A stretch of 41,461 nucleotides of DNA from Stellaceae bacterium (GTDB lineage: Bacteria > Pseudomonadota > Alphaproteobacteria > ATCC43930 > CGMCC-115725): assembly GCA_035507475.1 (NCBI GenBank), contig DATJOB010000420.1, positions 1 to 41,461 of the forward strand. The letters are read 5' to 3'. The notes beneath the pieces are model-generated. The model made no database searches, was not told the DNA's origin, and was given only the letters and a program-made list of their open reading frames with translations. Shown one piece after another: positions 1 to 41,461 of the stretch (position 1 is its first letter; each line of letters begins with the position of its first letter). A program made the position numbers and the translations under genes.

Positions 1-944
1 GCGATCTCGACATTCATGCGGTACTGATCGAGGGGGCCGGCGACCGCGCGTTCTGCGCCGGCGGCGATGTGCGCGCGGTCTATGAGGCCGGCAGGGGGAC
101 TTCCGGCGATTCGTCGTTCACCGCGGTGTTTTTTGCCGAGGAGTACCGCATCATCCTCGGAATCCACCGCTATCCGAAGCCCTATATCGCGCTGATCGAC
201 GGGATCACGATGGGCGGCGGCGCCGGGGTCTCGGTCAACGGCGCGTTCCGCGTCGCCACCGAGGCGACGATGTTTGCGATGCCGGAAACCGGCATCGGCC
301 TCTTCCCCGATGTCGGCGCGACCCGCTTTCTCAATCTCTGCCCCGGCCGGATCGGCCGCTATCTCGGGCTCAGCGGCGCGCGGCTCGCCGCCGCCGATGC
401 GCTCTACTGCGGCTTCGCCACGCATTTCGTGCCGCGGCAGCAGGTGCCGGCGCTGAAGGAAGCGCTCGCCGCGATCGCCTGGCGCGACGGCGAGGAGGGC
501 GCGCAAGTCGCGGCCGCGCTCGGCCGCTTCGCCGGCGAAGCGGGGACGCCGCCGCTCGCCGCGCGCCGCGCGGCCATCGACCGCTGCTTCGCCGGCGACA
601 CGGTGGAGGCGATCCTCGGCGCCCTGGATGATGAAACCCAGGATCGCGACTGGGCGGCGGAAACTCGCGCCACACTCCTGACGAAATCGCCGACCAGTCT
701 CAAGATCACGCTGCGCCAGCTGACGGTCGGCCGGGAGTTCGATCTCGACGAGGCGCTGCGGCTCGAATACCGGCTGACCCAGCATGTGATGGCGGGGCAT
801 GATTTCTATGAGGGCGTGCGCGCGACGCTGGTCGACAAGGACCAGCAGCCGCGCTGGCAGCCGCCGAGCCTCGCCGCGGTCGACGCGGCGACGGTCGGCG
901 GCTATTTCGCGCCGCTCGGCGACGGCGAATTGACGTTCGATTAG
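1..944 (+). CDS. 3-hydroxyisobutyryl-CoA hydrolase (enoyl-CoA hydratase/isomerase family), 5' end outside the window
   Basis: The reading frame is open from position 3 (DLDIHAVLIEGAGDRAFCAGGDVRAV...). It carries the crotonase-fold motif FAMPETGIGLFPDVGATRFL. It lies directly upstream of mmsB, the usual valine-catabolism pairing. Confidence 0.8.
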   Translation, partial: DLDIHAVLIEGAGDRAFCAGGDVRAVYEAGRGTSGDSSFTAVFFAEEYRIILGIHRYPKPYIALIDGITMGGGAGVSVNGAFRVATEATMFAMPETGIGLFPDVGATRFLNLCPGRIGRYLGLSGARLAAADALYCGFATHFVPRQQVPALKEALAAIAWRDGEEGAQVAAALGRFAGEAGTPPLAARRAAIDRCFAGDTVEAILGALDDETQDRDWAAETRATLLTKSPTSLKITLRQLTVGREFDLDEALRLEYRLTQHVMAGHDFYEGVRATLVDKDQQPRWQPPSLAAVDAATVGGYFAPLGDGELTFD

Positions 945-959
945 CGGAGGGACGCGGGG

Positions 960-1853
960 ATGGCGACGATCGGTTTTATCGGCCTCGGCAACATGGGCGC
1001 GCCGATGGCCGCCAACCTGCTGAAGTCGCAGCACAAGGTGACCGGCTACGATGTCGTGCCGACGCCGCTCGGCAGCCTCGAGCTGCAGGGCGGCAAGGCC
1101 GCGGCGACCGCCGCCGAGGCCGCCGCGTCGGGCGATATCGTCGTCACCATGCTGCCCGCCGGACCGCAGGTGCGCGCGGTCTATCTCGGCCCCGACGGCA
1201 TCCTCGCCAAGGCGAAGAAGGGCGCGCTGTTGATCGACTGCTCGACGATCGATGTCGAGACCGCCCGGCTGGTCGCCGAGGAAGCCAAGAAGGCCGGCTT
1301 CGAGATGCTCGACGCGCCGGTCTCGGGCGGGGTCATGGGCGCGCAGGCGGCGACGCTCACCTTCATGGTCGGCGGCAGCGAGGCGGCGTTCAAGAAGGGG
1401 CGTCCGATCCTCGCCAATATGGGCCGCACGCTGGTCCATGCCGGGCCTTCGGGCAGCGGCCAGATCGCCAAGATCTGCAACAACATGATGCTGGCGGTGA
1501 CGATGATCGGGGTGTGCGAGGGCTTTGCCCTGGCCGAGAAGCTGGGCCTGCCGGCGCAGACGCTGTGGGACATCTGCAGCACGTCGACAAGCCAATGCTG
1601 GGCGATGACCAACTACTGCCCGATGCCCGGCCCGGTGGCGGCGGCACCCTCCAATCGCGGCTATCCGGCCGGCTTCACCGCGGCCAACATGCTGAAGGAT
1701 TTGCGCCTGTCGCAGGCGGCCGCGGGGCAGGCCGCGGCGGCGACGCCGATGGGCGCGTCGGCCGCCAACCTCTACCAGCTCTTTGTCGACGGCGGCAAAG
1801 GCGGGCTCGATTTCTCGGCGATCATGCAGCTGGTGCGGCAGCAGCGGCATTAG
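960..1853 (+). CDS. mmsB: 3-hydroxyisobutyrate dehydrogenase
   Basis: N-terminal Rossmann motif IGFIGLGNMGAPMA. Full-length similarity to the beta-hydroxyacid dehydrogenase family (GSGQIAKICNNM). Sits 16 nt after the HIBYL-CoA hydrolase gene. Confidence 0.9.
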   Translation: MATIGFIGLGNMGAPMAANLLKSQHKVTGYDVVPTPLGSLELQGGKAAATAAEAAASGDIVVTMLPAGPQVRAVYLGPDGILAKAKKGALLIDCSTIDVETARLVAEEAKKAGFEMLDAPVSGGVMGAQAATLTFMVGGSEAAFKKGRPILANMGRTLVHAGPSGSGQIAKICNNMMLAVTMIGVCEGFALAEKLGLPAQTLWDICSTSTSQCWAMTNYCPMPGPVAAAPSNRGYPAGFTAANMLKDLRLSQAAAGQAAAATPMGASAANLYQLFVDGGKGGLDFSAIMQLVRQQRH

Positions 1854-1883
1854 CGCGTGAGAACGAAAAATTAACACAAACCT

Positions 1884-1914
1884 CGTTAGGTTTTCGAGCG
1901 GACGCGGCCTAACG
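1884..1914. promoter_or_regulatory. Inverted repeat CGTTAGG-N17-CCTAACG upstream of the MarR gene (candidate operator)
   Basis: Perfect 7-bp arms read directly, ending 10-40 nt upstream of the MarR start. MarR proteins commonly autoregulate through palindromes. No experimental or comparative support is available here. Confidence 0.25.
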
Positions 1915-1923
1915 GGGCGTGAG

Positions 1924-2397
1924 ATGAAGAACGGCTATCTCGAGGTGATCTCGCTCGTCGAGCGGCTTCACCGCCATTTTCTCGAAGTCGTCAAGCTCGA
2001 GCTCGACGGGCTCGGCATCCACGACATCAACAACGTGCAGGGCTTGATGCTGTTCAACATCGGCGACGCCGAGATGACGGTGGGCGAGCTGACGCTGCGC
2101 GGCTGCTATCTCGGCTCCAACGTCTCCTACAACGTCAAGAAGATGGTCGAGAACGGCTATCTCTCGCAGGAGCGCTCGGTGCACGACCGCCGCTCGATCC
2201 ACGTGCGCCTGACCGATAAGGGCGCGAAATTGCGCGACCGCCTGCAGAAGATGCACCAGCGCCACGTCGAGATGCTGAACCAGACCGCGATCACCGACGA
2301 GGACCTGTCGGCCGCGACGGTGACGCTGCGCCGGCTCGAGCGCTTCTGGATCCGCGCCGGCGACCTCGTGCAGCGGCCGGGCCAATACGCCGCCTGA
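1924..2397 (+). CDS. MarR-family winged-helix transcriptional regulator
   Basis: The 157-aa translation has a typical MarR wHTH core (MTVGELTLRGCYLGSNVSYNVKKMVENGYLSQERSVHDRRSIHVRLTDKG). Confidence 0.85.
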   Translation: MKNGYLEVISLVERLHRHFLEVVKLELDGLGIHDINNVQGLMLFNIGDAEMTVGELTLRGCYLGSNVSYNVKKMVENGYLSQERSVHDRRSIHVRLTDKGAKLRDRLQKMHQRHVEMLNQTAITDEDLSAATVTLRRLERFWIRAGDLVQRPGQYAA

Positions 2398-2425
2398 CCC
2401 GACAACAATTTGACGCGACCGCGGC

Positions 2426-2455
2426 GGGCTGCAATTTTGCAGCCCGTTTTGCTTT
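2426..2455 (+). terminator. Rho-independent terminator of the MarR gene
   Basis: GGGCTGCA-ATTT-TGCAGCCC is an 8-bp perfect stem. It is followed by the T-rich tract GTTTTGCTTT, 29 nt after the MarR stop. Confidence 0.7.
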
Positions 2456-2493
2456 GGCACCCGCCTGCGCGGATGCGGCGCCGGGCTGGTCCT

Positions 2494-2603
2494 GCAAGCC
2501 GGGCCGGACGGCCCGGCGCAGTCGGTAGCCGCAAGCCGGCCCGGACGGCCCGGCGCACTTGACAGCCGCAAGCCGGGCCGGACGGCCCGGCGCACTTGAC
2601 AGG
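2494..2603. repeat. Three tandem copies of a 37-bp unit, each containing the GC hairpin GCCGGGCC-GGAC-GGCCCGGC (REP-like)
   Basis: Copies start at 2494, 2531 and 2568, giving a period of 37. The unit is GCAAGCCGGGCCGGACGGCCCGGCGCACTTGACAGCC with one 1-nt indel. There are no spacers between units. Confidence 0.85.
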
Positions 2604-2611
2604 AGCCAGCG

Positions 2612-3037
2612 ATGCCGCCGCTCATGCAGCTCGAACCCGGGATCGCCGCCGCGGGCGCGCTCGGCGCCGCCGATATCGAGGGGCTCGCCGCCGCCGGGGT
2701 GAAGACCATCGTCAACAACCGCCCCGACGGCGAGGACCCCGGGCAGCTCCCGGCCGCCGAGGCGCGGCGCCTCGCCGCCGCGCACGGCATCGCCTATCAC
2801 CACATCCCGTTCGTCGCGGCGACGCTGAGCCGGGCCGATGTCGAGGCGTTCGAGGCGCTGCTCGGCAGCGCGCCGCAGCCGATCGTCGCGCATTGCCGCA
2901 GCGGCACCCGCTCGACGCTGCTCTGGGCGCTCTGCCGGATGCGCGCCGGCGACGACCCGATGGCGCTGGTCGCGCTCGGCGCGAGGAACGGCGTCGACAT
3001 CGCCGCGCTGCCGGCGATCGCCGCCCGGCTGCTGTAG
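2612..3037 (+). CDS. TIGR01244/DUF442-family protein (dual-specificity-phosphatase-like fold, putative sulfur-transfer or phosphatase domain)
   Basis: 141 aa with AGGAG 7 nt upstream of the ATG. Contains the HCX5R(S/T) loop AHCRSGTRS. The N-terminal pattern (AGVKTIVNNRPDGE) is typical of the stand-alone Blh N-domain family. Confidence 0.75.
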   Translation: MPPLMQLEPGIAAAGALGAADIEGLAAAGVKTIVNNRPDGEDPGQLPAAEARRLAAAHGIAYHHIPFVAATLSRADVEAFEALLGSAPQPIVAHCRSGTRSTLLWALCRMRAGDDPMALVALGARNGVDIAALPAIAARLL

Positions 3038-3115
3038 CGCGTCCACCACCACATGGCCAGAGCCGGGGCCGCGCCCGGCGCCGCCTCCGGGTCGTCGCCG
3101 CCCGCGCCATCGGCC

Positions 3116-5578
3116 TCAGCGCGGCGCGCCCTCGGCCGGGGCGGGGCCTAGCGCCGCCAGGTCGCGGTCGAGCAGGGCGACATCGTCCTGCCACTGGGTC
3201 CGCTCGGGATGGCGCGCGACGAGCGCGCTCATGATCGAGCGCGCCGCGGTGAAGTGCTCGCGCGCCTCCGCGGGTTTCGCGTCGCGCAGCGTGATCGCCA
3301 ACCGGGTATGCGCGATCGCGAGATCGTGCTGCGCCCCGACGCTCATCGGGTCGCGCGCCGCCAGCCGCTCGGCGATCGCCAGATCGGCGCGATACGCGTC
3401 GAGCGCCTCGGCGACATGGCCCTGCGCCGCGAGCGCCTTGCCCATCTTGTCGTAGGCGACCGAGAGGTCGCGCTGCCAGCCGGCGTTGTCGGGCTGCGCC
3501 TCGACCAGCCGCTGGCACACCGCCAGCACCTCGCGGTAGGAAGCGAGCGCGTCGTCTGTCGCACCGCCGCCGAGTTGCGCGTCGCCGACCTTCTCGGCCG
3601 CCACCGCGAGGTCGCGCTGCGCCGCGGCATTGGCGGGATCGGCGCGCGCGAGGCGGTCGAGGATCGACCAGGCGTCGCGATAGAGGCTGAGCGCCGCGGC
3701 GAAGTTCTTCTGCGCGACCAGCACGTCGCCGGTCTCGACCGACGAGACCGCAAGGTTGCGCTGCCAGTCGGCATTGCTCGGGTCGGTCTCCGCCAGCCGC
3801 TTGTCGATCTTCCGCGACTCGCCGAAGGAGTTGACCGCGTCGGGCAGATTGCCCTGGTCGAACTCGATCTCGCCGAGCTTGCCGTGTGCCACCGACAGCT
3901 CGCGCTGCCATAGGGTGTTCGTCGGGTCGGCCCGGGCGAGCCGCTCCCTGATCGCCAGGCTGCGGCGGTAGGAATCGAGCGCATCCGCGAGGTTGCCTTC
4001 GGCGGCGAGCGCCCCGCCGACCCGCTCGTGCGCGACCGAGAGATCGTGCTGCCACTCGGCGGAATCGGGGTCGGAGGCGGCAAGCTTCTCGCGGATCCCG
4101 AGGGAGTCGCGATAGGCGGCAAGCGCGGCCTGCAGCTCGCCCTGCGCCGCCTCGACGTCGCCGACCCGTTCCTCGAACACCGAGAGATCGCGCTGCGCGC
4201 CGGCGTTACCCGTGTCGGCGGCGGCCAGTTGCCGCGCCATCTCCAGCCCCTCGCGGTAGGTGGCAAGGGCGTCATCGGGCTTGCCCTGGCTGACCAGCGT
4301 GTCGCCGATCTTGTTGAGCGCGACCGAGACATCGCGCCGCCATCGCGGGTCGGCCGGATTGGCCGCGGCGAGCCGCTCGGCGATTTCTCGCTTCTGCCGG
4401 TAGGCCGCCAGTGCAGCGGCAAGATCGCCTTGCGCCATCGCGATGTCGCCGATCCGCTCCGCGGTGACGCCGACGCCGTATTGCCAGGCCGGGTCGGGGC
4501 GCAGCTTGACGAGCCGCTGGTAGGTCGCCGAGGCGTCGCCGAACACCGCGCGCGCCCCCGCGAGATCGCCCTTGGCGACCAGCACGTCGCCGACCTCGAC
4601 ATCGGCCGCGGCCATCGCCTCTTGGATTTCGGCATCGTTCCGCCGCTCCGCGGCGAGCCCGGCGAGCACCTGCTGCGCCGCGCGCGCATGCGACTCCTCG
4701 TTCGGGGTATCCCCGAGGATTTTGTAGTTGCGCGCGAACTGAATCAGCATCCACGCCTTGCGGTAGCGCAGGGCCGGGGTGGCGCGGCCGTATTTCGCCA
4801 TGTCGTCGAACAGGCCCTCGGCCTGCCCGAGCAGCGTCAGCGTCGCGCGGCGCGGCACGTTGTATTTCTCGGCCTGGGCGACGGCGCTGTCGACGATGCC
4901 GCTCGCGGTCTTGAGCGTGGCGTCGAGGAAGGCCTCGTTCGTCTTGAGCTGCACCCAGGCATAGATCGCGCTGCCGCTCGCCGCGACGGCCAGCACCGCG
5001 AGCGCCGCCATGATCGCGTGCCGCAGCCGCGCGCGACGCCGCCGGTCGCGCTCGGCGCGGCGGAACACCTCGTCGGGCGGCAGGCCGATCAGCCGCGCCA
5101 CCACCTTGGCGAGCGCGAGGTGCGCGCCGTCGCCGCTGTCGCGGATATCCGCCGCCAGCACGCCGTCCTCGCCGCGCAGCGCGGGCGGAAAGCACTCGCG
5201 CTCGCCGTGCCCCGGCTCGCCGTCGAGGATCACCGGGATCAGCGGCCGCTCCGGGTGGCGCGCGCGGAACAGCCGGACCTCCTCGTCGACCGGCGCGCTC
5301 TGCGCGGACGCCGGCGAAGCGAGCAGGATCAGCGCGTGCGCCGCGTCGAGCGCCGCCACGGTCTGCTCCGCCAGGCTGCCGCCGGCGGCGAAATCGTGGC
5401 GGTCGCGGAAGATCGGCCGCAGCTCCTTGGGAACCGGGCCCATGCCGGTGTCGCGGCCGACCAGGTCGCGGGCGATGCGGAAACCTTCGAGGCGCGCGTG
5501 CAGCCGCTTTGCCGCCGCGCTGTCGCGATGGCTGTATGACAGGAACGCGCGGTACTTGAGCGGCTGCGCCGTCGCCAT
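3116..5578 (-). CDS. TIR-domain protein with a single TM helix and a C-terminal TPR/Sel1-like helical repeat region
   Basis: Residues 8-165 are TIR-like: YRAFLSYSHRD, then ILLASPASAQSAPVDEEV, which aligns to the SxWCxxE catalytic-Glu helix. Residues 172-186 are Arg-rich (RRAERDRRRRARLRH). Residues 187-209 are hydrophobic (AIMAALAVLAVAASGSAIYAWV). Residues 314-793 are ten 48-aa helical repeats. The frame has high GC3 throughout. Confidence 0.85.
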   Translation of the reverse strand: MATAQPLKYRAFLSYSHRDSAAAKRLHARLEGFRIARDLVGRDTGMGPVPKELRPIFRDRHDFAAGGSLAEQTVAALDAAHALILLASPASAQSAPVDEEVRLFRARHPERPLIPVILDGEPGHGERECFPPALRGEDGVLAADIRDSGDGAHLALAKVVARLIGLPPDEVFRRAERDRRRRARLRHAIMAALAVLAVAASGSAIYAWVQLKTNEAFLDATLKTASGIVDSAVAQAEKYNVPRRATLTLLGQAEGLFDDMAKYGRATPALRYRKAWMLIQFARNYKILGDTPNEESHARAAQQVLAGLAAERRNDAEIQEAMAAADVEVGDVLVAKGDLAGARAVFGDASATYQRLVKLRPDPAWQYGVGVTAERIGDIAMAQGDLAAALAAYRQKREIAERLAAANPADPRWRRDVSVALNKIGDTLVSQGKPDDALATYREGLEMARQLAAADTGNAGAQRDLSVFEERVGDVEAAQGELQAALAAYRDSLGIREKLAASDPDSAEWQHDLSVAHERVGGALAAEGNLADALDSYRRSLAIRERLARADPTNTLWQRELSVAHGKLGEIEFDQGNLPDAVNSFGESRKIDKRLAETDPSNADWQRNLAVSSVETGDVLVAQKNFAAALSLYRDAWSILDRLARADPANAAAQRDLAVAAEKVGDAQLGGGATDDALASYREVLAVCQRLVEAQPDNAGWQRDLSVAYDKMGKALAAQGHVAEALDAYRADLAIAERLAARDPMSVGAQHDLAIAHTRLAITLRDAKPAEAREHFTAARSIMSALVARHPERTQWQDDVALLDRDLAALGPAPAEGAPR
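3200..4639 (-). repeat. Coding tandem array: 10 x 144 nt (48-aa units) inside the TIR gene
   Basis: Units begin at aa 314, 362, 410, 458, 506, 554, 602, 650, 698 and 746 with no indels. The consensus is approximately N-x-x-W-Q-R-D-L-S-V-x-x-x-K/R-V/I-G-D-x-x-x-x-Q-G-x-L-x-x-A-L-x-x-Y-R-x-x-L-x-I-x-E-R-L-A-x-x-D-P. Confidence 0.85.
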
Positions 5579-5698
5579 GGCTCGACCGCCGAAATCGGCG
5601 GTTGCAGCTTAACCCGGGCGGCGGCGGACCGGCAAACAGCGCCGCGGGCCGGCTTGACGTGGCGCCGCCGGACGCACCGCGCCGGTCCCGACCGGAGC

Positions 5699-6142
5699 CT
5701 ACTTCTTGGCGCGCGCCGCGCGGCGGCCGGTACCGCGGCCGAGCCCGATCTTCTTGGCGAATTCCGAGCGCTGCTGCGCATAGTTCGGCGCCACCATCGG
5801 ATAGTCGGGCGGCAGCCCCCATTTCGCCCGGTATTCGTCGGGCGACAGGTTGTAGGTCGAGCGCAGGTGGCGTTTCAGCATCTTCAGCTTCTTGCCGTCC
5901 TCGAGGCACACCAGGTATTCGGGCGTGATCGACTTGCGGACCGGCACCGCGGGCTTCAGCGCTTCCGGCGCGGCCTCGACCACCTGACCGTCGAGCGCCC
6001 GCAGCGAATTGTAGACCGCGTGAATAACGTCGCCGAGCTGACCGGTGGCCAAGGTATTATTGCTGACATAGGCCGCGACCACTTCGGTGGTCATGCGCAA
6101 CAATTCGTCGTCAGCCGATTTCGGCGCTCCCGTTTCTGCCAT
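5699..6142 (-). CDS. mucR: MucR/Ros-family transcriptional regulator
   Basis: Collinear with Agrobacterium Ros as recalled from memory: VAAYVSNN..., KPAVPVRKS, VCLEDGKKLKMLKRHL, YRAKWGLPPDYPMVAPNYAQQRSEFAKKIGLG. Confidence 0.9.
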   Translation of the reverse strand: MAETGAPKSADDELLRMTTEVVAAYVSNNTLATGQLGDVIHAVYNSLRALDGQVVEAAPEALKPAVPVRKSITPEYLVCLEDGKKLKMLKRHLRSTYNLSPDEYRAKWGLPPDYPMVAPNYAQQRSEFAKKIGLGRGTGRRAARAKK

Positions 6143-6180
6143 ATCCTGCCCCGTCGGGTAGAGTGGATGTTCCCAGGCTG

Positions 6181-6209
6181 ATAATTGCAGCCGCTTTTTT
6201 TGGTGTCAA
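6181..6209 (-). promoter_or_regulatory. Sigma70-type promoter for mucR (TTGACA-N17-AATTAT)
   Basis: The minus strand reads TTGACA (6209-6204), a 17-nt spacer, then AATTAT (6186-6181). This is about 39 nt upstream of the mucR ATG and lies in the only AT-rich patch of the region. Confidence 0.5.
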
Positions 6210-6496
6210 CGAAAACTCCGAGAGATAATAGTAATCGTCGTCGCCAAGTTGTCGTGGCGACTTATCTTTAGCTGGAGACCTGGGCATTCCGCGGAAAATC
6301 GCCGAGTCCGATTCATGCCTGTGCTTTGCCGCCGAACCAATAATCGGGATGAAGCCGGCGCCCGGCGAGGCCCGACAGACCTCCGCCGGTGACGCGAGGT
6401 CTGGTAGCCGGCTGACATCGCCACCCGAGATATGGTAGGCTTCCGGCGTGAAACAGCGGCGGTCGGCGCCGCTGCGCCCCGCCTCTTGCCGCGATA

Positions 6497-7807
6497 GGTG
6501 AAACCCTGGCTGCCCCCTCCGTCTCCCCCCTCCCCGACGGGTTTTTCGCTGCCGGACTGGCTGCCGCCGATCCCGAGATCGCCGCCGCGATCGCGCAGGA
6601 GTTGCATCGCCAGCAGTCGCAGATCGAGCTGATCGCCAGCGAGAACATCGTGTCCCGCGCGGTGCTCGAGGCGCAGGGCTCGGTGCTGACCAACAAATAC
6701 GCCGAGGGCTATCCCGGCCGCCGCTATTACGGCGGCTGCGAGTTCGTCGACATCGCCGAGCGGCTGGCGATCGAGCGCGCCAGGCGGCTGTTCGGCTGCG
6801 GTTTCGCCAACGTCCAGCCGCATTCCGGCGCGCAGGCCAACCAGGGCGTGTTCCTCGCGCTGCTCTCGCCGGGCGACACGATCCTCGGCCTGTCGCTCGC
6901 CGCCGGCGGGCACCTGACGCATGGCGCGCCGCCCAACCTGTCGGGGAAGTGGTTCAAGGCGGTGCATTACGGCGTGCGCGCCGACGATGCGCGCATCGAT
7001 TTCGACGAGGTCGAGCGCCAGGCCGAGACGCAGCGCCCCAAGCTCGTCATCTGCGGCGGCAGCGCCTATCCGCGGATCATCGACTTCGCCCGCTTCCGTG
7101 CGATCGCCGACCGGGTCGGCGCCTATCTGATGGTCGACATGGCGCATTTCGCGGGGCTGGTCGCCGGCGGGGTGCATCCGAGCCCGCTGCCGCACGCCCA
7201 CGTCGTCACCACCACGACGCACAAGACGCTGCGAGGCCCGCGCGGCGGCATGATCCTCAGCGACGACGAGGCGATCGCGAAAAAGATCGACTCGGCGATG
7301 TTCCCGGGGCTGCAGGGCGGTCCGCTGATGCATGTGATCGCCGCCAAGGCGGTGGCGCTGGGCGGGGCGCTGCGGCCCGATTTCGCGGTCTACGCACGGG
7401 CGGTCGTCGACAATGCCAAGGCGCTTGCCGAGACGCTCGTGGCCGAGGGGCTCGCCATCGTCTCGGGCGGCACCGACACGCATTTGATGCTGGTCGACCT
7501 GCGGCCGCTCGACCTCACCGGGCGCGAGGCCGAGCAGGCGCTCGAACGCGCCGGGATGACCTGCAACAAGAACGGCATCCCGTTCGATCCCAAGCCGCCG
7601 ACCGTCACCTCCGGCATCCGCCTCGGCTCGCCGGCGGCGACGACGCGCGGCTTCGGCGTCGCCGAGTTCCGCCAGATCGGCGCGTGGATCGGCGAGGTGC
7701 TGCGCGGCCTGGCGCAGCACCCGGACGACAATGCCGGGATCGAGGGCCGGGTGCGCGGCGAGGTCGGCGCGCTCTGTGAGCGCTTTCCGGTGTATCCGCG
7801 GGCGTAG
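6497..7807 (+). CDS. glyA: Serine hydroxymethyltransferase
   Basis: Conserved SHMT sequence ([38 protein letters not shown]; [14 protein letters not shown]). The conserved N-terminal [17 protein letters not shown] lies upstream of the first ATG (6602). The start is therefore placed at GTG 6497, immediately after an in-frame TAG. Confidence 0.9.
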
Positions 7808-7822
7808 AAGGGGGAGGATAAG

Positions 7823-8284
7823 ATGCGCTGTCCGTTCTGCGGGACCGACGACACCCAGGTCAAGGATTCGCGCCCGACCGACGACCGCGGCGCGATCCGG
7901 CGCCGGCGCTTCTGCCCGAACTGCGCGGCGCGCTTCACCACCTTCGAGCGGGTGCAGCTGCGCGACCTGACCGTGGTCAAGAAGAACGGCCAGCGCGAGC
8001 CGTTCGACCGCGAGAAGCTGTCGCGCTCGATCTACGTCGCCTTGCGCAAGCGCCCGTACGAGACCGAGCGCGTCGAGCGGATGATCAACTCGATGGTCCG
8101 CCAGCTCGAAAGCTCGGGCGAGACCGACATCCCGAGCGACATGATCGGCGAGCATGTCATGGAGGCGCTCGCCCAGCTCGACCAGGTCGCCTATATCCGC
8201 TTCGCCTCGGTCTACCGCAATTTCCGCGAAGCCAAGGATTTTGGCGACTTCGTCGGCCGCATCGCCGCCGACGGCGATTGCTGA
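7823..8284 (+). CDS. nrdR: Transcriptional repressor NrdR
   Basis: MRCPFCG...[16 protein letters not shown] zinc ribbon plus an ATP-cone. The glyA-nrdR-ribD order is canonical. Confidence 0.93.
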
Positions 8285-8301
8285 GACAATATTTTTGGCC
8301 A

Positions 8302-8319
8302 TCCCGGCGAAGGCCGGGA
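8302..8319. repeat. REP-type hairpin TCCCGGC-GAAG-GCCGGGA after nrdR
   Basis: 7-bp GC stem read directly. This is the motif whose shadow translation gives the familiar PAFAGM peptide of alphaproteobacterial REP elements. A second hairpin, GCCCCGGC-CCTT-GCCGGGGC, lies at 8355-8374. Confidence 0.5.
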
Positions 8320-8383
8320 CCCATGCTTCAACCCGTGGAGCAGCGGATAAATGGGCCCCGGCCCTTGCCGGGGCGGGCTTCAA

Positions 8384-9490
8384 ATGGCTGAGGTTGCCGA
8401 CCTCACGCTGATGCGCGCGGCGCTGGCGCTGGCGCGGCGCGGGCTCGGTCGGGTCTGGCCGAACCCGGCGGTCGGCTGCGTCATCGTCAATGACGGGCGC
8501 GTCGTCGGCCGCGGCTGGACCCAGCCGGGCGGGCGTCCGCACGCCGAGACCGAGGCACTGGCGCGCGCCGGCGCCGCGGCGCGGGGCGCCACCTGCTACG
8601 TGTCGCTCGAACCGTGCAGCCACCACGGCAAGACCCCGCCCTGCGCCGAGGCGCTGATCGCCGCCGGCATCGCGCGCGCGGTGGTCGCGGTCGAGGACCC
8701 CGATCCGCGCGTCTCCGGCCGCGGCCTTGCTCGCCTGCGCGCCGCCGGGATCGCGGTCGATAGCGGGCTTTGCGCCGGCGAGGCGGAGGAGCTCAACGCC
8801 GGCTTCTTCCGCCGCATCGCCGAGGGCCGGCCGCTCGTCACGCTGAAGCTCGCGAGCTCGCTCGACGGCCGAATCGCGACCGCCGCCGGCGAAAGCCGCT
8901 GGATCACCGGCGCGGCGGCGCGGGGACGCGCGCATCTGCTGCGCGCGACGCACGACGCGGTGCTGATCGGCACCGGCACCGCGCTCGCCGACGATCCGCA
9001 GTTGACCTGCCGGCTGCCGGGGCTGGCGGACCGCTCGCCGGCGCGCGTCGTCATCGATCGCCGGCTGCGCCTACCGCCGAGCTTGCGTCTCTTCGCCGAG
9101 GCGAAGCGCACACCGACCTGGCTCCTGACCTGCGCCCCGCCCGGCGCGCCCGAGCTGGCCGCCCTGGCGCGGCGCGGCGTCAGGATCGTTCGCGTCGAAG
9201 CCGATGCGGCGGGCGGGATCGATCTCGGCGACGCGCTCCGCCGCCTGGCCGGCGAGGGATTGACCCGGCTCCTCGTCGAGGGAGGCGGGGTGCTCGCCGC
9301 GGCGCTGCTGCGCGCCGGGCTCGTCGACCGGCTCGTCTGGATGCGGGCGCCGCTGGCGCTCGGCGGCGACGGCGTGCCGGCGGTCGCCGCGCTCGGCCTC
9401 GGCGCGCTTGCCGCAGCGCCGCGCTTTACCTTGCTGGCGAGCGAAACGGTCGGCGGCGACCTGATCGAGACCTACGCGCGCGACGAATAG
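8384..9490 (+). CDS. ribD: Bifunctional riboflavin biosynthesis protein RibD (pyrimidine deaminase / uracil reductase)
   Basis: Deaminase motifs HAETEAL and PCSHHGKTPPC, followed by the reductase domain. Start chosen at ATG 8384 (MAEVADLTLMRAALALARRG) because the upstream ATG at 8351 lies inside a hairpin. The start is uncertain by 33 nt. Confidence 0.88.
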   Translation: MAEVADLTLMRAALALARRGLGRVWPNPAVGCVIVNDGRVVGRGWTQPGGRPHAETEALARAGAAARGATCYVSLEPCSHHGKTPPCAEALIAAGIARAVVAVEDPDPRVSGRGLARLRAAGIAVDSGLCAGEAEELNAGFFRRIAEGRPLVTLKLASSLDGRIATAAGESRWITGAAARGRAHLLRATHDAVLIGTGTALADDPQLTCRLPGLADRSPARVVIDRRLRLPPSLRLFAEAKRTPTWLLTCAPPGAPELAALARRGVRIVRVEADAAGGIDLGDALRRLAGEGLTRLLVEGGGVLAAALLRAGLVDRLVWMRAPLALGGDGVPAVAALGLGALAAAPRFTLLASETVGGDLIETYARDE

Positions 9491-9502
9491 CCGACGGCAG
9501 CG

Positions 9503-9790
9503 CTAGCGGTTGCCGCATTGCCGGTCGAGCACGTCGCTCAGCTCGATGCCGTGCTCGGTCGCCCCCGCGGCAAAGGTGGTGCCGACCGTCGGACTATAGA
9601 GGAGCCCGCCGAAATCGAGCGTCACCGGGCTCAGCACGCGCCAGCCGCCGGCCGGGCCGCGGGCGAAGGCGCCGCACGGGATCGGCTCCGCGGCGCCGCG
9701 GGCAAGCACCGAATGGCTGGCGCCGCCGGCGACCAGCGCCAACGCCGTCGCCGCGGTGAGATGGCTCAGCCGGTTGCAGAAGGTTCGCAC
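9503..9790 (-). CDS. Small hypothetical secreted protein (about 95 aa)
   Basis: The minus-strand ORF has consistently high GC3 from GTG 9790 onward and low GC3 upstream of it. It has a signal-peptide-like N-terminus (LSHLTAATALALVAGGASHSVLA). The mature part has 2 Cys and ends QCGNR. No family was recognised. Confidence 0.5.
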   Translation of the reverse strand: MRTFCNRLSHLTAATALALVAGGASHSVLARGAAEPIPCGAFARGPAGGWRVLSPVTLDFGGLLYSPTVGTTFAAGATEHGIELSDVLDRQCGNR

Positions 9791-9910
9791 AGCATCACCG
9801 CCGCAAAAGTCGCTACCCGGCAGGATAACACCCTGCGGTGGCGATCGGCGCAGTGTCCCGCCGGGCAAAAGCGCTGGTCAATCGGCAGCGAGGCTCCTAG
9901 CTTAGCCGCG

Positions 9911-10510
9911 ATGTTCACTGGCATCGTCACCGATATCGGCGCGGTGCGCACGGCGCGGCACAGCGATGGCGGGCTCGTGCTGACCGTCGCGACCGCCTTC
10001 GACACCGCCGCCATTCCGCTCGGCGCCTCGATCGCCTGTTCGGGCGTCTGCCTGACCGCGATCGCGCTCGAACCGGGGCGCTTCACGGTCGAGGTCTCGC
10101 CGGAGACGCTGGCCCGCTCGACGCTCGGCGATTGGCGGGTGGGCACGCGCCTCAACCTCGAACAGTCGCTGCGCCTCGGCGACGAGATGGGTGGCCATCT
10201 CGTGCTCGGCCATGTCGACGGGGTGGTGCGCGTCGTCGCCCGCCGGACGGACGGCGACAGCGTGCGCTTCTCGTTCGAGGCGCCGGACGAATTGGCGCCG
10301 TTCATCGCATCCAAGGGCTCGGTCGCGATCGACGGCGTGAGCCTTACGGTCAACGAAGCGGAGAGCAGCCGCTTCGGCGTCAACATCATCCCGCACACGC
10401 TCGCCCATACCACCTTCGGCGACGCGGCGCCGGGCACGCGCATGAACCTTGAGATCGACCTCATCGCCCGCTATGTCGGCCGCCTCCTCGAGGCGCGGAG
10501 GGCGGCGTGA
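9911..10510 (+). CDS. ribE: Riboflavin synthase (alpha chain)
   Basis: Canonical MFTGIVTDIG N-terminus and the internal duplication (GHLVLGHVDG). The long upstream extension in the ORF track is a shadow of the minus-strand gene. Confidence 0.9.
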   Translation: MFTGIVTDIGAVRTARHSDGGLVLTVATAFDTAAIPLGASIACSGVCLTAIALEPGRFTVEVSPETLARSTLGDWRVGTRLNLEQSLRLGDEMGGHLVLGHVDGVVRVVARRTDGDSVRFSFEAPDELAPFIASKGSVAIDGVSLTVNEAESSRFGVNIIPHTLAHTTFGDAAPGTRMNLEIDLIARYVGRLLEARRAA

Positions 10511-10974
10511 CGGCGGACAAGAGCGACGGCCGCGCGCCGCACCTGCTGCTTGTCGAGGCGCCCTATTACGCGCATATCGCGGCGCTGCTGCGCGAGGGCG
10601 CGGAAAAGGCGCTCGCCGCGGCCGGCGCGACCTGCGACGTCATCCAGGTGCCCGGCTCGTTCGAGATCCCCGGCGCGATCGGCATCGCCGCCAGGGCCGG
10701 CGGCAAGTATGACGGCTTTGTCGCGCTCGGCTGCGTGATCCGCGGCGAGACCACGCATTACGACCATATCTGCGAAGCGACCGCCGATTGGCTGCAGCAC
10801 CTCGCGGTCGCCGACGGGCTGGCAATCGGGTACGGCATCCTGACCTGCGAGAACGAGCAGCAGGCGCTGCACCGCGCCAGCCCCGGCGGCAACGGCCGCG
10901 ACCACGGCGGCGCCGCGGTGCGCGCCTGCCTGGCGATGGTCGGGGTCAGGCGCCGCTTCGGCCGCGACGCGTGA
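10507..10974 (+). CDS. ribH: 6,7-dimethyl-8-ribityllumazine synthase
   Basis: GTGA start/stop overlap with ribE. Lumazine synthase motifs are present (VPGSFEIPGA, ALGCVIRGETTHYD). Confidence 0.88.
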   Translation: MTADKSDGRAPHLLLVEAPYYAHIAALLREGAEKALAAAGATCDVIQVPGSFEIPGAIGIAARAGGKYDGFVALGCVIRGETTHYDHICEATADWLQHLAVADGLAIGYGILTCENEQQALHRASPGGNGRDHGGAAVRACLAMVGVRRRFGRDA

Positions 10975-11468
10975 GCGGGGCCGGCGCGAGCGACGACGAC
11001 GGCGCCCGTCCGTCGCCGGCCGGCCGGCGGCGCAGCGCCGCGCGACTCGGCGCGGTGCAGGCGCTCTACCAGCTGGCGCTCAATCCCGGGCTCAGCCCGG
11101 AAGTCGCGATCGCCGAGTTCCTGCACCACCGGCTCGGCCGCGAGATCGACGGCGAGTGCTACGGCGAGGCCGACGAGGTGTTGTTCGCCGACATCGTGCG
11201 CGGCGTCTGCGAGCATCGCGAGCGGCTCGACGAGGCGCTCGCCGCCGCGCTCAGCGAGGAATGGCCGCTGCGCCGGCTCGAAACGATCCTGCGCCTCATC
11301 CTCGAAGCCGGCGCCTACGAGCTGGCGTACCGGGCCGACATCCCGCCGCGCGTCGCGCTCAGCGAATACGTCGCGATCGCCCATGCCTTCTTCGACGGCA
11401 AGGAGCCGGGCCTGGCGAACGGCGTGCTCAACCGGCTCGCCCGCGCGCTGCGCGCCGCCGAACTCTAG
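10971..11468 (+). CDS. nusB: Transcription antitermination factor NusB
   Basis: GTGA overlap with the ribH stop. NusB-like sequence (RSAARLGAVQALYQ..., AFFDGKEPGLANGVLNRLAR). ribH-nusB-thiL synteny. Confidence 0.88.
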   Translation: MSGAGASDDDGARPSPAGRRRSAARLGAVQALYQLALNPGLSPEVAIAEFLHHRLGREIDGECYGEADEVLFADIVRGVCEHRERLDEALAAALSEEWPLRRLETILRLILEAGAYELAYRADIPPRVALSEYVAIAHAFFDGKEPGLANGVLNRLARALRAAEL

Positions 11469-11475
11469 GCCGGGC

Positions 11476-12453
11476 ATGGCCCGCGGGCTCGGCGAGTTCG
11501 GCCGCATCCGGCAATTCTTCGCCCCGCTCGCCGGGCCGGGCGCGCTCGGTCTCGCCGACGACGCCGCGCTCGTCGAGTGCCCGCCCGGCCATCGCCTGGT
11601 GCTGACCGTCGACCAGCTGGTCGAATCCGTCCATTTCCTGCCCGACGACCCGCCCGAGCTGGTCGCCCGCAAGCTGCTGCGCCGCAACCTCTCCGACCTT
11701 GCGGCGATGGCGGCCGAGCCGCTCGCCTACCTGGTCGCGAGCGCGTTGCCGACGACGCGCGACGACGATTGGGTGCGGCGCTTCGCCGAGGGGCTCGGGG
11801 AAGACCAGCGGCATTTCGGGGTCAGCCTGCTCGGCGGCGACTCGACCTCGACGCCGGGCCCCGCCGCATTCTCGCTGACCGCGATCGGCCGCGTCGTCGA
11901 GGGGCGCGAGCTGCGGCGCAGCGGCGCGCGACCGGGGGATCGCGTCTGGGTCAGCGGCACGGTCGGCGACGCGTTTCTCGGCCTCGCACTGCTGCGCGGC
12001 GCGCACCCTGGTCTCGCCGCCGGGCATCGCGCCGCGCTGATCGCGCGCTACCGGCTGCCCGAGCCGCGCTGCACGCTCGGCCTGCGGCTCGCCGGGGTCG
12101 CGCATGCGGCGATCGACGTCTCGGACGGGCTCGTCGCCGATCTCGGCCATCTCTGCGAGGCGTCCGGCGTCGGCGCCGAAATCGCGCTGCCGCGCGTGCC
12201 GCTGTCGCCCGCCGCGCGCGAGCTGACCCTCGCCGACGCGCGGCTTTGCGCCCGGCTTGCCACCGCCGGTGACGATTACGAGCTGCTCTTCGCCGCGCCG
12301 CCGGAAGCCGCCGGCAGGATCGCCGCGCTCGCCGCCGAGCTCGCCTTGCCGCTCACCGAGATCGGCGCGATCGAGGCCGGCGCGGGTGTGCGGCTGGTGG
12401 ACGCCGAGGGCAGGCAGGTCGCCCTCGACAATGCCGGGTGGCGCCACTTCTGA
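11476..12453 (+). CDS. thiL: Thiamine-monophosphate kinase
   Basis: MARGLGEFGRIRQFF...DDAA...HF N-terminus, with AIR-synthase-like N and C domains (DLSDGL-type motif DVSDGLVADL). Confidence 0.88.
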   Translation: MARGLGEFGRIRQFFAPLAGPGALGLADDAALVECPPGHRLVLTVDQLVESVHFLPDDPPELVARKLLRRNLSDLAAMAAEPLAYLVASALPTTRDDDWVRRFAEGLGEDQRHFGVSLLGGDSTSTPGPAAFSLTAIGRVVEGRELRRSGARPGDRVWVSGTVGDAFLGLALLRGAHPGLAAGHRAALIARYRLPEPRCTLGLRLAGVAHAAIDVSDGLVADLGHLCEASGVGAEIALPRVPLSPAARELTLADARLCARLATAGDDYELLFAAPPEAAGRIAALAAELALPLTEIGAIEAGAGVRLVDAEGRQVALDNAGWRHF

Positions 12454-13649
12454 TGCAGCAGGCGCGCAAGACGGTGCTGCTGCTCGCCGGCTGCCAGGCG
12501 CTGGCGATGACCAGCATGAGCGTGTTGGCGACGACCTCGGCGATCATCGGCAACATGCTGGCGCTCAACAAGGCGCTGTCGACGCTGCCGGTGGCGCTGC
12601 AGCAGACCGGGATGATGTGCGCCACGATCCCGGCAGCGCTGTTGATGGGCCGGATCGGCCGGCGCGGCGGGTTCTGGACCGGCGCGGCGATCGGCGTCAG
12701 CGGCGGCATCGTCGCCGGGCTCGCGGTCTGGGCGGCGTCGTTCCCGCTCTTCTGCCTCGGCACGCTGTTGATCGGCAGCTCCAACGGCTTCGCCCAGCAA
12801 TACCGTTTCGCCGCCGCCGAGATCGCCGACGAAGGGTTCCGCGCGCGGGCGATCTCGCTGGTGCTCGCGGGCGGCGTCTTCTCCGGCGTCTTCGGACCGG
12901 AGACCGCCAAATGGTCGCGCGACCTTTTCGCGCCGGTGCTGTTCGCCGGCTGCTTTGCGATGGTCGTCGCGCTGCAGCTCGGCGCCGCGGCGCTGCTCCT
13001 CTTCATCCGCCTGCCGCCGGCGCCGCTGCGCGGCGCCTGGCGCAACGCGGGGCGTCCGCTGCTGCGCATCGTGCGCCAGAAGCGGTTCGCCGTCGCGCTG
13101 CTCTGCGGGATGATCGGCAACGGCGTGATGGCGCTGGTGATGACGGCGACGCCGATCGCGATGATCGGCTGCGGTTTCCACTTTACCGACGCCGCCTTCG
13201 TCATCCAGTGGCACATCCTCGGCATGTACGCACCGAGCTTCGTCACCGGCCAGCTGATCACGCGATTCGGCGTGACCCGGATCCTCTTCGCCGGCGCGAT
13301 GCTGCTGCTCGCCTGCTGCGGCATCAACCTCGCCGGCATCGCCGAGGCCAATTTCTGGGCCGCGAACGCGCTGCTCGGCGTCGGCTGGAACTTCCTCTTC
13401 GTCGGGGCGACGACGCTGCTCACCCGCACCTATGCGCCGGAGGAGCGAGCGAAGGTCCAGGCCCTCAACGACTTCATGATCTTCGGCACGGCGACGTTCG
13501 CGGCGTTCTCGTCGGGCGCGCTGCTCGCCGGGTTCGGCTGGACGACCGTGCAGCTGGCGGTGATGCCGGCGGTCGCGCTCGTGGCGGCGGCGATCCTCTG
13601 GCTGCATCTCGGCGCGCCGCAGGGCGAAGCCCGCTATGCGGCGGATTGA
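12453..13649 (+). CDS. MFS transporter
   Basis: About 12 hydrophobic segments and the MFS loop motif GRIGRRGG. The ATG overlaps the thiL TGA (TGATG). An alternative GTG start exists at 12438. Confidence 0.8.
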   Translation: MQQARKTVLLLAGCQALAMTSMSVLATTSAIIGNMLALNKALSTLPVALQQTGMMCATIPAALLMGRIGRRGGFWTGAAIGVSGGIVAGLAVWAASFPLFCLGTLLIGSSNGFAQQYRFAAAEIADEGFRARAISLVLAGGVFSGVFGPETAKWSRDLFAPVLFAGCFAMVVALQLGAAALLLFIRLPPAPLRGAWRNAGRPLLRIVRQKRFAVALLCGMIGNGVMALVMTATPIAMIGCGFHFTDAAFVIQWHILGMYAPSFVTGQLITRFGVTRILFAGAMLLLACCGINLAGIAEANFWAANALLGVGWNFLFVGATTLLTRTYAPEERAKVQALNDFMIFGTATFAAFSSGALLAGFGWTTVQLAVMPAVALVAAAILWLHLGAPQGEARYAAD

Positions 13650-13778
13650 GCCGCAAAGTTGCGGGCGCCCCGCGCTTCTGGCATGTTCCGCGCGACCTGA
13701 CCTGGCTCGCCGCGCCGGCGCGGTGCCGAAGGCAGGTTTTTTGTTCCGCGCAGTGCCTTCCGGGGGGAAACAACGACG

Positions 13779-15875
13779 ATGTCTGCGGCCTATATCCTGG
13801 TGATCGCGTGCGGCGTGCTTGCCTTGCTGTACGGGTTCGTCACCAGCCGGCAAGTGCTGGCCGCCAACGCCGGGACGGCGCGGATGCAGGAGATATCCAG
13901 CGCCGTGCAGGTCGGGGCGAGCGCCTATCTGAACCGCCAGTACCGCGCCATCGCGGTGGTCGGGATCGTCATCCTGATCATCCTCGCGGTGACGCTCGGC
14001 TGGCGCGTCGGGCTCGGCTATCTGATCGGCGCAGTGCTGTCGGGCGCCGCCGGCTATATCGGGATGAACGTCTCGGTGCGTTCCAACGTGCGCACCGCCC
14101 AGGCGGCGCGCAGCGGGCTCGCGGAAGGGCTCGGCATCGCCTTCAAGGCCGGCGCGGTGACCGGGCTCCTCGTCGTCGGGCTCGGCATCCTCGGCGTCGG
14201 GATCTATTACTTCTTCCTGCGCGCGACCGTGACCGGCGCCGATCTGCGCCCGGTGCTCGAAGCGATGGTCGGGCTCGGCTTCGGCGCCTCTCTGATCTCG
14301 ATCTTCGCCCGGCTCGGCGGCGGCATCTTCACCAAGGGCGCCGATGTCGGCGCCGACATCGTCGGCAAGGTCGAGGCCGGCATCCCCGAGGACGACCCGC
14401 GCAATCCCGCGGTGATCGCCGACAATGTCGGCGACAATGTCGGCGACTGCGCCGGCATGGCGGCCGACCTGTTCGAGACCTATGCGGTCACCATCGTCGC
14501 GACGATGCTGCTCGCCAACATCTTCTTCCAGCCGCCGCTGCGCGACGCGATGATGCTCCTGCCGCTGCTGATCGGCGGCGTGTGCATCGTCGCCTCGGTG
14601 ATCGGCACGTTCTTCGTCCGCCTCGGCCCCGACCAGGGCATCATGCGCGCGCTCTACAAGGGGCTGATCGCGACCGGCATCCTGTCGATCCTGGCGATCG
14701 CCGCGGTCGTCGGCTGGCTGACCGGGTTCCGCCAGGACCTGGCGATGGTCTCGGGGACGATCACCGGCTGCGACATCCTGACCTGCGCCGTCGTCGGGCT
14801 CGCGGTGACCGGGCTCATCGTCTGGATCACCGAGTTCTACACCTCGACCGAGTACCGCCCGGTGCGCAGCATCGCGCAAAGCTCGACGACCGGCGACGGC
14901 ACCAACGTCATCCAGGGCCTCGCCGTCTCGATGGAGGCGACGGCGCTGCCGGTCATCGTGATCTGCGTCGGCATCGTCGTCTCCTACCTGATGGCCGGGC
15001 TCTTCGGCATCGCGGTCGCAGCCACGACAATGCTCGCGCTCGCCGGCATGGTGGTGGCGCTCGACGCCTACGGCCCCGTCACCGACAATGCCGGCGGCAT
15101 CGCCGAGATGGCTGATCTCCCCTCGGAGGTGCGCAAGACGACCGACGCGCTCGACGCGGTCGGCAACACCACCAAGGCGGTCACCAAGGGCTATGCGATC
15201 GGCTCGGCCGGGCTCGCCTCGCTGGTGCTGTTCGCCGCCTATACCGAGGATCTGAAGCATTATTTCCCCGGCCTCGACGTGCGCTTCGCGCTGCAGGACC
15301 CCTATGTCGTGATCGGGCTCTTCATCGGCGGGCTCCTGCCCTACCTGTTCGGGGCGCTGGGCATGACCGCGGTCGGCCGCGCGGCGGGCGGCATCGTCAA
15401 CGAGGTGCGCCGCCAGTTTCGCGAGATCCCGGGCATCATGCAGGGCACCGCCAAGCCCGATTACGGCCGCGCCGTCGACATGCTGACCCGGGCGGCGATC
15501 CGCGAGATGATCGTGCCCTCGCTGCTGCCGGTACTGGCGCCGATCGTGCTCTATATCGTGATCCGGCTGGTCGCCGGGCAGGCGGCGGCGTTCGGCGCGC
15601 TGGGGGCGATGCTGCTCGGCACGATCGTCACCGGCCTCTTCGTCGCGATCTCGATGACCTCGGGCGGGGGCGCCTGGGACAACGCCAAGAAATACATCGA
15701 GGAGGGCCACCACGGCGGCAAGGGCTCAGACGCGCACAAGGCCGCGGTGACCGGCGACACGGTCGGCGACCCCTACAAGGACACCGCCGGGCCCGCGGTC
15801 AACCCGATGATCAAGATCACCAACATCGTCGCGCTGCTGCTGCTGGCGGTGCTCGGCACCTGGGCCGGCCATTGA
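13779..15875 (+). CDS. hppA: Membrane-bound H+-translocating pyrophosphatase (K+-independent type)
   Basis: 698 aa with the signature motifs [21 protein letters not shown] and [16 protein letters not shown]. The Lys in GNTTKA is the known marker of K+-independent enzymes. Confidence 0.95.
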
Positions 15876-15902
15876 AGGGCCGGATACCGAGAGCGCGGCC
15901 CT
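15876..15902. terminator. Hairpin after hppA (AGGGCCG-N13-CGGCCCT)
   Basis: 7-bp stem starting 1 nt after the hppA stop, in a convergent intergenic region. There is no clear T-tract. Confidence 0.35.
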
Positions 15903-15924
15903 GAACGGCCGGGTCGGCGGAGCC

Positions 15925-15973
15925 GGCTACTTGCTGGAGCCGGCTACTTGCTGGAGTTGGCTACTTGCTGGAG
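15925..15973. repeat. 17-bp tandem repeat x3 (GGCTACTTGCTGGAG+NN) spanning the bamE stop codon
   Basis: Copies at 15925, 15942 and 15959. On the minus strand each copy reads CTCCAGCAAGTAG (SSK-stop). This explains three shadow ORFs in the track ending exactly 17 nt apart (15927, 15944, 15961). Confidence 0.85.
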
Positions 15974-16446
15974 TTGGAGCTGCCGAACCGGCCGATATTG
16001 CCGAGCAGCTGCTCCATGAACGAAAGCTCGCGGCCGGGGGCCGGCGTCGCGCCGGGGGCCGGAGTGATCGGCTCGCCGTCGGCCAGGGTCTTGTGGCCGA
16101 CATCCTTGACGACGCCCTTGTTGTCGAAGTCGACGATGTAGACCTGCTGGTCGAGCACCTTGGGCGAGAAGAACGCGATCTGCTCGGTCCGCCGGCTGAT
16201 GTAGTACCAGACATCGTCGTCGAACGTGCTCGCGGAGGACGGCGTGCCGAGGATCTTGACCACCTGCTCCTTGGTGGTGGCGCCGGGCTTGATCTGGGCG
16301 AGCCGGTCGGGGTCGGGCAGATTGCCGCGCTGGTCGACGACACCGCCGCAGCCGGCGAGCGTCAGCACGGCGGCGACCGCCAGCACCGCCCATGACGGTC
16401 GCGCGGCAGCCGGCAGCTTGTTGAAACGGAGCGGAACGAGGCCCAT
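15961..16446 (-). CDS. bamE: Outer membrane protein assembly factor BamE (SmpA/OmlA lipoprotein)
   Basis: Lipobox LTLAGC after a hydrophobic signal. The BamE core is present (LAQIKPGATTKEQVVKILGTPS...DDVWYYI...). Start set at ATG 16446. Confidence 0.85.
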   Translation of the reverse strand: MGLVPLRFNKLPAAARPSWAVLAVAAVLTLAGCGGVVDQRGNLPDPDRLAQIKPGATTKEQVVKILGTPSSASTFDDDVWYYISRRTEQIAFFSPKVLDQQVYIVDFDNKGVVKDVGHKTLADGEPITPAPGATPAPGRELSFMEQLLGNIGRFGSSNSSK

Positions 16447-16615
16447 CTGTCGCGGTGACTTTAGTCGCGGGGCGATGGCTGTCAACGCCGCGCCACGCCG
16501 CGCGGGGGGCGGCACTGGTCGGCGGCACCGGCGGCGGGTGCCGCGCGTCGTGCAGGGTGTGGCGCCGGCCGGTTGCGACCGCCCCGGCGCCGGCGGATTT
16601 CATAGCGAGGCCGAA

Positions 16616-17134
16616 TTGGCGTTTCACCGCAATCCGCTGCGCGAGGCGGCGGAGCTTGCCTATCGGCGGGTGGTCGAGCAGGCGCGCCAACCCGCGTTCT
16701 TTACCGCGCTCGGCGTGCCCGACACGCTCGACGGGCGGTTCGAGCTGGTCTGCCTGCACGCCTTCCTCTATCTGCACCGGCTGAAGGGCGAGCGGGCGCC
16801 GGCCGCCGAGCTGGGACAACGCTTCTTCGACACGATGTTCGCCGATTTCGACCGGTCGCTGCGCGAGATCGGCACCGGCGATCTCGGCGTCGGCCGACAG
16901 ATCAGGCGCATGGCGGAGGCGTTCTACGGCCGCGTCCGCGCCTACGAAGCCGGGCTCGACGGCGCGGAGGCGGCGCTCGACGAAGCGCTCGGCCGCAACC
17001 TTTACGGCACCGCCGCCGGCACGCCCGAGCAGCTGCGCCGCGTCGCCAGCTATGTGCGGCGCGAATCCGGCGCGCTTGCCGCACAGCCGGCGCCCGCGGT
17101 GCTGGCCGGGCAGATCGTGTTCGGCGCGCCATGA
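16616..17134 (+). CDS. Ubiquinol-cytochrome c chaperone (Cbp3-like) family protein
   Basis: LYRRVVEQARQPAFFTALGVPDTLDGRFELVCLHAFL matches the family pattern. Its position between bamE and yceD is conserved. Start proposed at TTG 16616, with GAGG 5 nt upstream. ATG 16475 is an alternative. Confidence 0.7.
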   Translation: MAFHRNPLREAAELAYRRVVEQARQPAFFTALGVPDTLDGRFELVCLHAFLYLHRLKGERAPAAELGQRFFDTMFADFDRSLREIGTGDLGVGRQIRRMAEAFYGRVRAYEAGLDGAEAALDEALGRNLYGTAAGTPEQLRRVASYVRRESGALAAQPAPAVLAGQIVFGAP

Positions 17135-17649
17135 GCCGGCGGGCATCCGAATTCGCCCGGCCGGTGCCGTTGACGCGGCTCGGCGCCGGTCCGTTCCGCC
17201 AGCACATCGCCGCCGACGCCGCCGAGCGAGAGGCGCTCGCGCGGCGCTTCGACCTGGTCTCGCTCGACCGGCTCGAGGCCGAGATCGAGCTCAGCCGCGA
17301 AAGCGGCGGGACGATCCTCTTGACCGCGTCCTTCTCTGCGGCCTTCGCGCAGAGCTGCATCGCCACGCTCGATCCGGTCGCCGGAAGCCTCAACGAACGC
17401 TTTCAGCTGCGCTACGGCCCGCCCGAGGCCGAGGCGACCGCGCCGGCCGGCGATGACGATCCCGCCTTCGAGCCGCTTACCGGCGAGGCGATCGATGTGG
17501 GCGAGGCGGTGGCGCAGGAATTTTCGCTCGCGCTGCCGCCGTTTCCGCGCATCCCGGGCGCCGCGGCCGAAGACGCCGCGGCCCCGGAGGCGGCGGCCGA
17601 GGGACCGTTCGCCGCGCTCGCCCGGCTGGCGCGCCGCGAGCGGCAATAA
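17131..17649 (+). CDS. yceD: YceD-family protein (DUF177, large-subunit ribosomal RNA accumulation protein)
   Basis: ATGA overlap with the upstream gene. The acidic C-terminal motif ([20 protein letters not shown]) is typical of DUF177. It lies directly upstream of rpmF, as in most bacteria. Confidence 0.85.
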
Positions 17650-17740
17650 TGCAGGGAGGCTGCGCTGCCGAGGTTGTTGCCGCCGGTGTGGATTTTGGCT
17701 AAGTGTCTCGCCTCCCGCTTCCGCGTCAGACGAGTGCCCA

Positions 17741-17929
17741 ATGGCCGTACCGAAACGAAAAGTGTCGCCGTCGCGTCGCGACATGCGGCGATCGCACCAC
17801 CGGCTGCAGGCGCCCGCCTATGCCGAGTGCCCGAATTGCGGGGAGCTGAAGCGGCCGCACCATCTGTGCGAAGCCTGCGGTCATTACGACGGCCGCGAAG
17901 TGGTCCCGGCGGAGCCGGCGACCGCCTGA
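17741..17929 (+). CDS. rpmF: 50S ribosomal protein L32
   Basis: [19 protein letters not shown]...[20 protein letters not shown]. Confidence 0.93.
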
Positions 17930-17960
17930 TTCGCGCCAAACCAGGCGAGGCCCTGTCGCG

Positions 17961-19007
17961 GTGAGCGGCACGATCACGATCGCTCTCGACGCAATGGGCG
18001 GCGACCATGCGCCGGAGATCGTGCTGCGCGGCGCCGACATCGCGCTGGAGCGTCACCCCGGCACTCACTTCCTGCTGTTCGGGGCGGAGAACCAGGTGAG
18101 CCCGCTGCTCGCTCAGCTGCCGCGCCTCGCCAGCGTCGCGGTGCTGCACCACACCAGCGAGACGGTGCAGAACGACGACAAACCGTCGCAGGCGCTGCGC
18201 GCCGGGCGCGGCACCAGCATGCGGCTGGCGATCGACGCGGTGGCCGAGGGCCGCGCGGACGGCGTGGTCTCGGCCGGCAATACCGGCGCGCTGATGGCGA
18301 TCGCCAAGTTCGTGCTGAAGACGCTGCCCGGGATCGACCGGCCGGCGATCGCCACCTTCTACCCGACGCTGCGCGGCGAGAGCGTGATGCTCGACCTCGG
18401 CGCCAACATCGAATGCGACGCCGAGAACCTGGTGCAGTTCGCGCTGATGGGCGACGCGTTCGCGCGCACCGTGCTGGGCATCACCGAGCCGACCGTCGGC
18501 CTGCTCAACGTCGGCTCGGAGGACCTCAAGGGCAACGATGCGGTGCGCGGCGCCGCGGCACGGCTGCGCGGCGGCGCGACGCCGATCCGCTTCCACGGCT
18601 TTGTCGAGGGCGACGACATCGGCGCCGGCACGGTCGACGTCATCGTCACCGACGGCTTCACCGGCAACGTCGCGCTCAAAACTGCCGAGGGGACCGCCAA
18701 GCTCTTCGCCGAGGCGCTGCGCATTTCGTTCCGGCATTCGCCGATGGCGCGGGTCGGCTACATGTTCGCGCGCGGCGCGCTGCGCAAGTTCCGCGAGCGC
18801 TTCGACCCGCGCCGCTACAACGGGGCGATGTTCCTCGGCCTGCGCGGCATCGCGGTCAAGAGCCACGGCGCGACCGACGCGTTCGGCTTCGCCAACGCGA
18901 TCGGCGTGGCGATCGACATGAAGCTTAACGGCTTCCTCGACAAGATCCGCGCCGACCTGGCGCGCCTCGCGGTCGAGACGCCGGCGCCGCAACCGGCGGC
19001 ACTCTAG
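17961..19007 (+). CDS. plsX: Phosphate acyltransferase PlsX
   Basis: [13 protein letters not shown]-terminus and [13 protein letters not shown] motif. rpmF-plsX-fabH synteny. Confidence 0.93.
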
Positions 19008-19018
19008 CCCCGGCCGGC

Positions 19019-19990
19019 ATGAAGCTGCGCTCCCAGGTCGTCGGCTGCGGCGGCTATTTGCCCGAGCGGGTGGTGACCAACGCCGAGCTGGCGCGCCGGC
19101 TCGACACGTCCGACGACTGGATCCGCCAGCGCACCGGCATCGGCGAGCGACGCATCGCCGCGGATGGCGAGCTGACCTCCGACCTCGCGCTGGCGGCGGC
19201 GCGGCGCGCGCTCGAACGCGCCGGGATGAGCGGCAGCGACCTCGACCTGATCGTGCTGGCGACCGCGACGCCCGACCATACCTTCCCGGCGACCGCGACC
19301 AAGGTCCAGGCGCAGCTCGGCATGAAGCGCGGCGCCGCGTTCGACGTGCAGGCCGTATGTTCCGGCTTCATCTTTGCGCTCGCCACCGCCGACAACGCGC
19401 TGCGCCTCGGCCAGGCGCGCACCGCGCTGGTGATCGGCGCCGAGACCTTCTCGCGCATCCTCGACTGGGAGGACCGCGGCACCTGCGTCCTGTTCGGCGA
19501 CGGCGCCGGGGCGCTGGTGCTGAACGCCGCGCCCGATACCGGGCCCGAGGGACGCGGCCTGCTGTCGACGCATCTCCATTCCGACGGCCGCTATTACGAC
19601 ATTCTCTATGTCGACGGCGGTCCGTCGACGACCGGCACGACGGGCCATCTGCGGATGGAAGGGCGCGAGGTGTTCCGCCAGGCGGTCCAGCACCTGTCCG
19701 AGGCGGTCGAGGAGGCGCTCGCCGCGCACGGGCTCTCCGGCGCCGACATCGACTGGCTGGTGCCGCACCAGGCGAATTTGCGGATCATCGACGCGATCGG
19801 CAAGCGGCTCGAGCTGCGCCCCGGCCGCACCGTGCTGACCATCGCGCGCCACGCCAACACCTCAGCGGCCTCGATCCCGCTGGCGCTCGACGAGGCGGTC
19901 GGCGACGGCCGCATCCAGCCCGGCCATCTGGTGCTGATGGAGGCGCTCGGCGGCGGTCTCACCTGGGGCGCCGCGCTCGCGCGCTGGTAA
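19019..19990 (+). CDS. fabH: 3-oxoacyl-ACP synthase III
   Basis: Active-site context [15 protein letters not shown], plus PHQANLRI and GGGLTWGA. Confidence 0.93.
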
Positions 19991-20040
19991 CGGAAAAAAC
20001 CTGGCAAAGCCTCGCAAAAAATCGATCAACGCTTTGGAAT

Positions 20041-20069
20041 TTGACGGCGTTTTTCGCCGGGGCTAACTT
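20041..20069 (+). promoter_or_regulatory. Candidate sigma70 promoter for ihfA (TTGACG-N17-TAACTT)
   Basis: Read directly: -35 at 20041-20046 and -10 at 20064-20069, about 25 nt upstream of the ihfA ATG, in a relatively AT-rich spacer. Confidence 0.4.
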
Positions 20070-20093
20070 GCCGCCGTCGAACGGGAGGGCGGC

Positions 20094-20423
20094 ATGGCGG
20101 GTCACACGGTCACTCGCGCTCAGCTCACCGAAGCGGTCTATCAGGAGGTCGGCTTGTCGCGCAACGAGTCGGCCGAGCTGGTCGAGTCGGTGATCGCCGA
20201 GATTTCGGATGCGCTGGAGCGCGGCGAGATGGTCAAGATCTCGTCGTTCGGCAGCTTTGCCGTGCGCCGCAAGGGCCAGCGCATCGGCCGCAACCCGAAA
20301 ACCGGCCAGGAGGTGCCGATCAGCCCGCGCCGCGTGCTGGTGTTCCGCGCCTCGCACGCGCTCAAGAACCAGATCAACCAGTCGCTCGCGCACTCCGGCG
20401 CGACGGGTCGCCCGTCCGCTTGA
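20094..20423 (+). CDS. ihfA: Integration host factor subunit alpha
   Basis: [21 protein letters not shown]...[30 protein letters not shown]. Confidence 0.92.
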
Positions 20424-20938
20424 CGGTGAGCGAGGCAGGGGAAACCGCTTCCGGCCGGCGCGGTGGCAAGCGTACCGCGGTGTTCCGCACGATCGGCGAG
20501 GTCGCCGAGGACCTCGACCTGCCGGCGCATGTGCTGCGCTTCTGGGAGTCGAAATTCCCGCAGCTGAAGCCGCTGAAGCGCGGCGGCGGGCGGCGCTACT
20601 ACCGGCCCGAAGACATCGCGCTCCTGTCGCGCATCCGGCAATGCCTCTACCAGGAAGGCTACACGATCCGCGGCGTCCAGAAGCTGCTCGCCGAGGGGAT
20701 GACGGGCGGCGCGGCCGGCGGCGATATCGCGCCGAGCCTCTTTCCGCTCGACCCGCTGCACGCGCCGGCCGCGGCGGCGCCGCGCGCCGCCAAAGGCGGT
20801 CGTCGCGCCGCTCCCGCCGCGGCGCCGGATGCCGCGCTGTCGGCGAGCGGCAAGGCGAAGCTCGAAGCCGCGGTGCAGGACCTGCTGTCGGCGCGCCAGA
20901 TGCTCGAGGCGCTGCTCAAGGGCCGCCGGAAAAGCTGA
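20420..20938 (+). CDS. MerR-family transcriptional regulator (conserved ihfA-adjacent type)
   Basis: The HTH sequence [45 protein letters not shown] is characteristic. The start codon is ambiguous (TTG 20420 overlapping the ihfA stop, or GTG 20426). Confidence 0.85.
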
Positions 20939-20952
20939 CCGACGCTGGCGCG

Positions 20953-20981
20953 TTGCGCGGCCGCGGGGGCGCCGGTATCAT
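20953..20981 (+). promoter_or_regulatory. Candidate promoter for tRNA-Pro (TTGCGC-N17-TATCAT)
   Basis: -35 at 20953-20958 and -10 at 20976-20981, about 33 nt upstream of the mature tRNA 5' end. Confidence 0.4.
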
Positions 20982-21013
20982 CCGCCTCCCTCGCCAGAGA
21001 GACGAACCCCGGT

Positions 21014-21090
21014 CGGAGCGTAGCGCAGCCTGGTAGCGCATCAGCATGGGGTGCTGAGGGTCGTGAGTTCGAATCTCACCGCTCCGACCA
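21014..21090 (+). tRNA. tRNA-Pro (anticodon GGG)
   Basis: Folded by hand as a cloverleaf. Acceptor stem is CGGAGCG/CGCTCCG and the D stem is GCGC/GCGC. The anticodon stem is TCAGC/GCTGA with loop ATGGGGT, which carries G37. The T arm is GTGAG-TTCGAAT-CTCAC, and the CCA end is encoded. Confidence 0.93.
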
Positions 21091-21137
21091 ACATCGAGCG
21101 CGCCGCCGCCTCCGCGGCGTCTGCGGCTGGTGCCGGC

Positions 21138-21161
21138 GCTGGGCCGGACCGGCCCGGCGCA
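21138..21161. repeat. Single copy of the same REP-like core as at 2494-2603 (GCTGGGCCGGACCGGCCCGGCGCA)
   Basis: Near-identical to the 37-bp unit core GCCGGGCCGGACGGCCCGGCGCA. It lies 48 nt after tRNA-Pro and may act as its terminator hairpin. Confidence 0.5.
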
Positions 21162-21183
21162 TTCGCAAAAACGGAGCCCCCCG

Positions 21184-22092
21184 ATGACCACCGAGCGCCC
21201 GGAATCCGATCTCGAACCCTGGCAGTTCCCCGAGACGCATTGGCGCAAGCTGGTCGACCGGGTGCGTGCCGGCCGCGCGCTGCGCCCGGCGGAATGGCCG
21301 GGCGGCGCGCGCTGCGCGGTCGCGCTGTCGTTCGATAGCGACCACGAGACCAGCGATTTGCGCGAGGGCGGCAAGTCGATCGGCCGGCTCGCCTGGGGGC
21401 AGTACGGCGCGCGGGTCGGCGTGCCCCGCATCCTCGACCTGCTCGGCAAGTACCGGGTAAGGGCGTCGTTCTACGTGCCTGCGGTGACCGCGCTCCTGCA
21501 CCCCGATGAGCAGCGCCGCGTCGTCGCCGAGGGCCACGAGATCGGCATCCACGGCTGGATCCACGAGCTCAACTCGGTGCTGCCCTATGAGGCCGAGCGC
21601 GACCTGATGCTGCGCGCCGCCGAGGTGCTCGAAAAGACCAGCGGCGTCCGCCCGGTCGGCCTGCGGACCCCGTCATGGGATTTCAGCTGGAACACGCTGG
21701 CGATCGAGGCCGAGATGGGCCTCCTCTACGATTCCTCGCTGATGTCGGACGAGGATTGCTATGAGCTGCTGCTCGACGGCAAGCCCTGCGGCGTGGTCGA
21801 GCTGCCGGTCGAATGGGTGCGCGATGACGCGGTCTATTTCATGATGAACCGGTTCTCGTCGCTGCGGCCCTATACGCCGCCCGCCGACGTGCTCGACATC
21901 TTCCGCCGTGAGTTCGAGGCGGCCTACGCCGCCGGCGGCCTCTTCCAGCTGACCATGCATCCGCACGTCATCAGCTACCGCTCGCGCATCTGGATCCTCG
22001 AAGAGCTGATCCGCCTCGCGCAGTCGCGGCCCGGCGTCTGGTTCGCCACCCATGCCGAGGTCGCGCGCTGGGCCAAGGAGCATGCCGCGTGA
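21184..22092 (+). CDS. Polysaccharide deacetylase (CE4) family protein
   Basis: NodB-homology motifs are present (ALSFDSDHE, GHEIGIHGWIHE, LTMHPH). Start set at ATG 21184 (MTTERPES). Confidence 0.8.
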   Translation: MTTERPESDLEPWQFPETHWRKLVDRVRAGRALRPAEWPGGARCAVALSFDSDHETSDLREGGKSIGRLAWGQYGARVGVPRILDLLGKYRVRASFYVPAVTALLHPDEQRRVVAEGHEIGIHGWIHELNSVLPYEAERDLMLRAAEVLEKTSGVRPVGLRTPSWDFSWNTLAIEAEMGLLYDSSLMSDEDCYELLLDGKPCGVVELPVEWVRDDAVYFMMNRFSSLRPYTPPADVLDIFRREFEAAYAAGGLFQLTMHPHVISYRSRIWILEELIRLAQSRPGVWFATHAEVARWAKEHAA

Positions 22093-22136
22093 CCTCGTCC
22101 CTCCACCCGGCCGGGCGTACGGGGAGAGGGACGAGG
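22093..22136. terminator. Bidirectional terminator hairpin (11-bp perfect stem CCTCGTCCCTC / GAGGGACGAGG)
   Basis: The stem starts 1 nt after the deacetylase stop, in the convergent gap before the small minus-strand gene. Confidence 0.6.
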
Positions 22137-22152
22137 TATGGCGTGCCGCCGA

Positions 22153-22392
22153 TCACCGGCGCTTGACCGCCGGGTCCTCCTCGGCGATGTGACGCCTGCC
22201 CACCGCCTCGGCGCGCTCGAGCTCGGCGCGGATGTCCTGGTCGCGCAAGTCGCGTTCCGCTTCATGCGCCTTCTGGTCGACTTTTCCCGACTTGACGAAC
22301 CGCCGTTGCATTTCGTTATACTCTCGCGCAGCGGTTCGATTACCTTCACCTTCATTGCGCTGTTGGGTCGTATCTTCTATTTTATCAGTCAT
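22153..22392 (-). CDS. Small highly charged hydrophilic protein (79 aa), probable general-stress-response regulon member
   Basis: AGGAG 5 nt upstream of ATG 22392. The sequence MTDKIEDTTQQRNEGEGNRTAAREYNEMQRRFVKSGKVDQKAHEAERDL... has no hydrophobic core. An EcfG-type promoter lies upstream. Confidence 0.65.
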   Translation of the reverse strand: MTDKIEDTTQQRNEGEGNRTAAREYNEMQRRFVKSGKVDQKAHEAERDLRDQDIRAELERAEAVGRRHIAEEDPAVKRR

Positions 22393-22418
22393 CCCGACTC
22401 CTTTCCTTTGTGTGAGCA

Positions 22419-22444
22419 AACGAGTCCGGGATGCGCAGGGTTCC
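22419..22444 (-). promoter_or_regulatory. EcfG (alphaproteobacterial general stress sigma factor) type promoter GGAAC-N17-CGTT
   Basis: The minus strand reads GGAAC (22444-22440), cctgcgcatcccggact (17 nt), then CGTT (22422-22419). The -10 element ends 26 nt upstream of the ATG of the 79-aa gene. Confidence 0.6.
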
Positions 22445-22474
22445 TTGATCTAGCTTGTCGGGGCGCGCGGTAAG

Positions 22475-23716
22475 TCAGCGTATCGACCGCCGCAGCGGCT
22501 TCAGCACGAACAGCGCGAGCAGCGCCGCGGTCAGGTCGGCGGCGATGCAGACGCCGAACACCGTCGTCCAGCTCCCCGTGCTGTCGTGCAGCAGCGCCGC
22601 CAGCGGCCCGCCGAAGATCGAGCCGATGCCTTGGGCGATGTAGAGAAAGCCGTAGTTCTGTGTGGCATTGCGCGGCCCGAACGTGTCGGTGAGCGTCGAC
22701 GGGAACAGCGAGAAGATCTCGCCCCAGCCGAAGAACACCACGCCCGACAGGAGCGCGAACCACAGCGGGTCGGTGATCGTCAGCAGCCACACGGTCATCG
22801 CCGCCGCTTCGAGCGCGAAGGCGCAGAACATCGTGTTCTCGCGGCCGATCAGGTCGGAGAGCCAGCCGAAAAACGGCCGGGTCAAGCCGTTGGTGAAGCG
22901 GTCGATGGTGAGCGCCAGCGGCAGCGCCGCCGCGCCCCACACGGTCAATTTGGTGATGCCGAAATCCGCGGCGAAATTGCCGATCTGCGAGATCACCATC
23001 AGGCCCGAGGTCGACATCAGGCTCATCATCACGAACATCAGCCAGAAGACCGGCGTCTTGAGCATCTGCGCGCTGCCGACCCCGGCCAGCGCCTCGCCGC
23101 CGGGCGCCGCGGCGACCGGCGGCCGCCGCAGCCCGAGCGCGGCGAGCACCCCGACGATCGCGAAGACGATGCCGTATTGCTGCAGTGTCGCCTGATAGCC
23201 GGCGGTGGCAATGCTGCCGCTGATCGGGAAGGTGGTGAGGATCGCCCCGATGCCGTAGCCGGCCGCCACCATCCCGGCGGCGAAGCCGCGCGCGTCGGGG
23301 AACCAGCGCACCATCTGCCCGACGACGCCGACATAGACGATGCCGGTGCCGACGCCGCAGACGACCCCGTAACTCAGATAGAGCGCCGAGAGCGACGCGG
23401 CATGCGCCGCCAGCACCCAGCCGAGCCCCGACATCGCGCCGCCGACCGCGATCAGCGTGCGCGGTCCGAAGCGGTCGACGAGCCAGCCCTGCACCGGCGA
23501 AAAAAAGGTCTGCAGCACGATCAGCAGCGAGAAGGTCACCTGCAGCGCCGCCGGGCTCGCGCCCAGCGCCGTGCCGAGCGGCTTGGTGAACAGCGCCCAG
23601 ACATATTGCGGGCTCGAAATCGCCATCATGCAGACCAGACCGAGCCCGAGCTGGACCCAGCGCGCCGCCGGCGAGACCGCCCGCCCGCCGCCGATGACTT
23701 CGGTGTCGCCGCTCAT
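22475..23716 (-). CDS. MFS transporter, oxalate/formate antiporter (OFA) family
   Basis: The N-terminus ARWVQLGLGLVCMMAISSPQYVWALFTKPL is typical of OFA proteins, and there are 12 hydrophobic segments. Start set at ATG 23716 (MSGDTEV). Confidence 0.85.
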   Translation of the reverse strand: MSGDTEVIGGGRAVSPAARWVQLGLGLVCMMAISSPQYVWALFTKPLGTALGASPAALQVTFSLLIVLQTFFSPVQGWLVDRFGPRTLIAVGGAMSGLGWVLAAHAASLSALYLSYGVVCGVGTGIVYVGVVGQMVRWFPDARGFAAGMVAAGYGIGAILTTFPISGSIATAGYQATLQQYGIVFAIVGVLAALGLRRPPVAAAPGGEALAGVGSAQMLKTPVFWLMFVMMSLMSTSGLMVISQIGNFAADFGITKLTVWGAAALPLALTIDRFTNGLTRPFFGWLSDLIGRENTMFCAFALEAAAMTVWLLTITDPLWFALLSGVVFFGWGEIFSLFPSTLTDTFGPRNATQNYGFLYIAQGIGSIFGGPLAALLHDSTGSWTTVFGVCIAADLTAALLALFVLKPLRRSIR

Positions 23717-23802
23717 CCCCGCCCCCTCGCTCGCGTTGGCTGCCCTTGCCGCGAAATTAGGCACGCAAGAATGGGACCAGACAGGCCGGCGATGCGGCCG
23801 CG

Positions 23803-24564
23803 TCAGCCGGGCAGCACCGCCTTGAAGCGCAGCCGGACATAGTCGGCGATCCACGTCCCGGTCTCGTCCATCAGCACCGGCTGCAGCAGGTCGATGAGCT
23901 CCTGCCTGGCGGCGCGCCGGTCGTCGGCCGCGAGCGGGGCGAAGAAATCCTCGGTGAAGGTGTCAAGCCACGCGCCGAACCCGGCGGCGAGCGGTGTCGG
24001 CCGCGGTACGATCGCGATCTCCTCGACCGCGAACCCGGCGGCTTCGAGCTTGCCGCGATAGGCCGCGGCCGAGGGAAAATACCACGGGCTGAGTGACAGC
24101 GCCTCGATCCCGCGACGGGCCAGCACCGCGCGCAGCGCGACCTGGATCGCGGCCGTGTTGTTGTGGCCGCCCATCTCGGCGACGAACCGTCCACCCGGCT
24201 TCAGCGCGCGGTGGACGCCGTCGAGCATCGCCTCCTGCGGGTGCATCCAGTGGAGCGCGGCGTTCGAGAACACCGCGTCGAACTCGCCGGCAAAGGCCAG
24301 GCTCTGCCCGGGGACGACATGCGCCTCGACGCCGCGTGCCCGCGCCGCCGCGACCATATCCGGCGCGGCGTCGACCCCGACGACGCGGGCGCCCATCGCG
24401 GCGATCTGCGCGGTCAGCACGCCGTCGCCGCAGCCGAGATCGAGGATGCGCTCGCCGGGTCGCGGGGCGAGCAAGGCCAATACCGGCCCACCCGCCGCCG
24501 GCACGAAATGCGCGGCCGCAGCGTAACGCTCGGCCGACCAGTGTTGTTTCGAGGATGCCGCCAT
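23803..24564 (-). CDS. Class I SAM-dependent methyltransferase (Tam-like)
   Basis: Motif I ILDLGCGDGVLT, post-I VVGVDAAPDMV, and FSNAALHW. Confidence 0.85.
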   Translation of the reverse strand: MAASSKQHWSAERYAAAAHFVPAAGGPVLALLAPRPGERILDLGCGDGVLTAQIAAMGARVVGVDAAPDMVAAARARGVEAHVVPGQSLAFAGEFDAVFSNAALHWMHPQEAMLDGVHRALKPGGRFVAEMGGHNNTAAIQVALRAVLARRGIEALSLSPWYFPSAAAYRGKLEAAGFAVEEIAIVPRPTPLAAGFGAWLDTFTEDFFAPLAADDRRAARQELIDLLQPVLMDETGTWIADYVRLRFKAVLPG

Positions 24565-24661
24565 CTTTACCCTGCGCGATTGCCTGCACGCGAGGATAAG
24601 GCGGCTGCACTACTAGGGTAAGCGGAGAGAATATACCGTTATCTTCGATACCAGTCTTGTT

Positions 24662-25546
24662 TCAGCGGCGGCCCAGCTCGCGCACCGCGCCGACCATCGC
24701 GTCGGGCGCCTCGCGCGGCAGGAAATGCCCGGCCAGCGGCACGACCTCGCGCCGATAGAAACCGGCAAAGTGGCGCGCGTGGCCCTCGGAGCCGGCGGGC
24801 GGCCCGACCCCGTCGGCGGCGCCGTGCAGCACGATCGCCGGAACCCCGATGGGCGGCCGCGCGTCGAGCAGCGCCTCGATCGCCGCGTATTGCGGGTCGC
24901 CCGCGGCGTTGCCATAGCGGTGGCGGTAGGACTGGATCACCACCGCGACGAAATCGGGGTTGTCGAAGGCGGCGGCGGTCTGCGCGTAGGTCGCGTCGTC
25001 GAAGCGGTAGTTCGGCGACCACAGCTCCCACAGCAGCCGGCACAACGGCCCGCGGTTCTCGGTCAGCCCGGCGACCCCGCGCGCGGTGTGGAAATACCAC
25101 TGGTACCAGTAACGATGCTCCGCGTCCGGCGATTGCGGCCGGCCGGCCGAGGCGATGTGCTGGATGTTGTAGCCGCCGACCGAGACCAGGCCGGCGACGC
25201 GCTCCGGCCACAGCGCCGCGACGATGCAGGCGGCGCGCCCGCCCCAGTCGTAGCCGGCGAGGATCGGCCGGTCGAGCGCGAGCGCGTCGATCAGGTCGAG
25301 GAGGTCGCGGCCGAGCGCCGCCTGCTCGCCCGAGCGCGGCGTCGCCGGGTCGAGAAACCGGGTCGGGCCGTAGCCGCGCAGATAGGGCACCAGCACCCGG
25401 TAGCCGGCGGCGGCGAGCGGCGGAGCCACCCCGTCATAGGCGTGGATGTCGTCGGGAAAGCCGTGCAGCAGCACCACCGGCGGCCCGCGCGCCGGCCCGC
25501 TTTCGGCATAGGCGATCTCGAGGACCGGGGTGCGTACCGTCTTCAC
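24662..25546 (-). CDS. Alpha/beta hydrolase, epoxide hydrolase / haloacetate dehalogenase-like
   Basis: HGFP oxyanion motif (VLLHGFPDD), Asp nucleophile elbow GYDWGG, and C-terminal GHFLPRE. The GTG start at 25546 overlaps the TGA of the rhodanese gene (GTGA). Confidence 0.85.
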   Translation of the reverse strand: MKTVRTPVLEIAYAESGPARGPPVVLLHGFPDDIHAYDGVAPPLAAAGYRVLVPYLRGYGPTRFLDPATPRSGEQAALGRDLLDLIDALALDRPILAGYDWGGRAACIVAALWPERVAGLVSVGGYNIQHIASAGRPQSPDAEHRYWYQWYFHTARGVAGLTENRGPLCRLLWELWSPNYRFDDATYAQTAAAFDNPDFVAVVIQSYRHRYGNAAGDPQYAAIEALLDARPPIGVPAIVLHGAADGVGPPAGSEGHARHFAGFYRREVVPLAGHFLPREAPDAMVGAVRELGRR

Positions 25547-27144
25547 GCGGCGCCGACCCGGAACCCGGAGAGCCCGTCCCTGGCGATCTCGTCCGGCAGA
25601 TCGAGCTCCCATTGCAGATAGTTGCGCATCGCCTGCGCCGCGCCCTCGTCGGTGCCGTGGCGGTTGTGGTTCCAGAACACGAAATCGATGCAGTCGTCGT
25701 CGGCCGGCGTATCGGGCGTCGCGACCACCGCAAACCCGGCCGCCCGCCACGCGGCGAGCCCGCCATCGACGATCGCGACCTGCGCCTGGCTCACCTCGGC
25801 GAGATCGGGAAGCGCGAGCCGGGCGACGCCGACATCGTCGGCGAAGACGACGATGCGCCGGGCGCCGAGCACCCGGCCCGGCAGCCGCGCGACCCGCGCC
25901 CGCGTCGTCCACACCGCGCCGGAGGCGTGCGCCGCGCGATAGGCCATGCTGGAGCCGAGCGCGATCGCCGCGGCGCCGTCGGTCAGCAGCGCCGCCGCCT
26001 CGGCCACGGTGACGACCGCCGCGGAGGGCAGCGGCGGCAGCGGCGCCTCGCCCGGGCCGTGTTCGAGCGCGGCGCCATCGAAGGCGCGGTCGAGCACGGC
26101 GACCTCCCAGCCCATCTGCTGCAGCCAGTGCGCGGTCATCACCGCGCGTACGCCGTTGTCGTCGACCAGCACGAGCCGCGCGCCGCGCGTGCCGACCCAG
26201 CGGTCGATCGCCTGCACCAGCTGGCCGCCCTGCGCCGAGACCGAGCCCGGCAGGTGGCCGGCGGCGAATTCGTCGGGGGTGCGCACGTCGAGCAGATAGG
26301 TGGTGCGCTTCTCCGCCTCGCGCTGCCAGGCGGCAAGCGTCGCGCGGTCGATATGCCGGACCGCGAACCTGCCGTCGACCGCGGCAGCGCGCGGCGCGGC
26401 GGCGGCGGCCGCACCGGCGCTGACCGGGGCGACCGCGGCCTGGGTGTTGCGCTCGAGGTCGAGGCCGGCGAGCCGCCAGCCCTGGGTGCCGCCCTGCAGC
26501 GAGACCACGCGGTTCGGCACTCCGGCATTGATCAGCGATTGCGCGCCGATGATGCTGCGGGTGCGACCGGCGCAGGACACCACCACCAGCGTCTCCGCGT
26601 CGGGCACCAGGTCGGCGAAGCGGTAGACCAGCTCGGCGCCGGGGCAGGTCTGCGCGCCGGGCACGTGGAAGCGGTTGAACTCCTCGACCGTGCGGGTGTC
26701 GAGGATCTTGAGCTTTTCGCCGCGGCGCTGCAGCTCGGCAAGCTCGCCGGCGGTGATGTGCGGCGTATGGCTGTCGATCTCGACGATCTCGGCGAAGGCC
26801 TTGCTCGGCACGTTGTTGCTCGGGAACAGCGGGTAGCCGGCCATCGACCAGGCGGCGACGCCGCCGGTCAGCGCCCGGACATTGCCGTAGCCGAGATGCG
26901 CGAGACGGCGCGCCGCCCGCGCCGCGACGCCGTCATTGCCGTCGACGAGCACGATTCGCGTCGTCTTGCGCGGCACCAGCGACAGGATGTCGAGCTCGAG
27001 CCGGCTGTAGGGCAGGTTGACCGCGAGCAGCGGATGGCCGTCGCAGTGCTGGCCCTCCTCGCGCAAGTCGAGAAGCGCGACCTCCTCGCCGTCGGAGAGC
27101 CAATCGCGCAGCGTGGCGACGTTGATCGCTTGATCCTCGCTCAT
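25543..27144 (-). CDS. Multi-rhodanese-domain protein (four modules, one catalytic Cys)
   Basis: There are four rhodanese-like repeats. Only module 2 has the active-site loop VVVSCAGRTRS (Cys191). Modules 1, 3 and 4 have Asp at the equivalent position (LVDGNDG, LVDDNG, FADDVG). Start at ATG 27144, preceded by GGAGGGGA. Confidence 0.85.
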   Translation of the reverse strand: MSEDQAINVATLRDWLSDGEEVALLDLREEGQHCDGHPLLAVNLPYSRLELDILSLVPRKTTRIVLVDGNDGVAARAARRLAHLGYGNVRALTGGVAAWSMAGYPLFPSNNVPSKAFAEIVEIDSHTPHITAGELAELQRRGEKLKILDTRTVEEFNRFHVPGAQTCPGAELVYRFADLVPDAETLVVVSCAGRTRSIIGAQSLINAGVPNRVVSLQGGTQGWRLAGLDLERNTQAAVAPVSAGAAAAAAPRAAAVDGRFAVRHIDRATLAAWQREAEKRTTYLLDVRTPDEFAAGHLPGSVSAQGGQLVQAIDRWVGTRGARLVLVDDNGVRAVMTAHWLQQMGWEVAVLDRAFDGAALEHGPGEAPLPPLPSAAVVTVAEAAALLTDGAAAIALGSSMAYRAAHASGAVWTTRARVARLPGRVLGARRIVVFADDVGVARLALPDLAEVSQAQVAIVDGGLAAWRAAGFAVVATPDTPADDDCIDFVFWNHNRHGTDEGAAQAMRNYLQWELDLPDEIARDGLSGFRVGAA

Positions 27145-27346
27145 GTCCCCTCCCCTCGCCGGTCGAAGCGGCGGCCGCGGCAGTGGCGGCCGCACAGCGC
27201 AATGATCGTCGCCGATGCAGCCCGGTCAAGCGCAAGCGATTCGCGCCGGCACCGCAGGCGCGACGCAAGACGAACGGGTTTTTGATTTTCCGATGTCGCG
27301 GTGCGGCCGCAGAATGGGCCGACGTGACCGGCCGCAAACGGCGACG

Positions 27347-27439
27347 ATGGGCGATATCCTGATGTTCGTGATGCTCGTGGCGGCGTTCGCCGGCGCCGGC
27401 CTCTATGTCGGCGCCTGCGACCGCATGACCTTCCGGTGA
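27347..27439 (+). CDS. kdpF: K+-transporting ATPase subunit F
   Basis: 30-aa single-TM peptide [30 protein letters not shown], ending 4 nt before kdpA. This size and position are typical of KdpF. Confidence 0.7.
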
Positions 27440-27443
27440 GACC

Positions 27444-29177
27444 ATGACCCCGCAGGGCTGGCTGCAGGTCGCGGTCTTCGCCGCCCTCGTCACCGCGGCG
27501 GTGCGGCCGCTCGGCGCCTATATCGCCGGCATCGCCGATGGCGGGCTCGCGGTGCCGCAGCCGCTCGCCGCGCTGGAGCGCGGCCTCTATCGCCTCGCCG
27601 GGGTCGACCCCTCCGAGGAGCAGAGCTGGCCGAGCTATGCGATCGCGCTCTTGTGGTTTCACCTCTTCGGCATCGCGCTGCTCTACTTGCTGCAGCGGAC
27701 GCAGAACCTGCTGCCGCTCGACCCGCGGCAATTTGCCGGCGTTGCCCCGGACCTCGCGCTCAACACCGCGGTCAGCTTCGCGACCAACACCAGCTGGCAA
27801 TCCTATGCCGGCGAGACGACGCTCAGCCATCTGACGCAGATGGCCGGCATCACCGTGCAATCGTTCATGTCGGCGGCCACCGGCATCGCCGTCGCGCTGA
27901 CGCTGATCCGCGGCTTTGCGCGCCGCACGGCGCGGACGATCGGCAATTTCTGGGTCGACCTGACGCGCATCACGCTCTACGTGCTGCTGCCGATCGCGGT
28001 GCTGGGGGGCCTTTTGCTGGTCTCCCAGGGCGTGCCGCAGACGCTCGGCGATTATGCCGCCGCGACGACGCTCGAAGGGGCGCACCAGACGCTCGCCCGC
28101 GGGCCCGTCGCCTCACAGGAGGTCGTCAAGCTGCTGAGCGGCGACGGCGGCGGCTTCTTCAACGCCAACTCGGCCCATCCCTTTGAGAACCCGACACCGC
28201 TGACCGGGCTCGTCGAGACCGTGCTGGTCTTCCTGATCGGCGCGCCTCTCACCTACACGTTCGGTCGCATGGTCGGCGACCGGCGCCAGGGCTGGGCGCT
28301 CTATGCGGCAATGGCCGTCCTGTTTTTCGCCGGCCTCGCGGTCGTCTACGCGAACGAGGCGACGCCCAACGCCGCGTTCGCCGCACTCCCGGTCGATCAG
28401 CGCGCCGGACCGGACCAGGCCGGCGGCAACATGGAAGGCAAGGAGGTGCGCTTCGGTATCGGCCAGTCGGCGCTGTTTGCCAATGTCAGCACCGCCTCGT
28501 CCGACGGCGCGGTCAATTCGATGCACGACAGCTACCGACCGCTGTCGGGGCTGATCCTGATGGGCAACATGATGCTCGACGAGGTGATCGTCGGCGGCCC
28601 CGGCTCGGGCCTCTTCGGCATGCTGCTCTTCGTCGTCGTCGCTGTCTTCGTCGCCGGCCTGATGATCGGCCGGACGCCCGAGTATCTCGGCAACAAAATC
28701 GAGGCCAACGAGGTCAAGATGGCGATGCTGGCGCTGCTCGTCGTGCCGCTCTTCATCCTCGGCATGCCGGCGGTGGCCGCGGTGCTGCCGCAGGGGCTCG
28801 CCGGGCGCGCCAATGCGGGGCCGCACGGCTTCTCGGAAATGCTCTACGCCTATGCCTCGGGCGCGGCGACCAACGGCAGCGCCTTCGCCGGGCTCGGCAC
28901 CAACACGGCGTTCTACAACCTGACGCTGGCGGCGGCGATGTTCGCCGGCCGGTTCCTCGTCATCGTGCCGGTGCTGTGCATCGCCGGGCTGCTGGTCGCC
29001 AAGGGCCGCGTGCCGCCGGCCACCGGCACTCTGCCGACGCACGGGCCGCTCTTCATCGCGGTGCTGGTCGGGACCATCGTCATCGTCGGCGGGCTGAGCT
29101 TCTTCCCGGCCCTGGCGCTGGGACCGGTCGCCGAGCATCTGGCGATGGCGAAAGGGGTGCTCTACGCCTCGCCCTGA
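27444..29177 (+). CDS. kdpA: K+-transporting ATPase subunit A (channel-like subunit)
   Basis: 577 aa and full length. All four selectivity-filter regions are recognisable ([49 protein letters not shown]). Confidence 0.93.
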
Positions 29178-29195
29178 GCGCGGCTTCGCCGCGCT
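29177..29195. terminator. Hairpin AGCGCGGC-TTC-GCCGCGCT fitted exactly between the convergent stop codons of kdpA and the NMT1-like gene
   Basis: 8-bp perfect GC stem read directly. There is no T-tract. Confidence 0.5.
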
Positions 29196-30218
29196 TCAGG
29201 GTCCGCTACTGGTCGCCCGGTCGATCACCTCCCCGGGGTCGAAGGCGTTGAACGCGTCGACCAGGGCATTCGAATAGTAGATCGCCGGCGGCCGCCGGCT
29301 GGCGATCGCTCCGGTCGACAGCAGGAATTCCTGCCAGGCTGCGGCTTCGCGCTCGGTTATCGCGCCCCAACGCGGGTCGGGCGCGCCCTCGATCCGCTGG
29401 CTCGCCAGCCGCACCTCGAGCGCCGCCAGCTCGCGGCGAAACGCGTGCGCCGGGTCCTCGCCCGGCGCCGGACCGGCGTCGGGATGATGCTGCCACAGGA
29501 ACCGCACCGCCGCCGCCGGGTTGGTCAGCGCGAACAGCGTCGCCTTGGCGACCGCGCGTCCAAAGGCAGCGAACACCGCAGGACGCTCGGCGAGCGCATC
29601 CTCCATCGCCTCGAGGCATGACGACGGGGTCAAGCCGTCGATCTCGGGCGCCGGCAGGCTCCTCAGCGGCAGCCCCTCGCCGGCCATCAAGCCGGAGAGC
29701 ACGTCGAGTTGCCAGACCGCCGCGACCTCGCCGCTGCGGATCATCGCCGCCATCTTGGGCGCATCGAGCGGACTGCCGGCGAGCGGCTTGAAGACGACGT
29801 CGCGCTCGGGGTCGACCCCCGCCCCGACCAGCGCCGCGCGGGCGAAGGCGCGCAGCTCGGGATCGTCGTAATGCAACCCGATCACCTTGCCGCGCAGCTC
29901 GCCGAGGCTGCGGATCGGGCTCGTTTCGGGCACCGAGAAGCTCCGGTTCTGCCGCCGCACGAACGCGTAGAAGGGCCGGTAGGGAGCCCCGCGATCGTAG
30001 GCGAGGAACGAGAAGACGATGTTGACGAAGCTGAGGTCGCCGCGCCCGGCGATGACGCCTTCGACCGCGTCCTTGGGCGAGCCGGCGATCTCGACCGTGA
30101 CGTCGAGGCCTTCGGCGGCGGTGTAGCCGAGGTCCTTGGCGAGCCAGATCGGCGCGAAGTTGGCGGTGACGTGGGGGACCGAGGCGAGAACGGTCAGCCG
30201 GCCGAGCGAGGCGGCCAT
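29196..30218 (-). CDS. NMT1/THI5-like (NitT/TauT-type substrate-binding fold) protein without a signal peptide
   Basis: The periplasmic-binding-protein type 2 fold begins at about residue 8 (LTVLASVPHVTANFAPIWLAKDLGYTAAEGLDVTVE). That leaves no room for a leader peptide. The ATG overlaps the hyuB TGA (TGATG). Confidence 0.75.
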   Translation of the reverse strand: MAASLGRLTVLASVPHVTANFAPIWLAKDLGYTAAEGLDVTVEIAGSPKDAVEGVIAGRGDLSFVNIVFSFLAYDRGAPYRPFYAFVRRQNRSFSVPETSPIRSLGELRGKVIGLHYDDPELRAFARAALVGAGVDPERDVVFKPLAGSPLDAPKMAAMIRSGEVAAVWQLDVLSGLMAGEGLPLRSLPAPEIDGLTPSSCLEAMEDALAERPAVFAAFGRAVAKATLFALTNPAAAVRFLWQHHPDAGPAPGEDPAHAFRRELAALEVRLASQRIEGAPDPRWGAITEREAAAWQEFLLSTGAIASRRPPAIYYSNALVDAFNAFDPGEVIDRATSSGP

Positions 30219-32215
30219 CACGCAGCCTCCATGCTGACGCGCCCGGTGGCGAGCGCGGCGTCGATCACCTCGCGCAGCGCCGTTTCGAGCGGGTGGCCGG
30301 TCAGCGCGGCGAGCCCCCGGTCCTTTTCGACCGCCCGGTAGACCTGGTCGCGCAGGTATTGGCGGACGGCGGCCGGGCGCTCGACCAGGAGCCGCGACGC
30401 AACGTCCTGCAGCGCGGGCGGGAGCATCTCCTCATGGGCGGTGCGCTCCGGCCCGAAGACGAACTCCGCCGGCGGGCTGTTTCTCGCAAGGTCGCGCCGC
30501 AGCGCAGCCGTCGCGGCTTCGTCGCAATTCCCGTCGACGACGACCACGCCGTATTGACTGCGGGCTTCATCGATGCCGACGAGCCCATCGGCGACATCCT
30601 TGACGACGCGCTCCGGCGCGCGCTGCAGCGGATCGCCGTAACCGGCGCCGCCCGGCGAGGTGATGCTCACGACCTGGCCGGGCGCGAGCTGCAGGATGTC
30701 GATCTTGCCGATGCCGCGCTCGTGCGGCGTGCCGGGATCGATGACGGTGTTGCCGAGCGTGCCCGGCGCGCCGCCCTTGCGCCCGTAGGGCCGCAATTTG
30801 TAGCGATCCATGCCGCGCGCGGTGACGATCGCGTTGGCCGTCAGGCACTTGAACTCGAACACCACCCCGGCGCCGCCGCGATGGGCGCCGGGCGCGACAT
30901 TGTCGGCCAGCATGTAATGGTGGACGAACACCGGCGCTTCCAGCTCGATGCTCTCGGTCGGGACATTGCGCAGCGACCCGGTCGAGAAATTGACCCCGTC
31001 GATGCCGTCCTTGGTCGGGCGCCCGCCGCAGCCGCCTTGGACGGGCTGCAGCACGTTCACCTTGTAGGCGCCGCTCTTCGGATCGAGATGCGAGAACAAG
31101 ACGATCGACGCGCCGCCGGCGCCCGCGGTCGGGATCGATTCCGGCACCGCCTGGGCCAGCGCGCCGAGCACCGCGTCGGCGACGCGGTAGCCGGTCGCGT
31201 GACGCACGCCCGACGGGGCGATCGGCGTCGGGTTGAGCACGCTGCCCTCGGGGATGCGCACCGAGACCGAGCGCAGGATGCCGCGGTTGAGCGGCAAGCC
31301 GCGATCCGAGGTGCGCAGGAAGTTGACGATGCCGAGCACGATCCACTGATTGGTGCGCCCGAAGGTCGGCAGATTGAGCGCGGCCCGCACCTGCGGGTCG
31401 GTGCCGTCGAAATCGAGCACCACGTCGCTGCCCGAGACGATGACCTTGACCTTGAGGCGCAGGTAGTAGGGTGAGATGTAGTCGATCTCGACGTAGTCGG
31501 CGAATTCGTAGGCGCCGTCGGGCACCCGTGCCAGCACCTCGCGGGCGCGCGCCTCGCCGTAGTCGAGCAGCGCCCGGATCCCCTCGGCGACGACCGCCGC
31601 CCCGTGCCGCGCGACCACCTGGCCGACACGCCGCTCGCAGATCGTCAGCGCCGCGATGAGCGCCTTCATGTCGCCCCAGTTCTGCTCGGGGATCCGACAG
31701 TTGGCGAGGATCAGCCCGAGCAGCTCCTGGTTGAGCTCGCCGCGGCTGAACAGCTTGGTCGGCGGGATGCAGAGCCCCTCCTGGAAGCGGTCGAAGGCGG
31801 TCGGCGCAATGCTGCCGGGAACCAGCCCGCCGACGTCCGACGAATGGACGAAGCACCACGCGAAGCAGAGCAGCCTGCCTTCGTAGAAGAGCGGCCGGAA
31901 CAGCATGATATCGGGCAGATGCGTACACATGCCCTTGGTCGAGCGCGGGTCGTTGGTGACGATCACGTCGCCGGGCTCGTAATGCTCGATGCAGCGGATC
32001 GCCGCACCCATGTGCATCCCGAGCATGTTGGTCACGCCGATCTCGCGAGGGTAGCAGAAGATCTCGCCGTCGGGCGTCACCAGCGCCGCGTCGAAATCCC
32101 AGGTCTCCTTGACGAAGACGGTGAACGCGGCGCGGTGAATGACGTAGCCCATCTCCTCGACAATCCCGCTGAAGTGATTGCCGAGGATCTCGAGCAATAT
32201 CTTGTCAATAGACAT
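30218..32215 (-). CDS. hyuB: Hydantoinase B / oxoprolinase family protein
   Basis: The sequence MSIDKILLEILGNHFSGIVEEMGYVIHRAAFTVFVKETWDFDAALV is typical of Hydantoinase_B. The protein is 665 aa. Confidence 0.9.
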   Translation of the reverse strand: MSIDKILLEILGNHFSGIVEEMGYVIHRAAFTVFVKETWDFDAALVTPDGEIFCYPREIGVTNMLGMHMGAAIRCIEHYEPGDVIVTNDPRSTKGMCTHLPDIMLFRPLFYEGRLLCFAWCFVHSSDVGGLVPGSIAPTAFDRFQEGLCIPPTKLFSRGELNQELLGLILANCRIPEQNWGDMKALIAALTICERRVGQVVARHGAAVVAEGIRALLDYGEARAREVLARVPDGAYEFADYVEIDYISPYYLRLKVKVIVSGSDVVLDFDGTDPQVRAALNLPTFGRTNQWIVLGIVNFLRTSDRGLPLNRGILRSVSVRIPEGSVLNPTPIAPSGVRHATGYRVADAVLGALAQAVPESIPTAGAGGASIVLFSHLDPKSGAYKVNVLQPVQGGCGGRPTKDGIDGVNFSTGSLRNVPTESIELEAPVFVHHYMLADNVAPGAHRGGAGVVFEFKCLTANAIVTARGMDRYKLRPYGRKGGAPGTLGNTVIDPGTPHERGIGKIDILQLAPGQVVSITSPGGAGYGDPLQRAPERVVKDVADGLVGIDEARSQYGVVVVDGNCDEAATAALRRDLARNSPPAEFVFGPERTAHEEMLPPALQDVASRLLVERPAAVRQYLRDQVYRAVEKDRGLAALTGHPLETALREVIDAALATGRVSMEAA

Positions 32216-34277
32216 GGTCGCCCTTGTCAGTTGCGGTGCCGATGAGGTTGCCGAACGCGTCGACCGAAACGCGCCAGCCGGGAGTGACGAAGACGGTCGT
32301 GTCGAACTGTTCGACGATCGCCGGGCCGTCGAACGCGAACCCGGGGGCGAGCTCGTCGCGCTGATAGATGCCGGTCGGCCACTGGCGACCGCCGATGTAC
32401 ACGTCGCGGCGCGCGATTTCCGGCGCGGCAATCTCGCGGCCGGAAGCGAGCCTTTCGAGCGGCCGCTTCGGGCTGATGGCGATCGCGGTGACGCGCAGGT
32501 CGAGGATTTCGAGATCGGCGTTCTCGTCGCCGTAGCCGTAGACCTGCACGTACATCTGGTGAAACCGGCTGCGCAGCGCGGAGCCCGTTTCGTCCGCCAC
32601 ATCCGCCTCGCTGAGCGGGACGGTCAGCTCGAAGGACTGGCCGAGATAGCGCATGTCGGCGGCCCAATCGAGCCGCCGCTCGGGAAAGTCGAGCCCTTGC
32701 GCATCGATCCACGCCTCGCCCGCGGCGGTCAGGCGTCGCAGCGAGGCGGCGAGCACCCGCATCAAGTCGGCCGCGCCGACCTGGCCGAGCACGCGATGGA
32801 CGGTCTCGACCATGTCCTTGCGCAAGTCCGCGACGAGCGAGCCGGCGGCGCAGAGCACGCCGGGATGGCGCGGCACCAGCACGCGCTGGATGCCGACATC
32901 GCGCGCCAGCAGGAAGGCGTGGCTCGGGCCGGCGCCGCCAAAGGCGAACAGCGTGTAATCCTCGTAGCCGACGCCGCGGCGGGCGAGCAGCGGCACGAGG
33001 GTCGCATACATCTGCGACGTCGCCACCCGCAGGATCGCCTCGGCGGTTGCCTGGGGATCGAGGTCGAGGGGCCGGCCGAGCCGCGTCAGTGCCGCCTCCG
33101 CCAGCCCGCGGTCGAGCGCCATCCGGCCGCCCAGGAAATTGACCGGATCGATGATGCCGAGCGCGACATAGGCGTCGGTCACGGTCGCCTCGCGGCCGCC
33201 CTGACCGTAGCAGGCCGGACCCGGCGCGGCCCCCGCGCTTTGCGGCCCCACCTTGAGGACGCCGGTCGAGTCGGTCCAGGCGATCGAGCCGCCGCCCGCG
33301 CCGATCGAGGTGACGTGCACGGCCGGCATGATCACCGGGAAGTCGCCGACATGGCTCTCGGTCGAGTAGTGCGGCGTCTTCTCGATCACGGCGACATCGG
33401 CGCTGGTGCCGCCCATGTCGAAGGTGATCAACCGCTCATGGCCGCTCGCCGCGCCGACAAAGGCAGCGCCGATGACGCCGGCGGCGGGTCCCGAGAGCAG
33501 CGTCTCGACCGGCCGTTCGCCGGCTTCGCCCGCGGGCATGATGCCGCCGTTCGACTTCGTCGACAGCACGCGCGCGCCGAGGCCGAGCTCGCCCAGCCCT
33601 TCCTCGAGGCGTGAGAAATACCGCTCCATCCGCCGGCCGACATAGGCGTTCATCACGGCGACGAGCGCGCGCTCGTATTCGCGCATCTGCGGCCAGATCT
33701 CGGAGGCGAGCGAGACGTGGAGGTCGGGCGCCTCGGCCGCCAGTATCTCCCGCGCGCGGCGCTCGTTGGCGCCGTTGCGGTAGCTGTGCAGGAAGCACAC
33801 CGCGACCGCCTCGACCCCCGCCTCGACCATGCTTCGGCCGGCCCGGCGCACCGCCTCCTCGTCGAGCGGCTTCAGCACGGTGCCGTCGGCGAGGCAACGC
33901 TCGGGGATCTCGAAGACGCGCGAGCGCGGCACCAGCGGGACCGGCAGCTCGGTGAAGAAGTTGAAGACGTCGGGGATCCGGTGCCGGCCGATATTGAGAA
34001 TGTCGCGAAAGCCGGCGGTGACGAGCAGGGCCGAGACGTGACCGCGGCGCTGAATGATCGTGTTCACCGCGAGCGTCGTGCCGTGAATGAAGTAGCGGAT
34101 ATGCTCCGGCCGCACCGCATGCTCGGCGAGCAATTGGCGGATGCCGTCGAAGATCGCCTCTTCGGGCTTCGTCGCCACCGATTGCGTCTTCAGCACCCGG
34201 ACGCGACCGGTCGCCTCGTCGAGCAGCGAGAAGTCGGTGAAGGTGCCGCCGATGTCGATCCCCAAACGATATGCCAT
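32205..34277 (-). CDS. hyuA: Hydantoinase A / oxoprolinase family protein (ATP-hydrolysing subunit)
   Basis: MAYRLGIDIGGTFTDFSLLD is an ASKHA-fold N-terminus, and a second phosphate motif FDMGGTSADV is present. The protein is 690 aa. It overlaps hyuB by 11 nt. Confidence 0.9.
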   Translation of the reverse strand: MAYRLGIDIGGTFTDFSLLDEATGRVRVLKTQSVATKPEEAIFDGIRQLLAEHAVRPEHIRYFIHGTTLAVNTIIQRRGHVSALLVTAGFRDILNIGRHRIPDVFNFFTELPVPLVPRSRVFEIPERCLADGTVLKPLDEEAVRRAGRSMVEAGVEAVAVCFLHSYRNGANERRAREILAAEAPDLHVSLASEIWPQMREYERALVAVMNAYVGRRMERYFSRLEEGLGELGLGARVLSTKSNGGIMPAGEAGERPVETLLSGPAAGVIGAAFVGAASGHERLITFDMGGTSADVAVIEKTPHYSTESHVGDFPVIMPAVHVTSIGAGGGSIAWTDSTGVLKVGPQSAGAAPGPACYGQGGREATVTDAYVALGIIDPVNFLGGRMALDRGLAEAALTRLGRPLDLDPQATAEAILRVATSQMYATLVPLLARRGVGYEDYTLFAFGGAGPSHAFLLARDVGIQRVLVPRHPGVLCAAGSLVADLRKDMVETVHRVLGQVGAADLMRVLAASLRRLTAAGEAWIDAQGLDFPERRLDWAADMRYLGQSFELTVPLSEADVADETGSALRSRFHQMYVQVYGYGDENADLEILDLRVTAIAISPKRPLERLASGREIAAPEIARRDVYIGGRQWPTGIYQRDELAPGFAFDGPAIVEQFDTTVFVTPGWRVSVDAFGNLIGTATDKGDHVY

Positions 34278-34287
34278 TAAAGCCTCA

Positions 34288-35073
34288 TCACATGCCGATG
34301 CGGGCGCGAAAGGTTTTCTGAAGCCCGGCCACCACCAGGGCGACGAGCACGATCTGGACGGTCGACGCCGCCGCGATCGACGGGTCCGACTGCCATTGGA
34401 CCTGGGAGAACAGGTAGACCGGCAGCGTCGTCGTGTCCGGTCCGGAGACGAACAGGGCAACGTTGATGTCGCTGAACGACACGATGAACGCGAAGACCAG
34501 GCTCGACACCACGCTGTAGCGGATCTGCGGCAGCGCGACCCGCAAGAACGCCCGCAGCCGGCTGGCGCCGAGATTGACCGCCGCCTCCTCGATCGCCGGA
34601 TCGAGCCCGACGAGCCCGGCGGCGACGTTGCGCACGACATAGGGCGTGGCGATCAGCACATGGCTGATGACGAGCGTCGTCAACGAGGCGCTGAGCCCGA
34701 GCCGGGCGAAATAGAGGTAGAGCGCCGCGCCGAGCAGGATGTGCGGCACCACCAGGGGCGTCAGGAAGAAGGCCTCGAGAAAGCCGCGGCCGGGAAAGCG
34801 GAAGCGCACCAGCGCAATCGCGGCGAGCCCGCCGAGCAGCGTCGCCGCCAGCGCGGTCGCGACCCCGACCGTCACGCTGACGTCGAGAAAGGCGTGGAGA
34901 AACGAAGACTGCGCGAAAAGCGCGTCGTACCAGCGCAGCGACAGGCCTTTCGGCGGAAAATCGAAGAGGCTCCCGGCATTGAACGAGACGCCGACGATCA
35001 CCACCAGCGGCAGCAGGATGAAGCCGTAGATCAGCACGATCGCGGAGCCGAATACCGCCCGGCCGCGGCTCAT
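34288..35073 (-). CDS. ABC transporter permease (PotC-like)
   Basis: Six TM segments and the EAA loop EEAAVNLGASRLRAFLRVALP. ATGA overlap with the upstream permease gene. Confidence 0.88.
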   Translation of the reverse strand: MSRGRAVFGSAIVLIYGFILLPLVVIVGVSFNAGSLFDFPPKGLSLRWYDALFAQSSFLHAFLDVSVTVGVATALAATLLGGLAAIALVRFRFPGRGFLEAFFLTPLVVPHILLGAALYLYFARLGLSASLTTLVISHVLIATPYVVRNVAAGLVGLDPAIEEAAVNLGASRLRAFLRVALPQIRYSVVSSLVFAFIVSFSDINVALFVSGPDTTTLPVYLFSQVQWQSDPSIAAASTVQIVLVALVVAGLQKTFRARIGM

Positions 35074-35975
35074 CGCGAGGCCCTCCCGACGGCGATCGCG
35101 CGCCGCGCCAAGGCCATGCTCGCGCCGAGAATGCCGATCGTGACGACGACCAGCGCCACGGTCAGCATGGCGGCTTGCGGCACGTTGTAGGAGACCAGCA
35201 GCGCGTCGTAGACCTCGTTGCCGATCATGCGCACAAAGCGGCCGCCGAGGAGCGCGGGAAGCACATAGGCGCTCGCCGACTCGACGTAGACGAGCACCGC
35301 GCCGGAGATCAGCCCGGGCAGGCTGAGCGGCAGGATCACCTTGCGGAAGACGCCGAGCGGGCTGGCGCCGAGATTGCGCGCCGCCTCTTCGAGACTGGGC
35401 GGGATCCGCTCGATCGAGGCGACGAGAGGCAGCACCATGAACGGCAGCAGCAGGTGCGACAGCCCGACGAGCACGGCGGGTTCGCTGAACAACAGCTGCT
35501 GCCTCCCGGCGCCGCAGGCGACCAGCACCGTGTTGACGAGGCCGTTGCGGTCGAGCAGCACGTACCAGCCGAGCGCCCGCACCACCGGGCTCACCATCAG
35601 CGGCGTCAGCAGCAGGAAAAACCCGAGCGACGCCAGGGCGCCCTTGGCGCGCGCCAGCGCATAGGCGAGCGGATATCCGAGCACGACGCAGATCGCCGTG
35701 GTCTTGAGCGCGATCCCGGCGGTGCGGCCGATGAGCCGCAGAAAATAGGGATCGGCGAGCTGGGCATAATTCCGCAGCGTCAGGACCGGCAGCGCGACCC
35801 CGGTCGTCGAGTAGGTGAAGAAGCTGTAGACCGTGACGATGCCGAGCGGCACCAGCAGGACGAGGACCAGATAGAGCGCATAGGGCGCGGCGAGCAGCGT
35901 CCCCCACGAGGCGATCCGGGCGCGCGGCTCGCCGGCGTCGTCCAGCGAGGCGGCGGTATGCGAGATCGCGGTCAT
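35070..35975 (-). CDS. ABC transporter permease (PotB-like)
   Basis: EAA loop LEEAARNLGASPLGVFRKVILP. ATGA overlap with the ATPase gene. Confidence 0.88.
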   Translation of the reverse strand: MTAISHTAASLDDAGEPRARIASWGTLLAAPYALYLVLVLLVPLGIVTVYSFFTYSTTGVALPVLTLRNYAQLADPYFLRLIGRTAGIALKTTAICVVLGYPLAYALARAKGALASLGFFLLLTPLMVSPVVRALGWYVLLDRNGLVNTVLVACGAGRQQLLFSEPAVLVGLSHLLLPFMVLPLVASIERIPPSLEEAARNLGASPLGVFRKVILPLSLPGLISGAVLVYVESASAYVLPALLGGRFVRMIGNEVYDALLVSYNVPQAAMLTVALVVVTIGILGASMALARRAIAVGRASR

Positions 35976-37060
35976 GGCGCAAGCACGTGCAGATCGGCGG
36001 GCTCGGCCGACAGCGCGACGCGCGCGCCGGGGACGAGCGTGCGGCTGCGCGCGTCGGATTTGGCGGTCACCATCAACTCGACCGCGCCGTCGAGCTGCAC
36101 CGTGAGCGACACGTCCTCGCCGAGATAGACGATGTCGCCCAGCGTCCCGGTGAAGCGGTTCTCGGCGGCCTCGCTGCCCGGCCAGTCGATCCGGATCCGC
36201 TCGGGGCGCAGCATCAGGGTCAGTGCGCCGCGCGGCGCCGGCCCCGGCCATTCCGCGATCAACCGCAGCGTCTCGCCCACCGCGACCGTCAGCCGCCCCT
36301 CGACCGCGCCCAGGACCTCGCCGCGCACGAGATTGGCGGTGCCGATGAAGTCGGCGACGAAGGCGCTCGCCGGCCGCTCGTAGATCTCGCGAGGCGAGCC
36401 GATCTGTTCGATCCGGCCGTGCGACAGGACCGCGATGCGGTCCGACAGGGCGAGCGCCTCGGCCTGGTCGTGCGTCACGTAGATCGTGGTCTTGCCGAGC
36501 CGGCGCTGCAATTCCCGCAGCTCGCGCCGCATCTGCAGCCGCAGCTTTAGGTCGAGATTGGAGAGCGGCTCGTCGAACAGGATGACGCGCGGCTCCATCA
36601 CCACCGCGCGCGCGATGGCGACCCGCTGCTGCTGGCCGCCCGAGAGCTGCGCGGGCAGGCGCCGGCAGACATCGCCGAGCCCGACCAGCTCGAGCATCGC
36701 GCCGACGCGGCGGTCGATCTCGCGCCTATCGACGCGGGCGAGCCGCAGGCCGAAGGCGACATTCTCGTAGACCGTCAAATGCGGGAACAGCGCGTAGTTC
36801 TGGAACACCAGCCCGACATTGCGCTTATGCGCCGGCTGGCGGTCGAGCCTGACATCGCCAAGGTGGATGGTCCCCGCGGTCAGCTCCTCGAACCCGGCGA
36901 TGCAGCGCAGCGTCGTCGTCTTGCCGCAACCGCTCGGGCCGAGCAGCGACAGGTATTCGCCGGGATAGACTTCGAATGAGATCGGTCCGATCGTCACCTG
37001 CGGCGCGTAGCGCTTGACCAGTCCCTCGACCCGCAAATCCGGTGCGCCATCGGCCCGCAT
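35972..37060 (-). CDS. ABC transporter ATP-binding protein (PotA-like)
   Basis: Walker [10 protein letters not shown], signature [14 protein letters not shown], Walker B ILFDEPLS, and a C-terminal TOBE-like regulatory domain. Confidence 0.92.
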
Positions 37061-37086
37061 GATCTATCGACACTCGCACAGACGGG

Positions 37087-38166
37087 TCAGCTTCCCAGCA
37101 CCTGCTTGTTCCAGTGGTCGAGGTTGACGGCGCGGGTCTTGTTGATCTCGACCCAGTCGAGCTTGATCGCGTGGGCGAGGTCCTGCTCGGTCACCGCATA
37201 GCGCGCCATCGCCGGCGGCAACACCGCCTTGCGGTTCGACGGCGGATAGCGGAAGCGCTCGGTCATGATCAGCTGGTACTCGGGCGTGAAGGTCGCATTG
37301 ACGAAGGCGTTGGCCAGATCGTGCAACGGCGTCGCCTTCATGATCACGTATCCGGCGTTGAGCAGGACCGTGCCGGGAACATAGGCGATCTTGACCGGGA
37401 CCCCGGCCTCTTGCAGTGCCGAGGTGCGGCCGTTGAAGAACGGCGCGATGACGACCTCCTCGCGCTGGAAGGCCTGCACCGTCTGGTCGGCATTTTCGAG
37501 GATTACCGCCTGGTTCTTGCGGACCAGGTCGGCGATCGCCGCCAGCCCCTTGCTGGCGTCGCTCTCGGTCCCGCCTAGCGTGCGGTTGACCTCGTGCAGC
37601 CACAGCATGCCGTACCAGCCGAAGGCGGGGATGCCGACGCGGCCCTTGTATTTGGGGTTCCACATTTCCTCGAACGAGGTGGGCGTGTTCGTCACGAATT
37701 TCGTGTTGTAGGTGAGCGCCCAGACCGTCAGGACGAGCGAGCCGAACCATTCCTGCATGCCATCGCGCGGGTCTTGCGTGGCGATCGGGTAGAGATCCTT
37801 GAAGTTCGGCACGAGCGCCGGATCGTAAGCCTGCACGCAGCCGCTGTCGGCCAGCAGGATCGCCTCGGGGTCGCCGTGTTGCGACACCGAGAACGGCGGA
37901 TTGTTCGGCTGCGCCAAGATTTTCGAGACGGCGACGCTCTCGATCTGCGTCGCCTGCTCGATCGGCACCTTGAACTTCTCGGCAAGGTTGGGCGCGGTGA
38001 TGAACGAGGCGCGGATCCCGTCGCCCCAGCTGCCGCCGGTCGAGGCTACGACGAACTTCTCTTCCGCCATCGCCGAGCGCAGCCCGCCCATCTCGACCGC
38101 GCCAATCGCCGCCGCACCCGCGGCGACGCTCTGCAGCAGCTCGCGCCGCGACAATTCCCGAGCCAT
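37087..38166 (-). CDS. ABC transporter periplasmic substrate-binding protein (PotD/PotF-like) with a Tat signal
   Basis: Start at ATG 38166, preceded by GGGAGG. Twin-arginine leader MARELSRRELLQSVAAGAAAIGA...AMA. PBP2 fold (ASTGGSWGD). Confidence 0.88.
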   Translation of the reverse strand: MARELSRRELLQSVAAGAAAIGAVEMGGLRSAMAEEKFVVASTGGSWGDGIRASFITAPNLAEKFKVPIEQATQIESVAVSKILAQPNNPPFSVSQHGDPEAILLADSGCVQAYDPALVPNFKDLYPIATQDPRDGMQEWFGSLVLTVWALTYNTKFVTNTPTSFEEMWNPKYKGRVGIPAFGWYGMLWLHEVNRTLGGTESDASKGLAAIADLVRKNQAVILENADQTVQAFQREEVVIAPFFNGRTSALQEAGVPVKIAYVPGTVLLNAGYVIMKATPLHDLANAFVNATFTPEYQLIMTERFRYPPSNRKAVLPPAMARYAVTEQDLAHAIKLDWVEINKTRAVNLDHWNKQVLGS

Positions 38167-38237
38167 ACCGGCCTCCCGTCTTTGCGATATTGTTGACCCC
38201 CGCATCCGCGATGCAAAAGTGATTTCTACTTTTCTCT

Positions 38238-38256
38238 TCATGACTTAAAGTCATGA
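38238..38256. promoter_or_regulatory. Perfect palindrome TCATGACTT-A-AAGTCATGA in the lysR / ABC-operon divergent region (candidate LysR box)
   Basis: 9-bp perfect arms with a 1-nt centre, in the only AT-rich patch. It ends 4 nt before the LysR GTG and lies 72-90 nt upstream of the SBP start. Confidence 0.45.
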
Positions 38257-38260
38257 CCTC

Positions 38261-39229
38261 GTGAGACCGCATATCCCGTCGCTGAGCGCACTGCAGGCCT
38301 TCGAGGCTGCGGCCCGGCTGCTGAGTTTCACGCGCGCGGCGGACGAGCTCAACATTACCCAGAGCGCGATAAGCCGTCATATCTCGGGTCTCGAAGCGCG
38401 CCTCGGCGTGAAGCTGTTCCGCCGCGAGCGCCGACGCATCAATCTCTCCGATGCCGGCGCGGCCTATCTCCCCGAGGTGCGGGCGAGCCTCGACCGGATC
38501 GAGGCTTCGACCCAGCAGATCCTGACCCACCGGCGCGGCGCCGGTGCGCTCAATCTCGCGACGCTGCCGACGTTCGGCGCCAAATGGCTGGCCCCGCGCC
38601 TCGCCGAATTCCAGGCGCTGCACCCGAACATCGTGATGAATTTTGCGGTCCGCACCGAACCGTTCGATTTCGCCGGCTCGGACCTCGACGCCGCGATCCA
38701 TTTCGGGCTGCTGGTTTGGCCCAATGTCGTCGCCGAACGGCTGATCGGCGAGGAGCTCGTCCCCGTCTGCAGCCGGCGCTTGAAGGCGTCGCTCGACGCG
38801 GCCGGCGGGCCGCAGGAACTGACCCGCTTTCCGCTGCTCGAACTGACGCCGCTGGCGGATGCGTGGGACCAGTGGCTGCGCGCCGCCGGCGCGGCGCGGC
38901 AGGGCAGCGGCAAGGGCTTCCGCTTCGAGCATTTCACGATGGCGATCCAGGCGACGATTTCGCATGCCGGCATCCTTCTGGTGCCGCATTTCCTGGTGGC
39001 CGACGACATCCGCGAAGGCCGGCTCGCCGTCGCCTATCCGATGGCGACGTCGACCGAGATGGCCTACTACCTGATCTATCCGCAAGCGAAGGCGAACCTG
39101 CCGGCATTCGGCGCCTTTCGCGCCTGGATACTGGAGCGCGCCGCGGCGACCGAAGAGGAATGCCGCGAATTCTTCTCGACCGCGAATTCGGGCGGCGGGC
39201 GGCGAAACGCGCAGCAACCCGCGGCGTGA
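38261..39229 (+). CDS. LysR-family transcriptional regulator (GcvA-like)
   Basis: LSALQAFEAAARLLSFTRAADELNITQSAISRHISGLEARLGVKLFRR HTH, plus a C-terminal substrate-binding domain. It is divergent from the ABC/hydantoinase operon. Confidence 0.9.
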   Translation: MRPHIPSLSALQAFEAAARLLSFTRAADELNITQSAISRHISGLEARLGVKLFRRERRRINLSDAGAAYLPEVRASLDRIEASTQQILTHRRGAGALNLATLPTFGAKWLAPRLAEFQALHPNIVMNFAVRTEPFDFAGSDLDAAIHFGLLVWPNVVAERLIGEELVPVCSRRLKASLDAAGGPQELTRFPLLELTPLADAWDQWLRAAGAARQGSGKGFRFEHFTMAIQATISHAGILLVPHFLVADDIREGRLAVAYPMATSTEMAYYLIYPQAKANLPAFGAFRAWILERAAATEEECREFFSTANSGGGRRNAQQPAA

Positions 39230-39283
39230 GTGCCCGGCGAGGCGCGCGGAGCGTCGGTTTCGCCGCGTCCTCCGGCGTCCCGG

Positions 39284-39886
39284 TCAGCGGGCGGCGATAA
39301 GCTCCTCGACGTCGCGCAGCCGGTCCTTGCCGAAGAAAATCTCGTCGCCGACAAAAAAAGTCGGCGATCCGAAGGTGCCGCGCGCGACCGACCGTTCGGT
39401 ATTCGCCAGCAACGCCCCCTTGATCTCGGGATCCTGGACGAGGTCCGCGAACCGGGGCGCGTCGAAGCCCGCCGCGACGAGCACGCCCCGCCACAGCTCC
39501 GGGTCGTCCAGCTTCTTCGGCTCCGACCACATGTGCCGGAACATCTCGTCGACATAGCGCTCGAACACTCCGAGCCTTTGCGCCGCGACCGCGCCGCGCA
39601 TCAAGGTCAGCGTGTTGACCGGGAAGAACGGATTGCGATGGAAATCGCGGATGCCGTGCTGTCTGACGAAGCGTTCGGTCTCCAGTTGCGCGTATTCGGC
39701 CTTGTTCCTGATCCCGGCGAAGGCTTCGGCCGGCGATCGATTGCCGGTCAGCTTGAAGACGCCGCCCAACAGCACCGGGACATAGTCGAAACGGGCGCCG
39801 CTGCGCCGCTCGACTGCCGGGATCGCCCGGTGCGCCAGATAGGCGTTGGGACTGCCGAAATCGAAGTGGAATTCAACGCGGGTCAT
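39284..39886 (-). CDS. 2-hydroxychromene-2-carboxylate isomerase family protein (DsbA-like thioredoxin fold)
   Basis: Family hallmarks: VEFHFDFGSPNAYL N-terminus and GTFGSPTFFVGDEIFFGKDRL C-terminus. Confidence 0.85.
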   Translation of the reverse strand: MTRVEFHFDFGSPNAYLAHRAIPAVERRSGARFDYVPVLLGGVFKLTGNRSPAEAFAGIRNKAEYAQLETERFVRQHGIRDFHRNPFFPVNTLTLMRGAVAAQRLGVFERYVDEMFRHMWSEPKKLDDPELWRGVLVAAGFDAPRFADLVQDPEIKGALLANTERSVARGTFGSPTFFVGDEIFFGKDRLRDVEELIAAR

Positions 39887-39890
39887 GGCG

Positions 39891-40634
39891 TCACCATTTC
39901 TCGCCGAACGGCCGGATCTCGCGCTCGAACGACCAGGCGTCGCGCGGCTCCTGATAGATCTGCCAGTAGGCCTCGGCGACCGCCGCCGGGCGCATCAAGC
40001 GACCCGGATCGAGACCGGCGAGCGCCGCCTCGCCTTCGCGCGCCTTGATGCGTTCGCGCACCCATTCGGTATCGACGCCCGCGTCGATGATCAGATGGGC
40101 GACATGGATGCCCTTGGGCCCGAGTTCGCGGGCGGTGCTCTGCGCCACGGCGCGCAGGCCGAACTTGGCGCTGGCAAAGGCGGCATAGCCGATCCCGCCG
40201 CGCAAGCTCGCGGTCGCGCCGGTGAAGAAGATGCTGCCGTGCCCGCGCGGCACCATCAGCGCCGCCGCCTCGCGCGCGCTGAGGAAGCCGGCGTAGCAGG
40301 CGAGCTCCCAGACCTTGCGAAACACGCGCTCGGTCGTCTCGAGCAGCGGGAAATTGACGTTGGCGCCGATATTGAAGACGCAGACGTCGAGCGGGGCGGC
40401 CGCTTCGGCCTCGCGCAGGAAGGCGGCGAGGTCGTCTTCCTTGCGGGCGTCGAGCGAGCGGCCGGCGATCCGGCCGCCAGCCGCCTCGATCTCGGCGACG
40501 AGCGGCGCGAGCTTCTCGCCGCGCCGCCGGCCGGCGAAGACGAGGAAACCCTCGGCGGCGAATTTCTTCGCGATCGCCGCGCCGATGTAATCGCCGGCGC
40601 CGATGACGGCGACCGAGCGATTGCGCGGTTCCAC
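39891..40634 (-). CDS. SDR-family oxidoreductase
   Basis: GTG 40634 preceded by GGAGG. Contains VAVIGAGDYIGAAIAKKF (a variant glycine-rich dinucleotide-binding motif) and YAAFASAKFGLRAV (YxxxK). Confidence 0.85.
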   Translation of the reverse strand: MEPRNRSVAVIGAGDYIGAAIAKKFAAEGFLVFAGRRRGEKLAPLVAEIEAAGGRIAGRSLDARKEDDLAAFLREAEAAAPLDVCVFNIGANVNFPLLETTERVFRKVWELACYAGFLSAREAAALMVPRGHGSIFFTGATASLRGGIGYAAFASAKFGLRAVAQSTARELGPKGIHVAHLIIDAGVDTEWVRERIKAREGEAALAGLDPGRLMRPAAVAEAYWQIYQEPRDAWSFEREIRPFGEKW

Positions 40635-40668
40635 GGCCTCCCCTCCGGTCGTCGTCAGCCGGTCGTCG

Positions 40669-41370
40669 TCAGAACGTCTCGACCCAGGGCCGCATGTCGA
40701 CTTCGTGCGACCACGCGCTGCGCGGCTGCCGCAAGACCTCGAGATAGGTCTGGGCGATCGCATCCGGATGGAGGGTGCTGTCGGGCCGGTCGGCGGCATC
40801 GGGGTGCCGCGGCCCCCGCACGCCGCCGTCGATGATGAAATGCGCGACATGGATCCCCAGGGGGCCGAGCTCGCGCGCGGTGCTTTGCGCGAGGCCCCGC
40901 AGCGCAAACTTGCCCATGGCGAAGGCCGCGGAGTGTCGATAGCCCTTGATGCTGGCGCTGGCGCCGGTCAACAGGATGGCGCCGTTGCCCTGAGGGATCA
41001 TCCGGCGGGCCGCCTGCTGCACGACGAGGAACCCGCCAAAGGCCGAGATCTCGACCGCCTTGCGAACCGCCTCGGGGTCGAGCTCGGCGATCGGCCCCGC
41101 CGCGCGGGCGCTTGCGTTGTAGAGCACGACGTCGGGCACCCCGATACGAGCATCCGCCGCGTCGAAAAGGCGCGCCACCGCCGCGGGGTCCGTCGCATCG
41201 ACGGTGAACCGCTCGGCGCCTGTCTCCTGGGCCAGCGGGGCCAGTTTCTCGATGTTGCGGGCGGCCATGCCGACCTTGAGCCCGGCCGCCGCGAGACCGC
41301 GCACGACCGATCCACTGATACCGGGGCCGGCGCCGACGATAAGCGCAATGCGATAGGGGATGGCTGCCAT
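40669..41370 (-). CDS. SDR-family oxidoreductase (paralog of the downstream gene)
   Basis: ATG 41370 preceded by GAGGAG. Contains IALIVGAGPGISGSV and SAAFAMGKFALRGLAQSTARELGP. It is collinear with the neighbouring SDR. Confidence 0.85.
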   Translation of the reverse strand: MAAIPYRIALIVGAGPGISGSVVRGLAAAGLKVGMAARNIEKLAPLAQETGAERFTVDATDPAAVARLFDAADARIGVPDVVLYNASARAAGPIAELDPEAVRKAVEISAFGGFLVVQQAARRMIPQGNGAILLTGASASIKGYRHSAAFAMGKFALRGLAQSTARELGPLGIHVAHFIIDGGVRGPRHPDAADRPDSTLHPDAIAQTYLEVLRQPRSAWSHEVDMRPWVETF

Positions 41371-41461
41371 CACGCGCTCCTCATGCTGAAGATGCGCATA
41401 TAGGTGCATATACCCATTTTATCAATGAGCCAGCTGATCGATGAAGCGCCGGCACCGTTGC

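Follow-up and report, generated by a model that had tools for sequence, protein, structure and literature searches.

Gene and domain organization

The window analysed here, 41,461 nucleotides of contig DATJOB010000420.1 from a Stellaceae bacterium, contains a gene for an 820-residue protein in which an N-terminal TIR domain is followed by a polybasic stretch, a single predicted transmembrane (TM) helix and an array of TPRs (Table 1). An earlier note on this DNA had described a single open reading frame of this length; translation agrees, and places the gene on the minus strand, which the note had left unstated. The frame is a genuine protein-coding gene: its GC content at the three codon positions (0.77/0.50/0.91) has the pattern of coding sequence in this genome of 70% GC, and long reading frames that overlap it in other frames lack a coding-type distribution. 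The GC content of the gene region (0.715–0.736) agrees with that of the window (0.64–0.745), as expected from the host-like composition noted before. The neighbours in the window are 3-hydroxyisobutyrate genes, a MarR gene, a BLH-phosphatase-like gene, a Ros/MucR gene, glyA, nrdR and rib genes, and the core chromosomal context also includes thiL, plsX and an H+-PPase.

Table 1. Features of the TIR-TM-TPR gene, in window coordinates
Feature	Position	Strand	Basis
Complete gene, TIR-TM-TPR protein	3116..5578	(-)	ATG 5578-5576, stop 3118-3116; ORF list, translation
TIR domain, aa 8-165, predicted cytoplasmic	5084..5557	(-)	Pfam TIR_2, AF2, Foldseek, family profile
Glu100 codon, putative catalytic residue, helix alpha-C	5279..5281	(-)	Translation, alignment, conservation
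Polybasic stretch RRAERDRRRRARLRH, aa 173-187, predicted cytoplasmic face/stop-transfer signal	5018..5062	(-)	Charge count, conservation
Single predicted transmembrane helix AIMAALAVLAVAASGSAIYAWVQ, aa 188-210	4949..5017	(-)	Kyte-Doolittle, conservation, AF2
Conserved juxtamembrane helical region, aa 211-357, predicted periplasmic	4508..4948	(-)	Model, conservation
Nine 48-residue TPR repeats, aa 358-789	3212..4507	(-)	Repeat alignment, HMM, Pfam, Foldseek
C-terminal capping helix, short disordered tail, aa 790-820, stop codon	3116..3211	(-)	AF2, translation

The TIR domain

By predicted fold and sequence family, the N-terminal part is a TIR domain, as first proposed from its motifs. Pfam TIR_2 (PF13676) scores 42.8 bits over residues 12–127 (cut-off 28; E = 8.6e-11), and translation places FLSYSHRD at residues 12–19 and ILLASPASAQSAPVDEEV, which contains Glu100, at residues 84–101. 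An AF2 model of residues 1–185 (pLDDT 83, pTM 0.81) was compared with the PDB using Foldseek, a fold check that the earlier note had called for. TIR domains make up 48 of the top 50 matches, the other two being DNPH1, the fold of which is related to TIR. Target-normalised TM-scores are at most 0.77, and SPARTA TIR-APAZ, TLR1, MAL, L6, TcpB and SARM1 are among the matches. A search of PDB sequences with the domain as a single sequence gave no match, so that a profile was required, and the family profile recovered the TIRs of L6, TLR2 and TIR-STING.

The same profile pairs Glu100 with the motif Glu (S-x-W-C-x-x-E) of TLR2 and TIR-STING, in line with the original assignment of this residue, and the alignment to L6 at this point is ambiguous by one 3-residue gap. 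Glu100 lies within helix 95–107 of the model. Among 121 homologues, 118 retain it and three have Gln, and it is invariant in all 41 family members examined that bear other C-terminal domains. The domain is probably a NAD-cleaving enzyme. A conserved Glu alone is insufficient for activity, which counts against this reading; TLR2 has the same Glu yet is a scaffold and is not known to be a NADase. TIR NADase sites form only upon self-association (SARM1, plant TIRs, AbTir, ThsB, SPARTA and SpbK). An aromatic residue is usual four positions before the putative catalytic Glu, at position 96; our protein has Pro there, and most homologues have Tyr or Ala. The substitution, together with the stronger divergence of the repeats in this copy relative to the family consensus, could point to a catalytically dead or decaying gene without current function, but we find this very improbable given the intact 820-codon frame with its GC3 of 0.91, the presence of every near-invariant family residue and the persistence of an orthologue at the corresponding locus of a related genome.

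Membrane helix and topology

The earlier reading also had a strongly basic stretch in front of a 23-residue hydrophobic helix, and both are found. Residues 188–210 (Kyte-Doolittle mean 2.0 over 19 residues) are the only segment beyond the TIR core above the hydropathy threshold, and the 15 residues at 172–186 carry nine Lys or Arg and two Asp or Glu. Both elements are family traits: RRAERxRRR is near-invariant, and a hydrophobic segment occurs at the equivalent position in nearly all of the 120 homologues listed. The mean number of Lys and Arg is 7.1 in the N-terminal flank versus 2.0 in the C-terminal flank, with an excess on the N-terminal side in 236 of 240 members. In the full-length AF2 model, residues 168–211 form one unbroken helix with low confidence at residues 197–212.

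Because there is no N-terminal signal peptide and only one TM helix, the TIR domain is predicted inside and the repeats outside. We infer a cytoplasmic TIR domain and a periplasmic TPR solenoid, the topology suggested before; as a prediction it is supported by the positive-inside bias, the single TM helix and a C-terminal part that is depleted in Cys across the family (0.17% versus 0.98% in the TIR part). The parity of Cys counts was considered as a further indicator of a periplasmic location and dropped, the counts in the C-terminal part (none in 103 of 193 members, one in 50, two in 20) being uninformative. The TM helix's C-terminal half (AVAAxGSAVYAW) is strongly conserved in homologues, and residues 211–357 contain many near-invariant columns, which together exceed the need of a passive anchor.

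TPR_10/12 and WD40 arrays usually act in the cytoplasm, as the sensors of STAND NTPases, and a periplasmic location is therefore somewhat unexpected. The helix could instead be peripheral or serve oligomerisation, in which case the protein would be wholly cytoplasmic, a relative, lacking the NTPase, of the E. coli TIR-II and TIR-STAND (Avs-like) sensors, whose targets are phage proteins in the cytoplasm. The low AF2 confidence at the helix and the odd number of Cys (one) in the C-terminal part of the protein would fit, as would the protection of E. coli by single proteins that combine TIR and TPRs (PMC11350192). This reading is nevertheless improbable in view of the hydropathy of the 23-residue segment, its family-wide conserved position, a near-invariant Arg cluster on one side only and the Cys depletion of the C-terminal region, the equivalent position of which is taken in other members by Cys-rich FGE-sulfatase domains (6–8 Cys).

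The TPR array and its evolution

The all-helical repeats that had been noted over some 610 residues are TPRs, because they are matched by many Pfam TPR families over residues ~340–800 (including TPR_10, TPR_2 and TPR_12, the last with 99.9 bits); with the AF2 model this amounts to a TPR solenoid of ~600 residues. The repeats align in register, share 30–60% pairwise identity and follow the consensus ADPxNAxWQRDLSVSYxKVGDVLxAQGNLxEALxSYRxSLAIxERLAK. An HMM of the repeat unit finds nine units here and 3–10 in homologues. The full-length model (pLDDT 86) has at least 24 helices between residues 215 and 809. The first hairpins of the array, in residues 211–357, are degenerate and TPR-like (model helices 215–359), and the array ends in a capping helix at residues 794–809, with pLDDT below 50 at residues 818–820. 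Foldseek returned only generic TPR superhelices for the full-length model, e.g. OGT, SPY and LGN, and such modelled fold matches give no guide to function.

Per-position entropy over 960 repeat units outlines a strongly conserved scaffold with scattered variable positions, and no clear hypervariable face of the NLR style. Surface residues of the repeats (WQRD, YR, ER) are highly conserved among repeats and species, such that a conserved or self ligand fits better than a hypervariable non-self ligand. The orthologue at the same locus in the related genome (L083) gives a view of change over a shorter distance. The flanking genes are 72–97% identical between the two, the TIR domain 79%, the TM helix 78% and the juxtamembrane region 72%, versus 42% for the TPR array, in which the repeat count also differs. 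On these identities, fast change and change in repeat number are confined to the TPR array, and its evolution, far faster than that of every flanking gene, suggests a sensor.

A large family with exchangeable C-termini

The protein had been presented as a singular oddity, a view that does not survive comparison with the databases. There are 981 homologues with E<=1e-5, and the TIR-basic-TM module is shared by at least 548 genomic loci in species-representative genomes and by 760 clusters (50% identity, E<=1e-30), always at the N-terminus. As judged from these sequences, this module, in which TIR_2 is followed by a polybasic stretch and then by a conserved TM helix, defines the family. The module (50–60% identical) is joined to TPRs, WD40 repeats or an FGE-sulfatase domain (185 bits), the latter having a lectin fold that is also used by diversity-generating systems. 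Members are mostly from Alphaproteobacteria, often with multiple paralogues per genome, and many are matched by Pfam ThsB_TIR. NCBIfam has no model for the family, giving weak and partial TPR and FxsC-TIR matches far below cut-off, and our literature search found no described TIR-TM-TPR family. The family is large, visible in databases and unstudied, and it is stand-alone and chromosomal.

Genomic context

At the present locus no ThsA/SIR2/SLOG gene, STAND NTPase, cyclase or Argonaute is adjacent, as the earlier note had stated, and its suggestion to survey the neighbours of homologues extends this to the family. None of the nine flanking proteins in the window matched any of 80 homologous loci in tblastn. 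When 971 neighbour ORFs at these 80 loci were clustered de novo, the largest cluster was present at nine. Among 148 flanking proteins from 37 loci, no Pfam or PADLOC family occurred in more than four and defence genes were not enriched. A linked partner gene was rejected on these counts. The Ros/MucR gene, considered for a shared operon, lies upstream on the same strand with a gap of 120 bp, no terminator-like site was found between the two on their strand, and a promoter-like site is located upstream of mucR. MucR occurs beside homologues only in the locus of the syntenic orthologue and is therefore not counted as a partner.

It could be argued that the partner is merely dispersed. The chain has no effector domain besides the TIR, and the ThsB_TIR matches would be consistent with a TIR that makes a cADPR/ADPR-type messenger for an effector encoded elsewhere, a Thoeris-like but unlinked two-component system. 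Defence signalling pairs are, however, normally tightly linked, and no ThsA-like, SLOG, Macro, SIR2 or other effector was found by Pfam or PADLOC at the 37 loci, nor does any neighbour cluster exceed nine of the 80. A dispersed system is improbable, even though Thoeris TIRs are producers of signals (10.64898/2025.12.03.692087).

No family copies were found in phages, and only four of 72,556 plasmid records match, all of them non-mobilizable megaplasmids. The setting in core DNA, the rarity on plasmids, the absence of phage copies and the lack of a defence island are atypical for antiphage systems. They accord with a non-immune role in envelope signalling or housekeeping, in which a protein with its TIR inside and its TPRs outside would monitor or organise a normal envelope component, and the TIR would be an interaction scaffold or the source of a low-level NAD-derived regulatory signal that does not kill the cell. 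The conserved synteny with the related genome, the multiple paralogues per genome and the strongly conserved repeat surfaces can be read in the same direction. This role is rather unlikely, since the protein and its family show typical traits of proteins of conflict or recognition: an almost invariant putative catalytic Glu, a TPR array that outpaces every flanking gene and shifts in repeat number, and an exchange of C-terminal domains between folds that bind ligands, the FGE/lectin fold among them.

Relation to known systems

No PADLOC model recognises the 820-residue protein, which gave a weak generic TPR match and a TIR-only match. Among described systems, a TIR effector of CBASS, Pycsar or Pucsar was rejected as no cyclase is nearby and the SAVED-TIR model (E = 0.003) covers the TIR part only. 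Thoeris was set aside because a ThsA-type effector is neither adjacent nor among the 148 flanking proteins of the 37 loci. SPARTA is excluded because the protein has no APAZ domain and its gene no pAgo beside it, the structural match being limited to the TIR part, and a STAND/NLR-like TIR receptor (Avs, TIR-NB-ARC-TPR) by the absence of a Pfam P-loop NTPase between the TIR and the repeats. Secreted TIR virulence factors of the Brucella BtpA/TcpB type are small soluble proteins with a C-terminal TIR that are delivered to host cells, unlike this protein of 820 residues with an N-terminal TIR, a TM helix and TPRs; TcpB resembles its TIR at the fold level only.

Closest in domain content is E. coli TIR-II, a cytoplasmic single-protein antiphage system that likewise joins TIR and TPRs in one chain and has no partner gene. 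TIR-II is reported to be the most widespread TIR system, defence in E. coli by TIR-II and other single-gene TIR systems requires TIR NADase or active-site residues, and ~30% of TIR-II relatives carry an ATPase and are Avs-like (PMC11350192). In the available part of that report no TM helix is described between its TIR and TPRs; the conserved TM helix and the lack of an NTPase in our protein predict periplasmic TPRs, unlike in TIR-II. More generally, single-gene TIR systems, including the stand-alone TIR NADase SpbK (PMC12847820), share the combination of sensing and TIR effector in one gene, with abortive infection through NAD+ cleavage, but are soluble, sense phage proteins in the cytoplasm and have neither a TM helix nor a large repeat ectodomain. 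TIR-STAND proteins and plant TNLs share the N-terminal TIR, the C-terminal TPR_10/12 or WD40-type repeat sensor and TIR activation driven by oligomerisation; their central NTPase oligomerisation module is replaced here by the TM helix.

Toll-like and IL-1 receptors are single-pass proteins whose repeat solenoid lies outside and whose TIR lies inside, the topology predicted here, and are activated when ligand-induced oligomerisation joins their TIRs, as we propose for the present protein. Fold and sequence searches also matched the TIR structures of TLR1, TLR2 and TLR10. In contrast, these receptors have a C-terminal TIR and an LRR or Ig ectodomain, no adaptor TIR protein is encoded near our gene, and the bacterial TIR is probably enzymatic. 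With its reversed order and TPR ectodomain the protein is not a Toll-like receptor proper but an analogue, and the resemblance is one of convergent architecture, not orthology.

A precedent for the predicted ectodomain is DdvA of Myxococcus xanthus, an anti-sigma factor that is transmembrane, a single-pass inner-membrane sensor with a periplasmic TPR array, seen by cryo-EM, and a CHAT domain (PMC11506125). DdvA controls antiphage defence, is linked to its regulon and acts through a cytoplasmic anti-sigma zinc domain, which sets an ECF sigma factor free (PMC11506125). Both proteins pair a TPR array with a single TM helix, here a predicted one, their outputs being anti-sigma versus TIR, and DdvA illustrates that large TPR domains do serve as periplasmic sensors. 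Finally, residues 30–112 of an 824-residue 'Tetratricopeptide repeat protein' in the PDB (9m0n/9umd) weakly match the TIR profile (E = 0.02); the full-length family profile has no match to it at E<=1e-3, and nothing specific on these entries was found in the literature.

Possible function

The reading we favour, with about an even chance of being correct, is that of a single-chain transmembrane sensor-effector in which binding outside clusters a TIR NADase in the cytoplasm. The protein would be a single-pass inner-membrane protein, TIR in and TPRs out, whose solenoid would bind a ligand in the periplasm or carried by the envelope, the candidates being a component of a phage or competitor crossing the envelope, or a product of envelope damage. 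Binding would alter the oligomeric state, a change that the conserved TM and juxtamembrane helix would relay, bringing the cytoplasmic TIR domains together. The assembled TIRs would then cleave NAD+, leading either to depletion, with growth arrest or abortive infection, or to a signal derived from ADPR and read by an unlinked receiver. The overall logic would be that of a receptor and effector in one chain, analogous to a Toll-like receptor with reversed domain order.

One further possibility, which we put forward tentatively, is that the family constitutes genuine prokaryotic transmembrane pattern-recognition receptors, with TPR, WD40 or FGE-sulfatase periplasmic ectodomains swapped on a constant chassis. 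Equally tentative is the range of cues that this would cover, i.e. the entry of phage, attack by competitors or damage to the envelope, each followed by clustering of the TIR NADase. If so, these would be the first bacterial functional analogues of Toll-like receptors, able to act ahead of cytoplasmic cues of infection or in their absence, and a large, chromosomally inherited and paralogue-rich receptor repertoire in Alphaproteobacteria. The bacterial TIR systems that we found in the literature sense infection intracellularly or receive a cytoplasmic nucleotide signal; a membrane-wired TIR would give bacterial immunity or stress signalling a new layer of input, namely envelope sensing. It would also offer a tractable bacterial model of TIR activation through ectodomain clustering, with bearing on the long-standing question of the origin of the TLR-type layout. 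Should the protein instead be a housekeeping component of the envelope, it would represent the first non-conflict role for a bacterial TIR of the catalytic type. The family lends itself to experiments, comprising hundreds of clusters at 50% identity and three or more ectodomain types, with the fastest change in the presumed sensor.

Results

Gene and domain architecture

An earlier note had described a single 820-residue ORF that joins an N-terminal TIR domain to a basic stretch, a hydrophobic helix and all-helical repeats. ORF analysis and translation agree, with the gene on the minus strand and every sequence string quoted in the note at the residue numbers it had assigned. The codon-position GC content (0.77/0.50/0.91) is a coding signature in the ~70% GC window and marks the ORF as a real gene. 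Long ORFs that overlap it in other frames lack this signature and were rejected as a by-product of high GC.

Pfam TIR_2 matches aa 12–127 at 42.8 bits (gathering score 28). Outside the TIR core, hydropathy reaches membrane grade in a single segment, aa 187–211, with 9 K+R in its N-flank and 2 in its C-flank. The repeats are identified as TPRs by Pfam and by the modelled helices: many Pfam TPR families are spread over aa ~340–800. Nine 48-residue units (aa 358–789) show 30–60% mutual identity.

Features of the window around the TIR gene
Feature	Position	Strand	Remarks
TIR-TM-TPR gene	3116–5578	minus	820 aa, ATG start
Ros/MucR-family regulator gene	5699–6142	minus	120 bp upstream of TIR gene, same strand
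Sigma-70-like promoter	6209–6181		precedes Ros/MucR gene
3-hydroxyisobutyryl-CoA hydrolase-like, 3-hydroxyisobutyrate dehydrogenase, MarR and BLH-phosphatase-like genes			one side of TIR gene
Ros/MucR, then glyA, nrdR, ribD, ribE, ribH, thiL			other side of TIR gene
H+-PPase, plsX, kdpA, hydantoinases			further along window
Hydantoinase B ORF	30218–32602	minus	Pfam match starts at aa 133
Hydantoinase A/oxoprolinase ORF	32205–34640	minus	Pfam match starts at aa 125
Very long spurious ORF	4028–5539	plus	overlaps TIR gene
Very long spurious ORF	4272–5909	minus	overlaps TIR gene
Very long spurious ORF	6206–8953	minus	overlies real genes, antisense or in another frame
Very long spurious ORF	12276–15713	minus	overlies real genes, antisense or in another frame

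Structure models and the putative catalytic glutamate

The TIR assignment was also checked by structure prediction. The AlphaFold2 model of aa 1–185, built from 44 aligned sequences (pLDDT 83, pTM 0.81), has the beta-alpha order typical of a TIR domain, and Foldseek against the PDB returned mainly TIR domains (SPARTA TIR-APAZ, TLR1, MAL, flax L6, Brucella TcpB, SARM1, RPP1, ThsB, MyD88), two of the top 50 matches being DNPH1, a related fold. The full-length model (pLDDT 86) has three parts: the TIR domain, a single uninterrupted helix (168–211) that holds both the basic stretch and the TM segment, and 24 or more antiparallel helices over aa 215–809, for which Foldseek finds only generic TPR superhelices of the OGT/SPY/LGN type.

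At sequence level, the family TIR-region profile matches L6, TLR2 and TIR-STING. Glu100 lies opposite the Glu of S-E-W-C/S-K-Y/F-E in the alignments with the latter two, as expected from the note's pairing of this residue with the SxWCxxE motif. HMMER opens a 3-residue gap in the L6 alignment; as we read the printed alignment, a gapless register would also pair Glu100 with the catalytic Glu. Of 121 sequences, 118 have Glu at this position and 3 have Gln; in 41 aligned non-TPR members it is invariant.

A large family with exchangeable C-termini

In a search among 5.8 billion proteins, 981 of the scored candidates matched at E<=1e-5. The best 120 of these are 40–62% identical to the window protein (BLASTP local), nearly all carry PF13676 and TPR families, and almost all have a hydrophobic segment at aa ~190–220; they are named at most “tetratricopeptide repeat protein”. 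Nearly invariant in the family are Y9, R10, A11, F12, S14, Y15, H17 and D19, the LRPIFRDR motif, S88, V97, E99, E100, D144, R146, D150, G151 and K158, as well as the RRAERxRRR stretch and much of the juxtamembrane region. Scanning GTDB (one genome per species) with two family motifs gave at least 600 matches; tblastn confirmed 548 of the 600 listed, hence at least 548 loci. The matches listed are mostly from Alphaproteobacteria (Methyloceanibacter, Hyphomicrobiaceae, Xanthobacteraceae, Rhodomicrobium, Defluviicoccus, Rhizorhabdus), with some from Beta- and Gammaproteobacteria, and at least ten genomes are present two or three times among the best 80 loci. An exhaustive HMMER search with aa 1–215 yielded 760 clusters (50% identity) at E<=1e-30 and 6,777 at 1e-10; among its best 150 matches, 160–995 aa long, the TIR-basic-TM module is N-terminal in nearly all, the exceptions being a few fragments and longer gene calls. 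Judged by these matches, the window protein belongs to a large family. Loci binned as Actinomycetota (L011, L014), Eremiobacterota (L079) and Burkholderiaceae (L001) are among the closest homologues (29–54% identity); these distant bins could reflect mis-binning or horizontal transfer.

Several genomic matches covered only aa 1–170/240, and their ORFs were read and scanned. In these C-terminal variants the module, 50–60% identical, is fused to other domains. Among 146 representatives, 90 carry a TPR array, 9 a WD40 beta-propeller (e.g. protein P0229; also found in the isolate Massilia sp. IC2-477, locus L071) and 6 an FGE-sulfatase domain (PF03781, 185 bits; loci L049, L057, L059, L060 and L065), while further members have short regions without a Pfam match after the module. 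The family is thus built on a constant chassis whose C-terminal domain is exchanged. FGE-sulfatase domains adopt a C-type-lectin fold and are the ligand-binding scaffold in the targets of diversity-generating retroelements (Kaur et al. 2020, PMC7159879).

Predicted membrane topology

The TIR part has no signal peptide which, with a single TM segment, puts the C-terminus across the membrane from the TIR domain. Across 240 members whose TM is clear, K+R averages 7.1 in the 15 residues preceding the helix versus 2.0 following it, and the N-flank is the richer in 236. Under the positive-inside rule the basic flank is the cytoplasmic side, so that the TIR domain is predicted to be cytoplasmic and the repeats periplasmic. 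Softer support comes from cysteine, which makes up 0.17% of the post-TM part versus 0.98% of the TIR part and is absent from the former in 103 of 193 members (FGE-type C-termini carry 6–8), and from DdvA, a single-pass protein whose periplasmic TPR sensor was verified by cryo-EM (PMC11506125).

Genomic context and evolutionary rate

The window is core chromosome. As the earlier note had claimed for this locus, partner genes are lacking, and the result extends to the family: none of the window's neighbours recurs beside homologues, no neighbour cluster is common to more than 9 of 80 loci, and every Pfam or PADLOC family is represented at most four times among 148 proteins flanking 37 loci. Of 72,556 plasmid records, 4 carry the module, each a non-mobilizable megaplasmid; phage records gave no match. 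Without shared neighbours and nearly absent from plasmids and phages, the gene is a stand-alone, non-mobile unit outside defence islands. The Ros/MucR and TIR genes share a strand, on which no terminator-like site separates them, and co-transcription or regulation is possible; the two are again adjacent at the syntenic orthologue on the metagenomic contig L083, not elsewhere.

That orthologue, 61% identical, has the same position, between mucR and the BLH-phosphatase/MarR/HIBDH/ECH block. Ten flanking orthologues are 72–97% identical between the two contigs; within the protein, identity is 79% for the TIR domain, 78% for the basic stretch and TM, 72% for the juxtamembrane region and 42% for the TPR array, whose repeat count differs. 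By percent identity in this one orthologue pair, and with repeats complicating the alignment, the presumed sensor thus evolves far faster than any other part of the locus. In L083 (6880–7000) the called gene, P0017, begins within the TIR domain at LVGRD. The frame stays open upstream through AEPLRYRAFLSYSHRD, and no ATG, GTG or TTG lies between the preceding stop and the AEPLRYRAFLSYSHRD motif, pointing to a sequencing error, a non-canonical start or damage at the N-terminus of this copy.

Discussion

Fold, motif, architecture, modularity, stand-alone status and rate asymmetry are direct observations; the mechanism that we propose is conditional. A periplasmic ligand would alter the oligomeric state of the TPR solenoid. 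The TM and juxtamembrane helix, conserved to an unusual degree, would pass this change inward, and the cytoplasmic TIRs would assemble and then cleave NAD+. TIR NADase sites arise across TIR–TIR interfaces in SARM1, plant TIRs, AbTir, SPARTA and ThsB. Since no receiver is linked to the gene, NAD+ depletion would be the simplest output, though the TIR domain could instead produce a diffusible signal.

The protein may alternatively have a non-immune role: the gene lies in the core genome and is absent from mobile elements and from defence islands, and the repeat surfaces are highly conserved, all of which counts against an immune reading. One-gene TIR defence has precedents: SpbK is a stand-alone TIR NADase (PMC12847820), and defence by TIR-II (TIR+TPR) and other E. 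coli single-gene systems needs TIR active-site residues (PMC11350192). TIR-II, as described there, resembles the window protein in domain content, with TIR and TPR in one gene, but the latter has a conserved TM and a predicted periplasmic sensor.

Sequence score and fold, the two features tested, both place the protein in the TIR_2 superfamily. It does not have the defining features of Thoeris, CBASS, Pycsar, SPARTA, STAND/NLR receptors, Toll-like receptors or secreted Btp-type TIRs. Our literature search found no description of the TIR-TM-TPR/WD40/FGE family, and NCBIfam and PADLOC hold no model for it. PDB entries 9m0n and 9umd (an 824-aa “Tetratricopeptide repeat protein”), for which the search found no publication, match the family TIR profile weakly in their N-terminal region (E = 0.02) and could serve as a precedent for the structure of TIR+TPR proteins. 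The protein, with its putative function, should be experimentally approachable.

Additional observations

The spurious ORFs of the window reach 1145 aa and lie over real genes (glyA/nrdR, MFS/H+-PPase and the TIR gene); those checked lack the GC3 signature and are artefacts of the 70% GC composition. An acyl-CoA dehydrogenase gene, absent in the window, lies immediately after the TIR-TPR gene in two contexts that otherwise differ (L083 9258–10445; loci L084/L085 8275–9516), probably by coincidence or lineage synteny. The two hydantoinase ORFs overlap by ~400 nt as listed and, given where their Pfam matches start, translation of each probably begins well past the first possible start codon.
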